Shown: positions 1-64,000 of the stretch, piece after piece | Layout of the letters: each line of letters begins with the position of its first letter | Position numbering within the stretch: the first letter of the stretch is position 1 | Origin: a virus | Taxonomy: Duplodnaviria > Caudoviricetes | DNA: 64,000 bases | Strand: one strand, 5' to 3' | Virus record (IMG/VR): IMGVR_UViG_3300009431_000002 | Span: 1-64,000 of that record | Notes under the pieces: generated by a model | The model's database searches: none | What the model saw: the letters and a program-made list of their open reading frames with translations, nothing else | Told to the model about the DNA's origin: nothing | Made by a program: the position numbers and the translations under genes

Positions 1-2
1 CC

Positions 3-911
3 GGAGGTCTTCTCTGCTGCGTCCGCCTTCGCGGCCTCGGCCTTGGCCGCCTCCTCTTCCAGCACGGGCTGCATGGCGCGGTTCATGCCGTACAGGTACC
101 CGCCGCCGCCACCACCGAGGAAGCCGAGGGTGCTGCCGAGGCTGGCAGCCCCGGCGGCGGGCGCCGTGGCCTGCTCACGCAGCAGGTGTGCTTTCTGCTC
201 GGCGTCGAACAGCGCCTTCCTCGCGGACCCCAGCTCGTCGAACGCGTCGGACGACTCTCGTGAGGCCTGGGTGAACGCGTCGCTCATCTCCTGCGACCGT
301 CTGGCGAAGTCGTCCGCCCACTGCTCCGGATGGCCGGACCGCAGCCCACCACCCCGGGACGCCGCCCTCCAGGCGTCGTCTGCCCGGTCCACACGCTGCT
401 GCGCCGCCCGCAGCAGGTCGTCGGCCTGGGCCGCCAACGCCCGACCGCGCCCACGCGTCAGCAGTGCCGCACCGCCACCGAGCAGGGCCCCGCCGGCGAC
501 GGCGCCACCGAGCGACCCGAGCAGTCCGCCTGCTTGGCCGCCGAGCTCGCCGCGAACGGCCATCTCGGCCTTGCGGCCCTCGGGGGCTTTGTTGAGCCCG
601 ACGATGGCGCCGACACCGGGCACCACGGCCGTCTTCTCCACGCCCGCCTTCTTCTCCGGCTTGTGGTCCAGCGGGAAGTCCCGGTCGGTCTTGTGGTCGA
701 AGTGCTCGCCCAGGAAGCCGTCGTGGCCCTGACGGGCCAGCCGGTGGGCCTCCGGCGAGAGCTTGTCGTTCTGCGCCGGCACGCGGTCCCAGCCAGGCTC
801 GGCGGCGGGGTCCTGCTTGGGCTTGGGGTAGGCCGAGACGCTGCCCACGCGGGCGTCCTCGTTGGTCTCCAGCTGCGACGCAGCCAACTTCAGTGCCTCG
901 GTCACGCTCAT
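3..911 (-). CDS. Gly/Ala-rich putative virion protein with EKTA/EKKA motifs (3' end runs off the window)
   Basis: Manually translated open frame from ATG at 911 (MSVTEALKLAASQLETNED...VEKTAVVPGVG...) with no stop before base 1; begins 10 nt after the stop of the 921..1403 ORF. Confidence 0.75.
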   Translation of the reverse strand, partial: MSVTEALKLAASQLETNEDARVGSVSAYPKPKQDPAAEPGWDRVPAQNDKLSPEAHRLARQGHDGFLGEHFDHKTDRDFPLDHKPEKKAGVEKTAVVPGVGAIVGLNKAPEGRKAEMAVRGELGGQAGGLLGSLGGAVAGGALLGGGAALLTRGRGRALAAQADDLLRAAQQRVDRADDAWRAASRGGGLRSGHPEQWADDFARRSQEMSDAFTQASRESSDAFDELGSARKALFDAEQKAHLLREQATAPAAGAASLGSTLGFLGGGGGGYLYGMNRAMQPVLEEEAAKAEAAKADAAEKTS

Positions 912-920
912 CTCGGTCTC

Positions 921-1403
921 CTACTCCGGCGGGATGCCGATGTTGCCGATGGTGGTCGCCTGGGTCCGGAACTTGAGGCCTCGCGGCTTCCTCGGGGCGC
1001 CCTTCTGGTTCTCCTCGCGGATCTCCTGCTTCTGCATGAAGGTCGAGCCATCGCCCGGCATCCGTGTGGAGCTGCGCCGCGGCTTCCATCCGACGTCCGC
1101 GCCCTTGATGATGGCCGCCTCAAGGGCCTTCTTCGCCGCGGGGTCCGCCTCCACCAGCTCCTTGGCCGCGGCCTCCTCGAACTTCGGCGCGCTCTTGAAC
1201 AGGATGCGGGCGGCCGTCAGCGTCGGGGCCGACGTCGACACGGCTCCCGTTGCCCGCGCGGCCTGGGCGGCGCCGGCCAGGCCCTTGAGGAGCTTGGCCT
1301 TGCGCACCGCCTCTCCCTGGCTGACCTCCTCAAGCGCGCGGAGCTCGTCCTGCGCGATCTTGGTCAGCTCGTCGAAGAAGCTGGTGGCGGCCTGCTGGAT
1401 CAT
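921..1403 (-). CDS. Hypothetical protein with N-terminal FFDELTKIA motif
   Basis: ORF track; coupled to neighbours; motif shared with two other ORFs. Confidence 0.8.
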   Translation of the reverse strand: MIQQAATSFFDELTKIAQDELRALEEVSQGEAVRKAKLLKGLAGAAQAARATGAVSTSAPTLTAARILFKSAPKFEEAAAKELVEADPAAKKALEAAIIKGADVGWKPRRSSTRMPGDGSTFMQKQEIREENQKGAPRKPRGLKFRTQATTIGNIGIPPE

Positions 1404-1759
1404 CCCTGCCTCTGCGACATGGCCTTGCGGTACTGCCGCCCCATCTGCAGGTCCTTGGCCCCCTGGAGCCCGACTGCGCCCGCGGGGATACCTGCTCCGA
1501 GGCCCCAGACGAACTTGTTCTTGCCGAGCATCGCGGCGAGCTGGCCAAGCGTCATCTCGGTGCCCGCCTTGGCCGCCCCGGCGATGGTGGCCTCCTTCTT
1601 GGCCCCCTGCTCCGCCAGCTTCCCGGGCTTGATGGGGATGCGCCCGCTGCGGGTCTTGGTGTGGTTGTCCCGCTTGTTGCGGTTCTCACGACAGGCGCCG
1701 ATCTTCTCGAGCTCGTCGAAGAACGCGTCCTGAAAGGCCGGACTGAACAGTAGCGACAT
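1400..1759 (-). CDS. Hypothetical protein with N-terminal FFDELEKIG motif
   Basis: ORF track; GAGG RBS; 4-nt overlap with next gene. Confidence 0.8.
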   Translation of the reverse strand: MSLLFSPAFQDAFFDELEKIGACRENRNKRDNHTKTRSGRIPIKPGKLAEQGAKKEATIAGAAKAGTEMTLGQLAAMLGKNKFVWGLGAGIPAGAVGLQGAKDLQMGRQYRKAMSQRQG

Positions 1760-1776
1760 GGGGCACCTCTCCCCTC

Positions 1777-1805
1777 GTTATACCGGGTGGTCAGGCTACA
1801 GCCAA
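1777..1805 (-). promoter_or_regulatory. Candidate sigma70 promoter TTGGCT-17-TATAAC
   Basis: Hexamers and 17-nt spacing read directly upstream of the 1759 ATG. Confidence 0.45.
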
Positions 1806-1808
1806 TGC

Positions 1809-4800
1809 CTACCCGACCATGGCCCGGGACTTGAGCGCCTTCACATAGGCGAGGACGCGGTCACGCCGCGCGATACGCTGATCGAGCGACACTGCAATCG
1901 GCTCCTCCTTCCCGCGTCCATCGACACGCGCGAAGGTCTGATCCTCCCTGGACAGGTCCACAGGCTCACCGGCCTCGTCGGTCAGCAGTCCGTGCAGGTT
2001 CTCCAGCGGGGCCACGGCGCGGCTGTGGAACCCCTCGTCTGGCGAGCCGTCGAATGGGAGGCCGAGCTCAGCGTACGTCTTCCGCCGCCCCATCTCGTCG
2101 TACTCCAGCTCGGCGCCTCCGAGGATGTCCTTCAGCGTCGCCACGGGCCGGTGGATGTAGTTCCACGCCATCTTGTCGGCGCCGCCGTGCTCCTTGGCGT
2201 AGCCGTAGACGATGGCCAGGGCGTCGAGCATCTGCGCCACGGAGACTGTCCTCGATGCGTCGTCGCCGAGCTGCACGGTGCTGACGACGTCGGCGTACTT
2301 GCTGTTGGGGTCCACCACGAACCGCTCCTGGTCCGTCGCCACGGTCTTCCCCTCTGCCTCCACACCGCCGAGGAGCTCGGCGTCCTCGTCCGACCCAGGC
2401 ACGGGCACCGGGCGCTCCGGCTCCCCGACCTCACGCGCGGCGAAGACGTGCTCGTCGACCAGCGACCCCGTCCCGAAGAACACTTGGTAGATCTTCTCGC
2501 CGATCTCCTTGTTGCCGTAGTGCGGGGACACCCACGGGGGACGCAGCGCCTCCTCGGCCGGCATGTCGAACGACAGCGTCCCGAGGACCTCGGCCGCGCG
2601 AGCCGGGTCGATGGTCTCCGTGACGACCACGGTGTCGTAGTAGAAGTACCTGGCGCCGCTGCCCGACTCCTCGTACCGGATGACGCCGTCCGACCGCAGG
2701 CTGTGGATGGGGCCCTGGACACCTGTGTCGCCGATGCCCTTGGCGCAGTCGTTGCCGCTGCCCTTGGTCACCCGCTCTCCTGTCTCGTCGTCCATCGGCT
2801 CGACGCCGAGTACACGGTAGGGGGTGCCGGGCCCCGCCTCGTACACCGGGTCAGGCGGCACGACGCCACCGCTGCCGAAGATGGACCCGTCGGCCGTCCG
2901 CGGGAAGATCGGGTTGGGCGTCAGGTCCTTGAGCAGGTCCAGCAGGTCCTGGTGCCCCGCCTCCAGGAGCTGGTCGTACTGGAGGATGAACACGACGGCC
3001 GTCTGCTCGCTGGCCGCCACCTCCTGCTCGGTGATGGCCATGTTGAGGTACTCGTCGTCCGTGCCGTCCGCGGAGCGGTGGGCGCGGCAGAAGTTGAGGA
3101 CCCCCGAGGTGTAGCCGCCCTGCTGGTCCGCGACGATCTCCATGCTGCTGCACAGACCCAGGAACTGGGTGGGGAAGCGGATCTCCTGACCCAGCCCGGC
3201 CTCGACCGCAGGCACGTAGCCAGATCCAACAGCCTCGATCAGCTCCCGTTGGCTCACGCCGTCCGGCACGTGCATGGGCTTGTCGAGGATGGCCATGGGG
3301 AAGCCGCAGACCGGCAGGTAGTTGAACTGCCCGCTGAACTGGATGACCCTCGGTGCGAACCGGAACCGGAAGAAGTTGTGGTGCGCCACCCTCTGGGCCC
3401 AGCTGTTCTGCACGTCCTTGGCGTTCTCGGTACCCGCTGTCTGCGAGGCCACGTAGTCCCGCTGGGCCTTGTTGGCGTAGAACTTCACCTCGCTGACCGA
3501 GTGCATCTTCGGCACGATGCCGGAGTGCACCTCGTGCGGCATGATGATGGCCGACTGCGTGTAGTACGAGCTCCCGGCCAGGTCGAGCATCCCCGACAGG
3601 TCGGGCGCGTAGTAGAAGTAGTCGAGCAGCTCGTCCGGCCCGATGAGCTCCATGCTCGACCGGAGCTGGTAGCGCGTGCACTCCCGCAGGAGCTGCCGGT
3701 TGAGCGAGAACGAGTTGTAGTGCTCTGGGAACAGGACGTTGCACCGCGGCGGCGCAGCGAACCAGATGTCGGGCCGGAAGATCTGCGTGTTGAGCCGTGC
3801 CCCCGAGGTGTACTCGACCGTCTTGCTCCCCGTCGTCGTGTGGTTGAGGGCTGCCTCGATGGACGCCTTCGCCAGCTCGAGCTTGCGGAGCGCGGTCTCG
3901 GCCTTCTGCGTCGTCGGCGACCCCGTGGTCGACGCAGCCGTTCGCGCCTCGACGATGTCCGCCAGCGCCATCTCGACGTCGGTGTAGGGCTGCGTCCCGA
4001 TGTGGTCGTCGAGCCCGGGGATCACGGTGTTGTCCATGTACCGCCAGATCCCCCACACCATCGACGCGATGTCGATGTCCTCCTCCGTGGGCGTCGCCGG
4101 CGCCGACTCGTCCGTGAACGAGGTCACAGACTGCTCGACGGACGCCGTGCTCGTGGTCAGCGGTGCACCCACGCTCCACAGCACCGTACTCTCGTCTTCG
4201 GGCTGGCTGCTCGCCTCGATGGCGGCGACGACGTCCTCGATGTCGGTCTTCACCTTCGTGAGGTGGCCGCGGCTCTCGCCCGTGATGGTGGACGCGTAGG
4301 TCGGCTCGTCGTAGCTGCCCGGCTCGCCGCCCGCCGTGAAGTACGGAGCGGGGCACGGGACCATCGAGTACGTGATGTACTGGCCCACCATCCGCAGGAT
4401 GTCGCGGATGGACATGAGCCCGCCACCGCCGCCGAGCGAGTTGGTGAGCCACTGGCTGAAGACCTTGCGGTTGAACAGGTCGATGCCGGTGGTGTCATCC
4501 AGGTCCGTGGCGATCTGCCACAGCAGCTTGTTGCGCAGCTCCTCGACCGTGTTGAAGTCGTTCACCCCCTTGAAGTCGCCGGGGATGCCACCGACCGCCT
4601 CGATGACCGACACAAGTCCAGCGAGGAGCCCCTGGAGCTGCTTGAACTCGTGGAACTTCGGCGTCTTCCGCTGGAGCAGGCTGCCGACCACCGACGCGGG
4701 GTCGTTGATGATGTCGTCGAACAGGTTGGTGTTGGCGCCGATCATCCGGGCGTTGCTGCCCATGATCCCGGACCCGCGGGGGCCGTAGGTCAGCATGAAC

Positions 4801-5174
4801 TGGTACGTCGTGTCCCAGGCGATGGAGGCGTCGAGGCACTGCAGGATCAGGGTCCGCTGCGTCCCCTGCTTCATGTACCGGAACCCGATGAGCAGCCCGT
4901 AGAAGCACAGCTTGTAGTCGTCCAAGCGGATGATCTCGGCCTCGGTGAGCGGTCGGCCGTCGGCGGTCTGCGTGACCTCCGGGACGTTGACGATGTCGTG
5001 GGCGAACAGGTGGACCATCGACCGGGCGTGGAACTCCAGGCCCTGGTCGAGGGGGACGATCTGGATGGTGGCTGCGCATGGCGCGTTCTCGGCGATGCTG
5101 ATGCGCGCGCCGATGACGGGGACCTCGACGCCCTCGACGAGAAGCCGCAGCTTCAGCCAGCGGGCAGCGGCCAC
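1809..5174 (-). CDS. Large virion structural protein, possibly baseplate hub-like (1121 aa)
   Basis: Long ORF in a co-oriented cluster downstream of the tape-measure candidate; beta-rich N-terminus (LKLRLLVEGVEVPV); function inferred from position. Confidence 0.5.
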   Translation of the reverse strand: MAAARWLKLRLLVEGVEVPVIGARISIAENAPCAATIQIVPLDQGLEFHARSMVHLFAHDIVNVPEVTQTADGRPLTEAEIIRLDDYKLCFYGLLIGFRYMKQGTQRTLILQCLDASIAWDTTYQFMLTYGPRGSGIMGSNARMIGANTNLFDDIINDPASVVGSLLQRKTPKFHEFKQLQGLLAGLVSVIEAVGGIPGDFKGVNDFNTVEELRNKLLWQIATDLDDTTGIDLFNRKVFSQWLTNSLGGGGGLMSIRDILRMVGQYITYSMVPCPAPYFTAGGEPGSYDEPTYASTITGESRGHLTKVKTDIEDVVAAIEASSQPEDESTVLWSVGAPLTTSTASVEQSVTSFTDESAPATPTEEDIDIASMVWGIWRYMDNTVIPGLDDHIGTQPYTDVEMALADIVEARTAASTTGSPTTQKAETALRKLELAKASIEAALNHTTTGSKTVEYTSGARLNTQIFRPDIWFAAPPRCNVLFPEHYNSFSLNRQLLRECTRYQLRSSMELIGPDELLDYFYYAPDLSGMLDLAGSSYYTQSAIIMPHEVHSGIVPKMHSVSEVKFYANKAQRDYVASQTAGTENAKDVQNSWAQRVAHHNFFRFRFAPRVIQFSGQFNYLPVCGFPMAILDKPMHVPDGVSQRELIEAVGSGYVPAVEAGLGQEIRFPTQFLGLCSSMEIVADQQGGYTSGVLNFCRAHRSADGTDDEYLNMAITEQEVAASEQTAVVFILQYDQLLEAGHQDLLDLLKDLTPNPIFPRTADGSIFGSGGVVPPDPVYEAGPGTPYRVLGVEPMDDETGERVTKGSGNDCAKGIGDTGVQGPIHSLRSDGVIRYEESGSGARYFYYDTVVVTETIDPARAAEVLGTLSFDMPAEEALRPPWVSPHYGNKEIGEKIYQVFFGTGSLVDEHVFAAREVGEPERPVPVPGSDEDAELLGGVEAEGKTVATDQERFVVDPNSKYADVVSTVQLGDDASRTVSVAQMLDALAIVYGYAKEHGGADKMAWNYIHRPVATLKDILGGAELEYDEMGRRKTYAELGLPFDGSPDEGFHSRAVAPLENLHGLLTDEAGEPVDLSREDQTFARVDGRGKEEPIAVSLDQRIARRDRVLAYVKALKSRAMVG

Positions 5175-5175
5175 A

Positions 5176-6612
5176 TCAGCCTCCCGCCGGGATGGAGCCG
5201 CTCTGGCTCAGCGCGCTGCCGAGCACGCCTTCGCCTGTGGCCAGCGCCTCGTGGCCCGCGACGCCACCCGACTCGACCACGGCCGTCTCCGGGACGTGCG
5301 GGTGTTCGACACCGAAGTACTCGGCGGCCTCGTTCTCGGTCCGGACGAAGTTCTGCCCGCCCTCCACCACGATCTGCGACATCTCCTCGGCCGTGGCCTG
5401 GACCTGCGACACGACGCTGGCGGTCAAGTTGACTCCGAACTTGGCGAAGTTGAGGAAGGTCTGACCGAACACTTCGGCGTTGGAGGCGGCGAGCTTGGTG
5501 AGCAGCAGCGGGTCGTGCGCCGGGTGGAACGGGTAGACGTTCGGGATGTCCCGGGCCGGGTACTCGTCGATGTTGTCCCAGATGCGCGACCGGCCGACCC
5601 GGTTGGCGGGGATCACGCCATACCGGCTCGTGTCAGGTCCGCGCACCGTGACCTGTCCGAACGCGCTCCTCGCCTGCCAGCCGGCTGGTGCGGACCCGGG
5701 CGCGATGTGGGTGCCGCTGGCCACCATGACGTGGGCCCCGAGCGCACTGATGGGCACGGTGTTGGCGCCACCGAAGGCGAACTGCTTGGCCTTCTCGATC
5801 AACGTGTGGGCCATCCCGAGTGGCCCGGTGATGTTCTGGATGCCCCACTTCACGGCGTCGATGACGCTACGCGCCTTGAACGCGGCCGTGTTCATGTTCC
5901 GCATCCGCATCAGCGACGACTCCAGGGCCGTGTCGAACTTGTAGACGTCGATGCCGCCCCCGGTGATGGGGTACTGGGTGCTGCCCACATTCGAGACGTC
6001 GGAGTGCCGGGTCACCCACATCGTGAAGGTGAACGGCACCTCCCGCGGGCGCCGGGAGTCCTCGGTGGTCGACGACCGGATGAGGTAGCCCTCGAGGGCG
6101 ATGGAGTCGTAGGTCAGGTACACGCGGGCGCCGCGCTCCACCAGCTTCGTGCCGCGCAGGTTCTGCTCGTAGTTGTGCCACCACTCCGAGCGCCAGTTGA
6201 AGTCCTCGGAGTTGGCCAGGACGCCCGAGAATCGCATCATCCGAGGCTTCTGGCCGAAGAAGAAGCCGTAGTCCTCGCCGAAGGTCTCGACCAGGTGGAA
6301 CTTCTCCTCCTGCACACGCTGGACGGACTGGATGATGAAGTTGGAGATCAGCGGCTGCGACGACCACGACCCGCTGGAGGAGTCACGGTTGCCGCCGGAG
6401 TCGTACAGCCCCAGGTTCTTGAGGTCGGACGTGAAGACTTGGATGGTGGCGTAGGTGTCATCCTTGATCTGCATGCCGCGCAGCGGCCGGCGCACGTGCG
6501 AGTAGTCCCGCAGCGCAGACCACGCCCCGCCCGGATCCGTGTCCCAGGTCTGGGCGGCGTCCGCCTCCATGGCGAACGGGTCTTCTTCGACCAGGATGAA
6601 AGCCGCCATCAC
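5176..6612 (-). CDS. Putative tail/baseplate protein (478 aa)
   Basis: Position between tape measure and hub-like gene; N-terminal beta-rich domain (EKFHLVETFGEDYGFFFGQKPRMMRFSG). Confidence 0.45.
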   Translation of the reverse strand: MMAAFILVEEDPFAMEADAAQTWDTDPGGAWSALRDYSHVRRPLRGMQIKDDTYATIQVFTSDLKNLGLYDSGGNRDSSSGSWSSQPLISNFIIQSVQRVQEEKFHLVETFGEDYGFFFGQKPRMMRFSGVLANSEDFNWRSEWWHNYEQNLRGTKLVERGARVYLTYDSIALEGYLIRSSTTEDSRRPREVPFTFTMWVTRHSDVSNVGSTQYPITGGGIDVYKFDTALESSLMRMRNMNTAAFKARSVIDAVKWGIQNITGPLGMAHTLIEKAKQFAFGGANTVPISALGAHVMVASGTHIAPGSAPAGWQARSAFGQVTVRGPDTSRYGVIPANRVGRSRIWDNIDEYPARDIPNVYPFHPAHDPLLLTKLAASNAEVFGQTFLNFAKFGVNLTASVVSQVQATAEEMSQIVVEGGQNFVRTENEAAEYFGVEHPHVPETAVVESGGVAGHEALATGEGVLGSALSQSGSIPAGG

Positions 6613-6857
6613 ACCTCCGGCAGGGAGAAGCCCAGCTTGGTCAGGTAGTCCTTGACCTGCCGGGGGATCTCGGTCGTGGCGTCCGTGCCGCGCACGGTGG
6701 AGGTGACGTGGGACCGGGCGAGGAAGGCCACGACGTCGTCCATCGTGATGCGGTCGTACATCCGCGCCACCCGCTTGCGACCGCCCCGCATGGGCACGGA
6801 GTGAACCATCTCACGCCGCGTCAGCGTCTGGTCCCACCTGGGAGTCGCCCGGCTCAT
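6609..6857 (-). CDS. Small hypothetical protein
   Basis: 4-nt overlaps with both neighbours. Confidence 0.7.
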   Translation of the reverse strand: MSRATPRWDQTLTRREMVHSVPMRGGRKRVARMYDRITMDDVVAFLARSHVTSTVRGTDATTEIPRQVKDYLTKLGFSLPEV

Positions 6858-9800
6858 CTACCCGCTCCTGGGCTGGCAGTCTGCTCGGTCAATTCGGTGA
6901 CCTCCCGCAGCTTGGGCAGCTCCTCGCCGACGGCGCGCACGAAGATGGTGTTGGCCTCCATCGCTCGTTCGATGGACTGGGCCAGCTCGACCACGTCCCC
7001 CGACAGCGTACCTGTCCTGGCGCCTCCTGTGGAGGCTCCAGAGATCGCGCCACGCTCCTGCGCCACCGCGAGCATGTCAGCGAGCTTCTGGCCCTCGGTG
7101 TCCGAGATGCTCAGGTCGCGGATGCTCTTCTCCAACTCGTAGTACAGCTCTCGCCCTATGCGGCCAGCAGACTCCGGGCCGCCCTCCCGAGTTTCCATCG
7201 ACCGCATGAGCCCCTGCACGTCGACGCCGCTGCGGCTGGCGATCTGGGCGAGCACCATATCCCTGTTGGTGCCGCCGATACCGCCGAGCCTCCGTTGGCC
7301 CTGCTGCATGCGCATGCCGACCCCAGCGGCGAGGACCTCGCCTTCCGGCCCGAGGGAACCGAGGTAGGCCATGACGTCGCCGCGTGCTCCCGACCCCATC
7401 CCGCGCATGAGTCGCGCGAGATCCGCGCCGCCGGGTCCGGCAACCTCGCCTGCGGCCATCGCCGCGGCATCCTCAAAACTCAAACCCTCCAGCTCGCTGG
7501 CGTAGGCCCGAATCTCACGCAGGGTCGCCTCGTCGACCCCATGCCGCGCCGCGTCCTCCTTCGAGATGCGGGCGCTGAGCGCGGCGCCCTGGCGGTTGGC
7601 CTTGTTCTGGAATTCCGTTACGACCTCGGTGGCCTCGTGCATGCCGGCTTCGGTCATCATCGCCTTGACCTGGTCCGGGTCGTTATCCTGGATGATCCGC
7701 TGGAGCGTCCTCAGTTCCTTCTGCGTCAGGTCTCCGATTTGCTCTCGGAAGCGCCGGAGCTCCTGCTTCTCCCCGCCTGTGATGGTCCCGTCCTCCTCCT
7801 TCTGGAGCAAGTTCCGGTACTTGGACGTCTGCTGGAACTTGTCCCCGACAGTCGTACTGGACCCGAGCCACGACATGACCTGCGTGCTGCTGTCGCCTGT
7901 GAGGAGGTCGCGGACCTTGCCGCGCATCGGCGCGTGCATCATCCCCGCGCCGACCGTGTACGCCCATGGCGTGAGCGACGCCTTCGCCGCCTCCCCGACG
8001 CTCTCGCCGGAGATCAGGCCAGCGTACATGCGCGTCATCCAGCCGCCGCCGTACTGCACCGCCGTCATCGCCGGCGCCACGAGCGACATCGCCGGCCCCG
8101 TGTACGCCCAGTTCCCCAACGACCCCCGGCCCAAGGTCTGGACGGCCTCGTCGATCACCTCTTCCCGCCCGCGCGCCGCCATCAACCCCATGGCCCCGAC
8201 GCCGTAGTCGTCGTCCGGCAGGGTGACGCCGCCCTGCTGCGCCGCGAGCCGGACGATGTCCTCCCGCTCCTGTCGAGGTCGTCCCTGGAGGTACTCCTCG
8301 TAGAAGCCTGTGCCTCGAAGCCCGCGCTGGACACGCCGCGCACTCATGTTCCCGGCAGTCCTGGCACGAATCGACCAACGGGCGCCCCCCAACGCCTCAC
8401 CGAACTCCGAGCCCATCTGCGAGAGGTCGACGTTCCGCCCGAGACCGACGTCGGCGGCGGTGAGGCCACCGAGGAAGCCTGCACGACGCTGCTCCAACTG
8501 CTGGAGTTGCCCGAACTGCCCCTCGGTGATCTGTCCCCGTCGGAGCTGGCGGTTCGCGGCACCCATCCGACCGAGCCCGCGGCCAGTCGACATCGCGGTG
8601 AGCCCCGCGACATCGCCCATGCCCGTCCCCATCATCCAGGCCTGGCGCTCCTGCTCGGTGATGGTGACGTCGTACCGTCCCCACAGGCGGTCGAAGAAGC
8701 GGTCAGACCGCTCCTCGATGCCGCCGCCCAGGCCCTGGCCCAGCTCCTGCAGGGGGTTGGAGATCTGCGCCTCCCACTCCCGGCCCACGTTCTGACGCCA
8801 CCAGCCCCGGATGCCGCGCTTCCGCTGCTCCGCCTGGTTGATGGCGTTGTCCACGGCCTGCAGGGTCCTCTCACGCTGCGTGCGGCGGATCGTCGCTGCC
8901 TCCCGAGCCATCTCCACCATCACCTCGGCCTCGGCCCTGTTGAGGTTGGTGAAGCGCTTCATCAGCAGCATCTCGATGTCTTCTTCGGCGCCGGCGATGC
9001 CCCGGCTCCCTGCCACGTCGCGGACGACGGACTCGATCAGCTCCGGGCCGGCCTGCTCCATCAGGTTGCCGCGGAGCAGCTCCTCGTTGGCCACGAACGA
9101 GACCCTGGAGCCGCGGCCCCCACCAAGCCGCCGGCTGGCCTCTCCACGGACGTTGCGGATGTTGATGTCGCCGGCGCGCAGCCGAGCGATCTGCCCCATG
9201 TCGACTTCGCCAGTGTACCGGCCGTCCTCGACCTCGCCGGTGGCGAGCATCATGGCCCTGCCCACAGGGGTCGTGGCGAACCGAAACGCCTGCTCGGCCA
9301 TCCGCATCGACAGCTGGTTGTAGGCCGCCGGGCCGGTCATGCCGCCCGTGGCCTCCATGATGGCCTCTTCGGAGATGGCCCCGGACTGTACGGCCGCGCC
9401 GAGAGACCCAGCGAGTCGGGTGGTCAGGCCGGCGCCTGTCGCCCGCCGGGATCCAAAGGCCTGTGCCAGAGAGGCTCCGCCCCGCTGCAGCTGGTTGAAC
9501 TGCTGCGTCCCGTAGCCCATGGTCCCGAGGACTTGGCGCTGGACCGTCGCACCCATCACGTCCTGGGCCGTGTAGAAGCCCGACCGGCGCATGTCCTGGA
9601 AGAAGGGGATGGCCTCCTGCAGGGAGACCCCCATCACCGACGCCACCTCCTTGGTCGCGCTGACGATGTCCTTGAACTTGCGCTGGAAATCCTGGGCGTC
9701 TCGGACGGCCTGCATCATCCCCATCTCGGGGAGTGCGGCCGCGATGCCGGCGAGGTCGCGGATGTCCATGTTCATCTGCGTGCCGATGTCACGCATCATG

Positions 9801-10339
9801 GAGGTGACCTGGCGCGCCTGGGCACCGCTGAACCCCTGGCCTCCTTGGGCCCCGGGGTTGTAGAAGTTGTAGCCGCCGAGCGCCTGCGAGGTCTGCCGGT
9901 ACTGCGAGTAGCCCCGTCCGACCTGCGACACGCCGTAGGCGCCGGCCGCAGCCGCAGCGGGGATGCCGAGGCCCAACGACAGGGGCAGAGCGCCGAGCGC
10001 CGCACCGCCGAGCAGACCGACGGGGCCGCCGAGCGCACCACCGAGGACACCCCCGACGGCCGCGCCTCCAGCCGACATCGGCAGCATCCCGGCCGCCCCC
10101 ATCCCGAGCGCGCCGACCGTCGCCGCGGCAGTCGCCATCTGGGGTGCGTGCTGCAGGGCGCCCATCGCGGCCGACGCGAGTCGGGGTCCAGCCGTCGCTC
10201 CGGGCGGTGGCGTGGCCGACGATCCGACGTACCCACCGTGCACCTGGCCCAACGCGGACGCGTAGGCCATCTGGTTGTAGGCGTAGGCCTGCTGTTGCCC
10301 GATCAGGGCCCCAGCCTGGTGACTCGACATGATCGTCAT
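6854..10339 (-). CDS. Probable tail tape measure protein (about 1160 aa)
   Basis: Long Ala/Gly/Gln-rich helical protein with Gly-rich hydrophobic segments, upstream of baseplate-like genes; start placed at MTIMSSHQ. Confidence 0.6.
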   Translation of the reverse strand: MTIMSSHQAGALIGQQQAYAYNQMAYASALGQVHGGYVGSSATPPPGATAGPRLASAAMGALQHAPQMATAAATVGALGMGAAGMLPMSAGGAAVGGVLGGALGGPVGLLGGAALGALPLSLGLGIPAAAAAGAYGVSQVGRGYSQYRQTSQALGGYNFYNPGAQGGQGFSGAQARQVTSMMRDIGTQMNMDIRDLAGIAAALPEMGMMQAVRDAQDFQRKFKDIVSATKEVASVMGVSLQEAIPFFQDMRRSGFYTAQDVMGATVQRQVLGTMGYGTQQFNQLQRGGASLAQAFGSRRATGAGLTTRLAGSLGAAVQSGAISEEAIMEATGGMTGPAAYNQLSMRMAEQAFRFATTPVGRAMMLATGEVEDGRYTGEVDMGQIARLRAGDINIRNVRGEASRRLGGGRGSRVSFVANEELLRGNLMEQAGPELIESVVRDVAGSRGIAGAEEDIEMLLMKRFTNLNRAEAEVMVEMAREAATIRRTQRERTLQAVDNAINQAEQRKRGIRGWWRQNVGREWEAQISNPLQELGQGLGGGIEERSDRFFDRLWGRYDVTITEQERQAWMMGTGMGDVAGLTAMSTGRGLGRMGAANRQLRRGQITEGQFGQLQQLEQRRAGFLGGLTAADVGLGRNVDLSQMGSEFGEALGGARWSIRARTAGNMSARRVQRGLRGTGFYEEYLQGRPRQEREDIVRLAAQQGGVTLPDDDYGVGAMGLMAARGREEVIDEAVQTLGRGSLGNWAYTGPAMSLVAPAMTAVQYGGGWMTRMYAGLISGESVGEAAKASLTPWAYTVGAGMMHAPMRGKVRDLLTGDSSTQVMSWLGSSTTVGDKFQQTSKYRNLLQKEEDGTITGGEKQELRRFREQIGDLTQKELRTLQRIIQDNDPDQVKAMMTEAGMHEATEVVTEFQNKANRQGAALSARISKEDAARHGVDEATLREIRAYASELEGLSFEDAAAMAAGEVAGPGGADLARLMRGMGSGARGDVMAYLGSLGPEGEVLAAGVGMRMQQGQRRLGGIGGTNRDMVLAQIASRSGVDVQGLMRSMETREGGPESAGRIGRELYYELEKSIRDLSISDTEGQKLADMLAVAQERGAISGASTGGARTGTLSGDVVELAQSIERAMEANTIFVRAVGEELPKLREVTELTEQTASPGAGR

Positions 10340-10348
10340 GCTGGCAAC

Positions 10349-10378
10349 ACCGTACCCGCGCACGCACGCGAAATTCAA
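10349..10378 (-). promoter_or_regulatory. Candidate sigma70 promoter TTGAAT-18-TACGGT
   Basis: Read directly, 9 nt upstream of the 10339 ATG. Confidence 0.45.
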
Positions 10379-10425
10379 GGATTACGGCTCGGTATAAGGG
10401 TAGCGCACCCAAACGAGGAGGTCAC

Positions 10426-10704
10426 ATGGCTTTCGTCATCCCCCTGCTGACCGTCCTCGGCGGCCCGAGGGTCCTCAAGTCCCTCATGGTCCCGATCTTC
10501 AGCTGGCTCGGAATCGCCATCCGCACCGCCCGCGACCACGAGGTCGAGGGGGACGTGGCGGGTGTCAAAGTCCGTCTGCCGCAGTCCGAGTACGGAGCGT
10601 TGCTGTCGTTCATCGCCTGGCGCGAGCGCGGTGACGTGCAGCCGCTCGTGGACGAGGCGGGGTTCGACCGCCTGCTGGCGAAGGGACGGCTGGCCGCCGA
10701 GTGA
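10426..10704 (+). CDS. Hypothetical membrane-anchored protein
   Basis: AGGAGG RBS; hydrophobic N-terminus. Confidence 0.75.
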   Translation: MAFVIPLLTVLGGPRVLKSLMVPIFSWLGIAIRTARDHEVEGDVAGVKVRLPQSEYGALLSFIAWRERGDVQPLVDEAGFDRLLAKGRLAAE

Positions 10705-10926
10705 AAAGGCTGGGCGGTGCGTGGCACAAGGGGTTCGGTCGCAGTCCAGAGTGACAGCGACCCCGCTACGCACCACCCGGCCCGTCAGGTCGGCGCGCCA
10801 TCCGGACACGGGGGCGCCGGCACAGAGGACGGCGACGGGGTTCTGCAGGACAGGTGTTTCATTAGCCCGCGAAACTGTGTCGCTGGTCGGGCACAAGGGT
10901 AGTACACCGAAAGGAGGATCGTTCAA

Positions 10927-11349
10927 GTGACATCCGTACCTGTGGGCGTCAAGCCCAGCGACATCGACGTGTCCAATCACTTCTGGGATGCGTTCGATCA
11001 CATGGAGACCGAGATCTCCGCCCGATGGATCGTCCGGTTCCTGCAGGACCGCGACGACACATGGGGTCCGTTCACCCGCGAGGAGCTCGAGGCGTACTAC
11101 ACCGCGCCCGGCCGCCGGCCCGCGGGAGAGCGCTTCAACTTCAACCGGCTGGTCAGCCCCGAACTCGTGCCGCGTGACGCCGCCGCTGCGTTCGCCGGGT
11201 TCATCGGGGACAGGGTGGAGAAGGGCGGCGGCTGGGTCGAGAGGACCGACGGCCGCTACCAGGTCACCGAGGATTTCATTCGCCGCTGCGCCGAAGGGCG
11301 ACAGAAGGCACGAGAGGAGACGCAGGATGACGGACAGCAACGGGACTGA
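10927..11349 (+). CDS. Hypothetical protein
   Basis: AGGAGG RBS, GTG start, typical codon bias. Confidence 0.7.
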   Translation: MTSVPVGVKPSDIDVSNHFWDAFDHMETEISARWIVRFLQDRDDTWGPFTREELEAYYTAPGRRPAGERFNFNRLVSPELVPRDAAAAFAGFIGDRVEKGGGWVERTDGRYQVTEDFIRRCAEGRQKAREETQDDGQQRD

Positions 11350-12208
11350 GCACGTCGAGCCGGACGGTGGCTGGGGCAAGCCCACGGGTACGCCACCGCC
11401 CGACTGGGCCGCGTGGCGGGAGGAGCAGGGGCACTACGTGGTCCAGCTCCGCAACGGCAGCGAGGAGGTCTACGGCCTCGTCACGGTGGTGCTGCTGAGC
11501 ATCCGGAGCGCCTTCGCCCCCGCCACCGAAGAGGAGATGCGGGCGATGGAGCCCACCCAGCTCGGCGACGAGCTGCGGAAGGCCACCTCCCTCTACGACC
11601 TCGTGATGATGGCCCAGGACCCGGAGTACCGCGAGCAGGTCTCCCCGGACAACATCGCGTTCCTCAAGCGCTTCAATCTCGTCGAGGCCGACGGGCGCAT
11701 GCACGGGTCCACCCGCAACATCGTCCGCTCGGCGTTCGAGATCGGCGCCAAGGGCCAGATGCCGGTCCAGAACAATCCGCTGCTTCGCAGGGGCGACGTG
11801 CCCGACCGTCGGGAGGACAAGTCGTTCGAGGACCCGCTGATGCGGATGATGCGGACGACGCCGAGCCCCGTCGCCGACCCCATCCCGGAGGTGCCGGGGG
11901 ACCAGCGGCCCGTCGCGGGCGAGGTGTTCGTCGGCAAGGCCTCCCGCGGCCGCGTGGTGGTGCTGCCGCCGTCGATGAACCCGAGCATCTTCCCGCACCA
12001 CGACACGGTGGTCTACACCAACGAGAAGTGGCCCACGGAGGAGCACCTCCAGTCCCACCAGCCGCACACCATGCGGACCGCGGTGTTCCTGGACACGTTC
12101 GACCGCGTCGAGGACGACGTCATCGGCACCGAGCAGCTGCGGGAGATCGCCAGCCGCTTCGGCGACCCCAACCAGTGGATCCACGCCGACAAGGAGACCG
12201 AGGAGTAG
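11327..12208 (+). CDS. Hypothetical protein
   Basis: Start reassigned to MTDSNGTEH; strong GC3 bias. Confidence 0.7.
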   Translation: MTDSNGTEHVEPDGGWGKPTGTPPPDWAAWREEQGHYVVQLRNGSEEVYGLVTVVLLSIRSAFAPATEEEMRAMEPTQLGDELRKATSLYDLVMMAQDPEYREQVSPDNIAFLKRFNLVEADGRMHGSTRNIVRSAFEIGAKGQMPVQNNPLLRRGDVPDRREDKSFEDPLMRMMRTTPSPVADPIPEVPGDQRPVAGEVFVGKASRGRVVVLPPSMNPSIFPHHDTVVYTNEKWPTEEHLQSHQPHTMRTAVFLDTFDRVEDDVIGTEQLREIASRFGDPNQWIHADKETEE

Positions 12209-12235
12209 CCTGAGTCCCTCCAGCCGGAGGGGCCA

Positions 12236-12258
12236 GGGGCGCGCCCGACGCGCGCCCC
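12236..12258. terminator. GC hairpin between convergent units
   Basis: GGGGCGCGC-ccgac-GCGCGCCCC followed by a T-rich stretch on the plus strand. Confidence 0.5.
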
Positions 12259-12272
12259 GCTTATCTTAGAGT

Positions 12273-12349
12273 TGGTGCGGGTGCTCGGGATCGAACCGAG
12301 GACCTCCTGGTCCCGAACCAGGCGCGCTACCAGACTGCGCTACACCCAC
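12273..12349 (-). tRNA. tRNA-Pro(CGG)
   Basis: Cloverleaf; CCTGG-TT CGG GA-CCAGG; CCA encoded; G1:C72. Confidence 0.93.
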
Positions 12350-12352
12350 ACC

Positions 12353-12429
12353 TGGGGCCGACGCTCGGAATCGAACCGAGAACCTGCTGATTACGAGTCA
12401 GCTGCTCTGCCTGGTTGAGCTACGTCGGC
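12353..12429 (-). tRNA. tRNA-Thr(CGT)
   Basis: GCTGA-CT CGT AA-TCAGC; CCA encoded. Confidence 0.95.
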
Positions 12430-12430
12430 G

Positions 12431-12507
12431 TGGTGCCCCGACCCTGAATTGAACAGGGGACCCCGGACTTATCAGGTCCGTGCTCTACCGGACTGAGCTA
12501 CCGGGAC
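12431..12507 (-). tRNA. tRNA-Ile(GAT)
   Basis: CGGAC-CT GAT AA-GTCCG; CCA encoded. Confidence 0.95.
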
Positions 12508-12556
12508 ACGGGAACTATTCAGTTGTGCATAGGTGCGCCCACCCGGACCGGGCGGG

Positions 12557-12592
12557 CTAGATAATGGTCGTAGGTGGTGTCAGCCAACGCAT
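12557..12592 (-). CDS. Leaderless leader peptide MRWLTPPTTII (Ile/Thr/Pro operon)
   Basis: ATG CGT TGG CTG ACA CCA CCT ACG ACC ATT ATC TAG, 6 nt after TG-C-TACAGT; hairpin GCCCGCCCG-GTC-CGGGTGGGC at the stop. Confidence 0.8.
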   Translation of the reverse strand: MRWLTPPTTII

Positions 12593-12598
12593 GAGGGC

Positions 12599-12607
12599 AC
12601 TGTAGCA
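12599..12607 (-). promoter_or_regulatory. Extended -10 promoter TG-C-TACAGT
   Basis: Identical motif at 14181-14189; no good -35. Confidence 0.6.
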
Positions 12608-12622
12608 CAGGAGGTAGGGTTG

Positions 12623-12676
12623 TGGTAGCCCGACCCGGACTCGAACCGGGGACCTTCGGTATCTAGCCGAAGATCC
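12623..12676 (-). pseudogene. 3' half of a tRNA (anticodon arm remnant, T-arm, acceptor strand, CCA)
   Basis: TTCGG-CTAGATA-CCGAA GGTC CCCGG-TTCGAGT-CCGGG TCGGGCT A CCA; overlaps the stop codon of the 12663 ORF; no matching 5' acceptor strand. Confidence 0.7.
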
Positions 12677-13424
12677 CTTCCACGCGGCCGGCTCGACCCG
12701 ACTGAGTCAGGGTCTTCCCCATGATGTGCCGGGCTTGTCGTTGGGCCATCTCGCCCGCCTGCTCTGGTGACATCTCCGGTAGTTCCTTGGCGCCTCGGAG
12801 GAATCTCCTCTTCATGGCGGCCGGGACCCTCTGGCCGCTTTCCAGGAATTGATGAGCGCGGGGGTCCTTGAACACCTGCGCGAACTGCTGACGGAGAAGC
12901 TCGGTTTCCCCGGTAGCCTCTCTCATTTCCCGCAGTCGCCGGGCAGCGTGCCTCAAGCTCTTGGCTTGCCCCTTCGGAGCGGCCAGACGGTTCAGGAGGT
13001 TCAACTCCTCTACCAGCACTCCGGGGCTGAGGTGAAGACTCTTGCCTAGAGGTACGGCCTTCCTCTCCAACCCCTCATGCAGCGTGAGGAGTGTCTTTGG
13101 GCCACGGCCTTCCACCCCAGGGAGCAGGCCCTTTGCCGCAGACGGGCCGTAGAAGATTCTCCCGGCGTGACGCCCGTACCTGGACTGGAGAGCCTGCACC
13201 AGCTCTTCTGGGATCATTCCCCGCTGCCACTCGAAGAACTCTGGATGCTTGAGGGACTTGCGGATGTGGGCCTTCGTCGGGATCAGCGTCGCTCCCAGCT
13301 GACCCGCCAGCCCCCTAGACCTGGTAGGTGCCAGTCTCCTGGCTGCCGCGTACAGCTCCTGAGCGGACGCAGCCTCCTTGATCTTGCAGAGCTCGTCAAC
13401 GAAAGCCGGGAAGGAGGGACTCAC
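12663..13424 (-). CDS. Hypothetical protein with N-terminal FVDELCKIKEAA motif
   Basis: ORF track; codon usage less GC3-biased than flanks; contains LHEGLE segment. Confidence 0.7.
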   Translation of the reverse strand: MSPSFPAFVDELCKIKEAASAQELYAAARRLAPTRSRGLAGQLGATLIPTKAHIRKSLKHPEFFEWQRGMIPEELVQALQSRYGRHAGRIFYGPSAAKGLLPGVEGRGPKTLLTLHEGLERKAVPLGKSLHLSPGVLVEELNLLNRLAAPKGQAKSLRHAARRLREMREATGETELLRQQFAQVFKDPRAHQFLESGQRVPAAMKRRFLRGAKELPEMSPEQAGEMAQRQARHIMGKTLTQSGRAGRVEGIFG

Positions 13425-13433
13425 GCTCAGAGA

Positions 13434-13829
13434 CTACCCCACCTCGTAGTCGGCCGTAAAGCGGATACCCTTCTTCTGCCCGTTCTTGGGCGGGGTGATC
13501 CGCAACGCGGCTACGCGGATGGCTACATCTTCTACGGGCACCAGGTAGACCTTGTCCAGATCGGGGCAGTAGACACCGAAGAGCTCGACTTGCCCCCTGT
13601 ACCCCTTCCGCTTCCTGGTGCGGTAATCCACGCTGCAGGGGTCGAACTGCACCGCGCCGTTCCGCAGGCGCCCGGTCTTGCACTGGATGCGCTTGAACTC
13701 CCCGTCGTCGTCCATGACGAGGTCGTACCGTTGGTTGTCCCCGAAGGGCTGGAGCATGACCTTCCCTGCCTTGAGGAGGGTGCCGAGGATCACGCCTTCC
13801 GACTTCTCACCGACTTCCTTGGTGTTCAT
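13434..13829 (-). CDS. PD-(D/E)XK family endonuclease (homing-type)
   Basis: GEKSEGVI...PFGDNQRYDLVMD...IQCKTG; leaderless promoter upstream. Confidence 0.85.
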   Translation of the reverse strand: MNTKEVGEKSEGVILGTLLKAGKVMLQPFGDNQRYDLVMDDDGEFKRIQCKTGRLRNGAVQFDPCSVDYRTRKRKGYRGQVELFGVYCPDLDKVYLVPVEDVAIRVAALRITPPKNGQKKGIRFTADYEVG

Positions 13830-13835
13830 GGGGCC

Positions 13836-13864
13836 AGCGTACCTGAGAGCGTCGGGTAGGTCAA
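13836..13864 (-). promoter_or_regulatory. Promoter TTGACC-17-TACGCT, 6 nt before ATG (leaderless)
   Basis: Read directly. Confidence 0.7.
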
Positions 13865-13874
13865 CCGGAGGTGT

Positions 13875-13950
13875 TGGTAGGTCTGGCTGGGCTCGAACCA
13901 GCGACTTCTGCCGTGTGAAAGCAGCACTCTCCCAACTGAGTTACAGACCC
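13875..13950 (-). tRNA. tRNA-Val(CAC)
   Basis: CTGCT-TT CAC AC-GGCAG; CCA encoded. Confidence 0.93.
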
Positions 13951-13988
13951 ACTGACACCGCTGCTCTCCCTAGCTGAGCTACCGGCCC
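13951..13988 (-). pseudogene. 5' half of a tRNA (acceptor strand + D-arm), truncated
   Basis: GGGCCGG TA GCTC AGCTAGGGA GAGC A GCGG... abutting tRNA-Val; no T-arm. Confidence 0.65.
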
Positions 13989-13989
13989 G

Positions 13990-14066
13990 TGGTGGAGGCG
14001 ACAGGAATCGAACCTGCGACCTGCTGCGTGCAAGGCAGCTGCTCTCCCAGCGTGAGCTACGCCCCC
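13990..14066 (-). tRNA. tRNA-Ala(TGC)
   Basis: GCTGC-CT TGC AC-GCAGC; G3:U70; CCA encoded. Confidence 0.95.
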
Positions 14067-14111
14067 ACGGCGAAGATGTAGATGTAGAGGGTCGCTCCCC
14101 GAACCGGGGAG

Positions 14112-14174
14112 CTAGATCGCGGCCACGACAACTGGCAGCGCGAGGAAGACGGAGAGTCGTGCGAGACGTTCCAT
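14112..14174 (-). CDS. Leaderless leader peptide MERLARLSVFLALPVVVAAI (Ala/Val operon)
   Basis: 6 nt after TG-C-TACAGT; hairpin GCTCCCCG-GTT-CGGGGAGC at the stop. Confidence 0.8.
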   Translation of the reverse strand: MERLARLSVFLALPVVVAAI

Positions 14175-14180
14175 GCCGCG

Positions 14181-14189
14181 ACTGTAGCA
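14181..14189 (-). promoter_or_regulatory. Extended -10 promoter TG-C-TACAGT
   Basis: Identical to 12599-12607. Confidence 0.6.
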
Positions 14190-14193
14190 CAAG

Positions 14194-14269
14194 TGGCGCG
14201 AGCTGTGGGAATCGAACCCACCCAGTTGGTTTTGGAGACCAACTCGCCTGCCTTGGGACATGAGCCCGC
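14194..14269 (-). tRNA. tRNA-Trp(CCA)
   Basis: TTGGT-CT CCA AA-ACCAA; atypical D-arm; CCA encoded. Confidence 0.88.
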
Positions 14270-14271
14270 AC

Positions 14272-14347
14272 TGGAACCCCCGACTGGACTCGAACCAGCG
14301 CACGGCGGATTAGAACTCCGCTGCTCTTCCAACTGAGCTACGGGGGC
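14272..14347 (-). tRNA. tRNA-Arg(TCT)
   Basis: GCGGA-GT TCT AA-TCCGC; CCA encoded. Confidence 0.9.
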
Positions 14348-14404
14348 CGACTTGACTGAACTCCCCTACTTGACCGGCTGCTCAAGCGGCCGGGTTTGGT
14401 CAAG

Positions 14405-14480
14405 TGGTACAGACGTCAGGGGTCGAACCTGAAACCACTGGGGCCACATCCCAGCGCTCTGCCAGTTGAGCTACGTCTGC
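14405..14480 (-). tRNA. tRNA-His(GTG)
   Basis: CTGGG-AT GTG GC-CCCAG; A73 and no encoded G-1. Confidence 0.88.
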
Positions 14481-14483
14481 ACG

Positions 14484-14561
14484 TGGTACCCGCGGGAGGA
14501 CTCGAACCTCCGACCTTCCGGTTCGTAGCCGGACGCTCTAGGTCCACTGAGCTACGCGGGC
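14484..14561 (-). tRNA. tRNA-Arg(ACG)
   Basis: TCCGG-CT ACG AA-CCGGA; CCA encoded. Confidence 0.95.
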
Positions 14562-14564
14562 ACG

Positions 14565-14639
14565 TGACCCCGGCAGGACTCGAACCTGCGACCTCCGCGT
14601 CCGGAGCGCGGCGCTCTGGGTCCACTGAGCTACGGGGCC
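14565..14639 (-). tRNA. tRNA-Arg(CCG), CCA not encoded
   Basis: CCGCG-CT CCG GA-CGCGG. Confidence 0.92.
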
Positions 14640-14651
14640 GGTTGTCAAAGA

Positions 14652-14727
14652 TGGCGGTGCCGCCAGGACTCGAACCTGGAACCAGAGCGTTAACAGCGCC
14701 CCGCTCTAGCCATTGAGCTACGACACC
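14652..14727 (-). tRNA. tRNA-Asn(GTT)
   Basis: GGGCG-CT GTT AA-CGCTC; G1:C72; CCA encoded. Confidence 0.93.
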
Positions 14728-14728
14728 G

Positions 14729-14803
14729 TGGTTGCTGCGCCTGGGGTCGAACCAGGGACCTGCCGGTTATGAGCCGGCTGCTCTACCGCTGAGCCACGCA
14801 GCA
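14729..14803 (-). tRNA. tRNA(CAT), elongator Met more likely than Ile2; not initiator
   Basis: GCCGG-CT CAT AA-CCGGC; lacks the GGG/CCC initiator stem. Confidence 0.85.
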
Positions 14804-14806
14804 TCG

Positions 14807-14879
14807 AGGGTCGACCGGGACTCGAACCCGGATCTCCGGATTAAAGGTCCAGGGCGTTATCCATTACGCTCATCGACCC
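14807..14879 (-). tRNA. tRNA-Lys(TTT), CCA not encoded, C33
   Basis: CTGGA-CC TTT AA-TCCGG; acceptor GGGTCGA/TCGACCC. Confidence 0.8.
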
Positions 14880-14880
14880 A

Positions 14881-14956
14881 TGGAGGGTGGAGGGGGACTC
14901 GAACCCCCAACCGCCGGATTAAGAGTCCAGCGCTCTACCTGTTGAGCCATCCACCC
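14881..14956 (-). tRNA. tRNA-Lys(CTT)
   Basis: CTGGA-CT CTT AA-TCCGG; CCA encoded. Confidence 0.95.
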
Positions 14957-14962
14957 GCAGTT

Positions 14963-15008
14963 CTCCGTCTCCACCTGCCGCCCCTTCGGGCAACAAGTAG
15001 ACACGGAG
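14963..15008 (-). promoter_or_regulatory. Long leader hairpin (putative attenuator element)
   Basis: CTCCGT/ACGGAG, TCTACTTG/CAGGTGGA, TTGCCC-GAAG-GGGCGG; G-U pairs work only on the minus strand. Confidence 0.65.
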
Positions 15009-15022
15009 GGGCGGACGCAGAT

Positions 15023-15073
15023 TTACCTGTGCTTGTTCCAGCGGTGCATGAAGGTGGGTCTGACGAAGGTCAT
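15023..15073 (-). CDS. Leaderless leader peptide MTFVRPTFMHRWNKHR (Lys/Met/Asn/Arg/His/Trp operon)
   Basis: ATG ACC TTC GTC AGA CCC ACC TTC ATG CAC CGC TGG AAC AAG CAC AGG TAA, 6 nt after TACGCT. Confidence 0.85.
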   Translation of the reverse strand: MTFVRPTFMHRWNKHR

Positions 15074-15079
15074 GTGGCG

Positions 15080-15108
15080 AGCGTAGACCAGCTCGAGATG
15101 GAGGTCAA
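15080..15108 (-). promoter_or_regulatory. Promoter TTGACC-17-TACGCT
   Basis: Read directly; same hexamers as 13836-13864. Confidence 0.75.
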
Positions 15109-15111
15109 CGG

Positions 15112-15195
15112 ATCCCGACATGAATCCCGACTTCGTGTCGGGATAGCCCCACGCACGTCATCCGGATCCCGACAGGGGTTGACGACACAGTGTCG
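15112..15195. repeat. Operator-like repeats between divergent tRNA promoters
   Basis: ATCCCGAC at 15112, 15124, 15166 and inverted at 15137-15144; palindrome CGACAC-A-GTGTCG at 15183-15195. Confidence 0.6.
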
Positions 15196-15207
15196 CCGTG
15201 CTGTACT
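15179..15207 (+). promoter_or_regulatory. Promoter TTGACG-17-TGTACT, 7 nt before ATG
   Basis: Paralogous to TTGACA-17-TGTAGT at 18744-18772; -10 is non-canonical. Confidence 0.6.
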
Positions 15208-15214
15208 CCGGCCC

Positions 15215-15271
15215 ATGCACTCCTTCGACATCCAATTCGGATTGTCGCTACAGCTCCTGGGTACCCAGTAG
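15215..15271 (+). CDS. Leaderless leader peptide MHSFDIQFGLSLQLLGTQ (Leu/Gly/Gln operon)
   Basis: Read directly; paralog at 18678-18737; followed by alternative GC hairpins. Confidence 0.85.
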   Translation: MHSFDIQFGLSLQLLGTQ

Positions 15272-15327
15272 TCGCCGCCCCCGTACGCCCGTAACCCCGG
15301 GTAGCCGGGGGCGGGAGAAGTGCGTTT

Positions 15328-15413
15328 GGGAGAGTGGCGGAATGGTAGACGCGCGGGTTTCAGGAGCTCGTGTCCTTCGCGGCGTGGGGGTTCGACTCCC
15401 CCCTCTCCCACCA
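15328..15413 (+). tRNA. tRNA-Leu(CAG)
   Basis: CGGGT-TT CAG GA-GCTCG; long variable arm; A73, CCA. Confidence 0.93.
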
Positions 15414-15415
15414 GT

Positions 15416-15500
15416 GCCGGAGTGGCGGAACGGTAGACGCGCGGGTCTGAGGGGCTCGTGTCCGAGTGGCGTCCGGGTTCGACTCCCGGTTCCGGCACCA
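15416..15500 (+). tRNA. tRNA-Leu(GAG)
   Basis: CGGGT-CT GAG GG-GCTCG; long variable arm; CCA. Confidence 0.93.
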
Positions 15501-15514
15501 CAACAAGAACTCGT

Positions 15515-15592
15515 GCGGGAGTAGCTCCAACTGGCTAGAGCAGCGGCCTTCCAAGCCGACGGTTCAGGGTTCGAGCCCCTGTTCCCGCACCA
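15515..15592 (+). tRNA. tRNA-Gly(TCC)
   Basis: CGGC-CT TCC AA-GCCG; A73; CCA. Confidence 0.9.
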
Positions 15593-15593
15593 T

Positions 15594-15671
15594 GTGCCGG
15601 GGCGCAAGGCGTCATAGGGAGAAGGGGACGGCCTCGCTCCTGTTTCGCGTGGGGAAACCCACCCCCGGCAC
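15594..15671 (+). ncRNA. Unclassified tRNA-sized structured RNA
   Basis: 9-bp GTGCCGGGG/CCCCGGCAC closing stem, GTGGG-GAAA-CCCAC arm, two inner hairpins; no TTC loop, no CCA. Confidence 0.5.
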
Positions 15672-15673
15672 CT

Positions 15674-15749
15674 GTGGGCATGGCGCAGTCGGTGGCGCGT
15701 CGGGTTGCCAATCCGAAGGTCGCGGGTTCGAGCCCCGCTGCCCACACCA
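15674..15749 (+). tRNA. tRNA-Gly(GCC) with atypical acceptor
   Basis: TCGGG-TT GCC AA-TCCGA; U2:A71, A73; CCA. Confidence 0.87.
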
Positions 15750-15757
15750 ACAGCTTT

Positions 15758-15846
15758 GCGAGCGTGGCGGAATTGGTATACGCGCCGGATTCAAAATCCG
15801 GTGGTCCTTCGCGGCCGTGCAGGTTCGATGCCTGCCGCTCGCACCA
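15758..15846 (+). tRNA. tRNA-Leu(CAA)
   Basis: CCGGA-TT CAA AA-TCCGG; long variable arm; CCA. Confidence 0.95.
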
Positions 15847-15848
15847 GA

Positions 15849-15924
15849 TGGGGAGTAGTTCAGTTGGTAGAACGGTTGGCTCTGGACCAGCATGTCGGGG
15901 GTTCGAGTCCCTCCTCCCCATCCA
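15849..15924 (+). tRNA. tRNA-Gln(CTG)
   Basis: GTTGG-CT CTG GA-CCAGC; U1:A72; CCA. Confidence 0.93.
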
Positions 15925-15981
15925 TCGTGAAACCCGGCTCGAAATCGGGATAAGGGCCCCGAACCCGAAGCAGGAGGTAGC

Positions 15982-18060
15982 ATGCCCGAATTCAAGCCGT
16001 TCGCCGAGCTTGTCCGATCCGCGTTCCAGGAGATGGCCGCCGGTGGGCTCTTCGTCGTCAACATCAGTGGGGACGACCTGTACGAGTCCTACCTGGGTGC
16101 GTTCCCGGACGGCACCAATCCCGTCTTCCGTGAGCGCACCGAGCACGACTGCAGCAGCTGCAAGCACTTCATCCGCCGCGTGGGCATGGTCATCGACCAG
16201 GACCGCAACACGGTCTGGGACAAGGCCGCCCGAACGGCCGAGTACCCCTACAACGAGGTGGCCTCCGACCTGGCCGCCATGGTCAAGGCCGCTCCGATCC
16301 GCGACGTCTTCCGCGTCCAGGAGAGCGGCATCGGCACCGCCATGAACCGCGGCGTGAGCCCGTCGGGCCAGGTCGAGCGCTGGCACCACTTCCACACCGG
16401 CAGCATCCCGAAGCGCTTCCGCGCGGCGAGCCCGGGGGAGGCCCAGGGCGCGTACCGCACCACCGTCCAGGTCTTCCGGCGCGGGCTGGAGGAGCTGACC
16501 ACCGACGCCCTGGAGACCGTGCTGGCGCTGATCGACGCCAACAACCTCTATCGGGGCGAGGAGCACCGCGAGAAGGTGGCGGGCTTCCTCAAGACGCAGC
16601 AGGAGTTCCTCGACCTCGGCGCCGTTGACCGGGAGCGCTTCGTCTGGGCACGCGCCGACGACCCGGCCACCCGCTTCCGCAACACCGCCATCGGCACCCT
16701 GGTCCAGGACCTGAGCGAGGGCATGGACGTCACGAAGGCGGTCAAGCGGTTCGAGGCGAAGGTCGCGCCGGAGAACTACAAGCGCACCTCGGCCGTCATC
16801 ACCCCCGGCATGGTCAAGGAGGCCATGAAGACCATCACGACGATGGATCTGGAGCCCGCCCTGGAGCGGCGGTTCGCCCGCGTCGAGGACGTCAACGTCA
16901 ACGACGTGCTGTGGGTGGACAACCAGGTCAAGCCGCTGATGGCCGGCGGCCTCGGCGACATGCTCATGGACCACGCCCAGGCAGCGCAGGGCTACGAGCT
17001 CGACGAGAAGCGCGCCGAGGACATCGCCGTCGACGAGTTCCTGGCCAGCGTGCTCCCCGAGGCCGCGGCCGTGGAGCTGCTGCTGAAGACCGCGCACCTG
17101 GGCAACCTGATGTCGCTCACGGCGCCGGTCCACCCGGCGCCCCACCAGCTGTTCCAGTGGGACAACGACTTCGCCTGGTCCTACGCCGGCAACATGGCCG
17201 ACTCCGAGCTGCGCAAGCGCGTGTCCGCCGCCGGCGGACGCGTGGACGGGGCGTTCCGCTTCTCTCACTCGTGGAACCACGACAAGCGCAACGCCTCGCT
17301 GATGGACCTCCACGTCTTCATGCCCGGGAACGGGACCTCGTACTCCCGGCCCGGGACCACCCACGACGTCTACGGCAACAACGAGCGCGTGGGGTGGAAC
17401 CACCGACAGCATCCCAGGTCCGGCGGCGTCCAGGACGTGGACTACGTGAAGGAGGCGCCTCCCGGGTACATCCCCGTCGAGAACATCACGTTCCCCGACA
17501 TCACGCGGATGCGTCCCGGCACGTATATCTGCAAGATCCACAACTGGCAGCTCCGACAGCCCACGCAGGGCGGCTTCCAGGCCGAGATCGAGTTCGGCGG
17601 GCAGGCGTTCACCTACGAGCACCTGGCACCCCTCAAGCACAAGGAGTGGGTGACGGTCGCCACGGTGACGCTGAAGCATGGCGAGTTCTCCATCGAGCAC
17701 CACCTGCCGTGCGGCACGGCCGCCCAGGAGAAGTGGGGCCTGACGTCCGAGCGGTTCGTCAAGGTCAACTTCGTGACCCTGAGCCCCAACCACTGGGGCG
17801 ACAACGCCGTGGGCAACCGCCACACGCTCTTCGTGCTCGACGGCGCGAAGAACGACGAGCCCTGCCGAGGCATCTACAACGAGTTCCTGCACCCCCGCCT
17901 GATCAAGCACCGCAAGGTGTTCGAGGTCATCGGCGACAAGACGAAGTGCCAGCCCACCGAGGGCCAGCTGTCCGGCGTCGGCTTCTCGTCCACGAAGCGC
18001 GACGCCGTGCTCATCAAGATCGACAACCAGCGCCTGTACCGCGTCCGGTTCGGCGCGTAG
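15982..18060 (+). CDS. Large conserved-looking phage protein (692 aa), function unknown
   Basis: AGGAGG RBS; YLxxFPxGTN...EHDCSSCKHFI N-terminal Cys motif; RFSHSWN...MDLHV C-terminal beta domain. Confidence 0.85.
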   Translation: MPEFKPFAELVRSAFQEMAAGGLFVVNISGDDLYESYLGAFPDGTNPVFRERTEHDCSSCKHFIRRVGMVIDQDRNTVWDKAARTAEYPYNEVASDLAAMVKAAPIRDVFRVQESGIGTAMNRGVSPSGQVERWHHFHTGSIPKRFRAASPGEAQGAYRTTVQVFRRGLEELTTDALETVLALIDANNLYRGEEHREKVAGFLKTQQEFLDLGAVDRERFVWARADDPATRFRNTAIGTLVQDLSEGMDVTKAVKRFEAKVAPENYKRTSAVITPGMVKEAMKTITTMDLEPALERRFARVEDVNVNDVLWVDNQVKPLMAGGLGDMLMDHAQAAQGYELDEKRAEDIAVDEFLASVLPEAAAVELLLKTAHLGNLMSLTAPVHPAPHQLFQWDNDFAWSYAGNMADSELRKRVSAAGGRVDGAFRFSHSWNHDKRNASLMDLHVFMPGNGTSYSRPGTTHDVYGNNERVGWNHRQHPRSGGVQDVDYVKEAPPGYIPVENITFPDITRMRPGTYICKIHNWQLRQPTQGGFQAEIEFGGQAFTYEHLAPLKHKEWVTVATVTLKHGEFSIEHHLPCGTAAQEKWGLTSERFVKVNFVTLSPNHWGDNAVGNRHTLFVLDGAKNDEPCRGIYNEFLHPRLIKHRKVFEVIGDKTKCQPTEGQLSGVGFSSTKRDAVLIKIDNQRLYRVRFGA

Positions 18061-18071
18061 AGAGGAGAACT

Positions 18072-18485
18072 ATGGACACCGCCAAGATGTACGAGGTCGC
18101 GCTCCGCAACAAGCTCCGGTTCGAGAGCCCCAAGGGCCCGCTGAGCCTGGAGCACCTGTGGGACGTGCCGCTGCGCTCCCGCACCAACTTCAACCTGGAC
18201 ACCATCGCCCGGACCGCCAGCCGCGATCTCAAGGAGACGTCCGAGGAGAGCTTCGTCGCCACGCGCAAGAGCCCGAAGCAGACGCTGGCCGAGGTCAAGC
18301 TCGAGCTCGTCAAGCACGTCATCGCGGTCAAGCTCGCCGAGGAGGAGAAGGCCGAGAAGCGCGCCGACGCCGTCAAGCGCAAGGAGAAGCTGACGGAGAT
18401 CCTGGAGCGCAAGCAGGACGCCAAGTTCGAGGAGATGGACGAGGCCGCCATCCGCAAGGAGCTCGCCGAGCTCGACGCCTCCTGA
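18072..18485 (+). CDS. Phage protein with coiled-coil C-terminus, partner of the 692-aa gene
   Basis: RBS GAGGAG; KLRFESPKGPLSLEHLWDVPL. Confidence 0.85.
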   Translation: MDTAKMYEVALRNKLRFESPKGPLSLEHLWDVPLRSRTNFNLDTIARTASRDLKETSEESFVATRKSPKQTLAEVKLELVKHVIAVKLAEEEKAEKRADAVKRKEKLTEILERKQDAKFEEMDEAAIRKELAELDAS

Positions 18486-18496
18486 CCCCACGCCCT

Positions 18497-18525
18497 GGGA
18501 GGGCCGGCACGCCGCCGGTCCTCCC
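18497..18525. terminator. Hairpin between convergent units
   Basis: GGGAGGGCCGGC-acgcc-GCCGGTCCTCCC. Confidence 0.55.
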
Positions 18526-18537
18526 GTTAGCTCGGAA

Positions 18538-18622
18538 TGGCGGAGAGGGTGGGAATCGAACCCACACGCCCGAAGACACGAGGTCCTGAACCCCGCGCGT
18601 CTACCAATTCCGCCACTCTCCC
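18538..18622 (-). tRNA. tRNA-Leu(CAG) copy with a Ser-like 3' end (chimera, G73)
   Basis: 5' part near-identical to 15328 copy; 3' end CCCTCTCC G CCA; acceptor pairs only as 6 bp GGAGAG/CTCTCC. Confidence 0.75.
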
Positions 18623-18677
18623 ACACGCACTTCTCCCGCCCCCGGCTACCCGGGGTTCGGGCGTACGGGGGCGGCGA

Positions 18678-18737
18678 CTACTGGATACCCAGAAGCTGGA
18701 GCGACAATCCGAGGACTTGGATGTCGGAGACGTGCAT
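18678..18737 (-). CDS. Leaderless leader peptide MHVSDIQVLGLSLQLLGIQ (duplicate Leu leader)
   Basis: 6 nt after TTGACA-17-TGTAGT; paralog of 15215-15271. Confidence 0.8.
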   Translation of the reverse strand: MHVSDIQVLGLSLQLLGIQ

Positions 18738-18743
18738 GGGGGC

Positions 18744-18772
18744 ACTACAGCACGGCCCGCCAAGCGTGTCAA
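18744..18772 (-). promoter_or_regulatory. Promoter TTGACA-17-TGTAGT
   Basis: Read directly. Confidence 0.65.
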
Positions 18773-18815
18773 GTTCTCGGTATAAGACGGATGAACCTAA
18801 CCACGAGAGGTAACC

Positions 18816-19472
18816 ATGACCACCTGGACCGTTATCGTTGGCAACATCGGCACCGTCTACGAGGGGTGCAACAGCCACGAGGCGCAGCAGTCGTACAAGA
18901 CCTACGTCAGCCTCTCCCAGCAGGGGTACGGCCGGGGGGGTGACGAGGTCGTAACCCTCATCAAGGGCGAGGAGATCGTGCAGGAGCATCTCCCCGACCT
19001 CGACGAGCCCCACAAGGTGAGCGAGGGCACGGACGCCCATGCCTACTACCGCGCTCTGCAGCGGGCCGAGGGGGAACTCCACCAGCTCCAGAAGGACCAC
19101 CGGACCACCCTGGCCCACACCCTGGCCCACAACCAGGCGCAGTCCAAGAAGCTCACCGAGCTGGGCAATACCGTCTCAGCACTGAAGAGCCTACTGCGCA
19201 AGATGGCCGAGCAGCGGCTGCTCGACAAGATTCACCACTTCAGCAGGGACGCCTCCATCGTCCCCAGCGGTCTCCCCGAGGCCAACACCAGCAGCGAGGA
19301 GGAGAGGGCTGCGCTGCGCGCACTCCAGTCCCAAGGCTTGGTGGAGCGAGTGGGGGAACAGCGCTGGGCGGCGTATCGCCTGACCTACGAGGGGCGTACC
19401 CGACGCGACTACCTGCACAACCACTACAACCTCGACGCATCGCTGATGCGCTACCTGACGGAGAACACATGA
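18816..19472 (+). CDS. Hypothetical protein (coiled coil, possible C-terminal winged helix)
   Basis: RBS GAGG; coupled to next gene. Confidence 0.7.
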   Translation: MTTWTVIVGNIGTVYEGCNSHEAQQSYKTYVSLSQQGYGRGGDEVVTLIKGEEIVQEHLPDLDEPHKVSEGTDAHAYYRALQRAEGELHQLQKDHRTTLAHTLAHNQAQSKKLTELGNTVSALKSLLRKMAEQRLLDKIHHFSRDASIVPSGLPEANTSSEEERAALRALQSQGLVERVGEQRWAAYRLTYEGRTRRDYLHNHYNLDASLMRYLTENT

Positions 19473-20713
19473 AGACTGCAACGCTACTCGGCCTCGAAGC
19501 CCAACAGATCAACATCCTCGTGAGCAGGGAGCCCAGCGCGGGCCACAGGTTCTGGATCATCGGACTACCCGCTCACGCTACCGGGGAGACCGCCGCGAGA
19601 GTTCGCGCTGCCATCGTGGCCAGCGGATACGAGTTCCCGTCTGGGGTCTCCGTGCGGCTGTTCCCCGACGACGTGCCCAAGTACGGCACCCACTACGACC
19701 TGCCCATCGCCCTGGCCATCATCGACGCCCTCTACCTCGCCAAGGTGCACTTCACCTCCCACTACCTGCCCGTGGGCGAGCTGGGACTGAACGGTGAGGT
19801 GCGGCCCGTCCGCGGCGTGCTGGCCATGCGCTCGGCGGAGGATCTCAACACCAGTGGAGTCCTCTGCCCCTACGACAACATCGCCCAGGCGGCCATGTAC
19901 CCCGGCGGGGTCGGCAGCGTCTTCGGCGTCCGCACCCTGCAGGAAGCCGTCGCCTACGCCAGCGGGGAGATCGCCGACCCCACTCCGCCTCCTGTGCCGG
20001 TCCCGCCCTCCCAGGACGTCGTCGACATGTACGACGTAAGGGGCCATAAACGGGCCAAAAGGGCTATGGAGGCGGCTGCCGTCAATGGCGCCAACATCCT
20101 CCTGCAGGGACCGGCTGGCTGCGGCAAGACCATGCTGGCCCGCCGGTTCCCTACCATCCTACCTACCATGCACGCGGTGGAGGAGCACGGCGTGGCGCGC
20201 ATCTTCAGCGCCTCCGGTCTGACGGCTCCTGGCGCCGCGGCCTACGTGACCACGAGGCCCTTCCGCGCGCCGCACCACACGTGCTCAGCGCAGGCCCTCG
20301 TGGGCGGTGGGGTGCCTGTCCGCCCCGGCGAGGTCACGCTGGCCCACAACGGAGTGCTCTTCCTGGACGAGCTGCCCGAGTTCCCGCGGGCCGCCATCGA
20401 CGCCCTGCGGCAGCCGCTGAGGGAGAAGAGGGTCACCTTCGCCCGTGCGGGCATGGTCTACGAGTTCCCCGCCAGCTTCCAGCTGGTGGCCGCGGCCAAC
20501 CACTGCCCCTGTGGGAGATTGATGCAGCAGTGCACCTGCAGCAGTGCCGAGCTGCGCCGGTACACGGCGCGCGTCGATGAGCTGGTGGACAAGCTGGAGC
20601 TGGAGGTCATCCAGGTGAAGGGGGCCAACCCCTACCAGCTGTACGACGAGCCCAAGGGCGAAACATCGGAGACCATCCGGGAGCGGGTGGAGGAGGCACG
20701 AAGAAATGACTGA
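19469..20713 (+). CDS. comM: YifB/ComM family Mg-chelatase-like AAA+ ATPase, C-terminally shortened
   Basis: Lon-like N-domain (IGLP...YDLPIALAI), Walker A GPAGCGKT, PFRAPHHT, Walker B LFLDELPEF, CPCG...CTC. Confidence 0.9.
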   Translation: MKTATLLGLEAQQINILVSREPSAGHRFWIIGLPAHATGETAARVRAAIVASGYEFPSGVSVRLFPDDVPKYGTHYDLPIALAIIDALYLAKVHFTSHYLPVGELGLNGEVRPVRGVLAMRSAEDLNTSGVLCPYDNIAQAAMYPGGVGSVFGVRTLQEAVAYASGEIADPTPPPVPVPPSQDVVDMYDVRGHKRAKRAMEAAAVNGANILLQGPAGCGKTMLARRFPTILPTMHAVEEHGVARIFSASGLTAPGAAAYVTTRPFRAPHHTCSAQALVGGGVPVRPGEVTLAHNGVLFLDELPEFPRAAIDALRQPLREKRVTFARAGMVYEFPASFQLVAAANHCPCGRLMQQCTCSSAELRRYTARVDELVDKLELEVIQVKGANPYQLYDEPKGETSETIRERVEEARRND

Positions 20714-21404
20714 CAACTACCAGCAGTGGAGCGAGATCATCGAGGATCTGACGGGCGAGGAGATCGCCTGGATCAACGAAGACCTCCTCCGGTTCAGTCC
20801 GGGGGAAGACGGAGGCATCATCGAGCGTGGCGGGGACACCCTGCTGCTCATCGACAAGAACGGCAACTGGACTCCGCTGGGAGAGCAGTGGCGCGAGAAG
20901 CACCCGGCGTTCACCGAGGACGACTACGCCTGGCCCAGCTTCGACTGGTCCATCAGCACCTACAAGGGAGAGCCCCACATCTGGTTCCGGGGCGACTCCG
21001 GCTGCAACCTGGAGCACCTCGCTGACTTCGTGCACAGGTTCATCAAGAAGTTCCGCCCAGACATGATCTTCAAGCTCACCTGGGCCGAGTGGTGCTCTGG
21101 CCCCCGTGTCGGCGAGTTCGGCGGCGGCTGGTTCGTCGCGCACAAGGGTGGCGTGGAGTGGGGGAACACCTACGAGGACACCAAGATCTGCGCCGACCGG
21201 ATCAAGCACCCCTGGCTGACCGACAGGGTCCAGTTCGCCCGTCTCCTCTGCGAGATGAGCGCCCTGGGACTGCCGGACGGTGAGGACAACTGGGATCTCT
21301 TCAACGACCTGAAGGAGAACATGGACCTCACCGACAATGACATCGACGAGCTGTTCGAGCGCGCCCACAAAGTGTGGGAGGACGCGAAGGAGAGGATGAC
21401 GTAA
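20706..21404 (+). CDS. Hypothetical protein
   Basis: Coupled ORF with typical codon bias. Confidence 0.7.
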   Translation: MTDNYQQWSEIIEDLTGEEIAWINEDLLRFSPGEDGGIIERGGDTLLLIDKNGNWTPLGEQWREKHPAFTEDDYAWPSFDWSISTYKGEPHIWFRGDSGCNLEHLADFVHRFIKKFRPDMIFKLTWAEWCSGPRVGEFGGGWFVAHKGGVEWGNTYEDTKICADRIKHPWLTDRVQFARLLCEMSALGLPDGEDNWDLFNDLKENMDLTDNDIDELFERAHKVWEDAKERMT

Positions 21405-21718
21405 TGGAGGTGCACCCACCTGTGCGGGTGTTCTGCTTCGAGTGTGGAGACGAGATCGAGGTGGTGGACACACAACGAGAAGAAGACGGCTCGCTGTCTG
21501 TCAGCATCTCCGGTGCCTGTGAGCGCGAGTGCCAGCAGGCGGCAGAGAAGTCCTCCTGGGCGGCGCACCAGCGCGAACAGCAGATACAAGAGAGGGCCGA
21601 CCGCCTACTCCGTGAGGAGCGGCAGAACGCCGAAACCGAGCGGTTCCTGCGCGATGAGCGCGACCGCAAAAACAAACAGGATCGCGCCTTCTGGCGCGCG
21701 ATGGGATGGAACCGATGA
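21404..21718 (+). CDS. Hypothetical protein (CxxC Zn ribbon, coiled coil)
   Basis: TAATG coupling; CFEC and CEREC. Confidence 0.6.
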   Translation: MEVHPPVRVFCFECGDEIEVVDTQREEDGSLSVSISGACERECQQAAEKSSWAAHQREQQIQERADRLLREERQNAETERFLRDERDRKNKQDRAFWRAMGWNR

Positions 21719-21951
21719 TCCTGCCTGGCTACAAGACCAACTACGAGACCCTGCTCCGCGCCGCCAAGGCTGGCGACCTGGCGCTGGTGGAGTGCACCAG
21801 CATCGAGACCGGAGAGCCCGTCTTCGTGATCTGTAGCGTCCACGTGAGCGATGGCGAGTACGTCATGACTCCACTGGCCAAGATGTTCGACGGCAACCCC
21901 TACGAGGAGGTGGCTCCTCCCAGCTCGGAGAGGCCAGAGAATGAGAGCTAG
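21715..21951 (+). CDS. Hypothetical protein
   Basis: ATGA coupling. Confidence 0.65.
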   Translation: MILPGYKTNYETLLRAAKAGDLALVECTSIETGEPVFVICSVHVSDGEYVMTPLAKMFDGNPYEEVAPPSSERPENES

Positions 21952-22141
21952 GGTCACCGCCACCCTCGACAAGCGCGTGCTGGCGCTACTCAAGGAGGAG
22001 GCAGCCCGTATGAACACGTCGGTCTCACACTTGATCGAGCGGAGCATCTGGAGGGCAATCAACTCCCCCGAAGGGCTAGGTGTGGACGATGTCGACGAAG
22101 CCATCAACAGGTACAAGGAAAGGAAAGATCATGCCGACTGA
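21941..22141 (+). CDS. Ribbon-helix-helix (CopG-like) DNA-binding protein
   Basis: RVTATLDKRVLALLKEEAARMNTSVSHLIE pattern. Confidence 0.65.
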   Translation: MRARVTATLDKRVLALLKEEAARMNTSVSHLIERSIWRAINSPEGLGVDDVDEAINRYKERKDHAD

Positions 22142-22143
22142 GG

Positions 22144-22587
22144 ATGGGCAGCATGCTACTTCGTGAGGCGCGGGTCACCTACACCAGCAGGCGCATCGAC
22201 CTGAAGCGCAAGTCCCTCAAGGGTTCCCAGGAGGCGTACGACGTGGTGAAGCACATCTTCACCCCGGGAGACCCCCAGGAGCGCTTCTACGTCGTCCTGC
22301 TGAACGCCAAGCACATGTACGAGGGCCACGCGCTGGTGTCTGTGGGGACTCTGGACGCAGCCATCGTTCACCCCCGAGACGTGTTCCGCCCCGCCGTTGC
22401 ACAGAGCAGCGCACTTGTAATCCTGGCCCACTACCACCCCTCGGGCGACCCAACACCTTCCGCAGAAGACGTGGCCGTCACCAAGCGGCTGGTCGCTGCG
22501 GGGGAGGTTCTGGGCATCGACGTACTGGACCACTTGATCATCTCGGATGAGAGCTGGTGCTCCATGCGGGACAGAGGAGAGATATGA
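22144..22587 (+). CDS. radC: RadC-like JAB domain protein
   Basis: VHPRDVF...AHYHPSGDPTPSAED...LDHLII. Confidence 0.9.
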   Translation: MGSMLLREARVTYTSRRIDLKRKSLKGSQEAYDVVKHIFTPGDPQERFYVVLLNAKHMYEGHALVSVGTLDAAIVHPRDVFRPAVAQSSALVILAHYHPSGDPTPSAEDVAVTKRLVAAGEVLGIDVLDHLIISDESWCSMRDRGEI

Positions 22588-22760
22588 GCATCGCCATCAC
22601 CGGGACCCCCAACCGGGAGCGCACCTACGACGCGGGCTTCGGCGGCGCGGACAACCCTTTCCCCGACGACCCCGAGCTGTCCCGCTACTACGAGCTGGGG
22701 CGGCGGTGCCGAACCGATTGGCGGATGGAGCAGGCGATGGGCCGAATGGAGGCCCAGTGA
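22584..22760 (+). CDS. Small hypothetical protein
   Basis: Coupled to neighbours. Confidence 0.55.
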   Translation: MSIAITGTPNRERTYDAGFGGADNPFPDDPELSRYYELGRRCRTDWRMEQAMGRMEAQ

Positions 22761-22966
22761 CCGACCCCAAACAACTGGCCCGGGACCTGTTGCGGGACTT
22801 CGTCAGCGACATGCGCTGGGCCAAGAAGCAGGACGTCGCGTACCTCAAGAAGGTCCGCAAGGAGTTCCAGCTCTTCTGGCCCACCAGGCACAACCCCAAG
22901 TTCGACGAGTTTGGCTGGCCCGTAGTGCTGGCTGAGTTCAGCACCTTCAAGGAGGGAACACCATGA
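22757..22966 (+). CDS. Small hypothetical protein
   Basis: GTGA coupling, GGAGG RBS. Confidence 0.6.
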   Translation: MTDPKQLARDLLRDFVSDMRWAKKQDVAYLKKVRKEFQLFWPTRHNPKFDEFGWPVVLAEFSTFKEGTP

Positions 22967-23202
22967 TCACCTGGGACGCCAAGGCTGTCGTAATCTGGTG
23001 CGGTACGTGTACGGCTCATGGCCGGACACTACGGCTCGAAGTCGAACCGTCAACCCTGGTCGTGGCCGATACCGTCTGGTACTGGCGAGTCCGCGACGAG
23101 GAGGGCGCTGTCCAGAAGAACGGGACGCGGCACTCCGCTCTGCAGGCCAAGGCATCCTGTACCCGAGCGGCTAACAAGTACGCCAAGGCGCCGCGGCCGT
23201 GA
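22963..23202 (+). CDS. Small hypothetical protein
   Basis: ATGA coupling, GGAGG RBS. Confidence 0.55.
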   Translation: MITWDAKAVVIWCGTCTAHGRTLRLEVEPSTLVVADTVWYWRVRDEEGAVQKNGTRHSALQAKASCTRAANKYAKAPRP

Positions 23203-23296
23203 GTGTCCTTGACCAACTCTCTGCCGTCTCGTGCATCGCAGTGGCACTGCTGCTCATCCCCTGTGTCGCGCACCTCATCACTGAAAGGAAAGACCG

Positions 23297-23830
23297 TTGA
23301 TCACCTACGAAGACCTGATCCGTCCGCTCAAGGAGGGCGGGCACTACGAAGTGTCCCCCCAGACCATCTACAGCTTCCTGACGCTCGTCAAGAAGGGCGA
23401 CCGGGCGTTGCTCTACCAGGGCCACATGTTCGACAGCAGCCAGATGGGCAAGACGGCCCTGACCGTAGCTGGCCCCGGCCGTACCATCGACGACCCCGAC
23501 AACCCGCCCAAGCGTATCGGCAACGCGCCGTCCAACTTCAAGGAGCTGGAGGGTGAGGTGGACATCCCCAGCCTCCGCGCGGGCATCAAGGACTTCGACC
23601 CCATCTCACGCGAGAAGTGCGTCGCCGCGGCCGAGAAGTACCTCGGAGACGGGCAGCACGGCGAGCTGCTGTGGGAGACCTACCTCTGCACCATCACCAA
23701 TTCGGGCTACCAGGCAAGCGTGAAGGGTGAGATGACCCCGCTCAAGGAGCTGGGCCTCGTCTCGTACCGAGCGAAGTACCCGGCTGGGTGGACGCTCACC
23801 AGCAAGGCCTGGAAGATCCTGGAGGCGTGA
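23297..23830 (+). CDS. Hypothetical protein
   Basis: AAGGA RBS, TTG start, typical codon bias. Confidence 0.65.
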   Translation: MITYEDLIRPLKEGGHYEVSPQTIYSFLTLVKKGDRALLYQGHMFDSSQMGKTALTVAGPGRTIDDPDNPPKRIGNAPSNFKELEGEVDIPSLRAGIKDFDPISREKCVAAAEKYLGDGQHGELLWETYLCTITNSGYQASVKGEMTPLKELGLVSYRAKYPAGWTLTSKAWKILEA

Positions 23831-24012
23831 TGTCCGACGCACAACGCATCGAACAGCTGGAGGAGCAGGTCGCGCGTGTCCGCCTGATGTGCAAGACCCT
23901 GCTGGAGGAGATCGAGGAGAACCCGGTCGCCCAGGTCGGCAACGCGGCCATGGGCATCCGAACCGCTGTACGGGCGATCAACCACGCCCTGGGCGAGACG
24001 GAGGAGCCGTGA
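23830..24012 (+). CDS. Small hypothetical protein
   Basis: TGATG coupling. Confidence 0.6.
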   Translation: MSDAQRIEQLEEQVARVRLMCKTLLEEIEENPVAQVGNAAMGIRTAVRAINHALGETEEP

Positions 24013-24245
24013 GCCGCATCTCCTGCGGCGTCCCCATCTACAAGCCCAACGATGAGTGCCTCTGGTACTACTGGCTCGACGGCAAGCAGGGCTACTACAG
24101 CGGCTGGCTGTGGGCACGTACCCGCATCGGCGCCCGGCGCAAGATCAAGAAGAAGCACCCCAACAACAGCATCGACTCGGTGCTGCACCAAGACCAGTAC
24201 CACGGTCGCAGTCAGCACTGCCCGTTGGACAGAGGAGGACCATGA
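24009..24245 (+). CDS. Small hypothetical protein
   Basis: GTGA coupling. Confidence 0.55.
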   Translation: MSRISCGVPIYKPNDECLWYYWLDGKQGYYSGWLWARTRIGARRKIKKKHPNNSIDSVLHQDQYHGRSQHCPLDRGGP

Positions 24246-24715
24246 GCAAGTTCGACATCGACTTCGAGACTACCCGAGACGGCACGCGGTGCTGGGGCGT
24301 CATCTACAGGGATGGCGAAGAGGTCTGGAGGGACAGGCCCTGGCCTGCCGACGGCAGCGCCCAGCAGGCGGGCTACGAGAAGCTGAAGAAGCTACGAAAG
24401 GCGGAAGCGGTACTGGATGACGCTTCCCAGGAGGCCCCCAAGTCAGCCAACACGGTCTGCCGTGTTGAGTTTCGGCTCTACTACGACGTCCCAGAGCACC
24501 TCGTCAAACGCGCTGGGGACACCATCATCAGCGCCATCGAGTGCATGGTCGCGGACCACGATGTGGTTCCAGAGGTCCGCACACTTCGGGCCGACGAGGT
24601 GGACCAAGACCTAGTGGACTACGCCCTGGGCTTCCTGGACGAAGGCTGCCCCACCTGTGGCGGCAGCCTGGACGACGGCATCTGCATGAGCGGGTGCGAC
24701 AACCTCCTCCCCTGA
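24242..24715 (+). CDS. Hypothetical protein with C-terminal Zn ribbon
   Basis: GAGGA RBS; CPTC...CMSGC. Confidence 0.65.
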   Translation: MSKFDIDFETTRDGTRCWGVIYRDGEEVWRDRPWPADGSAQQAGYEKLKKLRKAEAVLDDASQEAPKSANTVCRVEFRLYYDVPEHLVKRAGDTIISAIECMVADHDVVPEVRTLRADEVDQDLVDYALGFLDEGCPTCGGSLDDGICMSGCDNLLP

Positions 24716-24759
24716 CAGGAGGCCCGCGTTCTGCAGTGCCTTCTTTCTTAGATCAAAGT

Positions 24760-24848
24760 TGGCGGAGAGGGGGAGAATCGAACTCCCGGCCCTGTCGGGT
24801 CAACGCCTTAGCAGGACGCGGTAGGGCACCAACGCCTACAGCCCCTCC
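24760..24848 (-). tRNA. tRNA-Ser(GCT) with extended D-stem
   Basis: GCGTC-CT GCT AA-GGCGT; D-stem GTAGG/CCTAC; G73, CCA. Confidence 0.85.
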
Positions 24849-24926
24849 TTGCCGCTCGAGCACGCACCCAGAATCACAGAAGCTCCGAACATACCGGCCC
24901 TTTGTTCGGAGCTACTCCGAACATTG

Positions 24927-25012
24927 TGGCGGATGGAGAGCGGATCGAACGCTCGCTGGTGTCCCAGGCCTCGACTTTCCAAGCCGGCACCTTGCCACTC
25001 GGTCACCCATCC
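24927..25012 (-). tRNA. tRNA-Ser(GGA)
   Basis: CGGC-TT GGA AA-GTCG; long variable arm; G73, CCA. Confidence 0.9.
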
Positions 25013-25413
25013 GTGTTGGAGGAGGGTGGGGGATTCGAACCCCCGCACCCAGGGTCACTGGACTCGCCGGATTTCCGGACCTTGACCCCCCTTTTGCGCA
25101 GCTCTGCGCGCCAGGTGCTGTCGCCTAGTGCATCACCTGTGGCGAGGCAGTTGCCCAGGACAGGTACCCGGCAGTGTGCCCTACCGGCAACCCAGTCCTC
25201 CCCCACGTATTCATGGATGCCCCCATCTTGGTCGACGGCGACCATACGGTCGGGAGGAAGGTCGAGTACACGTGACACCTGCGTCCAGACGTCGTCGATG
25301 ACATCGGGGCTGTGCCTAGACCGCGTAGCATGCCAAGGGACCGTGGGAAGTGCCCCAGCGAAACAGGTCCGCACGATCACAATGGCGTCCTCGTTGGCGC
25401 CGTGCTCACACAT
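25003..25413 (-). CDS. Hypothetical protein reading through the tRNA remnant
   Basis: Start MCEHGANED overlaps the HNH stop; C-terminus encoded by tRNA-like sequence. Confidence 0.5.
   Translation of the reverse strand: MCEHGANEDAIVIVRTCFAGALPTVPWHATRSRHSPDVIDDVWTQVSRVLDLPPDRMVAVDQDGGIHEYVGEDWVAGRAHCRVPVLGNCLATGDALGDSTWRAELRKRGVKVRKSGESSDPGCGGSNPPPSSNTDG
25017..25091 (-). pseudogene. tRNA-like remnant lacking D-arm and anticodon (possibly ex-Ser(TGA))
   Basis: Acceptor GGGGGGT/ACCCTCC, CCGGA-AA-TCCGG arm, variable hairpin, perfect T-arm, T CCA. Confidence 0.65.
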
Positions 25414-25876
25414 CGTTTTTCTTCTCCAGTCCGTAGTGCTCCTCGGCGTGGCAGTTGGGGCACAGCAGCTCCAGGTTCTCTGGGTCGTCCGTGCCCCCGT
25501 CAGCGCGGTGCACCTTGTGGTGCACAATCAGGATTTCCGGCAGTCGGTTATACGGGCACCGCTCACACTGCTCTCCACGGAGCTCCCCGAGCATCTTCCG
25601 GAGACGCTTCTTGCGCGCCATGTGGCTATTAGGTTGTCCCTGCCCATATTTGATGCCTGTCCTTTTCTTGTTCGAGCAGGCCTTGCTGCAGGTGATCCTG
25701 CGGCTGTTACCGGCCAGAAACTCGTCGCCGCACACCGGACAGGTCTTCGGCTTCCTGCACCACTTCCCATAGCAGGCCTTGCTGCAGAAGACCTTTCCGC
25801 TCTTCGAGTTCAGATCGCGCTTCCTCCGGTAGACGGGCTTCTCGCAGACAGCACACTCGGCATTGGGTTTGTGCAT
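25406..25876 (-). CDS. HNH endonuclease with N-terminal Cys/Zn fingers
   Basis: IVHHKVHRADGGTDDPENLELLCPNCHAEEH; TG-C-TATGAT -10 upstream. Confidence 0.92.
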   Translation of the reverse strand: MHKPNAECAVCEKPVYRRKRDLNSKSGKVFCSKACYGKWCRKPKTCPVCGDEFLAGNSRRITCSKACSNKKRTGIKYGQGQPNSHMARKKRLRKMLGELRGEQCERCPYNRLPEILIVHHKVHRADGGTDDPENLELLCPNCHAEEHYGLEKKNDV

Positions 25877-25909
25877 GATATGAAATCATAGCACACCCAA
25901 TACCAGAAG

Positions 25910-25995
25910 TGGCGGGCAGGGTGGGAGTCGAACCCACGGAGCTTTCGCCCACTGGTTTTCGAGACCAGCACCATAAGCCACTCGGACACCTGCCC
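25910..25995 (-). tRNA. tRNA-Ser(CGA)
   Basis: CTGGT-CT CGA AA-ACCAG; G73, CCA. Confidence 0.95.
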
Positions 25996-26193
25996 TCACT
26001 TCTGCTTGGGCGGGTCGGCCTTCTCTCGTGCCTTACCAGACTCGGCCAACCCTCCCAGTCGCTCGATCCGCAGACCGTAGTGGTGGGTTGACTCACCTGG
26101 CTTCAGCGCCGCCATCTTCATGCCGAGCCCGGGCTCGTTCCATGGCGCGTCGGCCAGCACCTCCGCATGCTTCTCTCGTCTGTCCTCGGCCAT
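25996..26193 (-). CDS. Small hypothetical protein inside tRNA operon
   Basis: GGAGG RBS before MAEDRREK. Confidence 0.6.
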   Translation of the reverse strand: MAEDRREKHAEVLADAPWNEPGLGMKMAALKPGESTHHYGLRIERLGGLAESGKAREKADPPKQK

Positions 26194-26242
26194 CTGGGCC
26201 TCCGTTTTGCAACCCAACGTCCTTGACAGGACGGGCATCTTG

Positions 26243-26330
26243 TGGTGGGCCGGGGAGGGATCGAACCTCCAGGGTCGCAATGACTCCGGGTCTACAGTCC
26301 GGCGCGCTTCCAGTTACGCTCTACCGACCC
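26243..26330 (-). tRNA. tRNA-Tyr(GTA)
   Basis: CCGG(A)-CT GTA GA-(C)CCGG; variable arm; CCA. Confidence 0.9.
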
Positions 26331-26346
26331 ACGTGTATTCAGTTGT

Positions 26347-26422
26347 TGGCGGAGACGACGGGGCTCGAACCCGCTACCTCCCGGGCGACAGCCGGGCGTC
26401 CTTCCACCAGGACCTCGTCTCC
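26347..26422 (-). tRNA. tRNA-Asp(GTC)
   Basis: CCCGG-CT GTC GC-CCGGG; G73, CCA. Confidence 0.95.
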
Positions 26423-26425
26423 GCA

Positions 26426-26501
26426 TGGTGGATCGGGCTGGAGTTGAACCAGCGGCACCGAGATTTTCAGTCCCGTGCTCTACCTGCTGAGCTACCGATC
26501 C
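26426..26501 (-). tRNA. tRNA-Phe(GAA)
   Basis: CGGGA-CT GAA AA-TCTCG; CCA. Confidence 0.95.
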
Positions 26502-26504
26502 ACA

Positions 26505-26580
26505 TGGAGCAGGCATCCGGACTCGAACCGGAGATGACCGGAGCTGCAATCCGGCGCCTTACCAACTTGGCTATGCCCGC
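26505..26580 (-). tRNA. tRNA-Cys(GCA)
   Basis: CCGGA-TT GCA GC-TCCGG; U73, CCA. Confidence 0.95.
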
Positions 26581-26591
26581 TCAAACCTCTG

Positions 26592-26637
26592 CTCTCCCAT
26601 CCTGCGCCCCTTCGGGGCCAGGACAGGTCACGGAGAG
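26592..26637 (-). promoter_or_regulatory. Long leader hairpin homologous to 14963-15008
   Basis: CTCTCC/GGGAGAG, TCCTG/CAGGA, GCCCC-GAAG-GGGC. Confidence 0.65.
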
Positions 26638-26649
26638 ACGCAGACGCAG

Positions 26650-26712
26650 TTATGCGGAGTCGCTATCGAAGCAATAGGAAGACGATGACAGGAGGGGTGC
26701 AGCGGTGTGCAT
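26650..26712 (-). CDS. Leaderless leader peptide MHTAAPLLSSSSYCFDSDSA (Cys/Phe/Asp/Tyr/Ser operon)
   Basis: ATG CAC ACC GCT GCA CCC CTC CTG TCA TCG TCT TCC TAT TGC TTC GAT AGC GAC TCC GCA TAA, 6 nt after TACGGT. Confidence 0.88.
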   Translation of the reverse strand: MHTAAPLLSSSSYCFDSDSA

Positions 26713-26718
26713 GGGGCG

Positions 26719-26747
26719 ACCGTACCTCAGCCTGTCGAGGAGGTCAA
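26719..26747 (-). promoter_or_regulatory. Promoter TTGACC-17-TACGGT
   Basis: Read directly. Confidence 0.75.
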
Positions 26748-27001
26748 CGACGAAAGAGCGTCTCCAGTGCGCGGCGGACCAGCTCCCAGACGGGATAGGA
26801 CTCCCGCGGGTAGTCGAGTACCTCACACTCCCGCTGGACGCGGTCAGTGGTCCCGCGCCGCATCAGGCTCACGTCGTAGTTCCCGCGACGGGGGTGGTCG
26901 GGGTGGACACCGAAGCCCTGATTGGCGAGGGTCATGCGGCCGATCTCACGCTTCCGCCGCTCGCTCCCGCCAGGCCACAGCTCGATGCGGACTACGATCA
27001 C
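26744..27001 (-). CDS. Small hypothetical protein
   Basis: Coupled to 26998..27210. Confidence 0.65.
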   Translation of the reverse strand: MIVVRIELWPGGSERRKREIGRMTLANQGFGVHPDHPRRGNYDVSLMRRGTTDRVQRECEVLDYPRESYPVWELVRRALETLFRR

Positions 27002-27210
27002 TCTTCGGCTCCCTCGACGGGGTTGGGGATCTGGAAGTTGAGCTTGCCCATGATGTAGGTCCGGACGCAGGACTTCTCGAAGTTGGTCATGGGGTCGTCG
27101 CCGTGGCGCTGCATGAACGAGTCGAGCGCCTCGATCTCCTCCTCCACCAGCTTGATGGCCTCCGCCTCGGCGGTTGGTACGGTTCCGTCTTCCTTGCAGA
27201 TTCGCAGCAT
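26998..27210 (-). CDS. Small hypothetical protein
   Basis: GAGGAG RBS. Confidence 0.65.
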   Translation of the reverse strand: MLRICKEDGTVPTAEAEAIKLVEEEIEALDSFMQRHGDDPMTNFEKSCVRTYIMGKLNFQIPNPVEGAEE

Positions 27211-27302
27211 GTCAGTTCTCCTCTGGGCCTCAGTGTCCCAAGGCGGCAGAATCCCGTCAACACCGTCATAAGAGCCGTAGCTATAGCGAAAAGGAGGTAG
27301 CC

Positions 27303-28283
27303 GTGAACGTACCTTGGACCAAAGTCCTGGCCGAGGTGGACACCGACGAGGCGTCGGTAGCCATCGAGAGGGCCCGCCTGGACTGGGAAACCAGTCTCCA
27401 CTCCATGACCATCGAGGTCACCGACGACGAGGGCACCATCGTGCCCACGACCGTCGACGACCACAGCTGTGTGGTCCGCCTCGACAACCAGCTCCAGCTC
27501 GGCGTCGTCGGGTCGTCCTACAAGGACATCCAGAACGACCGCGCCTTCGAGATCTTCGAGTCCATCGCCCGCGAGGGCGACCTCAAGTTCACCCACGCCG
27601 GCGAGCTCGCCGGCGGCCGCATCATCATGGCCGTCGTCGACCTCGGCCGCACCATCGAGCTCGGCGATGACGACATCATCTTCGGCCACATCTGCATGTT
27701 CACCAGCCACAACGGGTCCCGGGCTCTCGGCGCCATGCTGATGGCCACCACCTCCGAGGGGAACGCTGCGCTCAACGTCAAGGTCCTCGGCAAGCGCTCC
27801 GGCATCAAGATCCGCCACACCGGCGATGTCAAGCAGAAGGTCAAGCAGGCCTCCAAGATCATCGACACCCTGATCGCCGCCTTCGAGAGCTACGAGGAGA
27901 AGGTCGTCCGGCCTCTCATCGGCTGCGAGCTGTCCTTCCGCGAGACCAAGGAGGTCCTGCTGGAGCTCGTCCCCGACCCGAAGCGTGAGGGCGCCTCGAA
28001 CTCCAAGGCCGCCAAGCGCCGGGACAAGATCCGGGAGCTGTTCGAGATCGGCCCCGGGGCCCACCTCCCGTCCCGCGAGAGCACGGCCTGGGGCCTGCTG
28101 TGCGCCGTGAGCCAGTACTACGCGGCCGAGTGCCACACCCGCGGCGTCGAGGACGACGACGAGGTCGGCAAGCAGACGAACCGGATGAAGGCCGTGTGGT
28201 TCGGATCCGGCGGGCAGTCGACGCTGAAGACGGCCTCGATTCTGCTGGACCTCATCAAGCGGAAGCGGGAGGCTCAGGCCTGA
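27303..28283 (+). CDS. DUF932/DUF945-like phage-plasmid protein
   Basis: ARLDW...LGVVGSSYKDIQNDRAF...AGELAGGR...TSHNGS...IRHTG...TAWGLLCAVSQY; AGGAGG RBS. Confidence 0.8.
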   Translation: MNVPWTKVLAEVDTDEASVAIERARLDWETSLHSMTIEVTDDEGTIVPTTVDDHSCVVRLDNQLQLGVVGSSYKDIQNDRAFEIFESIAREGDLKFTHAGELAGGRIIMAVVDLGRTIELGDDDIIFGHICMFTSHNGSRALGAMLMATTSEGNAALNVKVLGKRSGIKIRHTGDVKQKVKQASKIIDTLIAAFESYEEKVVRPLIGCELSFRETKEVLLELVPDPKREGASNSKAAKRRDKIRELFEIGPGAHLPSRESTAWGLLCAVSQYYAAECHTRGVEDDDEVGKQTNRMKAVWFGSGGQSTLKTASILLDLIKRKREAQA

Positions 28284-28582
28284 TGCCGGGGTTCTGGGAG
28301 AGCTTCGAGGGCCGGGCCTTCGTCTCTCAACTGCAGGCGGTCTTCCCGTCGGTGACCCGCATCGGGATGCACGTCAAACAGGTCGCAGACGAACTGAAGC
28401 GCCGCAACGACGAGTCCCAAAAGACACGACAGGTGCTTCAGCAGCTGACGCAGCAACTGCAGGACGAGGACACGGTCCGAGAGGGCAGTGGGGTCCACGT
28501 CCTGATCATACACGTGGAGGACCGAGATGGTGTACCCGCAGTTCGTGGTCCTGGAGATGGGTCGGGGGGACGCCGTGGATGA
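28283..28582 (+). CDS. Hypothetical protein
   Basis: TGATG coupling. Confidence 0.5.
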   Translation: MPGFWESFEGRAFVSQLQAVFPSVTRIGMHVKQVADELKRRNDESQKTRQVLQQLTQQLQDEDTVREGSGVHVLIIHVEDRDGVPAVRGPGDGSGGRRG

Positions 28583-29015
28583 GACGAAGATGCCCCCGCC
28601 CGGCGGCTGGTCCGAGCGCAGGGACGCCAAGCTCAAGGAGGTCGAGGCCGAGAAGGTCCGGCAGTCGAAGCTCAAGCACATCCCCCTGGAGGGGTGGATC
28701 TTCGGCTGGCGGCGCCCGACGCCCAAGCCCTTCGAGTACATGGGCTGCTGCGTCGTGCTCGAGCCCGAGTTCGTCAACGTCCTGGTCGAGAACTCCGAGG
28801 AGGTCACCTACGCCGAGATGCTCAAGCACTGCGACCTCGTCATCTTCGCCCAGGTCTTCGACTACGTCCGGAGCCAGCGGGAGGGCCATGGCGGGACGCT
28901 CAAGGACGACCGCGCCGTGTCCTTCCACCGCGCCGAGATCCCGTCCACGGGCGAGGTCTACTACTACGTCGACCACTCGCGCATCGAGTGGGTCTACAAG
29001 AAGAGGGCCGCGTGA
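28527..29015 (+). CDS. Hypothetical protein
   Basis: Typical codon bias; coupled to helicase. Confidence 0.65.
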   Translation: MVYPQFVVLEMGRGDAVDETKMPPPGGWSERRDAKLKEVEAEKVRQSKLKHIPLEGWIFGWRRPTPKPFEYMGCCVVLEPEFVNVLVENSEEVTYAEMLKHCDLVIFAQVFDYVRSQREGHGGTLKDDRAVSFHRAEIPSTGEVYYYVDHSRIEWVYKKRAA

Positions 29016-30928
29016 CCTACATCACCGACAGCTTCAAGGCCGGCGGGCACATCGACCAGCGTATGCCGAGCTACCTGCCGCGGCCGCAGCAGCTGGAGTA
29101 CGCCCAGGCCGTCCACGAAGCCGTGGCGGACCCGCACCACCTCATCGCCGAGGCACCGACCGGCATCGGCAAGTCCCTCGGCTACCTGGTCCCCGTCTCC
29201 AACGCAGTGGCCACCACCAAGCGCAAGGCCGTCATCGTCACCGCCGGCATCACCCTGCAGGAGCAGCTGCTCCGCAAGGACCTGCCGATGCTGCAGGACG
29301 CCGTGCCCTGGCACTTCAGCTACGCCTTGCGCAAGGGCCTGAGCAACTACGTCTGCCTCTACCGGCTGACGCAGTCCCGAGCGAAGCCGCCGGGCGGCCG
29401 CGAAGTGCGTGAGGCCTTCGACCGCCTGTCCGACTGGGAGCGGACCTCGGCCTGCACCGGCGACCGCAGCGACGCCGACCTCCCGAACGCGGACAAGGCG
29501 TGGCACCTCGTGTCGACCAACCACCAGGACTGCCTGCGCGGCGACTGCACGTTCAAGGAGGCGGGCCGCTGCTACGCCTACCGCGCGTTCAAGGGCGTCG
29601 CCGAGGCACAGATCGTGGTGACCAACTACCACGTCCTGTTCGCCGACCTGCAGCTGTACAGGCTCACCGGCGACCACCACGTCCTGCCTCCCTACGACAT
29701 CCTCGTCATGGACGAGGCCCACCAGGCGGCCGACGTGGCCCGACAGTTCTTCGGCTTCCGCGTGACCCGCCGGCAGTGCGCACGCGCCGCCAAGCTCCTG
29801 AACGACGACCCCCTCGACAAGCCGAGGATGTTCCGGGGCCTGATGGCCGAGATCAACGACGTCTTCGCCCACGCCGAGACCCACTACGGCAAGGCCAAGG
29901 GGAAGAAGCGGATCACCGAGGCCGGCGCGCTGAAGGCCCTGGAGCTCGCCAAGAAGCTCCACGACGCCGGCGACGCCTACCAGGACTACCTGGACACCAA
30001 GAGGGTGCCCAAGGAGGTGGGAGCGCGGCTGAAGGGCGCCATCCGGCGGTGTGAGCACATCGTCGACGCCCTGGACTCCCTGGAGCACCTCGAACCCAAC
30101 CTGTCCTACTTCGTGGCCAAGGAGCGCAGCCAGTACTCCATCAACGCCTGGACCATCCGCGTCGACCGGCTCCTGCACAAGACGCTGTTCGCCGACCTGG
30201 CGACAGCCGTGGCAACGTCGGCGACCCTGGAGGTCGACAGGAGCTTCGGGTACATCCTCGGCGAGCTGGGGATGAAGCCCAAGGTCGAGGGATCCGTCGG
30301 CAGTCCGTTCGACTTCTCGAAGCAGGCGCTGGCCGTCACGCCGGGCATGCCCGAGCCCAACGCCGACAACTTCCCGGACGCCGTGCGGCGCTGTGTCGAC
30401 GACGTCATCCAGCAGGCCAAGGGCCGAACGCTGGTGCTGTGCACCTCCTACAAGATGCTCAAGCACCTGCAGTCCACCCTGCAGCCGGGGGCCCACACGC
30501 TGATGTGCCAGGGCGACCGGCCGCGCATCCGGCTCATCGACGCGTTCCGCAAGGACACGCACTCCGTGCTCCTGGGGACCGAGTCCTTCTGGAGCGGCGT
30601 GGACGTGCCCGGGGAGAGCCTCAGCTGCGTCGTGATGGACCGTCTGCCCTTCCGGTCGCCCGACGACCCCATCAGCGCGGCGCTGAGCGACCTGGACAGC
30701 ATGGCGGCGTTCCAGGAGTGGACACTGCCTCGCGCCGTCGTCCTGTTCCGACAGGCCGTTGGCCGCCTCATCCGAACCGTCGACGACCGCGGCGTCGTCG
30801 TCCTCCTGGACCGTCGCCTCCTCGCCAAGAACTACGGGGGCATGTTCTGGTCCGGGCTGCCCGAAGGGATCAAGCACACGTACAACGTCGATGACATCGG
30901 CCCATTCCTGGAAGGAGGTGCACGTTGA
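29012..30928 (+). CDS. dinG: DinG/YoaA family SF2 helicase (Fe-S)
   Basis: EAPTGIGKS, NYVC, C..DC...C Fe-S ligands, DEAH, FWSGVDVPG, QAVGRLIR. Confidence 0.92.
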   Translation: MTYITDSFKAGGHIDQRMPSYLPRPQQLEYAQAVHEAVADPHHLIAEAPTGIGKSLGYLVPVSNAVATTKRKAVIVTAGITLQEQLLRKDLPMLQDAVPWHFSYALRKGLSNYVCLYRLTQSRAKPPGGREVREAFDRLSDWERTSACTGDRSDADLPNADKAWHLVSTNHQDCLRGDCTFKEAGRCYAYRAFKGVAEAQIVVTNYHVLFADLQLYRLTGDHHVLPPYDILVMDEAHQAADVARQFFGFRVTRRQCARAAKLLNDDPLDKPRMFRGLMAEINDVFAHAETHYGKAKGKKRITEAGALKALELAKKLHDAGDAYQDYLDTKRVPKEVGARLKGAIRRCEHIVDALDSLEHLEPNLSYFVAKERSQYSINAWTIRVDRLLHKTLFADLATAVATSATLEVDRSFGYILGELGMKPKVEGSVGSPFDFSKQALAVTPGMPEPNADNFPDAVRRCVDDVIQQAKGRTLVLCTSYKMLKHLQSTLQPGAHTLMCQGDRPRIRLIDAFRKDTHSVLLGTESFWSGVDVPGESLSCVVMDRLPFRSPDDPISAALSDLDSMAAFQEWTLPRAVVLFRQAVGRLIRTVDDRGVVVLLDRRLLAKNYGGMFWSGLPEGIKHTYNVDDIGPFLEGGAR

Positions 30929-31386
30929 CCGAGATCGACATCGAACGCGAACGCATGGCCTGCGCCTTCTGTCTGGGAGGCGGAGAGCTCCACGAGCCAC
31001 ACCCGGACTTCCCCGACGAGTGGGACGGGACCATCGCCTACTGGTACGAGGGCACGCCCGAGTACGCCACCGAGTACCGTGACGAGCACGACTGCCGCAC
31101 TGCCCTGATGTCCGTCTCCGCCGGCCTGCCGTCGCCGCCCGACGGCTGGGAGCTCCTCGGCACCCACACTGCCTCTGGCGAAGCGGAGTGCTGGTGGTGC
31201 GGTCCCGGCACCGGCTGGGATGGCAGCGACGAACAAGTCCTCGCTGAGCACCACGCCGAGATGCCGACGCCGACCGGCTACCGTGGCGACCCCAAGTGCA
31301 AGCTCTGTGGGGGCGACGGCCACGTCTACCTCGGCGGTGGTTGGGCGGAGGTCGTCTTCGCGCGGCTGGAGGACGAGGATGAGTAG
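30925..31386 (+). CDS. Cys-rich hypothetical protein
   Basis: CAFC, CWWC, CKLC; AGGAGG RBS. Confidence 0.65.
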   Translation: MTEIDIERERMACAFCLGGGELHEPHPDFPDEWDGTIAYWYEGTPEYATEYRDEHDCRTALMSVSAGLPSPPDGWELLGTHTASGEAECWWCGPGTGWDGSDEQVLAEHHAEMPTPTGYRGDPKCKLCGGDGHVYLGGGWAEVVFARLEDEDE

Positions 31387-31879
31387 ACCGCGCGCCTACG
31401 CAGAGGAGACCACGGTCTCCGTGAGCCGCACCCGCGAGCAGATCAACAAGCTGCTCCGCACCTGGGGCTGCGAGCAGATCCTGTGGATGGACAACTTCAA
31501 GGAGGGCAGCGCTCTCCTGCAGCTCGTCTGGATCACGGAGAAGGGCCTGCAGATCCCCCTCGAGTACTCCATCAGCCTGCCCACCGAGGCGGAGATCCGT
31601 GCCGAGTACCAACGGCCGCCGACGAAGGCGCAGGTCGAGAAGCGGCGCCAGCAGCGCAACCGGGCGATGTTCCGGCTCCTGCTGCTGAAGCTGAAGGCCG
31701 ACCTCAACTGGGTCGCCGCCGGCGGCGAGGATGAGATCTCCGTCTTCCTGTCCCACGTGATCATGAACGACACCGATGGCGTGCCGATGCAGATCGGCCA
31801 GCTCGTCGGGCCGAAGCTGCTGGAGGGCTACACCGGTCACCCCGTGAAGCTGCTGGGAGGACCCCATGGCCGCGAATGA
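31379..31879 (+). CDS. Hypothetical phage protein
   Basis: YAEETTVSVSRTREQI N-terminus; coupled. Confidence 0.65.
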   Translation: MSRPRAYAEETTVSVSRTREQINKLLRTWGCEQILWMDNFKEGSALLQLVWITEKGLQIPLEYSISLPTEAEIRAEYQRPPTKAQVEKRRQQRNRAMFRLLLLKLKADLNWVAAGGEDEISVFLSHVIMNDTDGVPMQIGQLVGPKLLEGYTGHPVKLLGGPHGRE

Positions 31880-32837
31880 CGACCGCATCATCACCCTGAA
31901 CGCCGGTGTCGGCCGTGACTCCACGACGATGCTGTGCCTGCTGTGCGAGGGCCTGCTCGAGGTCAAGGACCTGGGCACCCTCACCCCGCTCGACATCGAC
32001 GTCGTGGTGTTCAGTGACACCGGCTGCGAGTGGCCCCACACCTACGAGCTGGTGCCGCGACTGCACAAGCTGTGCACCGACAACGGCATCCCCTTCATCG
32101 TGCTGGCCAAGCCGCCGTGCAAGCCGGACCCCAAGGACTACTCCTGGATCACCCACGAGCCGTGGACCGACAAGATCGGCGGCGGCGCCTACCACTACCG
32201 CCTCGGCGTCCTCGAGGACTACCGCAGCCGCGAGACCGTGGTCTCCCTGGGCAAGGGGGACTGCACGGACAACCACAAGATCCAGCCGATCCGTAGGTTC
32301 GTGCAGGATCTGTCCGTGCAGCGCTTCGGGCTCACCAACCGCCAGTACTCCGGCGAGGTCCGCAAGGGCGTCCGGGACCCCCACGTCAACCTCATCGGCA
32401 TCGCCGCCGACGAGACGCGCCGGCTGTCCAACGCCGGCCGCAGCCCGGCCTACGTCACCGAGCTCTACCCGCTGGTAGACATGGGCATCCCCAAGGACGA
32501 CGAGGCGGCCGTGCTCTCTCAGTGGGGGCTCAACGGCGTCAAGAAGTCCGGGTGCTTCGTGTGCCCGTACCAGCCCGCCGGCTGGTGGTGGGCGCTGTCC
32601 GTGAGCGAGCCGGAGCTGTGGCAGCGCGCCGTCGAGTACGAGACCACGGCGCTGGCCCGCAACGCCAAGATGAGCGTCGCCAACGTCAAGGTCGCCGGCG
32701 ATCTCCTCACCATCGACCAGGTCGTCCATCGCTGGCGCGAGCGGAACCCGCGCGCTACTGTCGAGGCCGTCCTGGCCAAGAGCTACACCCAGTGCCCCGC
32801 CGAAGCGCGGGCTGACATGAAGGGCCTCTCCGAATGA
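31866..32837 (+). CDS. PAPS reductase-like PP-loop family protein
   Basis: AGVGRDST (PP-loop-like), FSDTGCEW, IGIAADE..R, YPL, KSGCFVCPY. Confidence 0.75.
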   Translation: MAANDDRIITLNAGVGRDSTTMLCLLCEGLLEVKDLGTLTPLDIDVVVFSDTGCEWPHTYELVPRLHKLCTDNGIPFIVLAKPPCKPDPKDYSWITHEPWTDKIGGGAYHYRLGVLEDYRSRETVVSLGKGDCTDNHKIQPIRRFVQDLSVQRFGLTNRQYSGEVRKGVRDPHVNLIGIAADETRRLSNAGRSPAYVTELYPLVDMGIPKDDEAAVLSQWGLNGVKKSGCFVCPYQPAGWWWALSVSEPELWQRAVEYETTALARNAKMSVANVKVAGDLLTIDQVVHRWRERNPRATVEAVLAKSYTQCPAEARADMKGLSE

Positions 32838-33700
32838 CCCCGTTCCTGAAGTGGTTGGGCGGCAAGGCCCGACACATCGACACCATCCACAAGCACCTGC
32901 CCGAGCCCGCCGAGCACATGCACCGCCGCTTCCGGGTCTACGAGCCCTTCGTGGGCGGCGGGGCCGTGACGCTCTCGCTGCTGGACCGCCTGTCCGCCGC
33001 CCGGCCGCCGGTCATCCGCGACCTCAACCCCGCCCTGATCCTCACCTGGGAGGCGATCCGCGACGACGTGGAGGGCGTCATCGACGAGCTCGAGCAGCTG
33101 TGTCGCAACATGACCAAGGAGGCCTACGAGCTGGCCCGCGCCGACTTCAACCACGCCAAGAAGTTGATCCCCGACCTCATCGTCCGGCCGTCGGTCGTGC
33201 TGGCAGCGTACTTCGTGTACCTCAACAAGACCGGCTTCAACGGGATGTACCGGGAGAACAAGCAGGGCAGCTTCAACGTGCCGTGGGGCCAGAGGGAGAA
33301 CGCGGGCGTGTACCGCGCCTCCCACCTGCGCGCCGTGAGCCGGGCCCTCGACGACGCGGGCGCCATCATCGAGTGTGGCCCCTTCCAGGGCGTGCTGCCC
33401 GAGATCGGCAGCGACAGCTTCATGTACCTGGACCCGCCGTTCCCGCCGACGGCCGGCAAGGAGGGGTTCACGGACTACACGCCGGGCGGGTTCAACGACA
33501 TGGACCAGCTGGAGCTGGCCGTGTTCCTGCGCAGCGCCACAACGCAGGGCGGGAAGTGGATGCTCTCCATGCCCGACCAGCCCTACGTCCGGGAGTTGTA
33601 TCGTGGCTACAACTTCCACGAGATCCAGGCCCGCCGGGCCAACAGCGCAACCCCCGAAGGTCGAGGTGTGGTCAGCGAGCTGCTGATCACGAACTACTGA
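32834..33700 (+). CDS. dam: Dam-family N6-adenine DNA methyltransferase
   Basis: FLKWLGGK, EPFVGGG, FNGMYRENKQGSFNVP, YLDPPF, ELLITNY. Confidence 0.92.
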   Translation: MTPFLKWLGGKARHIDTIHKHLPEPAEHMHRRFRVYEPFVGGGAVTLSLLDRLSAARPPVIRDLNPALILTWEAIRDDVEGVIDELEQLCRNMTKEAYELARADFNHAKKLIPDLIVRPSVVLAAYFVYLNKTGFNGMYRENKQGSFNVPWGQRENAGVYRASHLRAVSRALDDAGAIIECGPFQGVLPEIGSDSFMYLDPPFPPTAGKEGFTDYTPGGFNDMDQLELAVFLRSATTQGGKWMLSMPDQPYVRELYRGYNFHEIQARRANSATPEGRGVVSELLITNY

Positions 33701-34245
33701 TGCACGCCACGTCACCGCACCACGTCGAGTGGGAGGACCTGGATGTCCAGCACCACGACGACGGCGTCGTGACCGTCGACATCCCCGGGCGCGTGCTGCC
33801 CATCGTCATCAACGTCGAGGCCGAGGACTGGAAGCTCGACGACCACAGGTCGTTCGTCCGCGGCGTCCTGTTGCAAGAGGGCTACCTCGTCCTGCCGCTG
33901 GAGTTCGTGGGCTACGGCCGCGCCATCCAGGCTGCCAACGGGAAGTGGTTGTGGATCCACCTCCTGCTGTACGACGACATCCCCATCCACGCCATGTCCG
34001 ACGACCGCGCCGTCCACATCCGAGTCTGCTACCAGGTTCCGGGGAGCATGCGACAGGACGAGCTGGTTGAGATCCGAACCCAGCTGGGTGAGCATGAGCA
34101 TCGCCTGGCCTACAAGCTGATGGACCTGATCGCAGATGAACTAGAGCTGGGACTGCGCTCGGTCAGCGCCCGGGCCCTCCTCAAGGTCGAGGGGTGGTCA
34201 CCGGACGTCGTGGCGGAGCATGTCACGCAGGAAGGAGGAGTATGA
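33700..34245 (+). CDS. Hypothetical protein
   Basis: TGATG coupling. Confidence 0.6.
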   Translation: MHATSPHHVEWEDLDVQHHDDGVVTVDIPGRVLPIVINVEAEDWKLDDHRSFVRGVLLQEGYLVLPLEFVGYGRAIQAANGKWLWIHLLLYDDIPIHAMSDDRAVHIRVCYQVPGSMRQDELVEIRTQLGEHEHRLAYKLMDLIADELELGLRSVSARALLKVEGWSPDVVAEHVTQEGGV

Positions 34246-34613
34246 GCTGCGAACACCTGCCGACGGACGTGGGCTTCGGCTACGACGCCGGCAACATCAA
34301 GGTGACTGCGCGCTGCAACATCTGCGGCGCCAACCTGTACTACCACATCCCCCGCGACGAGTGGGGGGTCACCGACGACAGCCCCGTCGTGGTCGAGAAG
34401 TGGCAGGAGGCCGTCGATCTCTGCGACGACCTCATCGGCCGTGCCGAGGAGCTGATGGAGCCCCACGACGACATGGCCGCCAGCGCCATGGACTTCCTGG
34501 AGAGCGTTCGTGCCGACGCCGAGAGACGGCAGAGCGTCACGGACGCGCAGCTCGAGGGCATCGCCAAGTGGCGGACGGCCATCGAGAACGCGGAGGACCG
34601 GGCGTGCTACTAG
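34242..34613 (+). CDS. Hypothetical protein (CxxC)
   Basis: GGAGG RBS. Confidence 0.65.
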   Translation: MSCEHLPTDVGFGYDAGNIKVTARCNICGANLYYHIPRDEWGVTDDSPVVVEKWQEAVDLCDDLIGRAEELMEPHDDMAASAMDFLESVRADAERRQSVTDAQLEGIAKWRTAIENAEDRACY

Positions 34614-35152
34614 AGATCACTGCCCGGTACACCGAGCCGCACCGCGTCTACCACACCGTCGAGCATCCCGCACGGATGCTCCAAGAGGCCGCTAACCGCG
34701 GCATCCCCCTGACCGACACGCAGATCTGGGCCATCTGGGGCCACGACCTCGTCTACGAGCCAGGCGCCAGCGACAACGAGCGCCGCAGCGGGGAGCTGAT
34801 GGTGGAGATGCTCGACCGAGCCGGCCACCACCCCGACAAGGGCCGCATGGTCGAGCAGATCATTCTCGACACCAAGGACCACGTGCCGCACGTGCACCTC
34901 TCCGAGTTGGTCATCGACCTGGACCTGCTGGGCTTCGCCGACCTGGAGACCTCGCTGCGGAACATGCGCATGGTCCGCGAGGAGTTCACCCGCGCCCTCA
35001 AGCTGACCCACGAGCAGTGGGTCACGGGCCGCCGCGACTTCCTGCAGGGCATGCTGGAGCGCGACCCGTTCTTCGTGTCGGCGCCGTTCCGCAACCTGTC
35101 CAGCGCCGCGCGCGACAACATCGGCTACGAGCTCCAGAGGTTCCTGACGTGA
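34604..35152 (+). CDS. HD-superfamily metal-dependent phosphohydrolase (COG4339-like)
   Basis: YTEPHRVYHT...AIWGHDLVYEPGASDNERRS...IDLDL. Confidence 0.85.
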   Translation: MLLEITARYTEPHRVYHTVEHPARMLQEAANRGIPLTDTQIWAIWGHDLVYEPGASDNERRSGELMVEMLDRAGHHPDKGRMVEQIILDTKDHVPHVHLSELVIDLDLLGFADLETSLRNMRMVREEFTRALKLTHEQWVTGRRDFLQGMLERDPFFVSAPFRNLSSAARDNIGYELQRFLT

Positions 35153-35664
35153 AGGCCATGTACGCCGGGTCCTTCGACCCCCTGACCAACGGCCACCTCT
35201 GGGTCATCGCCGCCGCGTCGAACATCTTCGAGGAGATCGTCATCGGCGTCGGGTACAACCCCGCCAAGAGCGGCCACCTCCCCCTGGACCGCCGCATCAG
35301 CATCATCCAGCACGTGCTCATACGCATGGGCCTCGACGCCCTCGTCATCCCCGTGAGCACCGACACCTACCTGGTCCACAAGGCCGCCAGGCGTGGCTGC
35401 GGGGCGCTCATCCGCGGCGTCCGCAACTCCGAGGACCTGCGCTACGAGCAGATGGTCCAGGAGGTCAACCGCAACCTGGAGCCGGACGTCCAAACCGTCT
35501 TCCTGGTGCCCCCACCCCACCTCGCCAACGTCAGCTCCAGCCTGGTCCGGCAGCTCGTCGGGCCCGGCGGCTGGGAGAACATCGTGAACAAGTACGCGCC
35601 AATGGAGACCGTCCAGGCCCTGGCGCAGGCCCGTGCACGGGCCGAGGAGAACTCCAGTGGATGA
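35149..35664 (+). CDS. coaD: Pantetheine-phosphate adenylyltransferase
   Basis: YAGSFDPLTNGH, GVGYNPAK, LIRGVRNSEDLRYE, VSSSLVRQL. Confidence 0.88.
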   Translation: MKAMYAGSFDPLTNGHLWVIAAASNIFEEIVIGVGYNPAKSGHLPLDRRISIIQHVLIRMGLDALVIPVSTDTYLVHKAARRGCGALIRGVRNSEDLRYEQMVQEVNRNLEPDVQTVFLVPPPHLANVSSSLVRQLVGPGGWENIVNKYAPMETVQALAQARARAEENSSG

Positions 35665-36232
35665 GGCCATGTGGGTCCTGATCTTCGCCATCTGCAACGA
35701 CCGCTTCCTGCTGCGCCGGAAGACGCACCCTGCCCCGCAGGCTGGGAAGTGGAACGGCCTGGGAGGCAAGGTCTGCGACGACGACTACGCCGACCAGACT
35801 GCGGACCGTGACACCAAGGCGGGCTACTTCGACCTGCCGTACTACACGGCCATCCGCGAGTTCGCCGAGGAGGCCGGCGTCGACCTGCCGGGCCAGCGGC
35901 TCACCAACATGGCGACGCTGCACCTGCCGCTCGGCGAGCTCCACATCTTCCACGCCGACCTGACCGACGCCGAGGCCCAGCGCGTCGACACCACGCCGGA
36001 CAACACTGGCGAGTACAACCGCTGGTTCACCGTCGACGACGTCAACGACCTCGCCAACGAGGACCGCGTCGCCATGGACGAAGCCGGCATCGCCGTCAAC
36101 GACGACAGCGAGTGGGCCGTGGCGCACACCGTCGCGCTCATCGACCTCGTCCGCTCCCTGACCGGGGAGTGGGCCTCGATGGACCGCAGCGGCCCGCCCT
36201 ACGACCCCGCCTACCGGAAGCCGACCACCTGA
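35657..36232 (+). CDS. NUDIX hydrolase
   Basis: GKWNGLGGKV...AIREFAEEAG (with an insertion in the Nudix box). Confidence 0.8.
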   Translation: MDEAMWVLIFAICNDRFLLRRKTHPAPQAGKWNGLGGKVCDDDYADQTADRDTKAGYFDLPYYTAIREFAEEAGVDLPGQRLTNMATLHLPLGELHIFHADLTDAEAQRVDTTPDNTGEYNRWFTVDDVNDLANEDRVAMDEAGIAVNDDSEWAVAHTVALIDLVRSLTGEWASMDRSGPPYDPAYRKPTT

Positions 36233-36507
36233 TGCCTATGCAGGAGCGTGTGCAGCAGGAGATCGCGGCCGTCTGCGACGAGGTCAAGGAGCTGCTCCTG
36301 GCCAAGAACCGCGAGTACGGCAACAGTGCCTTGGAGCCTGTGCGGATCTTCTCCAAGGCGGACAGCGTCGAGCAGATCAAGGTCCGCATCGACGACAAGC
36401 TCTCCCGGCTGTCCACGGCCGGCGAGAAGACGATCACCGAGGACACGGAGATGGACCTCATCGGCTACCTGGTGCTGCTGAAGGTGGCTCAGAGGCTGCG
36501 GGACTGA
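36232..36507 (+). CDS. DUF1599/nucleotide-modification-associated domain 1 protein
   Basis: KNREYGNS...RIDDKLSRL...EDTEMDLIGYLVL. Confidence 0.8.
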   Translation: MPMQERVQQEIAAVCDEVKELLLAKNREYGNSALEPVRIFSKADSVEQIKVRIDDKLSRLSTAGEKTITEDTEMDLIGYLVLLKVAQRLRD

Positions 36508-36749
36508 TGGACGTCGTCGTCTGCCAGCAGTGCGGCCTGGAGCACTTCCTGGACCAGCTGTACGAGGAGCGCCGGAACCGCTGCGATGGCTGCGGTGCCG
36601 GGCTCCCGCTGTCCAAGCCGGTCACCGTCGAGTCCGAGACTCCCGAGGTACCACCGGAGCTGGCAGAGGCCGACTTCCTGGGCCGGATGATGGCTCACGC
36701 CTACGTGACGGAGCTGACCGCCATCACCGGCAAGGTGCTGGAGGACTGA
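36507..36749 (+). CDS. Zn-ribbon protein
   Basis: CQQC...CDGC; TGATG coupling. Confidence 0.6.
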   Translation: MDVVVCQQCGLEHFLDQLYEERRNRCDGCGAGLPLSKPVTVESETPEVPPELAEADFLGRMMAHAYVTELTAITGKVLED

Positions 36750-36750
36750 C

Positions 36751-37716
36751 GTGCTGACGCGACCAGAGCTCGTCCACCACGCCAACCGCATCTACCGGAA
36801 GTACCGCCGCATGGACCTGTCGCTCACCCTGCGGCAGCTCTACTACCAGCTCGTGAAGCTGGGGCTCATCGTCAACAAGCAGACCGAGTACGGACGCCTG
36901 GGCAAGGCGCTCTCCAAGGCACGGCTCAACGGCGACTTCCCCCTCGAGGGGCTGGTCGACCGCGGCAGGCACGTGACCCCCGACACCGCCACCCTCTACA
37001 GCGACGACGTCGACATGGTCGAGCCCGTCGCCCAAGCCTACGCGGGCGCACTGCCCAAGTGGCTGCTCGACTACGGTCGCTGGGCTGGGCAGGAGAAGTA
37101 CGTCTGTGTCCTGTGCGAGAAGGAGGCGCTCGCGGGCGTCTTCCAAAGGCCGTGCAAGAGCCTCGGCGTCTCGTTCCTCGCCTGCAAGGGCTACCCCAGC
37201 ATCTCGTCCCTCTACGCCTGGGTCCTCCAGGCGAACCAAGCGATCAACGGTGGCCAGTGGACCGACGACCGCCACCTGCAGCACTGGGCGTTCGCACAGC
37301 GCGCCGTCATCCTGTACTTCGGCGACCTCGACCCCGACGGGTGGGCGGTCCCGAAGGTCGTGAGCGACCGGGTCGGGCGCATCCAGAGCTTGACGGGCAT
37401 GGAGTTCCCCGTGGATGTGGAGCGTGTCGCGCTGAACCTGGACCAGATCGAAGACCGCGGCCTCCCACCCTTCCCGGCAAAGGACAGCTCCTCGCGGTAC
37501 AAGAAGTACGTTCAGGAGGTCGGCATCGAGGACGCATGGGAGCTCGATGCCCTAGACCCGCCCGAGCTCATCGAGATGATCCAAGACGCCATCTCGGTCC
37601 ACTTCGATGAGCACGTGCACGCGTACAACAGCGACCGGATCGAGACCCTGCGGGACGACCTCCGTCGGCGCATGCTGACAGACGGATGGTTGGAAGACGC
37701 ACTGGGAGAGGAGTGA
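36751..37716 (+). CDS. Topo VI-A/Spo11-like TOPRIM protein
   Basis: TLRQLYY helix region, CEKEAL, KGY, YFGDLDPDG, ERVAL, WELDALDP. Confidence 0.75.
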   Translation: MLTRPELVHHANRIYRKYRRMDLSLTLRQLYYQLVKLGLIVNKQTEYGRLGKALSKARLNGDFPLEGLVDRGRHVTPDTATLYSDDVDMVEPVAQAYAGALPKWLLDYGRWAGQEKYVCVLCEKEALAGVFQRPCKSLGVSFLACKGYPSISSLYAWVLQANQAINGGQWTDDRHLQHWAFAQRAVILYFGDLDPDGWAVPKVVSDRVGRIQSLTGMEFPVDVERVALNLDQIEDRGLPPFPAKDSSSRYKKYVQEVGIEDAWELDALDPPELIEMIQDAISVHFDEHVHAYNSDRIETLRDDLRRRMLTDGWLEDALGEE

Positions 37717-37718
37717 CG

Positions 37719-39098
37719 ATGAACTGGCGCTACTTCCGTCAGAAGGGCCGGCGGCACACGCTGGCCTGGCAGATCGCCGTCGCCGACGACACCGTCTTCG
37801 TCCACTACGGGATCGTGGACGGGCAGTTCCAAGACACCAGCGACACCAAGCGCCCCGTGAACGTGGGCAAGCGCAACGAGAAGTCCGCGGAGCAGGTGGC
37901 CCAGGAGAACGCCGAGAGGCAGATCCTGATGAAGCGCCGCTCCGGCTACTACGAGGTCGACGCCAAGGGCCGCCCGCTCGAGGCCGCGCCCGAGATGATG
38001 GACTTCGACGACATCCCCATCAGCCTCCGGTTCTGGAAGCCCACCAACACCCTGGGCGCCGGCATGGTCAAGAAGTTGGAGCGAGGGCACGCCTGGGCGG
38101 GCCGCAAGCGCAACGGCATGGCCTACCCGATGGTCGTCCAACCCGACGGGTCCGTGGACCTGTACAGCCGCGTGATGCTGCCGGCCCACCGCGAGGACCC
38201 GGAGACGCCGTGGAACCAGTACTTCCGCCACGTCGTGACCGAAGCCGAGGACATGGTCCGCCGGCACAGCATCCCGGGGGAGTCCATGCTCCTGGGCGAG
38301 CTGGTGGCCAGCCGCGACACCGACGACTTCTACTACGTCGAGTCCGTGACCGGCAGCCTGTGCGCCCGCGCGCAACGTCTGCAGGCCGAGCAGGGGCTCC
38401 TGCACTACTACTTCTGGGGCGTCGGCTTCTGGGGCGGCAAGCCCGCCTGCAGCCTGTGGCCGATGGGTCGGCAGTACGAGGTCCTCGAGGACCTGGCCTT
38501 CGGCGGCGAGTTCCTGCTGCCGCCCGACATCTTCTTCCCGGAGGAGATCGCTCGCTTCGTCGACAAGCACCAGACCGCCACGGCCGTCGTCGCCCTCCAA
38601 CAGGAGGCCATCGAGCGTGCGTGGGAGGGCTGGGTCGTCGTGGACCCCGAGCTCTCCCTCAAGGACCGCGCGTGGAACCTGCGGGGCAAGACCGACCGCT
38701 CCGCGCCGGTCGCCGGCAAGTGCAAGCCCATCTTCGAGGACGACTTCGTCGCCCTGTGGAACCCCGACGACGGCTACGGCAAGTGGGGCACTGGCAAGTT
38801 CCAGGGCTCCGTCGGCTCCGTGGCGCTGTACCAGTACACCACCAACGGCACGCTGACCTACATCTGCGACTGCAAGGGCGGCATCAAGGAGAAGGGCAAG
38901 GACCCCAAGGCTCCCCCCGACTCCTGCTGGCGCCACATCCTCGAGAACGTGGCCAGCTACCCGCTGGTCGTCGAGGTCCACTACGACTCCCGCACCTACG
39001 TCTCCAAGGGCGCCAAGACCGACGCCCTGTCCTTCCCGCGGATGGTCCGCATCCGCCACGACAAGGCCCCGGAGGAGTGCATCAACGAGGAGCTGTGA
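37719..39098 (+). CDS. ATP-dependent DNA ligase with WGR-like N-terminal domain
   Basis: Motif I KRNG, LLGEL, EGWVV, KCKP, C-terminal OB (SFPRMVRIRHDK). Confidence 0.8.
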   Translation: MNWRYFRQKGRRHTLAWQIAVADDTVFVHYGIVDGQFQDTSDTKRPVNVGKRNEKSAEQVAQENAERQILMKRRSGYYEVDAKGRPLEAAPEMMDFDDIPISLRFWKPTNTLGAGMVKKLERGHAWAGRKRNGMAYPMVVQPDGSVDLYSRVMLPAHREDPETPWNQYFRHVVTEAEDMVRRHSIPGESMLLGELVASRDTDDFYYVESVTGSLCARAQRLQAEQGLLHYYFWGVGFWGGKPACSLWPMGRQYEVLEDLAFGGEFLLPPDIFFPEEIARFVDKHQTATAVVALQQEAIERAWEGWVVVDPELSLKDRAWNLRGKTDRSAPVAGKCKPIFEDDFVALWNPDDGYGKWGTGKFQGSVGSVALYQYTTNGTLTYICDCKGGIKEKGKDPKAPPDSCWRHILENVASYPLVVEVHYDSRTYVSKGAKTDALSFPRMVRIRHDKAPEECINEEL

Positions 39099-39163
39099 CG
39101 ACACTGTGTCGTCGACCGCGAAAGCGGTCTACGATCCAGGGATAAGGGGTACGGAGGTGACCC

Positions 39164-39739
39164 ATGTATCGTTTCACGCTTCTCGCACTCCTGCTCGCCC
39201 TGGGGTGCACTCCGACCGTCTCGATGGAACCGGAGCCACAGTCCCACCACTGGCTCGACGATGACGACATCACGGCCGGCGACGACGACACCGTCGCTGA
39301 CGACGATGACGACGACTCGACGGGTGATGACGACACCGGCGACGACGACACCGCGGACGACGATGACGTTGGCGATGACGACTCCGCCGACGACGTCGGC
39401 ACCGTCACCGTCGACCCCGTGGAGATCGACCTCGGCGTGGTCCTCGTCGGCACCGACCGCTCCGAGATTCTGCACATGGAGGTGGTGGAGGGTGCCGGCA
39501 CGGTCGTCGTGGACATCGACGTCGCCGAGATCCTCGAGGCCGGCTTCACCGTCAATGGCTACGAGGCCGTGGTCGAACTCTCGGAGGATCCTTGGGCCAC
39601 GCCGGACTACTCGATGACGGTCATCGCGGAGCCGACCCTGGAGAGCCAGGTCGGCGTGTGGTCCGGAAGCATCTACATCGAGGCCTCACCAGGTGGCGAG
39701 GTCGTGGTGCCGGTGGTCGTGGAGGTGGTGCCGGAGTGA
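39164..39739 (+). CDS. Lipoprotein with Asp-rich GDDD repeats and Ig-like domain
   Basis: Signal peptide and lipobox LALGC; DDDDSTGDDDTGDDDTADDDD; VDPVEIDLG. Confidence 0.8.
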   Translation: MYRFTLLALLLALGCTPTVSMEPEPQSHHWLDDDDITAGDDDTVADDDDDDSTGDDDTGDDDTADDDDVGDDDSADDVGTVTVDPVEIDLGVVLVGTDRSEILHMEVVEGAGTVVVDIDVAEILEAGFTVNGYEAVVELSEDPWATPDYSMTVIAEPTLESQVGVWSGSIYIEASPGGEVVVPVVVEVVPE

Positions 39740-39745
39740 CTGGTT

Positions 39746-39775
39746 CCCCGGGGGCCCTGCGGGGGCCTCCGGGGC
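39746..39775. terminator. Hairpin between convergent genes
   Basis: CCCCGGGGGCCC...GGGCCTCCGGGG inverted repeat. Confidence 0.45.
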
Positions 39776-39780
39776 GGCGG

Positions 39781-39975
39781 TCAGGGGCTCAGCGCCATAG
39801 CCCCGAAGGACTTGCCGCACGCCGGGCACTGGCTGACCGCCCGGCCGCTGCGGCTGGGCCTCTTGACCAGCATGGCGCCGCCGCATCTCGGGCAGACGCT
39901 GTTGGCGGCTGCGGTGCCGCCCTTCTTCTTCAGCCTCTTGAGGTGGGGCGGGCTCTGCGTGCGGACCTTCGGCAT
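39781..39975 (-). CDS. Small basic Zn-ribbon protein
   Basis: CPRC...CPAC. Confidence 0.65.
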   Translation of the reverse strand: MPKVRTQSPPHLKRLKKKGGTAAANSVCPRCGGAMLVKRPSRSGRAVSQCPACGKSFGAMALSP

Positions 39976-39983
39976 GACGGCTC

Positions 39984-40628
39984 CTAGTCTTCGTCCTCAC
40001 CGAAGAACTGCGTGCCCTCGGCGTAGCCGGCGGCGACACCCTCCGCAGCGGCGGCCGTGGCCTCGGTGAGCTCCTTGTCGTTCAACTCATCGAGCTTCAT
40101 ACTATCGCGTTCCGCTGCCTCTTTGGCTACCTTTTCCTGCGCAGCCTTGAGCCGCTCGGCCTCCTCGAGGCGCTTCTTCTGGGCCTCGACGCGCTCGACC
40201 CTCGCGGAGTTGGCGCACTTGAGCAACATCTCGTCCGTGATGACGGGCGCCCAGCCCTTCGGCACCTCCTCGGCCGTGCGGCCGTCGCCGGCGAGCTGGG
40301 CCTCCAGGAGCCGCAGCCGCTGCTCGTGGTCCTCGGCGACCTGTGCCTGGACCGCCGAGTGCTCCCGGTACGCCCGCGCGATGCCGTGGAGCTTGTCCGC
40401 CACCTCGTCGATGTAGTCGCACAGCGTCTTGTCGTTGGTCGAAAAGGCGTCGTTGAAGCTCTTCATCGACTTGTTGACGTTGATGGAGATGCCGTGCACC
40501 TCCGTGCGCAACCCGTCGAGGGAGCCCTTCAACTCCTCGGCGAGCTTGAGGGCGCGCTCGGCGATGGTGAGCTTCTTCGGCTTGTCCTTGCCCTTCTTGC
40601 CGGGCTTCTTGGCGGGCTTCTTGGACAC
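39984..40628 (-). CDS. Coiled-coil hypothetical protein
   Basis: GGAGG RBS; Lys-rich N-terminus. Confidence 0.7.
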   Translation of the reverse strand: MSKKPAKKPGKKGKDKPKKLTIAERALKLAEELKGSLDGLRTEVHGISINVNKSMKSFNDAFSTNDKTLCDYIDEVADKLHGIARAYREHSAVQAQVAEDHEQRLRLLEAQLAGDGRTAEEVPKGWAPVITDEMLLKCANSARVERVEAQKKRLEEAERLKAAQEKVAKEAAERDSMKLDELNDKELTEATAAAAEGVAAGYAEGTQFFGEDED

Positions 40629-40630
40629 GA

Positions 40631-40894
40631 CTACACCTCCGCCTCGAGGATCTTGCCGATCTCGGTTTCGAGCGGCCCGACGAAGTCGTGCATCAGCTGC
40701 TCGCGCACGGCCTCGATAGCCTCCTGGCTCACCTTGGGCTCGGCGCAGTCCTCCGCCGTCAGAGCGACCTTCGGCTCCGGCCGGGCGTCGTCCACGGTGA
40801 GCTGCTCGTCCATGTGCTCCACCAAGTGATAGAAGACGGCCAGCTTGTGCTGCTTGGCCTTCAGCTCGTCCAACTTCTCCTGCATCGTCGCCAC
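40631..40894 (-). CDS. Hypothetical protein
   Basis: GGAGG before GTG at 40894. Confidence 0.6.
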   Translation of the reverse strand: MATMQEKLDELKAKQHKLAVFYHLVEHMDEQLTVDDARPEPKVALTAEDCAEPKVSQEAIEAVREQLMHDFVGPLETEIGKILEAEV

Positions 40895-41048
40895 TGCAAG
40901 TCCCTCCAGGTCGGTGCTATAAGTGGAGTGGTCGGCGTGTACGGTTCCCGGTGACGCGCGGCTGGACACCCCATCGTCGACCGGTGCGTCGTCAGCCACC
41001 CCGTGGGTTCGGGGAAAGGGCGGCGCACCTCATACCACCCTCTTTTAC

Positions 41049-41732
41049 CTATGCTGTCAGCATCGCGTAGATGCGCTTCTCCAGTTCAGCGCCACCGGAC
41101 ACGTCCCGAAGGATGCGGTGGAGCGGGTACACCAGCTGCCCCCTGCTGATCCGGGCCTTGTGGGCACCCTGCAGCAGCACGGCCGTCTGGTAGCGGATGT
41201 CGTCCTGGGCGAACCGGGCGACGAGGTCGGCCGAGTGCTCGGCCACACGAAAGTAGTGGGCCATGGCCCGTGCGACGTTCCTGGTGGTCGCCCTGAAGTA
41301 GATCTGGCCGGTCAGGAACGCCGCGTTGATGAAGTTGTGGCAGTGCGGGCACATCGCCGCGCCGTCGTGGACGTACTGCGGCGCGATGAACTTGCCGCAA
41401 CCGCCACCGCCACCGGGGCGGCCGACCTCGAAGTTGTCGCGCTCCGAGCCGCTGTCGGCCTCACGGCACAGGTACAGCATCTCGTCCCCGCCGCCGTGGA
41501 GCTTGCTGCCACTGAGCCAGAAGGTCAGCACACCCTTGTTGGGGCCCTGCAGGGTTCGGTTGGTCCCGAAGTTGACCTGCACCTTGTACTTGGCGATGAC
41601 GCGGCTGGCCAGCTCCTGCTTCTTCATGTCCTGCAGCAGCGCCAGCCCGCGGGCGAGGCCCTGCGGCGTCGTGCCGCGCATCATCTCCTCGGCGGAGACG
41701 AGGTTCTCGAATCGCTCGTTCGTCATGCTCAC
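41049..41732 (-). CDS. Hypothetical protein with Zn finger
   Basis: C...CGK...CPHC. Confidence 0.7.
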   Translation of the reverse strand: MSMTNERFENLVSAEEMMRGTTPQGLARGLALLQDMKKQELASRVIAKYKVQVNFGTNRTLQGPNKGVLTFWLSGSKLHGGGDEMLYLCREADSGSERDNFEVGRPGGGGGCGKFIAPQYVHDGAAMCPHCHNFINAAFLTGQIYFRATTRNVARAMAHYFRVAEHSADLVARFAQDDIRYQTAVLLQGAHKARISRGQLVYPLHRILRDVSGGAELEKRIYAMLTA

Positions 41733-42322
41733 CTACCGAGGATGCCCTTGGCACCCTTCTCACTCGGGATCATACGCCCCTCGGCGCCCTCGACCATCCC
41801 GCGCGGGATGTTCCGCATATTCGTGCCACCGGGCAGGCTCAGGACGAACTCCTTCTTCCTCCCGGACCGACGCTCGGCACGGATGTGCTCCTGCGAGACG
41901 GCCTCGCGCTTCCGGGTCCGCAGCACGTTGCGCTGCGCGTCCCGCATCTCGGGGTCCTCTTCGATCTTGGACTTCCGCGCCCGCGGGTCCTGGCTGCGGA
42001 CGGCGTAGTCCTGCTGCGGGTTCGAGAACGCGCGGCTGATGACCGCGAACATGGCGCGCAGCGACCCCTCGGCGTCCTGGGTCCACAACGACACGTTCCA
42101 CAGATACCCGCGCTGCCCATGGAGCTCGATGAGCTGCTTGGCCACGAACAGCTTGGAGTGCTTCAGGCAGTCCATCAGCGTGAACGCGAGCGTCTCCCAC
42201 CCATTCTCCTGCGCCGGCGTGATGCGGCACAGCACGGTGTACACGCCGTCCCTCTCGCCCTTCCACCGGACCGTGGCGTAGGGGATGCGGCCGATGATGT
42301 TGGCCAGGCCGTCAGCACTCAT
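41729..42322 (-). CDS. Hypothetical protein
   Basis: Coupled ORF. Confidence 0.7.
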   Translation of the reverse strand: MSADGLANIIGRIPYATVRWKGERDGVYTVLCRITPAQENGWETLAFTLMDCLKHSKLFVAKQLIELHGQRGYLWNVSLWTQDAEGSLRAMFAVISRAFSNPQQDYAVRSQDPRARKSKIEEDPEMRDAQRNVLRTRKREAVSQEHIRAERRSGRKKEFVLSLPGGTNMRNIPRGMVEGAEGRMIPSEKGAKGILGR

Positions 42323-42629
42323 CGTCGTCGGGCTCCTTGCGCTCGGGGAGAGCGTACACGTTGTCGCGCCGCCCCTCCATGTCTTCGATCTGGCACTCCA
42401 GCGCCTGGATCATGTAGTCGAACTGCACAATCGACAGCCCGATGGCTCCCATCGCTGCCTGCGTCCCGGAGAAGTGGCGGACGTCCGAGGTGAGCTCGCC
42501 GGCGACGTCGCGGGCCTTGACATCGCTCAGCCGGTTCGACAGCACGCCCCTGGCGCGCATGAAGGCGGCCTTGTCGATCCGGACCTGCTCGAGGAGCTCC
42601 TTGAGCTGGTCGAGTGAGTACTCAGCCAT
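42312..42629 (-). CDS. Hypothetical protein
   Basis: GAGGA RBS. Confidence 0.65.
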   Translation of the reverse strand: MAEYSLDQLKELLEQVRIDKAAFMRARGVLSNRLSDVKARDVAGELTSDVRHFSGTQAAMGAIGLSIVQFDYMIQALECQIEDMEGRRDNVYALPERKEPDDDEC

Positions 42630-43068
42630 CGTCCTCTTCCTTGCTCTTCACCGCCCGCAGCGGCGGGAACGTCTTGGGCTTCGGCGTCTCGGGCCGCGGC
42701 GCCCTCAGCTGGTCCCGCATGAACGGCGGCAGGTTCACGTCGTCGTCAGCCCTCGTCGGAGGGAGCCCCATCGGCGACGACTTGATCTCCAGCGGCCTCT
42801 GCACCCCCGGCGGATCCGGACCCATCGCCGCATCCGCCCTCGTCTGCGCGTTCCTGACCTGCTCCGCCTCCGTCTCGGTCATCGGCCGACCCAGGCTGGT
42901 GTCGATCTTCTCGACCACCATCTCCAGGACCAGCAGCTTCAGCTCCGCGAACAGCGTCTTGATGTTCGGCAGCTCCAGCCTCTGCCGGTTCTTCCCGATG
43001 TCCTCCCCTTCCAGCCGCAGCTTGTATCCCTCCGCCGTCTTGTAGATCGTGATCGAGTGGATCCGCAC
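42622..43068 (-). CDS. Hypothetical protein
   Basis: GGAGG before GTG (MRIHSITIYK). Confidence 0.6.
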   Translation of the reverse strand: MRIHSITIYKTAEGYKLRLEGEDIGKNRQRLELPNIKTLFAELKLLVLEMVVEKIDTSLGRPMTETEAEQVRNAQTRADAAMGPDPPGVQRPLEIKSSPMGLPPTRADDDVNLPPFMRDQLRAPRPETPKPKTFPPLRAVKSKEEDDG

Positions 43069-43503
43069 CGTCGGCCTCCATTCCCAGGACGTACTTGGCG
43101 AGCTTCTCGAAGGCGCCGCCGTCCTTCGGTTCCTCGCCGATGAACGCGCCGAGGACGGGCGCGGGCGGCCCCGTGTCTCGCCGGGTCGGCGACGGCATGA
43201 CGACGTTCGGGTACGGGCAGCCGTCGTTCCGAAGACGCTTGGCCCCGCTGAACGGGATGCGCGTGGTCCAGATGCGACGTTCCTCGGTTGTGTCGCAAGG
43301 CCACGGGCCGCGCCCACGGCGCCACGGCGTCGTCCCTGGGCCCCACGGCGCGTCCTTCCGCATGATCGCGTCCTGGCGGGCCTTGGCGAGCTTCAGGGCG
43401 TTGTCGTAGTCGGTCAGCCCGACCTCTTCGGCTTGGCCCCGAACCGCGTGCTTGCCGCGGCGCAGGAGGCGCTTGACACGACGCTTGATTCGGTCCCGGA
43501 GTC

Positions 43504-43947
43504 TCACTCCATCACCTCCACAACGCAGCGGGTCCAGGGCGCGCCCTGGTAGGTCACCGCCGTCGCCTCCACGAGGTGGAGAGGCTCGTCGTTGGGCAGC
43601 GCCAAGCCCAGCGACGCGATGTTGGCCTGCGGCGAGTCCACGTAGAGCTCACCGCCCGCGCCGATGGAGGCCCGGACCAGCGCACCGCCCACCTTCAGGT
43701 TGATCCAGTCGTTGGGCAGGTCCAGGATGGTCTCGTCGGGCTCGTCGGTGGCGTCACCGAGCAGCTCGTCGAGCTCGTCGTTCAGCGCCTGGGCGCCCTC
43801 GATCCCGTCCGGCACGCTACCCTGGGCCGAACCATGCTGGTGGCTCATCGGTGGGAGCGCCCCCCTCTCCTCGAGAAACTGGAGCTGGTTCTTCGGGATC
43901 ACCCCATGAGTCGTCAACAGGTCCACGATCTTCTGCCGGTTCGACAT
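43504..43947 (-). CDS. Hypothetical protein
   Basis: GGAGG before MSNRQKIV. Confidence 0.65.
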   Translation of the reverse strand: MSNRQKIVDLLTTHGVIPKNQLQFLEERGALPPMSHQHGSAQGSVPDGIEGAQALNDELDELLGDATDEPDETILDLPNDWINLKVGGALVRASIGAGGELYVDSPQANIASLGLALPNDEPLHLVEATAVTYQGAPWTRCVVEVME

Positions 43948-44488
43948 AGCGTCCTCCAACCGTCATCTTGAGGGCCACCTGGGTCTCGGAGGGGCCCGCC
44001 CCGGCGCGCTTGGCACCGAAGACGATGACGACATCAGGCGGAAGCATCCGCGCCTCCACGACGCGGGCGTTGCAGATCATCCAGTCGTCCCCTGTGAGCC
44101 ACGCCTCCGCGCCCAACCAGCGCCGCAGCGCGTCCTTGTCGTGGCACAGAACGTGTGTGGGGACGAACTTGCCCGTGCCCACCAACATGAACAGCGAGAA
44201 CATCTGCGACCGCGGCTCCCTCGCCAGCTCGCCTGGGGCCGGAGCCCACTCGGCGAGGACCACGCGGTTGATCATGTCCTCCAACGTCAGCTCGGCCAAC
44301 AACGGGTCGTCCGGTGAGTCGACCTTGTCCGCCGGCGCAATCCGCTCGACGTAGATCGGCTCCCCGACGTTGAGAGCGATCATCTCGACATCGCCCGGCA
44401 TGGCGAGGATGCGGGCTACCGCGGCCGCAATCTCGTCGACCGTGGCCGGGCACGGATGGTGCTCAGTAACGCGTACCTTCCCTGGCAC
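43817..44488 (-). CDS. Hypothetical protein
   Basis: AGGAGG RBS; 3' end overlaps next gene. Confidence 0.6.
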   Translation of the reverse strand: MPGKVRVTEHHPCPATVDEIAAAVARILAMPGDVEMIALNVGEPIYVERIAPADKVDSPDDPLLAELTLEDMINRVVLAEWAPAPGELAREPRSQMFSLFMLVGTGKFVPTHVLCHDKDALRRWLGAEAWLTGDDWMICNARVVEARMLPPDVVIVFGAKRAGAGPSETQVALKMTVGGRYVEPAEDRGPVDDSWGDPEEPAPVSRGEGGAPTDEPPAWFGPG

Positions 44489-44663
44489 TGTCTTCCTCCT
44501 CCTTCAGCGCGACCAGGTAGTCGCGGAGGATCTGGCTCAACGTGTTGGACTTGCGACGGGCGTAGGCGAGGGCCCACTGATGTAGGTCCTTCGGCAGCTT
44601 GATGTTGAGGCGGCTGGTCTCGCCGTCCCACTGGCCGCGCTTTCGGATGGGGATCTCAGGCAT
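44463..44663 (-). CDS. Ribbon-helix-helix (Arc/CopG-like) regulator
   Basis: RLNIKLPKDLHQWALAYARRKSNTLSQILRDYL. Confidence 0.75.
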   Translation of the reverse strand: MPEIPIRKRGQWDGETSRLNIKLPKDLHQWALAYARRKSNTLSQILRDYLVALKEEEDSAREGTRY

Positions 44664-44674
44664 GGCAGGCTCCG

Positions 44675-44703
44675 ATGGTACACACGCTGTACTTACCTGT
44701 CAA
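44675..44703 (-). promoter_or_regulatory. Promoter TTGACA-17-TACCAT with GTACA-N5-TGTAC operator in the spacer
   Basis: Read directly; operator at 44678-44692. Confidence 0.7.
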
Positions 44704-45995
44704 GGCGGTCCTGCGAGCGAGTACCCCAACGCCTCCACGACGTCGGGATCGGCCGCGTCGCGCATCGCCTTGAGCAGCGGCTGGCTGTACCGACGCATGT
44801 ACTCCCCCTCGAGGTAGTACGCTCGCCGGGTGAAGGTCTTGTCTTCCAGCCCGTCGTCGCGGGAGAAGTGCTCCAACATCGGCGCAAGGCACCTGTCCGG
44901 CAGACGGACCACGCCGGGCACTGCTTCGCGCCCGAAGAGCGCCGCGACCCGCCGGAGCTCGACGCCCGGGTTGCGCAGGAGATCCTCGTAGCGCACGACC
45001 GCGGCGCGCTTGCCCTCGAAGAAGTCGAGCCAGGCACGGTGCAGCTTGTTCCAGCGCCCCATCCACTTCGTGACCGCTTCGGGCGTCACCGAGACCCGAC
45101 GCTTCGTGAGGCGTTCGGCCCATTCGGCGAAGCTGATGCACCAGGCGTAGGGGTTCTTCACGCTCAAGATGAAGCCGAGGTCGCCGCGGTCGTGGGCCGC
45201 CTTCACGTTGGTCTGCTCGTACTGCGAGGTGAACCCACGCGCGACGAGCGGCGACCAATCCCAATCGAGCTCCGCCGGCGCGTGGTGCTTCCCGCCGAGC
45301 GGGTTGGAGAGGACGCGGGCGTGGACGTACTCCTCGAGGAGCAGCTTGAGGAGGTTCGTGCCGGACCGCTCGATGCCGTACTGCTTGACGTAGAGCTTGC
45401 GTCCGCGGGGCTGGCTGCAGTTCGGGCCCGTGATGACCCGCCGGACGTCGGCGATCTCGGGACCAGTCGGCGGCTGCACCCGCCACCAATCTGTTCGCCA
45501 CCGACCGTTCGTGGTCTGCCCACCATCTGTTGCGAAGCGGCCGACGAGGTCCGCGCCGAAGTCGTAGTACCGCCGCTCAGCGTTGTCCAGCGCGATGACG
45601 CCGCCGCTGCGCACGGCGAGGAGTGCTGCCGCGAGGCAGCGGACGCGACGACGGCCATCCACGAGTGCGAAGTCAGCGCCCTGCAGGCCGACTGCGTCCA
45701 CGCCGGCCATCGGGTAGGCTGTCCGGTCGCCCCACACCGGCACGTGCTGCAGGCGGACCTGCTGGGGCAGCCTGGGGCGAAGGTCCTTGACGGCGGGAGC
45801 ATGGTGTTCGACCGACGACCACCCCTTCGTCCGGCGGGCGAACCACAGGGTCGACTCGCCGGAGCCCCACTCCAGGCCAACCCAGTTGCCCGTGTCCCAG
45901 GACTCGAAGAGGTCGATGAACTCGCGGGTCAGCCACGGCTCTCCGGGGCCACCGGTCAGCGCTTTGTACCTGTGCTTCGGGTTGATCCACGTCAT
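44700..45995 (-). CDS. Class I SAM methyltransferase fused to sulfotransferase
   Basis: LEWGSGEST...ALVDGRRR...ALDN; then YGIERSGTN, VKNPYAW, VRYEDLLRNP. Confidence 0.75.
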   Translation of the reverse strand: MTWINPKHRYKALTGGPGEPWLTREFIDLFESWDTGNWVGLEWGSGESTLWFARRTKGWSSVEHHAPAVKDLRPRLPQQVRLQHVPVWGDRTAYPMAGVDAVGLQGADFALVDGRRRVRCLAAALLAVRSGGVIALDNAERRYYDFGADLVGRFATDGGQTTNGRWRTDWWRVQPPTGPEIADVRRVITGPNCSQPRGRKLYVKQYGIERSGTNLLKLLLEEYVHARVLSNPLGGKHHAPAELDWDWSPLVARGFTSQYEQTNVKAAHDRGDLGFILSVKNPYAWCISFAEWAERLTKRRVSVTPEAVTKWMGRWNKLHRAWLDFFEGKRAAVVRYEDLLRNPGVELRRVAALFGREAVPGVVRLPDRCLAPMLEHFSRDDGLEDKTFTRRAYYLEGEYMRRYSQPLLKAMRDAADPDVVEALGYSLAGPP

Positions 45996-46675
45996 CGGGG
46001 CACCCGGCAGTCGTACCCAAGGGCCCGCGCGAGCTGCGGCAGGGCCGCATCGCTCCGAAGGCGGCGACGCAGGGCCACGACATCCGCTGCAGAGCAAGTC
46101 TTCCACGGCTCGAGACGGCTCGGGTCGAGCGGCCGGTGGCCTCCCATCGCCTTGGTCGCCCACGGGTCGTCTGTCCTGAAGTGCCGGTGGCAGCCTGCGA
46201 AGGTGCGGCAGTCCTGGAGGTGGAAGGCGCGACGCAGCTGCCGCTGGATCGTCGCCGGGTCGGTGACCAGGGTCTCGAAGCGGACGACCTGAACATTCGC
46301 GTGCTGCCGAAACCGCAAGAGCATCCGCGCGGCGTAGGCCCACCGGCTCGGCGGGACGTAGAACTTGCCGCCGCTGGCGGGGTGGCGAGACAGCAGCACG
46401 GCCTTGGGGTCCCGGACCATGAACACGACGCCCACGCCAGCGGCCAGGGCCTCCCTGACGTCCTCCACCGACTCCGCGAGGTCCACCCAGTGCTTGGAGA
46501 CCATCCGCGGGTACTTCAGCGCCACGCACGACGACGGTGAGATGTGAACGTCCGGGACACACCGCCACTCGTGCTCCCCGGGTACGTGGGCGATGTCCCG
46601 GTACCCGGCGCCGATCAAGAAGTGCATCAGGGTGTTGCCCGAGCGAGCGCACCCGGTGGTGACGATCCGCCTCAC
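45992..46675 (-). CDS. Sulfotransferase family protein
   Basis: TGCARSGNT (PAPS loop), MVRDPKAVLLS, VRFETLVTDP. Confidence 0.8.
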   Translation of the reverse strand: MRRIVTTGCARSGNTLMHFLIGAGYRDIAHVPGEHEWRCVPDVHISPSSCVALKYPRMVSKHWVDLAESVEDVREALAAGVGVVFMVRDPKAVLLSRHPASGGKFYVPPSRWAYAARMLLRFRQHANVQVVRFETLVTDPATIQRQLRRAFHLQDCRTFAGCHRHFRTDDPWATKAMGGHRPLDPSRLEPWKTCSAADVVALRRRLRSDAALPQLARALGYDCRVPR

Positions 46676-47986
46676 CTACTTCTTCCCGAAGAACTCCTTC
46701 ACCACCTTCGGCCGCATGGCGACAGCGACCTTGCGGTTCGACAGGCACATCGAGCAGAAAGGTTGCTTCAGCCGGTCCTGCTGCAACAGGCGGTTGAGGA
46801 AGTGGGGCCGCAGGGTGTCGTGGAACTGCGGGAAGTTGTCGTAGTCGCGGCCGAGGTGCAGCGCCGTGTTCCGGCCGTTGGGGCAGATGTCGACCTTCCC
46901 CTCGCGCAGCGTGAACTTCGCGCAGTTGCAGTGCGCCGGCAACGACTTCGGCACCGGGACGACGGGGCCGTTCACCCGCTGCTCCCGTTCCGAGATGACG
47001 ATGTGCTTGGCCTCGCCGTACTTGCCGGCCTTCGGGAAGGCCTTGCGCACCGCGGCCACCTGGGCCTTGTTGCCGGAGTACTCCGAGATCCGAACGAGGT
47101 CGGCCATCTCCAGCACGGGCGCGTACTTCCTGGTGGTCTTCTCGGTGAAGGGCAGCACCGCGGTGAGGATGTCCACCTGGTCCGTCAGGCCGGACTCCTT
47201 GAGCCGCTTGACGCCGGCGGCGATGTACTTCCACATCAGAGGCTCGCCGCCGCAGAGCGTGATGACGCGGTAGTGGTAGCCCGACTGCTTGCTGTAGTCG
47301 ATGAAGCGGTCGACCTCGGCCAACGACATGTGGTGGTTGGGAGAGCCCTCCATCCACTCGCGGACGATGCAGGGCACGCACCCACCCGAGCAGGTCGTGG
47401 TGGCCATCAGCGTCATCTTCAGCACGGGTTTCCTGGCGAACCAGGTGCTCCCCGGGCCACGCTGGAGCTCCAGGCCCTGCAGGGCGCAGAACTCGTCCAC
47501 GGCGTGGATCACGCCTGGGAACCAGCCCGCGTAGTCGTGGCCCGCGAGCCACCCACCGGGCTTGACCTTGCCGTACCATGCCCGGAGGTCGGCCGAGACG
47601 TCCTTGTAGCCGTGGCCGGCGTCCACGAAGACCATGTCGAGGGTCCGGTCTCCGATCATCTCCGCCGCGTCCACCGACGGCATGTGCATCGGCCGCACGT
47701 CGCACTTGGCGTCGCCGCGCGTGATCTCCAGGAAGGTCGCCTTGGCGTCGCGGTGCTCCTGGACCGACTCGTCCCAGGAGTCCACGGCGTAGAGCACCGC
47801 GGGAGGAACGGCCTCGAGCATGTAGCTCGTGCTCAGCCCAGAATGGACCCCCACCTCGGCCATCGTCCGCACGCGCTTCTCCCGGACGAACTTGGCGTAC
47901 CACTCCCCCTCCTTGGGGAAGAACCACCCCATGACCTCGCGTCCGCGGAACTGCCTGCTGCCTCGACTCTTGAAGTTGATCGCCAC
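46676..47986 (-). CDS. Class I SAM methyltransferase fused to radical SAM domain
   Basis: EVGVHSG...FVDAGH...GGWLAGHDY; then CSGGCVPC (CxxxCxxC), GGEPL, C-terminal Cys cluster. Confidence 0.8.
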   Translation of the reverse strand: MAINFKSRGSRQFRGREVMGWFFPKEGEWYAKFVREKRVRTMAEVGVHSGLSTSYMLEAVPPAVLYAVDSWDESVQEHRDAKATFLEITRGDAKCDVRPMHMPSVDAAEMIGDRTLDMVFVDAGHGYKDVSADLRAWYGKVKPGGWLAGHDYAGWFPGVIHAVDEFCALQGLELQRGPGSTWFARKPVLKMTLMATTTCSGGCVPCIVREWMEGSPNHHMSLAEVDRFIDYSKQSGYHYRVITLCGGEPLMWKYIAAGVKRLKESGLTDQVDILTAVLPFTEKTTRKYAPVLEMADLVRISEYSGNKAQVAAVRKAFPKAGKYGEAKHIVISEREQRVNGPVVPVPKSLPAHCNCAKFTLREGKVDICPNGRNTALHLGRDYDNFPQFHDTLRPHFLNRLLQQDRLKQPFCSMCLSNRKVAVAMRPKVVKEFFGKK

Positions 47987-47995
47987 GTCGTCCTC

Positions 47996-49825
47996 CTACC
48001 AGGCGTCCTTGCTGGAGACCCTGGGTCCAGTCACGCGATACTGGCACAGGAAGCCGTCGTGCGCACGAGCCTTCCGGTGCTTCTGCCTGTACCGCTTGTA
48101 GAAGTCGTAGTCGTGGCCCTTCTTCCAGACACCCTGTCCGGTGGACCACTCCTCGTCGTACATCGTCTCCAGCGCCCACGCAGTGCGGAACGCCACGCAG
48201 CCGCTGTGCGGGGCGAACCGGCGCCCCTCCTTGCCGTCCCATCGATGCTCCCCGACGCGCTCCCCGCCGTGGTCGATCAGCCGTGCGCTGCCCCAGAACA
48301 AGCCCAGCTGCGGGTCCTTCTCGAACGCCTCGACGGTGATCTTCAGCCGGTCGGGCAAGGAGATGTCGTCGTCGTCGTTGTTGGCGATGAGCGGGGCTCG
48401 CGCGTGCAACAGCACCTGGTTGCGCTTCCACGACAGGTTGCTGTTGGGGTAGTGGAACCACACGATCCGCGGGTCCCTGAAGGACTCCAGCACCTTCCGC
48501 ACCTTCGGGTCTGTGCTGTCGTCGATGATGATGAGCTCCCAGTCGCGCATCGACTGCGCCAGGATCCCCTCGATGGCCTGGAACAGGAACCGCGGCCGGT
48601 TGTGCGAGACCATCATCACCGTGACCTTCGGCGCGTTGGTCGCCGTCCGCAGGCCGTGCCGCCGTCGCCAGATATTGCCGAGGCGCATTAGGTCCTCCTT
48701 CTCCCAGTTCTGGTACATGTCCAAGCTCACCTCGGGGGCGTCGTCGGCGGCGAGCTCCTCGGCGAGCGCCCTTCGCCACTCGTCGAGGTCGTGCGGAGGC
48801 ACGAACACTCCGTGGTGCGGAAGGGCTTCGCGGATCCCAGGTAGGTCTGAGGCGATGACCCTCGCGCCCCCGATGGCCGCCTCCACAGCGGCCATGCCGT
48901 AGGTCTCGGTCTCCGAGGGCATGAGGTGAACCCGGCTGCGCGAGAAGAAGCGCCGCAGGTCCCGGGCCGGCCCCACCATCTGGACGTTCGGCAACACCTC
49001 CAGGCCCTCGACCTGGGTGCCGTAGCCGCCGCGGGCGATGAGGAAGTGCTGGTCGTTGAACTCCCGGGCCAGTTCCCGGACGATGTTGCCGCCCTTCGAC
49101 CCGGAGGGGTTGATCATGGTCACGCTGTCCCGCTTCGGCGCCAGTCCCCCGAGGATGCGCGACGTGTCGATGACTGGACGGACGATCACGCTGTCCTTCG
49201 GCTTCCCGCACTCCTCCCACAGCGAGTACGAGTTGAAGATCCATCCTGCGGGCTTGTACCCCTGTGAAAGCGGATGGTCGTAGCTCCACTTCACGTGGCA
49301 GTACAGGTAGACCGGCACGGTGCCGAGCTCGAGGAACGGATGCGCAGCCTCGAACTGCGCCACGACCACGTCCGGCCGCATCCGCGCGAGCAGGGGCTTG
49401 ACGTAGTGCCGTTCCCATCTTGGGAACCCGGAGTGCAGGAGCACCCCCTCCATCGACTCCACTCCGCCAGGGCCCTCGCCCTCGACTGCGACGACATCGA
49501 AGCCGTCCCGGACCAGGGCCTGGGCCAGCCCCATCATCGCGGTCTCGCCCCCGGCGTAGACGTAGGGGGGCAGCCTCGGGGACACGCACAGGACCAGTGG
49601 CTTGGTCTTGGGGGGCGCACCCGTCAGCAGGAGCATCGCGGCGCCCCGCCGTCCAGGCTTGACGTTCAGCGGGCGCCCTTCGATCTCGCCCATCCTCGTC
49701 ACGACGTTGCCTGCGAAGCGCGTGTAGCGCTCGGCGGGTACAGGGCTCGTCGGGGCCAGGACTGCGACGACGTCGCTGAACGTCTCGTAGATCCTATCCG
49801 AGATCAGGTGGATGTCGTCAGCCAC
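47996..49825 (-). CDS. GT4 (GT-B) + GT2 (GT-A) bifunctional glycosyltransferase
   Basis: GGET, ETYGMAAVEAAIGG..VIASDLPG; then VMMVSHNRP...WELIIIDD...NDDDDISLPDRL. Confidence 0.85.
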   Translation of the reverse strand: MADDIHLISDRIYETFSDVVAVLAPTSPVPAERYTRFAGNVVTRMGEIEGRPLNVKPGRRGAAMLLLTGAPPKTKPLVLCVSPRLPPYVYAGGETAMMGLAQALVRDGFDVVAVEGEGPGGVESMEGVLLHSGFPRWERHYVKPLLARMRPDVVVAQFEAAHPFLELGTVPVYLYCHVKWSYDHPLSQGYKPAGWIFNSYSLWEECGKPKDSVIVRPVIDTSRILGGLAPKRDSVTMINPSGSKGGNIVRELAREFNDQHFLIARGGYGTQVEGLEVLPNVQMVGPARDLRRFFSRSRVHLMPSETETYGMAAVEAAIGGARVIASDLPGIREALPHHGVFVPPHDLDEWRRALAEELAADDAPEVSLDMYQNWEKEDLMRLGNIWRRRHGLRTATNAPKVTVMMVSHNRPRFLFQAIEGILAQSMRDWELIIIDDSTDPKVRKVLESFRDPRIVWFHYPNSNLSWKRNQVLLHARAPLIANNDDDDISLPDRLKITVEAFEKDPQLGLFWGSARLIDHGGERVGEHRWDGKEGRRFAPHSGCVAFRTAWALETMYDEEWSTGQGVWKKGHDYDFYKRYRQKHRKARAHDGFLCQYRVTGPRVSSKDAW

Positions 49826-50558
49826 GGTCCAGCTCCAGCACCTTCCGGACGCCCCACGGCCGCGGGGCCACGCCGTCCCGTTTGATGGTCTCGAACATCT
49901 CGTTGTTGCGGTGGTGGTCCCCGGCCGCGGCCGCGGACGGATGGTCTTGGTGGATGATGAGCGGGTCGTCGATCCAGCTGATGTCGCCGACCTGGTCGGC
50001 CTTCCAGACGGCGTGGTCGTCTTCGGCGCCCCAGCCGACGAAGCGTTCGTCGACGCCGGAGATCGCAGCCCACAGGGCACGCTCCGCGCCCATCGACATA
50101 CCGTTGGCACACCGAGACCAGGGGTTGGGCTGCGACGACGCGAAGTAGGCGCCCCAGTCCGACGAGAGGTCCTCACCCTCGGCGGCCTCGCGGCCGCGCC
50201 GGTGCTCGCACATGAGCATCAGATTCGGCCGGAGCCGGGCCTCGTAGGTCTCGACGAAGTGGGGGGCTGCGACGGCGTCGACGTCCAGCACGACGACGTG
50301 GCGACTCCGGCTCACGCGGATGCCGCAGTTGATGCTCGCGGCCCGACTGAACCGCGGGTCCCGCCACTCCACACGGAGGAACGTGAAACCGAAGGACCTG
50401 GTGATGCCGCGGATGTTGTCGAGGTGGTCTGTCGCGCTGGACAGGTCCGAGACGACGACCTCCTCAGGAGGCACCGTCTGGCGCGCCAAGGCGTTGAGGC
50501 AGTTCCACAACCGGGCGCCGCCACGGTCGCGCTGCGGGATGACGACCGTGGTGCCCAT
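49818..50558 (-). CDS. GT2 glycosyltransferase with GT7 C-terminal-like motif
   Basis: VVIPQR, FSRAASINCG, LDVD, DERFVGWGAEDD. Confidence 0.85.
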   Translation of the reverse strand: MGTTVVIPQRDRGGARLWNCLNALARQTVPPEEVVVSDLSSATDHLDNIRGITRSFGFTFLRVEWRDPRFSRAASINCGIRVSRSRHVVVLDVDAVAAPHFVETYEARLRPNLMLMCEHRRGREAAEGEDLSSDWGAYFASSQPNPWSRCANGMSMGAERALWAAISGVDERFVGWGAEDDHAVWKADQVGDISWIDDPLIIHQDHPSAAAAGDHHRNNEMFETIKRDGVAPRPWGVRKVLELDRG

Positions 50559-50840
50559 CTACTCCGGCGGGACCTCCTGCTCCTGGACGTTCTGGAGCTT
50601 CGTCAGCCAGTCGTCCAGTCCCTCGAACATCGGGAAGCGCTCCCCGAGCCAGCAGGCGATGAACACGTGCGCCTCGCGCATGTCGCGCTCCGACGTCGTC
50701 AGCTCGCCGGCGAAGCGGTCGTTCAGCGCCTGGGCCAGCCGGATGTGCAGGTCACCCTGCACCGCGATGAAGGAGGGGAGGAGATCCCACCGGATCTCGA
50801 CGTTCCCCTCCTTGCGGCTACTGGGCCTGACGAGCAGCAC
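50559..50840 (-). CDS. Hypothetical protein
   Basis: ORF track; start uncertain. Confidence 0.55.
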   Translation of the reverse strand: MLLVRPSSRKEGNVEIRWDLLPSFIAVQGDLHIRLAQALNDRFAGELTTSERDMREAHVFIACWLGERFPMFEGLDDWLTKLQNVQEQEVPPE

Positions 50841-51162
50841 TGGGCCAGTCCACCAGCTTGAAGTCGAGCTCGAAGCCCGGCACGCGGTACGCCATCTCCT
50901 GGATGCGGTCCACGAGCGGCACCGGAATGGTCTGGTCCTCGCGGTGGTACAGCTCCAGCTCCAGGTGCTGCGTGACCTCGCCGGTCTCCGGGTCCAGGTC
51001 GCAGGTGAACCGGCAGCGCTTCACCAGCTGCAGCGCTTGGCCGTCGACGGTGATGACCGTCTGGTCCGGCGTGGCGCCGACGAGGATCTGCACCGGGTGG
51101 TTCTGGGAGGCGGTGGGGCGGCGGCCTGGCCGCTGTACTCCTTGGTCGATTCGACGTACCAT
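50818..51162 (-). CDS. Hypothetical protein
   Basis: GGAG RBS. Confidence 0.6.
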   Translation of the reverse strand: MVRRIDQGVQRPGRRPTASQNHPVQILVGATPDQTVITVDGQALQLVKRCRFTCDLDPETGEVTQHLELELYHREDQTIPVPLVDRIQEMAYRVPGFELDFKLVDWPSAARQAQ

Positions 51163-51172
51163 CGTGGTCTCC

Positions 51173-51529
51173 TCACATCACCGCGAGGTCGACGTCGTCG
51201 CCGACCTTCATCGTGATGTCGTTCATGTGCAGCAGGCAGTGCTCGACGTCCTCCACCTTCTTCAGGGGGATGGCGTCCTTGAGGAAGCGGCGGAAGGTGA
51301 TCCGGTCGCCCGGCTCCACCGGCGGCGTCAGGGTCACGCCCTTGTCGGTGAGCTGGCCGGGGCCGACGCGGACCACGCGGCCGACGCCCTCCATGACGTG
51401 CTCGCGGCCGACGTCCTGGTTGGGCCGGTACAGCCCGCCGCGGGTCTTCTCGCCGCGCGGCTCCACGGAGACGAGCACGTAGGGGCCCATCGGGCGGATG
51501 ACGTCGGGGTGGATGTCAGAGCTGTCCAT
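51173..51529 (-). CDS. groES: GroES/Cpn10 co-chaperonin
   Basis: IRPMGPYVLV, EKTRGGLYRP mobile loop, GRVVRVGPG, VEPGDRI. Confidence 0.88.
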   Translation of the reverse strand: MDSSDIHPDVIRPMGPYVLVSVEPRGEKTRGGLYRPNQDVGREHVMEGVGRVVRVGPGQLTDKGVTLTPPVEPGDRITFRRFLKDAIPLKKVEDVEHCLLHMNDITMKVGDDVDLAVM

Positions 51530-51869
51530 GGAGTGTGTCCTCGAGCTCGGCCTCGTCGACCTCGCCGTCGGGTCCGCCGATGTCCAGCATCTCCTCGTCC
51601 TCGCCGTCCACCACCCCGTCCAGCAGGTTGGCGACTTGACGACCCATCCGAGGGTGCATCGGGACCATGTCGAGGGTGAGGTCCTTCGGGAAGTTGAAGA
51701 AGGAGCGCGAGCCCTTCCCCTCCCCCATCATCAGGCAGAGCTGGGTCTTCTCCGCGTTGTTCCGGTCGATGTACCGGATGATGAAGACGTCACCCGGAAT
51801 CACCTCCAGTACCCTCGTCCCCAACGCTTGCGTAGTGCGCTGCCCAGGGTGGCGGCGTGCGTCCGTCAT
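51516..51869 (-). CDS. Hypothetical protein, acidic C-terminus
   Basis: GGAGG RBS. Confidence 0.6.
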   Translation of the reverse strand: MTDARRHPGQRTTQALGTRVLEVIPGDVFIIRYIDRNNAEKTQLCLMMGEGKGSRSFFNFPKDLTLDMVPMHPRMGRQVANLLDGVVDGEDEEMLDIGGPDGEVDEAELEDTLHGQL

Positions 51870-52101
51870 TTGGATCCTCCACTTCGGGCAAGGTCATGCT
51901 GTGGACGCCGGTGTGGCATCCACACTGCCTGACGACCAGCCCATCGGCCGACGGCAGGTACCGGACGGGCTGCTCACAGACTGGGCAGACCGTCCCCGCT
52001 GTCATCGGAGGCGTCACCGCCTCCTGGTTGTGCTTGAGGTGCCACAGGATCAGGTCCTGCTTGTACTCGATCCTCGCCAGTGCCTCCATGATCGCCTTCA
52101 C
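51790..52101 (-). CDS. Zn-ribbon hypothetical protein
   Basis: CPVC...CGC; GGAGG before GTG. Confidence 0.55.
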   Translation of the reverse strand: MKAIMEALARIEYKQDLILWHLKHNQEAVTPPMTAGTVCPVCEQPVRYLPSADGLVVRQCGCHTGVHSMTLPEVEDPNDGRTPPPWAAHYASVGDEGTGGDSG

Positions 52102-52525
52102 GGATCTCCTCCACCCTGTAGATGACGGCGCCGCTCGTGCTGGGCCCGAAGTGGAGCGCGAAGCGGCCTCCATCCGGGAAGCCTAGCAGCATGCTGTGCA
52201 CCACGGTCTTCGGCGGCACGCCGACCGGCTCCACGTCGAGGGCGAGGACCTTGCCGTACTTGAGCATCTGGGCCACGGTGTCCGGCGAGGCGCCGTACTC
52301 ACCCGGCAGCCCCATCCCACGGGTGGCGCGGTAGAAGTCCTCGGCGCCCATGGTCGTGAGCCGGTAGGGCTCGCCCTCCTGCGCCGCCCGCCCGAGGACA
52401 GGGTGGCAGATCATGTGGCTCGCCTTGCACCACGGACACGTCGGCGTGTCCGTGGCCTCCACCAGCGAGCCGTCCGGTGAGACGATGGCGACAGCCGCGA
52501 GGCAACCGGTACAGACGAAGATCAC
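51974..52525 (-). CDS. Zn-finger hypothetical protein
   Basis: CTGC...CPWC. Confidence 0.6.
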   Translation of the reverse strand: MIFVCTGCLAAVAIVSPDGSLVEATDTPTCPWCKASHMICHPVLGRAAQEGEPYRLTTMGAEDFYRATRGMGLPGEYGASPDTVAQMLKYGKVLALDVEPVGVPPKTVVHSMLLGFPDGGRFALHFGPSTSGAVIYRVEEIREGDHGGTGEDRVQAGPDPVAPQAQPGGGDASDDSGDGLPSL

Positions 52526-52929
52526 AGCTGACCCACTCCTCCCTCACCGGGCATGGACGGCTCGTGGTTGTATGACTCCCAGTCCGGGGCGTCGTCCACC
52601 TCGATGCCGGCCTCCTCGTCCATGTCGCCGAACGGGTCCTCGAGGCTTTCCGTCCGCGGTGGCGGCTGCTGTAGGACCCGCACCTCCGCGCCATCGGTGT
52701 GCGGCGCGGCCGGTGCTGGTGGCGCGGCGGGCTGCGACGACACAGTGTCGCCGGCCGGTGCAGAAGCGCCGGAGTCGGACTTCACCAGCCCCACGACCTT
52801 GGAGAGCTCCCGCTGGTCGATGACGACCTCCGCGGTGAGGCCGACGTCGTTCTTCAGGACCAGCGTGGTCGCCATCTGGCCACCGCGCTCCAGGTCCATC
52901 AGCTCTCCGACTCGGATGAGCCTGATCAC
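52522..52929 (-). CDS. Hypothetical protein, Pro/acidic C-terminus
   Basis: GTGA coupling, GGAGG RBS. Confidence 0.6.
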   Translation of the reverse strand: MIRLIRVGELMDLERGGQMATTLVLKNDVGLTAEVVIDQRELSKVVGLVKSDSGASAPAGDTVSSQPAAPPAPAAPHTDGAEVRVLQQPPPRTESLEDPFGDMDEEAGIEVDDAPDWESYNHEPSMPGEGGVGQL

Positions 52930-53429
52930 GTCCGCCTCCTTGCCCTCCGGACCTTGGAGGGTCGGGCACCCGCCCGTTCTCGCCACTCCTTGCTGCCGAT
53001 CCGCACCAGGTTGCCAGACTCCATCGCCTCGGCCCGGAGCTTCTCGGCCGCCGCCCCTCGGCGGCGCAGCCGCGACACCTGGGCCTGATTCGTCGTCGGG
53101 CCCAGCGGCCGGACAGCGATGGGCCCCATCGACGTCCAGTCGTGCAGCACGGCCTTCGCCTGCTGCTCGCGCTCCTTGATCTGGTCCTTCCGGAACGGGT
53201 AGAGCGCGTTACTGAAGTCCTCCAGTGCCTGTTGCACGTGCTTGCCCTCCTTGGGCGTCACGATTGCCTGGGTCAAGAGCCTGGCTTCCGTCCGCTGGAT
53301 CTCCTGCTTCCGTTGCCAGACCAACACCATGAGCGCCTCCTGCCAGCCCCCAGGATCGGGCATGCCGGCGAACTTGTCGTAGAAGATGTTCGCCAGTGCC
53401 CAGCCGACAGGAGTCGTTAGCCATTTCCC
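52926..53429 (-). CDS. -1 frame extension (gpT-like) of the tail assembly chaperone candidate
   Basis: Open -1 frame entered at G GGA AAT: GKWLTTPVGWALANIFYDK...; no RBS-linked start near its beginning. Confidence 0.6.
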   Translation of the reverse strand, partial: GKWLTTPVGWALANIFYDKFAGMPDPGGWQEALMVLVWQRKQEIQRTEARLLTQAIVTPKEGKHVQQALEDFSNALYPFRKDQIKEREQQAKAVLHDWTSMGPIAVRPLGPTTNQAQVSRLRRRGAAAEKLRAEAMESGNLVRIGSKEWRERAGARPSKVRRARRRT

Positions 53430-54298
53430 AGTGTCTCCACGTTGATGGCGTCGCGGATGCGGTCGTCGAACCACCCGTGGTTGAGCCAGATGTCCTGGAG
53501 GATGACGAACGGCCGCGTGAGGAGGTCGAAGAACTTCTTCTCGAAGGTCTCCTCGTCCACCTCGCCGTTCGACTTGCGGTGCTCGAGGATCTCCTCGTCG
53601 TTGATGCGGGTCACCGACAGCGCCACCTGCACCATGCCCATGACGGTGTCGTGGTACATCTGGCTCGGCCGTTCGCCGACAGTGCTCTTGACCACGTCCC
53701 AGGTGTAGCGCTTGGCGAACAGGTCCTCCTGCCCGCTCAGAGCCCGGAAGGTCACCTCGAACTTGCCCTCGACGATGGGGACACGCTGGATGCCCCCGCG
53801 GCCCACCACGTAGTGCCGGATGTCGATGGGCTCGCACCGGGCCTCGATGGCCTCCCTCACCTCGGGGTTGTCGAGCTGGTCGGTGCGCTGCTGCATCAGC
53901 ATCTCGAAGAACTTGGGGTCGACGTCGGGGCGCGGCTTGTCACCCTCCTCCGCCTGCTCTTCGACCGCGGCGTCCGCCTGCTGCGCTGGCTGCTCCTCAC
54001 CCTCGTCCGGGGGCGGCGAGGCCGCGGCCGGCCCGGAGCCGAGACCGCCTGTGCGGATGGAGTCGCGGAGCTCGTCGGCCGTGAACGCCTCCTCCTGCTC
54101 CGGCATCATCGGGGGCGCGCCTCGGTGGGCGTGGTCGGTCAGGACCGGCGTGCCCGCGAGCGGCTTCGCGTGGCCGAGCGGGACACCGCCCTCCTGGCCT
54201 CCGCGTTGCGTCGCTGCGGCGATCCGCTGCTTGTAGTTCTCGACAGCCGCGTCGTCTGCGCCGTCGCCGAGTTCCAGAACTTGTCGCTTTGTCGCCAC
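53417..54298 (-). CDS. Putative tail assembly chaperone (gpG-like)
   Basis: FEVTFRALSGQED-type core; ends CTG GGA AAT GGC TAA with an X XXY YYZ slippery site. Confidence 0.55.
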   Translation of the reverse strand: MATKRQVLELGDGADDAAVENYKQRIAAATQRGGQEGGVPLGHAKPLAGTPVLTDHAHRGAPPMMPEQEEAFTADELRDSIRTGGLGSGPAAASPPPDEGEEQPAQQADAAVEEQAEEGDKPRPDVDPKFFEMLMQQRTDQLDNPEVREAIEARCEPIDIRHYVVGRGGIQRVPIVEGKFEVTFRALSGQEDLFAKRYTWDVVKSTVGERPSQMYHDTVMGMVQVALSVTRINDEEILEHRKSNGEVDEETFEKKFFDLLTRPFVILQDIWLNHGWFDDRIRDAINVETLGNG

Positions 54299-54301
54299 GG
54301 T

Positions 54302-54730
54302 CTATCCCTCCGAGTAGTTCTTGCCCGGGTGCCGGTATGCCGGCGCGCCGGACGGAATGAAGTCCAACGGGGTGACGGGGGCGGCCGGCGGGGGCGCCGG
54401 CTGCGCCTGCAGCGCGGACTTCAACGTCGCGCCGACCGCCGACTCCCACTTGTTGCCGCACCCCTCTGCGAGGCACCGCCAGATGATCTTGCGCGGGCAC
54501 GTGGTGCCCTGCACCGCCGTGGACCCACACCTCGGGCACGTGGGCACGCGAGGTGCCTGCTTCTTCTCCGGGACCTTGCCTGTGCCCGCGGAGATCGCGT
54601 CTTGGATGCCGCCGATCCCCTGCTGGTGCTCGAGGTCCTCCAGCCACCGCTGCTCGTCGGGCGTCCGTTCCCCCGCCGGGATCGCCCGGAGCTTCCGGAG
54701 GATGTCCTGCCTCTTGGCGTCAAGACCCAA
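54302..54730 (-). CDS. Zn-ribbon protein
   Basis: CPRC...CPRK..C...C. Confidence 0.65.
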   Translation of the reverse strand: MGLDAKRQDILRKLRAIPAGERTPDEQRWLEDLEHQQGIGGIQDAISAGTGKVPEKKQAPRVPTCPRCGSTAVQGTTCPRKIIWRCLAEGCGNKWESAVGATLKSALQAQPAPPPAAPVTPLDFIPSGAPAYRHPGKNYSEG

Positions 54731-55388
54731 GGCGGTACTCCGCGGCCCGTCGGGTCTCGTCGAGCACCGCGGTGCCGTTCCGGGAGAAGGTGAGCTTCAG
54801 CTCGCCGTCCTCGATCTCCACGTCGACGGCCAGCGGCTCGGGGAAGTACAGCTTGCCGGCCTTCGGCGCGAACGCGTACATCCGGTCGACCTGCTGCAGG
54901 TCGCAGAAGAACAGGCTGCTCTCGCCGAGGCGCGCGTCGGGCTGCCGGCCGCGGCCGGGCATGTCGACGGCCATTCGACGGATGTCCTCATGCAGCGCGT
55001 CGCGCAGGCCCACCGGCGCCAGCCAGATGATGTCTCTCCCCAACAGCCCGAGTCCGGACTGGATGGCCTCACTCCAGGTGGGGAGCTGGAGGGCCCAGGT
55101 GACGTCGCGGCACGCGGCGTCGTCGATGACCTTGGACGCCGAGGACACCAGCTCCTCGACATCGCGCTGCAGCTTCGTGATGGGCACGTCCATCGGAAGC
55201 GCCGCGTCCCCCGCCACGACGAACGAGGCGCCATGCCCCGTCGGCGCGGGCCCGAGCTGGGTGACGAGGGCTGCGCTCGCCGCTGCGTGGTGACCGTCGC
55301 CGAAGGCCTTGTACACGAACTGGCGAACGCCGTTGATGAAGTGCCGGGGTGCCCGTTCCCACAGTTCCAGGGCGCTGAGATCGGTCAT
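54720..55388 (-). CDS. Hypothetical protein
   Basis: GGAG before MTDLSALE; GTACA-N5-TGTAC site upstream. Confidence 0.6.
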   Translation of the reverse strand: MTDLSALELWERAPRHFINGVRQFVYKAFGDGHHAAASAALVTQLGPAPTGHGASFVVAGDAALPMDVPITKLQRDVEELVSSASKVIDDAACRDVTWALQLPTWSEAIQSGLGLLGRDIIWLAPVGLRDALHEDIRRMAVDMPGRGRQPDARLGESSLFFCDLQQVDRMYAFAPKAGKLYFPEPLAVDVEIEDGELKLTFSRNGTAVLDETRRAAEYRLGS

Positions 55389-55404
55389 GCGCGCTCCAAG
55401 GTGT

Positions 55405-55419
55405 GTACAGCGTATGTAC
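55405..55419. promoter_or_regulatory. Operator-like GTACA-GCGTA-TGTAC
   Basis: Matches 44678-44692; TTGACA lies at 55440-55445 on the minus strand. Confidence 0.6.
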
Positions 55420-55422
55420 TTA

Positions 55423-55623
55423 CTAGCGTTCGCGCTCGGTGTCAAGCGCGACGATGGTGATGTCGAGGCCAACAGCGTGCGCGAGCCGGCGCACGACGCG
55501 GATGCCTGGGCTCCTGGTTTTGCCGGACAGCGCGCCGTGTACGGTCTGGCGGGTGACGCCGCCGACTCGGTCTGCGACGTCCTGGTAGGAGAGGTTCTGA
55601 CGGACGCGCTGCGCCTCGATCAC
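55423..55623 (-). CDS. Cro/C1-type HTH protein
   Basis: RVRQNLSYQDVADRVGGVTRQTVHGALSG...RRLAHAVG. Confidence 0.8.
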   Translation of the reverse strand: MIEAQRVRQNLSYQDVADRVGGVTRQTVHGALSGKTRSPGIRVVRRLAHAVGLDITIVALDTERER

Positions 55624-55796
55624 CTGGACGATGGGATCGGTGATGGCGGACCCTTCCTCACCAGCGAGATGCTCGGCACGTCGAAGTCCTCCTGGCATCG
55701 TCCGCAGAAGTACTTGGACGTCCCCCTTCCCGTCGCCTTCACCCGGATCACCAGGTCCCTCTTCTTGCACTTCGGGCATAGAGCCGTGTTCAGCAT
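55620..55796 (-). CDS. Zn-ribbon protein
   Basis: CPKC...CGRC. Confidence 0.6.
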   Translation of the reverse strand: MLNTALCPKCKKRDLVIRVKATGRGTSKYFCGRCQEDFDVPSISLVRKGPPSPIPSSR

Positions 55797-55804
55797 GCGC
55801 AAGG

Positions 55805-56092
55805 TCACCGCGCAACTCCCCTCCTCACCTGCACCGAGCAGGTCGCCTCCGGCCACTCCTCCTCCACGAGCCGGCCGATGGCGTCCTCCACCGCGCGGTC
55901 CTCCGGCGCGTCCTCGATGACTCCGAGGAAGACGACGAAGCGGAGCGGGTCAGTCAACAGGCGAGGGTCGGTGTAGACGGACACGAAGATGACGAACGGC
56001 GCATCCAGCATGAGGATGCGCTCGCGGAGGCGCAGGGCCTCCTCGCGGTCCGTCGTGCGGACGTGGGGGGTCGGAGCCTTGAAGGCCGTCAC
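55805..56092 (-). CDS. Hypothetical protein
   Basis: GTGA coupling. Confidence 0.55.
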   Translation of the reverse strand: MTAFKAPTPHVRTTDREEALRLRERILMLDAPFVIFVSVYTDPRLLTDPLRFVVFLGVIEDAPEDRAVEDAIGRLVEEEWPEATCSVQVRRGVAR

Positions 56093-56367
56093 CGCGCCTC
56101 CAGGCCCGATTCCATGAAGCGACTCAGCGTGCGGCCCCACTGCGTCTCCTGCACACGCTCGTGCTCGAGGATGTCGAAGGCCAGACTCCCCAGCGTTCCG
56201 CTACGGAAGTCCGTGTTGATGTAGGTCTTGACGCGGGCGAGGTTGCGGGCCAACCGGAACCCGTCCCGCACGTCCGGCTTCGCCGGCGTCTGGTACCTGC
56301 CGACTCGAGCGGCTCTGCGGAGGGTCGGCGCGACCTTGGGGTTAGGCTGGACGGGCACGGCTGTCAC
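56089..56367 (-). CDS. Hypothetical protein
   Basis: GTGA coupling. Confidence 0.55.
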   Translation of the reverse strand: MTAVPVQPNPKVAPTLRRAARVGRYQTPAKPDVRDGFRLARNLARVKTYINTDFRSGTLGSLAFDILEHERVQETQWGRTLSRFMESGLEAR

Positions 56368-57412
56368 TCCTCAGCGGCGCCAGTTCCTTGTAGGCGTCCG
56401 CGTGGTCGTTCACCTTGTTGAGTCCGAACTGGGCCTCGCCGCGAGCGTACAGACGCTGGCGACGCGCCGGATCCGGCGCGTAGCCCCGCAGAGCGGGGAT
56501 GACCTGCGTGGGGTCGGTGCTGGCCACGTAGATGCCATCGGGTCCGAGGGTCTCGCGGGACGACCCAGAGTCGAGCGCGATGACCTCCTTCTTCGCCCCC
56601 ATCGCCAGCACGGCCTCGGTGCGGACGCTCTCGCTGCGGTCCCAGCTCAGTTCGAGCACGGCGTCCGCGGCGTTGATGAGCATCTCCTCCGGCTTGCTCT
56701 CGACCACGGTGACCCTGGGCCCAGCGGGCTGCGCCAGCGAGATGACCTGCTCCGCGGCCTCCTCGGCCGGGTCCGCGATGATGAGCTGGTAGCCCTCGTC
56801 CGACGAGGCGAGGTTGTTGATCACCGGCGTCAGGACCTCGATCTCCTCGACCGTCGGTTCCATGACGACCAGCGTCGTCTCCGCCGGCTGTACGCCGAGG
56901 TCGGCGCGGGCTTGAGCAGCCGGCCGCTGCTGCACCTTCTGGATGGGCGGCCGCAGGACCTTGATGCGTGGCTCCTCGATGCCGGCCGCCATGAGGGCGT
57001 TCTTCCCCCGGAAGTCCGGGACGACCCACAGCGAGATGCGCGAGTAGGCCAGTCGCTTGATGACGCCGCGCCGGACTGGACGGGCCCCGTAGCGGTGGGC
57101 CAGCATCCGCTGGCGCGTACCGTACAGGCCCATCACGCCGAGGCGCGACAGCTCCATGGAGTGGAAGATCACCAGGTCCGGGTTGATGAGCCGCGTCCGC
57201 TGCAGGATGTCGGCTCGCTCCAGCTGGAGACGCCTGTGGACCTCGATGGTGCGGTCGAGCACCCCGATGGCCCGCTTCCCAGCTTGACGCTGCTGGACAC
57301 GGTCGCCGAACCTCTCCAGGAAGATGTGCTCGTTGACCGCGTCGTTCTCGATCAGCGTCCGGACGAAACGGATGTGGGGGCCCCGCCGTGGGCCGATGTG
57401 AAGGAAACGCAT
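56364..57412 (-). CDS. GT4-like (GT-B fold) glycosyltransferase with degenerate catalytic motif
   Basis: MRFLHIG, PDLVIFHS, AADAVLELS..SESVRTEAVLAMGAKKEVIA. Confidence 0.65.
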
Positions 57413-57472
57413 GCCTGAAGAAGGGGGCGGTCGTTGTGGCATAAGGGTACCTAACAGCAGGAGGAGAGTACC

Positions 57473-57649
57473 ATGCACAGTGTCAGGAGATCAACTGACA
57501 AGAAGAAGGCTCGGCGCGCCGCCGGCAAGGAGGCCGACGTGCTGTGTCCGAACTGCAACGAGATGATGGAGTTCCCGGTTGCGAGGCCGTGGCATCCCAT
57601 CCGGGCAACTCGCCGGTGCCCGGCGTGCGGCGTGGTGGAGCACCCCTAG
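57473..57649 (+). CDS. Small Zn-ribbon protein
   Basis: Manual translation MHSVRRSTDK...CPNC...CPAC; AGGAGG RBS. Confidence 0.65.
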   Translation: MHSVRRSTDKKKARRAAGKEADVLCPNCNEMMEFPVARPWHPIRATRRCPACGVVEHP

Positions 57650-57656
57650 TCGGGGT

Positions 57657-57896
57657 TCACGCGCACTGCTCCAGATCCCCCTCCCACATCGCCTGGGAGG
57701 GGGACAGCGGCACGGGCAGTGTCCGCAGCTCCTCCTCCAGCTGACTCCGGAGGTCACGCAGCTCCTTGATGCGCTCGCCGACGCCCTCTTTGCGCTGGGT
57801 CTGGGGCCACTGGAGAAGCGCACGGATGGCTTCGTCCACGTCGTCCAACGACTCGAGGATGAACCGGCGTCGCACGTCTGGGTGCACGGTGCTCAT
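57657..57896 (-). CDS. Leaderless small coiled-coil protein
   Basis: ATG 6 nt after TACCAT. Confidence 0.7.
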   Translation of the reverse strand: MSTVHPDVRRRFILESLDDVDEAIRALLQWPQTQRKEGVGERIKELRDLRSQLEEELRTLPVPLSPSQAMWEGDLEQCA

Positions 57897-57902
57897 ACCT
57901 TT

Positions 57903-57931
57903 ATGGTACGCACGCGCAATCCAACTGTCAA
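57903..57931 (-). promoter_or_regulatory. Promoter TTGACA-17-TACCAT (leaderless)
   Basis: Read directly. Confidence 0.75.
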
Positions 57932-58235
57932 CAAATTGCCTGACGCCTGGCCGGTAGCCGTTGTCGCACGGCTGTCTGATAATGGTCTTGGCGGTCGGGC
58001 GTTCTCCTCTGCAGGTTGGCGGAGAGGTTCGGCAACCGCGCCCGGCCGCCCTCGAAATTCCGCCCCCACTGCATGGTACAAGGTAGATAGACCGACCGGA
58101 GGAAACCTCCGTTGGGTGAGATTAGGTCTGGGTGCGGGTCCGGTCGGTTACCCGCACCCCGACCTTTACCTCGCAAAGGCCCGCGTCGGCCCGTCATAAG
58201 CGATGTAGATACCCATCAACCAGCTGAGGAGAGCT

Positions 58236-59165
58236 ATGCGCCACATCACCATCGACCGGAACTTCTGCCGGCTGTTCGCGTTCGTCGGAGACGACAGCCG
58301 ACCGCACCTGATGCCCATCTACATCGACGACGACGGCACCGCCTGGGCCACCAACGGCCACCTGATGCGCAAGGTCCCACTCCCGCCGCAGGGGAGCAAG
58401 GTGCCCCCCACCGCCCTCCTCTTCGACAAGCGGGTCAAACTCCTCGACGTGGATGAGACCGTGGTGCTCGACGTGGACGAGACCCCCACCAAGCACGCCG
58501 AGTACGGCACGTTCGCGGCGCCCGGCCGCCCCGGCATCAAGGGGAAGCTGGCCAACCTCGATGCCCGGCCGGACTACTCCTACGCCGTCCCGACGGTGGA
58601 CGAGGAGTTCGTCCTCCGCCGGCGCTACTTCATCGAGGTCCTGCGGTCGTTCGGCGACCACTTCGCCGTGCGCGCTGGTCTCCACCTCAGCTGGTCCGAC
58701 CGGCACCAGCGGCGCATCATCGACCCGTTCAGCGGCGTGCTCTTCAGCACACCCGACGCCCGCGACTTCGCCGTCGTGATGCCGGCGCGGCTGGACGACG
58801 TGGCGCACCTCCACGGCCGACGTCGGCGCGTGGTCGTCGAGTCCCCCTACGCTGGTTCGATGCCCGAGGAGATCCAGGCCAACGAGACCTACGCTCGGGC
58901 CTGCATGGTCGACTGCCTGTCGCGCAACGAGGACCCCATCGCCTCCCACCTCCTCTACCCCCAGGTCCTCGACGACACAGTGTCGTCGGAGCGAGAGACC
59001 GGCATGAACGCCGGCTTCAACTGGCGTGCTGTCGCAGACATGACCGTGGTATACGATGACCGAGGCATCACGCCGGGGATGCAGAAGGGCATCGAACACT
59101 CCGAGGCCATCGGCGTTCCGGTCGTGCGCCGCACCCTCAAGATGGAGACGGACGATGCTCGCTGA
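58236..59165 (+). CDS. Beta-clamp-like N-terminal domain fused to DUF7768/NDT-like C-terminal domain
   Basis: DDSRPHL..IY....WATNGH; VVVESPYAG...PIASHLLYPQVLDD...RGITPGM..GI. Confidence 0.55.
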   Translation: MRHITIDRNFCRLFAFVGDDSRPHLMPIYIDDDGTAWATNGHLMRKVPLPPQGSKVPPTALLFDKRVKLLDVDETVVLDVDETPTKHAEYGTFAAPGRPGIKGKLANLDARPDYSYAVPTVDEEFVLRRRYFIEVLRSFGDHFAVRAGLHLSWSDRHQRRIIDPFSGVLFSTPDARDFAVVMPARLDDVAHLHGRRRRVVVESPYAGSMPEEIQANETYARACMVDCLSRNEDPIASHLLYPQVLDDTVSSERETGMNAGFNWRAVADMTVVYDDRGITPGMQKGIEHSEAIGVPVVRRTLKMETDDAR

Positions 59166-59910
59166 CCCCCTGAAGGCCACCTACGACGACCTCCTCCGCC
59201 AGCTGAACCGCGGCATCATCCCCGATGGGTTCCAGGCCAAGGCGCGCTGTCCCCTCTGCCACGGCTCGAACACCATCCGCAAGCAGATCGGCTACGACGA
59301 CGAGAAGAAGAAGCCCGTCACGGCGCGCGTCGGCTGCCCGTGCATCGAGCGCCAGATCATCGCCGAGTACCACCGCGAGCAGCGGAAGCTCGCCAAGGCC
59401 GTCTCCTCGCCGGCGACGCCCGAGAAGAAGGGCCCGCGGCAGCCCACCAGGAAGGTGCTGGAGCGCCGCGCCCGGCTGCAGAACACCGTCGACTCCCGCA
59501 AGAAGAAGCTGGAGGGCGCCGAGCAGCTCGTCGCCGACCTCGAGGAGCAGGTCGAGCTGGGCACGGTCGAGATGCGCGAGGAGATGAACGAGCTTCAGGA
59601 GGAGCTGGGCCGGCTCAACGACGCGACCGGGCACGCCTACAAGGTCCACGACGAACTGGAGGAGACGGCCAAGGCCATCCAGGAGCAGCTGGCCCGCGTC
59701 CACGAGGCGCTGCGCGGCCTGGCGTCGGACAGGGAGGAGGTCAACGGCAAGGTGGAGGCGGTCGTCGCCCAGATCGACGGGGTCAAGGAGCGGCGCGCCG
59801 TGGACCTCGGCAGGGCCCGCGCCAGGATGGAGAACGCCCGCCGCAACTACGACACGTCGTTCGGCAAGCTCCAGAGCCTCGACAGGATGATCGATGCCGG
59901 CAACGCGTGA
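59155..59910 (+). CDS. Zn finger plus long coiled-coil protein
   Basis: CPLC...CPC; heptad repeats. Confidence 0.7.
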   Translation: MLADPLKATYDDLLRQLNRGIIPDGFQAKARCPLCHGSNTIRKQIGYDDEKKKPVTARVGCPCIERQIIAEYHREQRKLAKAVSSPATPEKKGPRQPTRKVLERRARLQNTVDSRKKKLEGAEQLVADLEEQVELGTVEMREEMNELQEELGRLNDATGHAYKVHDELEETAKAIQEQLARVHEALRGLASDREEVNGKVEAVVAQIDGVKERRAVDLGRARARMENARRNYDTSFGKLQSLDRMIDAGNA

Positions 59911-61708
59911 GGAGATCACGCACTTCCACTTCTACTCCGGCATCGGCGGGTGCGCCATCGGCATGCAGGGCGGGCACGCCCGGGTCGGCCGCATGTACGC
60001 GTACCCCCACCTCCTGGGCGGCGTCGAGTCCGACCTGAAGCGCTGCTACGAGTTCGAGAAGCTGTCCGGCGTCCCCGCGGCCTGCTACGACCTCTTCACC
60101 GCCGATCAGTACGAGCTGTTCCACGGCCACGCGCCGCCGCGCAGCTGGCGGGAGGTCTCGGTCGACGACATCCGCAAGGCCGCCCGCGGCCGCCACCCCG
60201 ACGTAGTGTTCACCTCGCCGCCCTGCAAAGGCTTCAGCGGGCTGCTGAACTCCAAGGCCGCGGCCTCGCCGAAGTACCAGGCCCTCAACGAGCTGGTCTG
60301 CCGCGCCATCTTCCTGGCCATGGAGGCCTGGGGCGACGACCCACCCGCCTTCTTCCTGCTGGAGAACGTGCCGCGCATCGAGACCCGGGGCGGTCCCCTG
60401 CTTGAACAGGTGGAGCAGCTGCTGTGGCACTACGGCTACGCCGTCACCCGGAGCCGGCACGACTGCGGCGAGCTCGGCGGGATCCCCCAGCACCGCAACC
60501 GCTTCATGCTGGTCGCGCGGAACATGGAGAAGATCCCGCCCTTCCTGTACGAGCCGCCGAAGCGCAGGGTCAAGGCGGTCGGCGAGCTCCTCAGCACGCT
60601 GCCCATGCCCGAGGACCCGGCCGCTGGCCCCATGCACACGCTGTCCCGACTGGAGTGGCGCACGTGGGTCCGGCTGGCGCTCATCCAGGCCGGCAAGGAC
60701 TGGCGCTGCCTCGAAGGGTTGGACTGGGAGAACTACGGCATCGTGCCGGGCGAGGTGGCCTGGCACCGCGGCATCCTGGGTGTCCAGCGCTGGGACCAGC
60801 CGTCGGGGACCGTGACCAGTCGCGGCTCCGTGACCTGCGGTCGGTTCGCCGTCGCAGACCCCCGCTCCCACACGTCCCACCGCGGCCGTGGCAAGTACCG
60901 CATCACCCGGATGGACGAGCCTGCGGGCACGGTCATCGCGGCCAACGGCACCGGCAACGGCGCGTTCGCCCTCGCCGACCCTACGCCGCACCGGGACATC
61001 GGACGGTACCAGCCCTACGGTGTGCTCCGCGAAGACCAGCCCGGCCACACCGTCACTGGGCAGGCCGACGTCGGCGCAGGCCCCTACTCCATCGCGGACC
61101 CGCGGCTCCGCGGCGACAACTTCAACAACATCTACGCCGTGGTCCACTTCGGGGACCCCGCACACGCCGTCACAGCCGGAATGTCGCCGAGCTCCGGCGG
61201 CCAGGCCGTCGGCGACCCGCGCGTCGGCCGGTCCATCGCCCGCCGCAAGGACTTCCGCAACTCCCGGCTCTACGGCGTCTGTCGGTACACAGATCCGTCG
61301 CTGGCCGTCATCGCCCACATGAAGCACGACAACACCCAGGGATCCGTCGCCGACCCCCGCATCCCTGCTGAGCGCGACCGGCCGGACCCCGTGCCGATCA
61401 TCATCAGCCTGGACGGGACGTGGCACCGTCCCTTCACGACCTGGGAGCTCGCGGCCCTGCAGGGCTTCCCGGTGCTCGACGCGGACAACGAGCCCCTCGT
61501 CTTCGAGGGACGCTCGCACTCCATGTGGCGCGAGTGGATCGGCAACGCCGTCCCACCGCCCGCCGCGGAGGCCATCATGTCCGTCATCGCCGAGACCATC
61601 CTCATGTCGAGGCTCGGCGTGCAGGGCCACTTCAACCTGTTCGACCCGGTCTGGGTCCGCGAGATCAAGACCGCACTGAGCGTGGAGACCGCCCATGGAC
61701 CCCAATGA
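59894..61708 (+). CDS. C5 cytosine DNA methyltransferase with repeated ADPR modules
   Basis: FYSGIGG, SPPCKGFS, LENV, PQHRNR, LQGFP, IGNAVPP. Confidence 0.92.
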   Translation: MPATREEITHFHFYSGIGGCAIGMQGGHARVGRMYAYPHLLGGVESDLKRCYEFEKLSGVPAACYDLFTADQYELFHGHAPPRSWREVSVDDIRKAARGRHPDVVFTSPPCKGFSGLLNSKAAASPKYQALNELVCRAIFLAMEAWGDDPPAFFLLENVPRIETRGGPLLEQVEQLLWHYGYAVTRSRHDCGELGGIPQHRNRFMLVARNMEKIPPFLYEPPKRRVKAVGELLSTLPMPEDPAAGPMHTLSRLEWRTWVRLALIQAGKDWRCLEGLDWENYGIVPGEVAWHRGILGVQRWDQPSGTVTSRGSVTCGRFAVADPRSHTSHRGRGKYRITRMDEPAGTVIAANGTGNGAFALADPTPHRDIGRYQPYGVLREDQPGHTVTGQADVGAGPYSIADPRLRGDNFNNIYAVVHFGDPAHAVTAGMSPSSGGQAVGDPRVGRSIARRKDFRNSRLYGVCRYTDPSLAVIAHMKHDNTQGSVADPRIPAERDRPDPVPIIISLDGTWHRPFTTWELAALQGFPVLDADNEPLVFEGRSHSMWREWIGNAVPPPAAEAIMSVIAETILMSRLGVQGHFNLFDPVWVREIKTALSVETAHGPQ

Positions 61709-61916
61709 GACGATGCGTCTGCTCCGGCAGGCCGTCAAGAACCTCGACTTCGACAAGGCCGTCGAGTACGCCGAGTACCTCGTCGAGTGGCTGGAGAAGG
61801 GAGGCTTCGCCCCCGAGCCACCGACGCTGACCATCCCGGCCTCCTGGACCCGCACCTGGCTCCGGACGGCCGCGGACGTCATCAACCATCAGATCGAGAA
61901 GGGCACAGCCGAATGA
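61695..61916 (+). CDS. Small hypothetical protein
   Basis: MDPNETMR; GGAG RBS. Confidence 0.65.
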   Translation: MDPNETMRLLRQAVKNLDFDKAVEYAEYLVEWLEKGGFAPEPPTLTIPASWTRTWLRTAADVINHQIEKGTAE

Positions 61917-62203
61917 TCGGATCGTTCAAGCAGCTCTGGAACCTCATCCCCATGGCCTACGGCATGTGGGAGATCGTCGAGATCCCCGACCCGCCGAGCA
62001 CGCAGCACGAGCTGTTCACCGCCGGGCAGAAGCCCGCGCCGGTGGGCAGCTGGTTCATCATCAAGGACGCCGGCGGCCGCGAGGTGGCCCGCACACGCAT
62101 CAAGCTCATGGCCAAGGTCATCAGCTCGCTGCCGTTGGTCTACGAGCCCGACCTGCGCAGCGACAGGGACATCTACATCGTCGGCATCCGCAAGGCGTCG
62201 TAG
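61913..62203 (+). CDS. Hypothetical protein
   Basis: ATGA coupling. Confidence 0.6.
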   Translation: MIGSFKQLWNLIPMAYGMWEIVEIPDPPSTQHELFTAGQKPAPVGSWFIIKDAGGREVARTRIKLMAKVISSLPLVYEPDLRSDRDIYIVGIRKAS

Positions 62204-62260
62204 CGCGGCAGACCCGTGGCTCTTCTGGGTACAAGGGTGGTACACCCAACTGGAGGAGTC

Positions 62261-62599
62261 ATGGTGAAGCTGAGACGAATGTTGTTGCCCCTGGAAGACC
62301 ACCACCTCGCGGCTCTCCGCGAGTCGCTCGCCCGTCGGGACGCCGAGACCACGGCGTCCCACATCGCCCGCATCCTCGCCGACCGCGGCCGCATGCCCGT
62401 CACCACGACCCGCGTGGAGGGCGCCGTGGTCGAGCTGTTCGAGGAGGAAGGTGACCGTGCCTTCGACGAGATGTGCTTCGTCCTGACCGGCGAGCACCTC
62501 GAGGACGGTGACCGGAGCTGGATGGACCCCGACGAGTACGCCGTCGAGGTCCTCACGGAGCACGCGCTGGATGCCGTGAGCGCGCTGCCCGCCTGCTGA
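62261..62599 (+). CDS. Hypothetical protein
   Basis: GGAGG RBS. Confidence 0.65.
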   Translation: MVKLRRMLLPLEDHHLAALRESLARRDAETTASHIARILADRGRMPVTTTRVEGAVVELFEEEGDRAFDEMCFVLTGEHLEDGDRSWMDPDEYAVEVLTEHALDAVSALPAC

Positions 62600-62734
62600 T
62601 TCGGCCCGCCGCCGTGGGGCGTCCATGACCACGCGCGGCGAGGCCGCGGGCCGCCCTTCACCGGGCGGCCCGTCATTAGCTGGCGAATCTCGGCACAAGG
62701 GGGTCAACTACATCGAAGGAGGGCTACCGATTCA

Positions 62735-63016
62735 ATGATCCACAAGCTGATCTGGTTCGTGTGCATCTACGCTGCCGTGGCGCCGTTCGGGCTCATCCTG
62801 GACGTCGCCATCCGGAAGCTGTGGCCACGGATCCGACGAGAGTACATCCGCGCCCGCGTCCGACATCGGAACGAGACCTACGGTCGTCGCCCATGGCCGT
62901 CGAGGCGACGGGTCAAGGGCATGAGCTACCCGAAGAAGGGGCCTGGATTCAAGAAGGGCCGCAGGAAGCCGAAACGGAAGGGCGCCAAGAAGCCCGGGAA
63001 GAGGAAGAACCGATGA
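62735..63016 (+). CDS. Small membrane protein with basic tail
   Basis: Hydrophobic N-terminus, Lys/Arg-rich C-terminus. Confidence 0.55.
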   Translation: MIHKLIWFVCIYAAVAPFGLILDVAIRKLWPRIRREYIRARVRHRNETYGRRPWPSRRRVKGMSYPKKGPGFKKGRRKPKRKGAKKPGKRKNR

Positions 63017-63210
63017 CCCCCAAGACCCGCAAGGCCCACGCCGAGCTGCCGCACGGCGCCCTGATCGTCACGCCCATCGAGGCTGGCGTGAACCCCTGCC
63101 TGTCCTGCGAGTACCTGTACATGCGGGACACGGAGACGGACGAGCACTGCTACATGTTCCAGGAGGAGCCGAGCTGCCAGTGTGCGCAGCTCCGGGAGGT
63201 GCTGCCATGA
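63013..63210 (+). CDS. Small Cys-containing protein
   Basis: ATGA coupling on both sides. Confidence 0.55.
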   Translation: MTPKTRKAHAELPHGALIVTPIEAGVNPCLSCEYLYMRDTETDEHCYMFQEEPSCQCAQLREVLP

Positions 63211-63809
63211 GCCACGAACGCCGACGCCCCTGGAGGCCGAAGGATCTCCTGCGGCTCGACACGTTCTACAACCGCATCTGCCACAACCACGTGAGCCTCC
63301 CGGAGCGAGGCGGCGACGGCCAGGTGATGGTGAAGGAGCACCACGAGTCCGAGGCCTACAGGGCCGCCATCAACGTGCTCAGTGACCTCCCCTGGGACAT
63401 GCGCATCGTGATGACCCTCAAGCACTTCTGCGACATCCACATGTCCAACACCGAGATCGGCCTCGCCGCCGGGACGGACGCGAAGGCCGTCACGCGCCTG
63501 CAGGTGGCCGCACTGCGTCGCCTTCGGAAGCGCGAGGCGTACCGCGAGTTCCTCCACCTCCTGTCGCCCCGACGGGGCTGGCCGCTCCAGAAGCAGGAGA
63601 CGCCGGCGGAGATCCTCGACCATCGCCAGTACCAGATGTACCTGGACACCAACGTGGGATGTCCGTTCTGCGGACGACACGAGGACGCCACGGTCGAAGG
63701 CGGCCCCGTGGACATCCAAGGCCCCATCGCCGTCCAGGAGTGCTGGTGCCTCGACTGCGGCAAGCACTGGAACGCGTCGTTCCGGCTGGAGGGCATCGGC
63801 GGTGACTGA
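63207..63809 (+). CDS. Sigma70 region-4-like HTH fused to Zn ribbon
   Basis: LSDLPWDMRIVMTL...MSNTEIGLAAG...VTRLQVAALRRLR; CPFC...CLDC. Confidence 0.65.
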   Translation: MSHERRRPWRPKDLLRLDTFYNRICHNHVSLPERGGDGQVMVKEHHESEAYRAAINVLSDLPWDMRIVMTLKHFCDIHMSNTEIGLAAGTDAKAVTRLQVAALRRLRKREAYREFLHLLSPRRGWPLQKQETPAEILDHRQYQMYLDTNVGCPFCGRHEDATVEGGPVDIQGPIAVQECWCLDCGKHWNASFRLEGIGGD

Positions 63810-64000
63810 CCTGCTGAACCTCGTCTACCACGAGCGCCTGGTCCGCCACGAGCCCGGCGTGGCGAACCTCCGGACCGACGCGGACCTCCGCGCCGCGATC
63901 CTCCTCACGCTGGTCGAGCAGATGCCGCAGCAGGAGCTGGACGAGGCCACGCACACGGCCTTCCTGGAGCGTCTGCAGGAGCTGGGCGCCGATGGCGACG
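63802..64000 (+). CDS. Hypothetical protein (truncated by window end)
   Basis: GTG start overlapping upstream stop; open to the end. Confidence 0.5.
   Translation, partial: MTDLLNLVYHERLVRHEPGVANLRTDADLRAAILLTLVEQMPQQELDEATHTAFLERLQELGADGD

Follow-up and report, generated by a model that had tools for sequence, protein, structure and literature searches.

Two tRNA operons of an uncultured phage share a very stable post-leader hairpin, a possible ribosome-gated stop or pause site without a U tract

The RNA segments that follow the leader mini-ORFs of two tRNA operons in an uncultured phage are paralogous and represent one element, in which a C/U-rich spacer of 14 nt leads into a very stable hairpin whose uppermost 12 nt are identical in both copies, and the data support selection on the hairpin fold. 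The DNA analysed, here called the window, covers the first 64 kb of an IMG/VR virus record of 201,921 bp (~67% GC, rated complete), and all 29 tRNA genes lie within 12.2–26.6 kb. We refer to the leader of the Lys array as U1 and to that of the Cys/Ser array as U2; both arrays have the minus strand as their sense strand, and the features of U1 and U2 are read along it. As the best reading, which we hold with slightly less than even confidence, we propose that the hairpin is a U-less stop or pause site gated by a ribosome on the mini-ORF. U1 comprises the following features.

15080–15108, minus strand: U1 promoter, −35 TTGACC (15108–15103), 17-nt spacer, −10 TACGCT (15085–15080)
15023–15073, minus strand: U1 leaderless mini-ORF MTFVRPTFMHRWNKHR, 16 codons, stop TAA at 15025–15023
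15009–15022, minus strand: U1 14-nt spacer ATCTGCGTCCGCCC, containing the conserved CTGCGTC
14963–15008, minus strand: U1 hairpin, 46 nt, 20 pairs with one G/G mismatch, GAAG loop, −38.4 kcal/mol
14881–14956, minus strand: tRNA-Lys(CTT), leading the array Lys, Lys, Met, Asn, Arg, Arg, His, Arg, Trp

Since the U1 ATG lies 6 nt past the −10 element, a leaderless mRNA is implied, and from the promoter-to-ATG spacing we infer that the mini-ORF is translated. After the stop codon, U1 reads AT-CTGCGTC-CGCCC-CTCCGTG-...-CCCGAAGGGGCG-G-CAGG-TGG, and the hairpin is separated from the first tRNA by a 6-nt tail, AACTGC. The fold of this post-leader segment is in the top 0.4% of the genome's 66-nt windows (z −5.2 versus shuffles), and its uninterrupted 14-pair stem is the joint third longest in 202 kb. 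The corresponding features of U2 are given below.

26719–26747, minus strand: U2 promoter, −35 TTGACC (26747–26742), −10 TACGGT (26724–26719), with the ATG 6 nt past the −10
26650–26712, minus strand: U2 leaderless mini-ORF MHTAAPLLSSSSYCFDSDSA, stop TAA at 26652–26650
26585–26647, minus strand: U2 hairpin, 24 pairs with bulges, −36.2 kcal/mol, predicted GAA triloop
26505–26580, minus strand: tRNA-Cys(GCA), 4 nt from the hairpin, leading the array Cys, Phe, Asp, Tyr, Ser, Ser, Ser

The order after the U2 stop is CTGCGTC-TGCGTCT-CTCCGTG-...-CCCGAAGGGGCG-CAGG-A-TGG. This segment folds within the top 0.9% of the genome's 66-nt windows (z −3.05 versus shuffles), and its upper stem (26624–26599) carries the top CCCGAAGGGGCG identical to that of U1. 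Because the lower stem of U2 is made of the duplicated CTGCGT spacer, the fold begins 3 nt past the stop, and the stems of U1 and U2 are out of common register. Both mini-ORFs mirror the tRNAs that they precede: the last residues of the U1 ORF all (8/8) match amino acids of the downstream tRNAs (Lys, Met, Asn, Arg, His, Trp; binomial P 2e-6), and residues 9–19 of the U2 ORF are in all 11 cases Ser, Tyr, Cys, Phe or Asp, the amino acids of its downstream tRNAs (binomial P 3.5e-9), the boundaries of these runs having been picked after the fact.

An earlier note on this DNA, made from the sequence alone, had pointed to CTGCGTC, CTCCGTG and CCCGAAGGGGCG(G)CAGG(A)TGG as common to the two post-leader segments (14957–15022 and 26581–26649, minus strand). 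All of them are present, with single-base indels, and CTCCGTG lies exactly 14 nt past the stop in U1 and U2 alike. The two segments have a global identity of 69% and a local alignment score of 38, against 14.0 ± 2.4 for dinucleotide shuffles, none of which reached it (0/5000; z 10.1). The promoters (45 nt) are also alike (z 5.6), and the 12-mer CCCGAAGGGGCG has no third site in the whole 201,921-bp genome. Together with the own-tRNA codons and the maintained stability, these similarities lend good support to the note's proposal of a common ancestry with exchanged sensor codons. The cassette was duplicated, and each copy then acquired sensor codons suited to its own tRNA set, with promoter and hairpin left in place. 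Long hairpins exist in both leaders, as had been stated, with a GAAG loop in U1 and a predicted GAA triloop in U2. The stems, described as different, are so only in part: the 5′ arms do differ and the lower stem of U2 has another 5′ partner, but conservation extends over the top and the greater part of the 3′ arm, including GGGGCG(G)CAGG in the upper 3′ arm. The differences between the 5′ arms are chiefly U/C changes that exchange G-U and G-C pairs.

Selection on the fold was assessed by placing the 8 substitutions and 9 indels that distinguish U1 from U2 at random and refolding the products. In this comparison, which draws on only two copies, randomly diverged copies folded to −25.0 ± 4.5 kcal/mol, versus −36.2 and −38.4 kcal/mol for the real partners (p 0.009 and 0.003). 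A MAFFT alignment of the two copies placed the loops out of register, and the RNAalifold consensus was poor (11 pairs, −6 kcal/mol). The fold is also strand-specific, with −38.4 versus −24.8 kcal/mol for sense and antisense in U1 and −36.2 versus −29.4 kcal/mol in U2, because 3–4 G-U pairs stabilize the sense strand. This asymmetry indicates that the element works as RNA, in the direction of the tRNAs. A function of the opposite strand was rejected, as the antisense fold is 7–14 kcal/mol weaker in the two units.

All six tRNA units of the phage (U1–U6) share one layout, namely a promoter, a leaderless codon-matched mini-ORF, a GC hairpin and the tRNAs. The remaining four units are as follows.

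15215–15271, plus strand: U3, before tRNA-Leu/Gly/Gln
15272–15316, plus strand: U3 post-leader hairpin, −31.3 kcal/mol, beginning at the first base past the stop of MHSFDIQFGLSLQLLGTQ
18737–18678, minus strand: U4, an inverted duplicate of U3, before a lone tRNA-Leu(CAG)
18634–18677, minus strand: U4 post-leader hairpin, paralogue of that of U3, with all stem positions as in U3
14174–14112, minus strand: U5, before tRNA-Ala/Val
14096–14110, minus strand: U5 short hairpin CTCCCCGgttCGGGGAG, 6 pairs, immediately past the stop of MERLARLSVFLALPVVVAAI
12592–12557, minus strand: U6, before tRNA-Ile/Thr/Pro
12538–12556, minus strand: U6 short hairpin CCCGCCCGgtcCGGGTGGG, 8 pairs, immediately past the stop of MRWLTPPTTII

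A genome-wide scan for a full promoter with a leaderless ORF of at most 30 codons returned U1–U4 and nothing else, which makes the cassette specific to tRNA units; U5 and U6 were recovered by an extended −10 scan. The pattern TTGAC-N18-TACNNT-N6-ATG occurs four times in the window, against 0 expected. The six units form three paralogous pairs, U1/U2, U3/U4 and U5/U6. U3 and U4 are 94.7% identical in the post-leader segment, 85% in the mini-ORF, 87.5% in the tRNA and 63% in the promoter, and U5 and U6 are related to each other, but between the three hairpin families there is no sequence in common (z about 0). The hairpins vary from 6 to 24 pairs and lie 4 to 30 nt from the tRNA, with those of U5 and U6 at 29–30 nt. 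In five of the six units (U2–U6) the 5′ arm starts 0–3 nt past the mini-ORF stop.

The earlier note had taken the module for an attenuator. A sensor ORF followed by a hairpin is indeed there, and the sensed codons, 8/8 in U1 and 11/11 in U2, are what a leader ORF of the trp/his type would carry. By contrast, a U tract past the hairpin is absent from all six units, the tails being AACUGC (U1), UUGA (U2), GAAGUGCG (U3/U4), GCGACCCU (U5) and CGCACCUA (U6), and modelling found no antiterminator in U1 and U3–U6, U2 alone having a competing fold, of different topology. Pairing of the sensor codons with the 5′ arm as a 2:3 antiterminator was unsupported, with duplex energies no better than those of codon-shuffled ORFs in any unit. 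The trp-type attenuator reading is thus supported only in part, and an attenuator in the classical sense, whose hallmarks are missing, is not supported. An Rfam scan of 11000–28000 at E ≤ 1 gave only tRNA-related matches and none on the leaders or hairpins.

We then consider what the ribosome could do to the hairpins, using a model in which ~27 nt are masked around each A-site position. The U1 hairpin formed with a probability of about 1.0 at all ribosome positions; its stem starts 14 nt past the stop and is therefore beyond the reach of the ribosome. The U3–U6 hairpins, whose 5′ arms lie within 0–3 nt of the stop, as does that of U2, formed with a probability of 0.87–0.94 and were lost only with the A site on the last 1–3 codons or the stop. 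The U2 hairpin was also lost at codons 14–16. The pairing of a coding segment with the 3′ arm that had been suggested for the Ser operon, that is U2, is real: codons 4–8 pair with the 3′ arm in the minimum-energy fold of the naked leader (−48.7 kcal/mol, versus −44.0 kcal/mol with the hairpin enforced). Such ORF-to-3′-arm pairing beats the hairpin thermodynamically in U2 only. Complementarity above that of codon-shuffled ORFs was found for U3 and U4 (p 0.004 and 0.011; −27.4 and −25.4 kcal/mol for the last five codons) and for U1 (p 0.045), and not for U2, U5 or U6; it matches the G-rich 3′ arm with a C-rich stretch of the ORF, and we record it without building a mechanism on it. In U3 and U4, the five codons that close the mini-ORF (GCUCCUGGGUACCC; 15252–15268 and 18685–18700) repeat the 5′ arm of the hairpin directly, in degenerate form.

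The element lies right after the leaderless codon-matched mini-ORF and is predicted to be transcribed in the tRNA sense from a sigma-70-type promoter. According to the reading that we favor, the host RNA polymerase would stop or pause at the U-less ("I-shaped") hairpin, where a leader-peptide attenuator would take its decision. The gate would be the position of the ribosome on the mini-ORF, which on the last codons or the stop would occlude the 5′ arm, and not a trp-type terminator/antiterminator pair; in U2 only, the competing ORF-to-3′-arm helix would provide an extra gate. Under pure occlusion, a ribosome at the end of the ORF would give read-through and an earlier stall would give termination. 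Since most sensor codons are too far upstream to occlude the hairpin, slow decoding would then lead to less read-through, the opposite, it seems, of what a supply sensor should do.

The hairpins have the shape of I-shaped terminators, being GC-rich and without a U trail. T-rich tails are rare on the hairpins of this genome (0.9% vs 0.4% by chance), and U-less GC hairpins of the same kind stand at the ends of tRNA operons and convergent genes (12236–12258, 18495–18526 and 39745–39774). In the high-GC bacterium Methylosinus sporium, U-less hairpins account for 78% of the highly structured transcript 3′ ends mapped by Term-seq, and the authors describe U-less terminators as common where genomes are GC-rich (PMC12403871). 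Whether such hairpins can release the polymerase is disputed, with work cited in PMC5335608 reporting that mycobacterial RNA polymerase does not terminate at U-less hairpins in vitro. A stronger form of our reading, which we consider doubtful, is that the cassette is a self-contained, swappable, U-less ribosome-gated stop by which the synthesis of a tRNA set would follow the decoding speed of the codons that this set reads.

The main rival, in our view unlikely although to be taken seriously, is that the hairpin is no switch and serves processing, insulation or stabilization of the transcript. Its tasks would be to prevent mispairing between the C-rich translated leader and the first tRNA, to define the context in which RNase P acts a few nucleotides further on, and to protect, as a 3′ stem-loop, the leader RNA that is cut off; the long stems of U1 and U2 could be RNase III substrates. 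Such roles fit hairpins that end 4–6 nt before the tRNA 5′ end in U1 and U2, that have neither U tract nor antiterminator and that, in U1, form whatever the ribosome position; they also fit a fold that is selected while its sequence beyond the cap is not common to the six units. As regards RNase III, for which about 20 or more near-continuous pairs are taken as the threshold, the stems of U1 (20 pairs) and U2 (24 pairs, with bulges) are long enough, but those of U5 (6 pairs) and U6 (8 pairs) are too short, so that RNase III processing is not the shared role of the six units. The U5 and U6 hairpins are, in addition, too far from the RNase P site. Processing also leaves unexplained why the 5′ arm starts so close behind the stop in five of the six units and why a hairpin is constantly combined with a codon-matched mini-ORF, and the related phage G001 drives its tRNA arrays from promoters without such a hairpin.

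Rho-dependent attenuation of a tna/mgtL-like kind appears improbable. The C-rich naked leader would here be a Rho loading site, shielded by a ribosome stalled on the sensor codons, and the hairpin would do no more than make the polymerase pause where the first tRNA begins and, once transcripts are terminated, guard their 3′ ends. This scheme needs neither U tract nor antiterminator, and it would run in the sensible direction, from stall to more tRNA, for a stall at any sensor codon. The mini-ORFs have more C than G in all six units, with (C−G)/(C+G) of 0.13–0.41 and U2 in the top 0.4% of genome windows, but this excess is explicable by the Ser, Pro, Thr, Leu and His codons. The leaders measure just 36–63 nt, and typical Rho loading sites, at ~60–80 nt, are longer. 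Rho should moreover be hindered by a hairpin of −38 kcal/mol on its way from the loading site to the polymerase. On the side of this explanation, Rho and translated upstream ORFs shape premature termination in a high-GC bacterium (bioRxiv 10.1101/2022.06.01.494293).

A sequence-specific binding site for a phage or host protein or for the polymerase, providing nut/put-type processive antitermination that would carry transcription through the long untranslated tRNA arrays, has very little probability. The element does lie just downstream of an early-type promoter, and U1 and U2 agree in every base of the 12-nt top and in much of the 3′ arm, with drift in the 5′ arm; the GCCC-GAAG-GGGC top also bears a superficial resemblance to lambda boxB. 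However, nut/put sites have a linear box and a specific hairpin loop common to all sites of one phage, and no boxA-like linear motif is shared by the six units, four of which have hairpin sequences and loops unrelated to those of U1 and U2. The CCCGAAGGGGCG cap also occurs in ordinary U-tailed terminators of unrelated phages and is therefore a generic stable cap. Finally, a duplication relic without a function of its own, in which leftover homology and the accidents of a GC-rich sequence produce the hairpin, would agree with the existence of two copies only, with searches that gave no orthologues and with the 0.4–0.9% of 66-nt windows that fold equally well in this 67% GC genome, but is hardly credible given a mini-ORF wholly rewritten between a conserved promoter and a hairpin of full stability (p 0.003–0.009), a hairpin at the same place in all six units and a G-U strand asymmetry that points to an RNA-level element.

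How does a ribosome-gated, U-less stop or pause hairpin compare with known systems? With the classical attenuators (trpL, hisL, leuL, pheL, thrL, ilv) the phage units share a short ORF with sensor codons followed by a stable hairpin before the controlled genes, and with thrL and ilvL also a leader that samples several amino acids. They differ in that they control tRNAs instead of biosynthetic enzymes, have a leaderless mRNA and lack a U tract, a 2:3 antiterminator and any match to an Rfam leader. In pyrBI-type attenuation, the terminator hairpin is physically obstructed by the ribosome that trails the polymerase; the pyrBI leader ORF extends across a U-tailed terminator, and what it senses is the speed of the polymerase (UTP). 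The closeness of the U2–U6 5′ arms to the stop recalls this arrangement and is the reason why, in the model, a ribosome on the last codons or the stop is the sole block to the U2–U6 fold. Unlike in pyrBI, the phage ORF stops short of the hairpin, the U1 stem, 14 nt away, is out of the ribosome's reach and there is no U tract.

The nearest published anatomical parallel is the mycobacterial leaderless polycysteine short ORF Ms5788A (bioRxiv 10.1101/834739), which likewise has sensor codons at the 3′ end of a leaderless ORF and an exceptionally stable duplex in a high-GC setting. This duplex stands in place of a moderate terminator/antiterminator pair, and Ms5788A exerts its effect at the level of translation, where it conceals the ribosome-binding site of the gene that follows (10.1101/834739). 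Because the genes downstream of the phage units are tRNAs, their output must, unlike that of Ms5788A, be transcription, processing or stability. High-GC I-shaped terminators resemble the phage hairpins as GC-rich stem-loops without a U trail, found also at the operon ends of this phage, but the hairpins described here are at the operon start and not at the end.

Why phages carry tRNAs and when they express them is an open question, and the coupling of tRNA synthesis to decoding speed by a cis-acting sensor would add a new regulatory principle for stable-RNA genes. If true, the proposed mechanism would turn the cassette into a homeostatic sensor of tRNA supply that has no described counterpart in the literature searched, in which we also found no description of leader-peptide control of phage tRNA genes. 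New here are the selection for fold in the hairpin half of the cassette, its modular evolution, with promoter and hairpin retained and sensor codons exchanged, and an anatomy unlike that of the textbook three-helix attenuator. As this anatomy lacks both a U tract and an antiterminator, any mechanism for these phage leaders must work without them.

Searches of phage records gave no homologues of the element, the matches being limited to tRNAs. Pattern scans of IMG/VR returned five matches to the hairpin top and seven to CTCCGTG plus the top, with no tRNA gene at any of these loci; of three such loci read in detail, one (L003) is without terminator features and two (L004, L005) are ordinary U-tailed terminators. 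CTGCGTC...CTCCGTG gave more than 119 chance matches in IMG/VR, none of them before a tRNA among the matches listed, and scans of IMG/VR for the U3/U4 hairpin and for the U1/U2 promoter each gave 0 matches. Relatives of the phage were found through a neighbouring 692-aa protein, at 54–57% identity for the best. One complete relative (G001, 176 kb, 53% GC) has at least 20 tRNAs directly behind promoters and no mini-ORFs, and a high-GC relative (G006) has no tRNAs. The tRNA region of the former (L028, G001:C1:131500–149500) contains an amber-suppressor-type tRNA(CUA), plain TTGACA-type promoters and at least one canonical U-tailed terminator.

Several further features of the tRNA region deserve mention. 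At 14948–15017 of the window, the U1 spacer sequence CGUCCGCCC can pair with the first 9 nt of tRNA-Lys(CTT), stacked beneath the hairpin (−16.3 kcal/mol), which is marginal against shuffles (p about 0.03); the joint fold of the U1 leader and tRNA-Lys gains 4.4 kcal/mol over the separate folds. A gate on RNase P common to both units, formed by the spacer and the 5′ acceptor strand of the tRNA, was rejected, as the pairing is not significant in U2 (p 0.19). Between the divergent U1 and U3 promoters, a stretch of 62 bp (15112–15173) contains four copies of the 8-mer ATCCCGAC, three direct and one inverted, and just two further copies occur in the 64 kb; a regulator that acts on both tRNA operons may use the repeats as an operator array. 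The U3 promoter itself contains one copy of the genome's dispersed 13-bp palindrome CGACACAGTGTCG (15183–15195), over the −35 element TTGACG and the spacer, and a protein bound there could repress the Leu/Gly/Gln tRNA operon.

Near U6, ARAGORN calls a 77-nt "tRNA-Ser(AGA)" at 12623–12699, which has no long variable arm and is not found by the Rfam tRNA model. The call covers the end of a 253-aa ORF and, with its 3′ part, the place expected for the −35 region of the U6 promoter; it may be spurious or a processing signal that resembles a tRNA. Positions 25017–25091, immediately upstream of tRNA-Ser(GGA), contain a tRNA-like 3′ half (T arm GCGGGGGTTCGAATCCCCCAC, end CCTCCTCCA), to which Rfam gives a weak, tmRNA-clan match of 21 bits. 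A promoter of the U1/U2 type with a leaderless ATG also precedes a 131-aa PD-(D/E)XK endonuclease gene between tRNA blocks, and an HNH endonuclease ORF lies between tRNA-Ser genes (13434–13864 and 25406–25876 for the two observations); these genes look like homing endonucleases inside the tRNA region.

Follow-up and report, generated by a model that had tools for sequence, protein, structure and literature searches.

Every credible tRNA gene in the genome of the uncultured phage analysed here lies downstream of a short open reading frame (ORF) whose codons match the amino acids carried by the tRNAs that follow. We interpret this arrangement as probably a system of ribosome-mediated attenuation, in which matched leader peptides are placed on tRNA genes and each tRNA set is tied to the ribosome's reading of codons. 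The DNA examined, referred to below as the window, comprises the opening 64 kb of a virus record of 201,921 bp, which is rated 100% complete and has a G+C content of ~67%. ARAGORN makes 29 tRNA calls genome-wide, all of them between 12.2 and 26.6 kb of the window. A 'Ser(aga)' call at 12623-12699 was discounted, having a poor acceptor stem and no Rfam support, and the 28 credible tRNAs cover 19 amino acids, with Glu alone absent. All 28 sit 3' of a matched leader, in six units that share one layout (6/6): a promoter, a mini-ORF, a hairpin, and then the tRNAs. The leader ORFs are 11-20 codons long and lie 45-69 nt 5' of the first tRNA in each of the six units, with no promoter-like element found between leader ORF and first tRNA in any of them. 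The units fall into three structural classes, all predicted to be leaderless.

The first unit is encoded on the minus strand, and the interval 15023-15108 runs from its -35 element through the stop codon of its leader, ORF 1. The -35 element, TTGACC (15103-15108, minus strand, read from the sequence), is set by a 17-nt spacer from a -10 element of the TANNNT type, TACGCT (15080-15085, minus strand), which lies 6 nt 5' of the ATG. No Shine-Dalgarno sequence precedes this ATG, and because the -10 element ends so close to it, transcription is predicted to start at or adjoining its A, which would yield a leaderless mRNA. A promoter scan with the E. coli consensus misses this promoter. ORF 1 (15023-15073, minus strand) has 16 codons and a TAA stop, with its ATG at 15073-15071 and the TAA at 15025-15023. 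Codons 9-16 are ATG, CAC, CGC, TGG, AAC, AAG, CAC and AGG, reading M H R W N K H R, and together with an AGA at codon 5 they make up the control codons of this leader. A hairpin of 20 bp (leader nt 66-111; 14963-15008, minus strand; -38.4 kcal/mol, z = -5.2) follows 14 nt past the stop codon and ends 6 nt ahead of tRNA-Lys. The cargo begins 66 nt after the stop of ORF 1 and comprises nine tRNAs called by ARAGORN and Rfam (14194-14956, minus strand), in the order Lys CTT, Lys TTT, Met CAT, Asn GTT, Arg CCG, Arg ACG, His GTG, Arg TCT and Trp CCA.

A sequence-only reading of this interval had held that eight consecutive C-terminal residues of ORF 1 cover the six amino acids of the operon, and the nine tRNAs called directly downstream bear this out. 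It had also set three Arg codons against three Arg tRNAs. The codons AGA, CGC and AGG are present, but the match is not one-to-one: tRNA-Arg(UCU) reads AGA as well as AGG, tRNA-Arg(ACG) reads CGC, CGG is absent from leader 1, and tRNA-Arg(CCG) is thus left without a cognate leader codon. Its assignment of the CAT tRNA to Met rather than Ile2, from the internal ATG and the absence of ATA, is a reasonable argument but a circular one. This tRNA is not an initiator, since its U1:A72 end is paired.

Unit 2 diverges from unit 1 and lies on the plus strand. Its promoter and leader (15179-15271) consist of TTGACG, 17 nt, TGTACT and 7 nt, followed by an 18-codon ORF (15215-15271) with the tail GGA, TTG, CTA, CAG, CTC, CTG, GGT, CAG. 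The hairpin (15272-15316, plus strand; -31.3 kcal/mol, z = -2.7) starts right after the stop codon, and the cargo (15328-15924, plus strand; ARAGORN, Rfam) is Leu CAG, Leu GAG, Gly TCC, Gly GCC, Leu CAA and Gln CTG; each of these six anticodons has a cognate codon in the unit's own leader (6/6). Unit 3 is on the minus strand, where its leader and hairpin (26585-26712) comprise a 20-codon, predicted leaderless ORF at 26712-26650, with an 11-residue run of S/Y/C/F/D codons, and a long hairpin at 26647-26585. Its cargo (24760-26580, minus strand) is Cys, Phe, Asp, Tyr and Ser CGA, then an HNH endonuclease gene, then Ser GGA and Ser GCT. The HNH gene (PF01844) has a leaderless promoter of its own and splits the last two Ser tRNAs from the unit. 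The unit 3 leader still holds the codons of these split-off Ser tRNAs (TCC/TCT and AGC), and the insertion is therefore probably later than the design of the leader.

The remaining three units are also on the minus strand. The leader of unit 4 (14094-14174) has an extended -10 element, TGTGCTACAGT, 6 nt ahead of a 20-codon ORF (14174-14112) ending V V V A A I; its 8-bp hairpin (14112-14094) starts on the final base of the stop codon, and its cargo (13875-14066; ARAGORN, Rfam) is Ala TGC and Val CAC. Unit 5 has the same extended -10 element as unit 4 in its leader (12537-12592), an 11-codon ORF (12592-12557) ending T P P T T I I, a 9-bp hairpin (12557-12537) that again begins at the last base of the stop codon, and a cargo of Ile GAT, Thr CGT and Pro CGG (12273-12507; ARAGORN, Rfam). 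Unit 6 (18538-18737) comprises an ORF at 18737-18678, a hairpin at 18677-18634 that directly follows the stop codon, and a single tRNA-Leu CAG; its leader is a paralogue of that of unit 2. In all six units the -10 element, of the TANNNT type or extended, ends 6-7 nt before the ATG, and no Shine-Dalgarno sequence is present; on this spacing, all six leaders are predicted to be leaderless mRNAs. The strict promoter-plus-ATG pattern has only seven matches in the 202-kb genome, four heading tRNA leaders and three heading protein genes. A search for the pattern in IMG/VR returned nothing, and a look for sequencing runs that contain this DNA listed none.

The match between leader and cargo far exceeds what chance would supply. 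We counted, for each unit, the runs of its own cargo residues expected in 120 upstream positions, with frequencies taken from the six-frame translation of the genome. The five leaders tested carry own-cargo runs of 8, 5, 11, 5 and 7 consecutive residues, for which the expectations are 5.9e-3, 9.1e-2, 5.9e-4, 3.4e-2 and 2.7e-3, and the joint chance expectation, taken as the product of the five, is 2.9e-11. Runs of at least eight residues drawn from K/M/N/R/H/W occur 20 times in the 403,838 residues of the six-frame translation, and that of unit 1 is the sole one not dominated by Arg and His, the others being built from at most three kinds of residue. When leaders were reassigned to units, the true assignment ranked first of 120 permutations by log-odds segment score (53.8 vs 39.2 for the next). 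With codon reading scored by standard wobble rules, 25 of 27 tRNAs find a codon that suits them, cognate or wobble, in the leader of their unit, tRNA-Arg(CCG) and tRNA-Pro(CGG) being the exceptions. In the other direction, the tRNAs of the same unit can read 33 of 44 control codons; the 11 that they cannot read include CCA, CCT, ACA, TCA, CTA and CAA.

The control codons are also enriched in rare, non-repeated synonymous codons. A or T ends 19 of 52 control codons, against 4.1 expected from phage usage (GC3 0.916), a count reached in none of 100,000 simulations, and 37 occurrences comprise 32 distinct codons, against 21.5 expected, which none of 200,000 simulations reached. Such slow and varied codons would suit a sensor that becomes active when decoding slows. 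The central proposal of the sequence-only reading, that ORF 1 is a leader peptide matched to its own tRNA operon, holds up well, given that the same design recurs in 6/6 units, that the ATG sits in a leaderless-type position, and that codon choice is far from phage usage. A run of codons that matches anticodons might alternatively act without translation, its codons serving as specifiers lined up to pair with the anticodons of tRNAs in the manner of a T-box. We find this scarcely credible: the matched codons share one frame, which opens with an ATG where the transcript is predicted to start and closes with a stop codon, the leaders match no Rfam family at E up to 0.1, and they contain neither a Stem I nor a T-box motif. 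The Rfam search itself, over 12200-16000 at E up to 0.1, returned the tRNAs and chance hits only, with no T-box among them.

Units 2 and 6 are 90% identical, and their hairpins and flanks differ at one loop base. From unit 2 to unit 6 the control Leu codons have undergone synonymous changes only (CTA to CTC, CTC to CTT), whereas the changes at non-control positions of the ORF altered the amino acids. The promoter and the hairpin apex (a GCCC/GGGC core with a GAA-type loop) are common to units 1 and 3, while their control codons differ, each set matching the cargo of its unit. The extended -10 element is shared between units 4 and 5.

Relatives of the phage were sought with the DUF8224 protein encoded nearby (692 aa) as anchor, which was followed through 20 loci in IMG/VR, 30 loci in JGI metagenomes and a set of 5.8 billion proteins; among the matches listed for the last, the best DUF8224 relative is 82% identical. 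DUF8224 occurs in phages of many hosts. No tRNA unit with a matched leader was found among the fetched DUF8224 loci, and synteny is not kept; two complete relatives, with 20 and 15 tRNAs, and Virus Rctr197k, with 41, were scanned over their whole records and likewise showed nothing comparable. The relatives' tRNA units, which are without matched leaders, served as negative controls, and the same script run on ~75 tRNA units from ~55 loci of other phages returned no comparable match. A neighbouring ORF of 1174 aa has no match in cultured phages, and for a 253-aa gene inside the tRNA region no homologue but itself was found, the matching contigs being the same genome. As no leader-bearing relative was found, these leaders offer no conservation or covariation. 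Their lack of conservation in relatives is what would be said for the small ORFs being chance spacer features, or coding for small peptides unrelated to tRNAs, with no regulation at all. We consider this very improbable in the face of a joint chance of ~3e-11, an assignment that is the best of 120 permutations, highly non-random codon usage, and a design that appears in 6/6 units and not in the control phages. A possible further case comes from one distant relative, in which Glu/Pro/Gln/His/Lys tRNAs are preceded by a short ORF with the ending H Q P Q P T K; this ORF lacks a terminator and adjoins an odd tRNA-like element.

In each of the six units the hairpin begins within 0-14 nt of the leader's stop codon, and in units 2, 4, 5 and 6 within 0-2 nt, with energies for units 1-6 of -38.4, -31.3, -36.2, -16.2, -20.4 and -31.5 kcal/mol. 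In unit 1 the hairpin includes four G:U pairs, and the opposite strand folds far less stably (z = -1.45 vs -5.2), so that the structure is an RNA feature of the tRNA strand. No U-tract follows the hairpin in any of the six units, and scanning the leader strands for terminators likewise gave no hit. In units 4 and 5 the hairpins are the first strong ones met by transcripts arriving from the upstream units, a position that would fit a terminator role.

The sequence-only reading had proposed a classical attenuator of the trp type for unit 1, in which leader segments CCACCU and CCGC (nt 17-22 and 30-33) within the ORF compete with the 5' arm for the 3' arm of an intrinsic terminator, pairing with GCGG and AGGUGG (nt 93-96 and 98-103) to give mutually exclusive folds. 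The complementarity exists, but the exclusivity does not follow from it. With this pairing enforced, the fold reaches -32.5 kcal/mol, against -48.3 for the best fold, a cost of 15.8 kcal/mol, and the pairing on its own is worth -10.2, against -38.4 for the hairpin. We then masked a 28-nt ribosome footprint over each codon and computed both equilibrium and truncated-transcript folds. A footprint at any codon leaves the unit 1 hairpin unaffected, its pairing probability being at least 0.99 for every masked stretch up to 13 nt past the stop. Two features are more favourable to a trp-type switch. Unit 3 has a real alternative structure, with the outer 3' arm paired to the 5' half of the ORF; this is the best fold of the full-length leader, and it shifts with ribosome position. 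In transcripts cut before the 3' arm, unit 1, alone among the units, pairs its 5' arm upstream, weakly, with its last codons and stop (~-8 kcal/mol). However, units 2, 4, 5 and 6 have no alternative pairing in either the masked equilibrium or the truncated folds, no antiterminator able to compete with the hairpin emerged from the equilibrium or truncated folds, and the unit 1 hairpin lacks a U-tract. A classical terminator-antiterminator switch is not demonstrable in these leaders by such folding models, and we judge the trp-type account to be quite unlikely.

An independent case with a more classical layout is found in the phiCbK-like Caulobacter phages, which have a GC-rich host and, likewise, many tRNAs. 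The phiCbK leader (NC_019405, 51341-51505) contains an ORF of 32 codons whose promoter-proximal ATG lies at 51341, and of which codons 5-18 specify Tyr, Arg, Gln, Phe, Val, Arg, Gln, Ile, Gln, Val, Val, Arg, Asn and Ile; an annotated rho-independent terminator comes next, and then Phe/Val/Ile/Ile/Val/Gln/Gln tRNAs. A Tyr-like tRNA seen by eye after this terminator is called by neither ARAGORN nor Rfam. CcrBL9, CcrColossus and CcrPW have homologous leaders, in which the composition of the ORF is preserved but its order is shuffled, and the units of these phages include tRNAs for Asn and Arg, which have been lost from phiCbK (Gill et al. 2012, PMC3556154). As in the window, then, a leaderless short ORF carries codons (Tyr/Arg/Gln/Asn/Phe/Val/Ile) that match the tRNAs downstream (Val/Ile/Gln/Asn/Arg/Phe), although the two sets of leaders have no sequence similarity. 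They differ in architecture as well: the phiCbK type has a terminator with a U-tract and an ORF segment that pairs with its 5' arm, both of which the window's leaders lack. In phiCbK this conserved segment pairs with the 5' arm at a probability of 0.93 in the truncated transcript, and CcrBL9 has matching substitutions in the ORF segment, the 5' arm and the 3' arm, which amount to one three-way compensatory change. A second phiCbK unit, with Pro/Pro/Lys/Lys/Leu/Leu/Leu/Ala/Ser/Ser tRNAs, is preceded by gp335, a 45-aa protein rich in Pro/Lys/Leu/Ala/Ser. The phiCbK genome paper makes no mention of attenuators or leaders (Gill et al. 2012, PMC3556154). The phiCbK-like leaders offer a cultured, genetically tractable system in which to study the principle.

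For the phage of the window, we favour, as somewhat better than an even proposition, leaders that act as ribosome-stalling sensors and tie read-through of each tRNA operon to the decoding of its own amino acids, in a homeostatic direction. Each tRNA unit would open with a leaderless mini-gene that serves as a test track for the ribosome, its final 7-11 codons calling for the cargo amino acids, many of them by rare synonymous codons. When the aminoacyl-tRNAs are scarce, the first ribosome would linger on the leader; when they are plentiful, it would reach the stop codon and depart. The site of the ribosome and its dwell time would decide whether RNA polymerase passes the hairpin into the tRNA genes, and slow decoding would give more read-through and hence more of exactly those tRNAs. 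We can conceive of two routes. A stalled ribosome might shield the C-rich leader RNA from Rho, in the style of the tna operon, or a ribosome held on the last codons might occlude the 5' arm of the hairpin. Three features bear on the Rho route: C/G ratios of 1.3-2.4 in the leader ORFs, against a genome median of 1.0, a C-richness that would be compatible with Rho loading; G-poor spacers past the hairpin in units 4 and 5; and the absence of U-tracts. The sensing half of this scheme has strong sequence evidence behind it, and we infer the output step and its direction: the mini-genes would be translated, ribosomes would stall on them, transcription would end prematurely in the hairpin region, and the response would run as described.

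The homeostatic direction is favoured because rare and varied codons would be self-defeating if slow decoding closed the operon, and because the phiCbK leader, its analogue, is arranged in the classical way, with stalling on the side of read-through. The same sensor could also work in the opposite direction, which is the main rival and, for a single hairpin adjoining the stop codon, the simplest physical reading. The hairpin would then pause or terminate RNA polymerase unless a following ribosome reached the stop codon and melted it. Rapid decoding would open the operon to read-through and stalling would close it, a stringent-like response in which no tRNA-X is made when X is uncharged, resembling the coupling logic of the pyrBI leader. 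The hairpins of units 2, 4, 5 and 6, at 0-2 nt past the stop, behave as this scheme would predict: with the stop or the last sense codon in the A site their pairing probability falls to 0.00-0.11, against 0.8-0.9 for ribosomes further upstream, and the unit 2 hairpin is lost only with one of these two codons in the A site. That no antiterminator was found also speaks for it. Yet in a GC-rich host the rare control codons would hold the operon off before any phage tRNAs exist, the main hairpins of units 1 and 3 are too distant from the stop for a terminating ribosome to melt, and the phiCbK-type layout is one in which stalling favours the antiterminator. On balance we regard the opposite direction as unlikely.

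The leaders might instead act after transcription, with ribosome occupancy and the hairpin controlling decay or processing that depends on the 5' end (by RNase J, E, III or P). The unit 1 hairpin ends only 6 nt before the first tRNA, and the hairpins have no terminator tails, as such a role would allow. In units 2 and 6, moreover, the 5' AUGCAC pairs with a GUGCGU that follows the hairpin, a pairing that would sequester the start codon once the leader is complete. Against this, RNase P would free mature tRNAs regardless, leaving leader stability with little leverage on yield, and the codon-cargo match would go unexplained; we hold post-transcriptional action to be improbable. A further extension of the favoured homeostatic sensor is more speculative, and we put it forward as a doubtful but real possibility: the six leaders may form a codon-resolved array that reports decoding capacity by class, with the phage turning on the operon whose host tRNAs are depleted. 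Depletion might arise, for example, from anticodon nucleases deployed in host defence or from a mismatch between phage and host codon usage, and the array would then amount to an inducible counter-defence. A counter-defence built of leaderless mini-genes may act through Rho rather than through intrinsic terminators.

Phage tRNA genes are usually viewed as constitutive helpers that adjust for codon usage, or as spares against tRNA-cleaving defences, and to our knowledge the control of their expression is essentially undescribed. Our search of the full-text literature on leader peptides or attenuators controlling tRNA genes found no description of such a system. The closest published systems are the multivalent leaders of enterobacteria and the polycysteine leaderless short ORFs of mycobacteria. 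Among the former, trpL, hisL, thrL (Thr/Ile) and ilvL (Ile/Val/Leu) are leader-peptide attenuators of amino-acid operons. The units described here resemble them in having a 5' short ORF with a run of relevant codons, a hairpin before the genes, and ribosome speed as the presumed signal. They differ in that the cargo consists of tRNA genes rather than biosynthetic enzymes, with up to six amino acids per leader, and in that the mRNA is predicted to be leaderless, U-tracts are missing after the hairpins, and the search for a competing antiterminator was negative. The tna operon of E. coli offers another partial likeness, since there too a ribosome at the end of a leader ORF could bar Rho and no intrinsic terminator is needed; the leader RNAs of the window are rich in C relative to G. 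The stalling of TnaC, however, depends on its nascent peptide and on free tryptophan rather than on tRNA supply, and in the present leaders no rut or boxA element is defined, the role of Rho being a proposal.

In mycobacteria, Canestrari et al. (bioRxiv 10.1101/834739) describe polycysteine leaderless short ORFs in which a codon run pauses the ribosome and senses for operon expression, and several such leaders that form a ribosome-directed regulon in these GC-rich bacteria. The likeness lies in an ORF at the transcript's 5' AUG, with a one-amino-acid codon run as the pausing sensor; the difference is that here the next genes are tRNAs and each leader senses a different set of amino acids. Because the genes downstream are tRNAs, the output in our case must be transcriptional or at the level of RNA. 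A sensor before every tRNA block would mean that the phage gauges decoding capacity for each amino-acid group and adjusts its tRNA supply, which would extend a classic principle of amino-acid biosynthesis regulation to the translation machinery itself. The present case, a GC-rich phage in which all units are predicted to be leaderless and none has a textbook terminator, is a misfit with the textbook terminator-antiterminator scheme, and is for that reason a test case for Rho-dependent or occlusion-type attenuation.

Between the divergent promoters of units 1 and 2 lie four copies of ATCCCGAC, three direct and one inverted, at 15112-15173, and these 62 nt thus hold four of the six copies of ATCCCGAC in the 64-kb window. 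The copies are likely binding sites for a putative DNA-binding regulator.

Leaderless short ORFs also occur in cultured phiCbK-like Caulobacter phages (loci L094-L097), where their codon runs fit the downstream tRNA units. In phiCbK itself (L094, NC_019405) these leader ORFs lie at 48081-48143, 49540-49677 and 51341-51505, the first of which, the Glu/Asp leader, matches only weakly. The phiCbK-like leaders carry annotated terminators and also contain an antiterminator segment; in CcrBL9, a compensatory change is seen as well. These tRNA leaders are absent from the phiCbK genome paper (Gill et al. 2012, PMC3556154). A further matched leader may be present in L008, a locus from a distant relative (45% G+C). 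Here, an ORF of 31 codons that has its own Shine-Dalgarno sequence (L008:13513-13725) ends in the tail H Q P Q P T K, and is followed by an unrecognised tRNA-like element and by Glu/Pro/Gln/His/Lys tRNAs; taken alone, this candidate does not reach significance.

Leader control may not be the only layer of regulation acting on the divergent units 1 and 2. In the stretch at window 15112-15194, the repeat ATCCCGAC occurs four times within 62 nt between their promoters, as three direct copies and one inverted, and the palindrome CGACACAGTGTCG sits in the unit 2 promoter, within its spacer. Because the ATCCCGAC copies and the palindrome look like operator sites, the tRNA operons of both units may also be controlled by a DNA-binding regulator. 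The reach of the unit 2 leader, in turn, may extend past its tRNAs. Within window 15925-18060 (plus strand), the DUF8224 gene (692 aa) begins 57 nt after the unit 2 tRNA-Gln, and since no hairpin lies in this gap and the gene has a strong ribosome-binding site, AGGAGG, it may be co-transcribed with unit 2 under the control of that leader. The closest relative among the matches listed, a 3.3-kb metagenome contig (L090) whose DUF8224 protein is 82% identical, has a tmRNA gene (L090:8-445; Rfam RF00023, 91 bits) in the upstream slot that the Leu/Gly/Gln tRNA operon occupies in the window's phage.

Two nuclease genes, both on the minus strand, are found among the tRNA units. Within unit 3, an HNH endonuclease gene (window 25409-25876; PF01844, E = 1.7e-12) splits off Ser GGA and Ser GCT from Ser CGA. 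It has an extended -10 of its own, its ATG is leaderless, and it resembles a mobile element that inserted into a pre-existing, older operon. Between units 4 and 5, a PD-(D/E)XK nuclease gene (window 13434-13829; PF11645) is likewise leaderless, and its promoter (TTGACC, 17 nt, TACGCT, 6 nt, ATG) has a layout identical to that of the tRNA leaders.

At the end of unit 5, directly after tRNA-Pro, lies a perfect 9-bp GC hairpin (window 12236-12258) with a T-rich tail on the plus strand only. It is probably the terminator of the convergent plus-strand gene, and perhaps ends the tRNA operon too, there without a U-tract.

Three tRNA fragments or pseudo-tRNAs are also present: a 5' half flanked by the Ala and Val tRNAs (window 13951-13989), a 3' half comprising the T arm and acceptor end before tRNA-Ser GGA (window 25010-25060), and the element called by ARAGORN as ‘Ser(aga)’ (window 12623-12699), whose acceptor stem contains mismatches and which Rfam does not support. 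These three elements suggest earlier rearrangements of the tRNA array.

Follow-up and report, generated by a model that had tools for sequence, protein, structure and literature searches.

Every tRNA transcription unit of an uncultured 202-kb phage is headed by a short ORF rich in the amino acids of the tRNAs encoded behind it, six such leaders in total (L1 to L6). Since matched mini-genes stand at the head of every unit, the phage most likely controls its tRNAs through the speed of the ribosome on each of them. Coordinates below refer to the window, the whole stretch of 64,000 nucleotides that was analyzed (positions 1 to 64,000 of IMG/VR record IMGVR_UViG_3300009431_000002).

The L4 leader is an ORF of 18 codons on the + strand, rich in Leu, Gly and Gln, that reads from ATG 15215-15217 to TAG 15269-15271 (MHSFDIQFGLSLQLLGTQ) and ends 56 nt upstream of a tRNA-Leu(CAG) gene. 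Its codons are ATG CAC TCC TTC GAC ATC CAA TTC GGA TTG TCG CTA CAG CTC CTG GGT ACC CAG TAG, including four for Leu (TTG CTA CTC CTG), two for Gly (GGA GGT) and three for Gln (CAA CAG CAG). The six-tRNA unit behind it (15328..15924, + strand) encodes Leu-CAG (starting at 15328), Leu-GAG (15416), Gly-TCC (15515), Gly-GCC (15674), Leu-CAA (15758) and Gln-CTG (15849), with an 81-nt structured spacer between the two Gly tRNAs. All six are backed by Rfam, and an Rfam search of 12000-27000 at E <= 0.1 returned these and other tRNA matches, weak chance matches below the gathering score, and no T-box. A sequence-only reading had taken this ORF for a leader with an amino-acid make-up tied to the downstream tRNAs, counting Leu, Gly or Gln at nine of the last 12 residues. 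That count is correct (QFGLSLQLLGTQ), the observation of the ORF and its tRNAs is confirmed, and five more leaders of the same genome show the same tie. By itself L4 only hints at a leader-tRNA match, with Leu, Gly and Gln at 9 of 17 residues (binomial P = 3.7e-4 for L4 taken alone) and an L+G+Q content that ranks 8th among the 1404 ATG-started short ORFs of the whole genome.

The other five leaders lie on the - strand. L1 (12538..12604) starts as TGCTACAGT-6-ATG, encodes MRWLTPPTTII at 12592-12557, and has a hairpin at 12556-12538 before tRNAs Ile-GAT, Thr-CGT and Pro-CGG. L2 (14096..14186) also starts as TGCTACAGT-6-ATG, and its ORF at 14174-14112 (MERLARLSVFLALPVVVAAI) ends in ...LPVVVAAI, followed by a hairpin at 14110-14096 and the Ala-TGC and Val-CAC tRNAs. 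L3 (14963..15108, TTGACC-17-TACGCT-6-ATG, ORF 15073-15023, MTFVRPTFMHRWNKHR, hairpin 15008-14963) includes the residues ...MHRWNKHR and precedes Lys-CTT, Lys-TTT, Met, Asn, Arg-CCG, Arg-ACG, His, Arg-TCT and Trp. L5 is a paralog of L4 (18633..18772, TTGACA-17-TGTAGT-6-ATG, ORF 18737-18678, MHVSDIQVLGLSLQLLGIQ, hairpin as in L4) that stands before a lone tRNA-Leu(CAG) at 18621-18538 and retains Gly and Gln codons even though its sole downstream tRNA is Leu. L6 (26585..26747, TTGACC-17-TACGGT-6-ATG, ORF 26712-26650, MHTAAPLLSSSSYCFDSDSA, hairpin at about 26647-26585) carries ...SSSSYCFDSDSA before the Cys, Phe, Asp and Tyr tRNAs, with Ser-CGA, Ser-GGA and Ser-GCT farther downstream.

Residues matching the leader's own tRNA set number 7/10, 8/19, 9/15, 9/17, 5/18 and 11/19 in the six ORFs (binomial P 4e-4 to 4.5e-3), whereas matches of a leader to another unit's tRNA set are at or below expectation. 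Ranked for its own set, each leader falls between 3rd and 10th among the 1404 short ORFs of the genome. The true pairing of leaders and tRNA sets gives 44 matches, compared to 33 for the best of the other 119 permutations, and an unsupervised screen of all tRNA-upstream ORFs placed exactly these leaders at the top of its list. For ORFs like these to fall by chance within all the proper 120-nt windows, the joint probability is about 3e-14, and the Fisher-combined P is 3e-10.

The match did not extend to individual codons. The sequence-only reading had seen a near one-to-one correspondence between L4 codons and downstream anticodons, and the codon/anticodon pairs it listed are indeed present, but a peptide of this sequence would have a cognate codon for each of the six tRNAs with P = 0.12, so this correspondence is factual without exceeding chance; the L4 codons CTA and CAA have no phage tRNA. 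Isoacceptor-specific matching failed across the leaders, with 33 of 44 cognate codons readable by phage tRNAs versus 33.0 expected from random synonymous choice, and with ACA, CCA, CCT, GTC, GTT, GCC, CTA, CAA and TCA beyond the reach of phage tRNAs. Being at chance, the codon-level match to phage anticodons was dropped as evidence. The number of distinct synonymous codons at cognate positions over all leaders is 39 versus 33.5 expected (P = 0.004).

The L4 promoter (15179..15207, + strand), as read from the sequence, consists of a -35 box TTGACG at 15179-15184, a 17-nt spacer, and a -10 box TGTACT at 15202-15207 preceded by TGC. The ATG follows 7 nt past the -10 box, so that the mRNA is predicted to be leaderless or nearly so. 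All six leaders have 6-7 nt between -10 box and ATG and no Shine-Dalgarno sequence; ordinary genes of the phage do have one, for example GGAGG ahead of the ATG at 15982. The pattern TTGACN-16/18-(TAnnnT or TGTAnT)-5/8-ATG occurs at just seven sites in 202 kb, namely four leaders and three real genes, one of which has a start identical to the JGI gene call. A consensus scan for promoters and terminators found no element, since it accepts only -10 boxes with A at position 2 and only terminators with a U tract, which makes it blind to the elements described here. A 13-bp palindrome, CGACACAGTGTCG (15183..15195, no strand assigned), overlaps the -35 box and spacer and is one of 15 copies scattered through the genome; it may bind a protein. 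Judging by the style of its promoters and its leaderless starts, the phage may have a host among the Actinomycetota or Deinococcota; a search of the phage for host clues found no WhiB gene.

Directly behind the L4 stop codon lies a GC-rich hairpin, H-long (15272..15316, + strand, -31 kcal/mol, no U tract), whose paired strands in the minimum free energy (MFE) fold are CCGCCCCC(G) (15275-15283) and (C)GGGGGCGG (15306-15314). When the 13 nt after the stop are masked, the CCCCGG-GTAG-CCGGGG hairpin forms in its place (H-short, 15288-15315, -21.7 kcal/mol). The sequence-only reading had these two structures compete, and both exist, but a classical terminator/antiterminator pair is rejected: they use one 3' arm and end at about the same base, so a ribosome at the L4 stop would merely swap one strong hairpin for another. 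Two further hairpins lie mostly within the ORF (15226..15272, + strand): h0 spans 15226-15247, and h1, which takes in the stop codon, spans 15253-15272. A proposed pairing of the leader 5' end with bases just before the tRNA was borne out for L4, where AUGCACU at 15215-15221 pairs with AGUGCGU at 15319..15325 (+ strand) as the 3' strand of a closing helix in the MFE fold; this helix is found in L5 and partially in L6, but is absent from L1-L3. The fold of the whole L4 leader beats 200 of 200 shuffles (z = -4.3).

L4 and L5 also allow a comparison within the genome. Their peptides retain every cognate residue and differ at four of eight non-cognate ones, and nine of the ten differences between the leaders are outside columns paired in both folds (P = 1.9e-4). 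Within h0 and h1 the differences fall in loops and bulges. Judged from these two sequences, RNA structure is constrained between the paralogs over the whole leader.

The GC hairpin begins 0-3 nt past the stop in five of the six leaders and at +15 in L3, the hairpins sit 6-29 nt ahead of the first tRNA, and no U tract was found after any of the six. Ranked by strength, those of L3, L4 and L5 are within the top 39 single hairpins of the genome. Among the others in this group, about nine lie within 70 nt of the end of a long ORF and likewise have no U tract, so a U-less hairpin may be the local form of terminator. Folding combined with footprint masking found no mutually exclusive terminator and antiterminator in the leaders, L1 and L2 each having a single hairpin with no alternative. 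In the masked folds, ribosomes stalled at most regulatory codons spare the hairpin; in L1, L2, L4 and L5 it melts only when the ribosome is at the stop or at the final 1-3 codons, and in L3 it never does. All six ORFs have more C than G (skew 0.13-0.41), modest per ORF and extreme only in L6 (top 0.3% of windows); the hairpins have C-rich 5' arms, but these are base-paired.

The same design was found in cultured Mycobacterium phages of the Bxz1-like and Myrna-like types, which can be propagated on M. smegmatis mc2 155, making it directly testable with existing genetics. In Mycobacterium phage Phabba, Ser/Leu tRNAs are preceded by MFALLSLSSSLRLS (P = 4e-6), a leader kept in 195 further records. 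Before Gln/Asn tRNAs, the Bxz1-like Yucca encodes MRTSSQQNRQQ and Phabba MRTNRLNRQQ, with a hairpin that takes in the stop codon. The Phabba and Yucca leaders are all preceded by TG(C/T)TACAGT-7-ATG. No matched leader was found for the main 25-26-tRNA arrays of Yucca and Phabba or in Arthrobacter phage Atuin, and Microbacterium phage A3Wally yielded a weak candidate only. Phabba and A3Wally encode peptidyl-tRNA hydrolases beside their tRNA arrays. A further locus, L008 (...HQPQPTK before Glu/Pro/Gln/His/Lys), was rejected, as its apparent spacer contains tRNA-like sequence.

Searches for relatives of the phage itself returned no orthologous leaders suited to covariation analysis among the relatives searched. 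An exact search of IMG/VR with a 21-mer of the hairpin had no match, and the DUF8224 neighbours found there reach no more than 54% identity and lack matched tRNA clusters. The closest DUF8224 relative (82%) is on a 3.3-kb contig with a tmRNA-like gene in place of the tRNAs. Terminase relatives (72% and 48-49% identical) are without tRNAs, none were found for the terminase in prokaryote genomes, and two ORFan proteins next to the leaders' locus had no homologs.

What the sequence shows directly is the six ORFs and how they match their tRNA sets, the geometry of the promoters, the presence of hairpins, and the constraint on RNA structure between L4 and L5. That the leaders are translated and regulate in cis, with what sign and by what mode of termination, is inferred. 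Transcription from the host-type promoter would start at the AUG or 1 nt earlier, and a 70S ribosome would read the frame of 11-20 codons, whose C-terminal half would present the amino acids of the downstream tRNAs in many synonymous codons. Ribosome speed over these cognate codons would set whether RNA polymerase passes the GC-rich hairpin behind the stop and enters the tRNA genes. When charged tRNA is short, slow decoding of Leu, Gly and Gln would keep the ribosome on the leader, increase read-through, and supply more tRNA-Leu, tRNA-Gly and tRNA-Gln. The likeliest route would be that the stalled ribosome shields the C-rich leader from the termination factor Rho or a nuclease while the hairpin pauses polymerase; a classical terminator/antiterminator swap is less likely than such shielding. 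That the leaders are a cis-acting translated sensor of some kind is quite probable. Given such a sensor, a homeostatic sign is somewhat favoured, and given that sign, the Rho or occupancy route has about an even chance. The complete proposal of six homeostatic, leaderless leader-peptide sensors, one per unit, that gate tRNA transcription is our preferred reading, held tentatively at slightly below even.

The same sensor with the opposite sign is unlikely, yet it draws on the hairpin geometry. Completion of translation would then allow read-through past a U-less terminator or long pause, as a ribosome close behind polymerase reaches the stop, opens the 5' arm and frees polymerase to proceed, and a stall at hungry codons would lead to termination. 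This would amount to family-specific stringent control, with a tRNA family switched off whenever charging with its amino acid fails. Should the hairpin be an intrinsic terminator, the footprint geometry favours this sign: nearly all stalls at regulatory codons leave the hairpin standing, and in L1, L2, L4 and L5 it is lost only with the A site on the last 1-3 codons or on the stop. The hairpin also abuts the stop in five of six leaders, includes the stop in the mycobacteriophage Gln/Asn leader, and resembles the gene-end hairpins of the phage. However, positive feedback on tRNA supply makes little sense for a phage that carries tRNAs against shortage, and family-specific matching typifies negative feedback. 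In addition, the second strong hairpin of L4 and L5 (-21.7 kcal/mol) is outside the reach of a ribosome at the stop, and the hairpin of L3, 15 nt past the stop, would never melt.

It is improbable that a translated sensor instead acts after transcription, on folding, on processing by RNase P or RNase J/E, or on stability of the precursor. The short distance between the hairpins and the first tRNA (6-29 nt), the pairing of the 5' AUG of L4, L5 and L6 with bases directly before the tRNA, and the conservation of L4/L5 structure across the whole leader are all consistent with such an output, but processing of the first tRNA would not govern the five to eight later ones, which are excised independently. 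We know of no precedent for a post-transcriptional output of such a sensor.

More improbable still is that the mini-ORFs do not regulate tRNAs and instead encode functional small peptides, sequester tRNA as the lambda bar minigenes do, or are untranslated RNA structure with incidental codon content. Constrained RNA structure could alone conserve the sequence of L4 and L5, and the peptidyl-tRNA hydrolases beside the tRNA arrays of Phabba and A3Wally provide a link to peptidyl-tRNA drop-off. Structure leaves unexplained, however, why each of five unrelated sequences, read in frame from an ATG at the predicted transcript start, encodes the amino acids of its own tRNA set; the peptides have no sequence in common, bar minigenes have 2-6 codons, and no bacterial-type Pth gene was found in this phage. 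Chance, meaning a GC-rich intergenic region with an ORF rich in common amino acids such as Leu and Gly, could account for the rank of L4 alone (just 8th of 1404) and its codon-level match, but is refuted for the whole system by the six-fold, set-specific recurrence (joint probability about 3e-14), the promoter and hairpin anatomy common to the leaders, and the recurrence of the design in mycobacteriophages.

Classical leader-peptide attenuators include trpL, hisL, leuL and pheL and the multivalent thrL and ilvL of E. coli and Salmonella. The phage leaders resemble them in having a short ORF at the transcript start that is enriched in the relevant codons, with a hairpin behind; L4 lies between the promoter at 15179-15207 and the tRNA at 15328, and the other five are placed likewise. 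They share with thrL and ilvL the putative sensing of several amino acids per leader, and with classical attenuators in general the use of rare or varied synonymous codons. They differ in having tRNA genes rather than biosynthesis or charging enzymes as predicted targets, in a predicted leaderless mRNA without Shine-Dalgarno sequence, in a hairpin without a U tract, and in that no mutually exclusive terminator and antiterminator was found; moreover, their regulatory codons reach the stop, with the hairpin 0-3 nt later in five of six. T-box elements are untranslated, bind uncharged tRNA directly through one specifier codon and act by transcription antitermination. Like T-boxes, the leaders would control genes of the tRNA-charging economy, but they match neither the T-box nor any other Rfam family.

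Rho-dependent control by leader peptides is known from tnaC in E. coli and mgtL/mgtP in Salmonella. In such systems ribosome occupancy of a short ORF near C-rich RNA decides Rho termination, and no U-tract terminator is needed. The phage leaders differ in having tRNA genes as putative targets, and a role for Rho is suggested solely by the C>G skew and the missing U tracts. In M. tuberculosis, conditional termination linked to Rho occurs at translated uORFs (10.1101/2022.06.01.494293). Leaderless leader peptides before aminoacyl-tRNA synthetase and amino-acid genes have been described in Deinococcus deserti (PMC4007540), and they resemble the phage leaders in an AUG at the transcript start, 6-7 nt past a TAnnnT -10 box, in a peptide rich in the cognate residue, and in a target within the tRNA-charging economy. 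The D. deserti leaders have protein genes as targets and one amino acid per leader, whereas those of the phage have tRNA targets and up to six amino acids. Mycobacteria have poly-Cys leaderless short ORFs (Canestrari et al., 10.1101/834739), likewise in an actinobacterial setting, at which a stalled ribosome remodels the downstream RNA and a signal shared across loci defines a 'ribulon'.

A search of the literature returned no account of leader peptides ahead of tRNA genes, and to our knowledge the cases of ribosome-mediated attenuation described to date concern protein genes. If the preferred reading of the leaders as homeostatic sensors is true, it would extend such attenuation to stable-RNA genes. 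The broader proposal, that tRNA operons in phages of high-GC hosts are gated, as a supply-and-demand controller, by leaderless mini-ORFs that sense family-wide decoding speed over many synonymous codons with no canonical terminator/antiterminator, for instance by ribosome occupancy opposing Rho, is more tentative and falls somewhat short of even. The leaderless, U-tract-free form of the leaders raises the question of attenuation in hosts dominated by Rho and leaderless translation. Why phages carry tRNA genes, and at what point they use them, is debated; the reasons put forward are compensation for codon usage, substitution for host tRNAs that have been degraded, and evasion of defences that cleave tRNA. 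If true, these sensors could detect loss of host tRNAs, whether from host shut-off or from tRNA-cleaving defence nucleases, and switch on the replacement tRNAs, and phages would regulate tRNA supply by demand, family by family.

The L4 ORF runs from ATG 15215 to TAG 15271 on the plus strand and encodes MHSFDIQFGLSLQLLGTQ, in which, as the sequence-only reading had claimed, 9 of the last 12 residues are Leu, Gly or Gln. The tRNA genes that begin 56 nt downstream of the ORF are also those it described, Leu(CAG), Leu(GAG), Gly(TCC), Gly(GCC), Leu(CAA) and Gln(CTG). L4 alone is suggestive only. Inspecting the upstream region of every tRNA block showed that the design recurs five more times in the genome, each time on the minus strand: L1 (12592-12557; MRWLTPPTTII) precedes tRNAs for Ile, Thr and Pro, L2 (14174-14112; MERLARLSVFLALPVVVAAI) precedes Ala and Val, L3 (15073-15023; MTFVRPTFMHRWNKHR) precedes Lys, Lys, Met, Asn, Arg, Arg, His, Arg and Trp, L5 (18737-18678; MHVSDIQVLGLSLQLLGIQ) precedes a lone Leu(CAG), and L6 (26712-26650; MHTAAPLLSSSSYCFDSDSA) precedes Cys, Phe, Asp and Tyr followed by three Ser tRNAs.

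With the amino-acid composition of random short ORFs from this genome as background, each leader matched its own tRNA set with P = 4e-4 to 4.5e-3, whereas matches to the other leaders' sets were at or under expectation. The true pairing of leaders with tRNA sets gave 44 matches, compared to at most 33 in the 119 other permutations. In a genome-wide ranking of the 1404 ORFs with an ATG start and 8-40 codons, each leader comes between 3rd and 10th for its own set, and the runs of consecutive cognate residues in L1 (7), L3 (8) and L6 (11) are equalled by at most one other ORF. For five independent sets, the chance that top-ranked ORFs would land in the correct 120-nt windows is ~3e-14; Fisher's combined P is 3e-10. 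When all ORFs upstream of all tRNAs were screened blindly, only these leaders came out on top. The six-leader system is far beyond chance.

The match did not extend to codons. The "near one-to-one codon matching" first proposed for L4 did not survive a control in which peptides were held fixed and synonymous codons drawn at random: 33 of 44 cognate codons are readable by phage tRNAs (33.0 expected), and cognate codons cover 25 of 27 tRNAs across all leaders (22.8 expected, P = 0.12) and 6 of 6 for L4 alone (4.5 expected, P = 0.12). The number of distinct codons at cognate positions was raised (39 vs 33.5 expected, P = 0.004), and ACA, CCA, CCT, GTC, GTT, GCC, CTA, CAA and TCA occur in the leaders and are unreadable by the phage's own tRNAs. 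The leaders seem to sample the whole amino-acid family broadly.

The tRNA genes belong to a complete (CheckV) IMG/VR virus record of 201,921 bp and 67% G+C, whose first 64 kb make up the window. No close cultured relative was found for the phage; most of its proteins lack PHROG matches, and relatives of its terminase share only 72% or <50% identity. All 29 predicted tRNA genes lie within 12.2-26.6 kb and were confirmed by Rfam apart from Ser-AGA, Trp, Ser-GCT and Tyr. Trp and Ser-GCT match only the related tRNA-Sec model, under its cut-off, and Tyr scores 27.3 bits against a cut-off of 29. The 77-nt tRNA-Ser(AGA) called by ARAGORN at 12623-12699 (-) was not matched by the Rfam tRNA model at E <= 0.1, overlaps the end of ORF 12663-13424 and is probably a tRNA-like remnant or a false call; the expected position of the L1 promoter's -35 box coincides with its 3' end. 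In the L4 operon, the 81-nt spacer between Gly-TCC and Gly-GCC (15593-15673, +) contains no ORF; within it, GTGCCGGGG...CCCCGGCAC forms a long-range stem. At 25017-25091 (-), just upstream of tRNA-Ser(GGA), Rfam gave a weak match to a tmRNA-like 3' domain (21 bits, under threshold), and the closest relative contig (L037 1-470) has a tmRNA-like sequence before its DUF8224 gene, where the studied phage has the Leu/Gly/Gln tRNAs.

Upstream of L3-L6, TTGAC(C/A/G) is followed after 17 nt by TACGCT, TACGGT, TGTAGT or TGTACT and after a further 6-7 nt by ATG, while L1 and L2 have an extended -10 box, TGCTACAGT, 6 nt before ATG. Within 202 kb, the -35-bearing pattern is found at 7 sites. Four belong to leaders and three to real genes, and one of these genes has a start identical to that of the JGI gene caller. 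The three ordinary protein genes with the TTGACN-16/17-TAnnnT-6-ATG geometry start at ATG 13829 (-), encoding a PDDEXK_5 protein, 23019 (-) and 57896 (-). Ordinary genes have a Shine-Dalgarno sequence (for example GGAGG before ATG 15982), and none is present at the leaders. This spacing and the missing Shine-Dalgarno sequence suggest that leader transcripts most likely begin at the AUG, a type of start common in Actinomycetota and Deinococcota. Two other features mark the L4 promoter region. A perfect 13-bp palindrome, CGACACWGTGTCG, has 15 genome copies ~8-15 kb apart (e.g. 39099, 52738, 58973); since the copy at 15183-15195 overlaps the -35 box and spacer of the L4 promoter, a protein might bind there and thereby also affect tRNA expression. 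In the region of the divergent L3 and L4 promoters (15105-15175), ATCCCGAC occurs three times, including an inverted pair ATCCCGAC-TTCGT-GTCGGGAT, a candidate operator.

The pairings first noticed around L4 were borne out by folding. In the MFE fold, CCGCCCCCG pairs with CGGGGGCGG, and the part behind the stop has a free energy of -31 kcal/mol. Masking the first 13 nt of that part gave the CCCCGG-GUAG-CCGGGG hairpin (-21.7 kcal/mol). The 5'-end AUGCACU pairs with AGUGCGU, which lies immediately upstream of the tRNA. As a whole, the L4 leader folds far better than shuffled sequences (z = -4.3, 0/200). Its paralog L5 is 88% identical with an in-frame 3-nt indel; 9 of 9 cognate residues are kept, with two synonymous Leu changes, compared to 4 of 8 non-cognate residues changed (Fisher P = 0.03). 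Of the 10 differences, 9, among them both indels, avoid the columns that are paired in both MFE folds (P = 1.9e-4), so constraint acts on RNA structure along the entire leader and also on two hairpins within the ORF. The comparison is therefore weaker as evidence for the peptide, and speaks for a leader that is structured and functional.

In five of six leaders, the stop is followed within 0-3 nt by a GC-rich hairpin (at +15 in L3). No U tract follows any of them, and a consensus scan for terminators found none. The strongest gene-end hairpins of the phage (39740-39780, 115876-115916, 129192-129231, 163187-163226) are also GC stems without a U tract, suggesting that the phage-host pair uses termination that is factor-dependent or U-less, and several carry the same CCGCCCCC/GGGGGCGG motif. 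Because the hairpins of L3, L4 and L5 are within the genome's 39 strongest and resemble these gene-end stems, leader hairpins are plausibly the phage's form of transcript-end signal. Folding revealed no classical terminator/antiterminator switch: in L4 both alternative hairpins use a common 3' arm and have the same last base, and only one hairpin is present in each of L1 and L2.

Because five unrelated sequences match their own tRNA sets in frame from what would be the transcript's first AUG, the leaders are hard to explain other than by translation-based sensing of amino-acid families. Under a homeostatic transcriptional model, which we hold with somewhat less than even confidence, a stalled ribosome would remain on the C-rich leader (C>G in all six ORFs) and shield it from Rho or nuclease while the hairpin pauses polymerase. 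Much of the termination in M. tuberculosis depends on Rho and is linked to translated uORFs (10.1101/2022.06.01.494293). The opposite sign, an intrinsic terminator melted by a ribosome translating fluently close behind polymerase, with stalling causing termination, appears unlikely. When a ribosome footprint was simulated (A site -15 to +12), the hairpin survived stalls at most regulatory codons and was melted only by a ribosome on the last 1-3 codons or stop, as this reading would have it, but the L3 hairpin was melted at no position and the redundant hairpin of L4/L5 is likewise unaccounted for. Positive feedback also seems a poor design for tRNA supply, and family-specific matching is the signature of negative feedback; exclusion of Rho or nuclease by a stalled ribosome is therefore favored. 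A post-transcriptional output of the leader is quite improbable, and non-regulatory readings are more improbable still.

Sequence searches for relatives found no orthologs of L1-L6. The same leaderless design is present, as unannotated mini-ORFs, in the cultured M. smegmatis phages Phabba (Myrnavirus) and Yucca (Bixzunavirus). The Phabba Ser/Leu leader consists of TGCTACAGT-7-ATG, MFALLSLSSSLRLS and a hairpin, then tRNA-Ser and three tRNA-Leu (P = 4e-6), and uses five different Leu and four different Ser codons; in Yucca, MFARLSLSSSLRLS precedes Ser, Ser, Leu, Leu, Leu. These MFA(L/R)LSLSSSLRLS mini-ORFs (L038:19725-19792; L039:7026-7093) are kept in 195 further Mycobacterium phage records at 92% identity. 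Gln/Asn tRNAs are headed by MRTSSQQNRQQ in Yucca and MRTNRLNRQQ in Phabba (L041:475-534; L043:458-516), where the codons CAG CAG TAG form the hairpin 5' arm. No such leaders were found in the large tRNA arrays of Phabba and Yucca or in Arthrobacter phage Atuin. A possible further case in Microbacterium phage A3Wally (L048:14168; TGTGCTATCAT-6-ATG, MRKFYEFDLHLEPLWGV), 141 nt before a Pro/His/Met/Asp/Glu/Tyr/Phe/Leu array, is statistically weak (P = 3e-3 among 68 tests). Peptidyl-tRNA hydrolase genes are annotated in or beside the tRNA arrays of Phabba (L038 20362-20718) and A3Wally (L045 341-370); no bacterial-type Pth gene was found in the studied phage.

In Deinococcus deserti, synthetase and amino-acid genes are preceded by leaderless leader peptides, 14 in all (PMC4007540), and in mycobacteria poly-Cys leaderless short ORFs act as attenuators (10.1101/834739). 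We did not find leader peptides before tRNA genes described in the literature searched or in a paper on phage tRNA genes. Ribosome-mediated attenuation is a known principle; what is new in this leader system is tRNA genes as the target, the matching to multiple amino acids, and the leaderless, U-tract-free, single-hairpin form.
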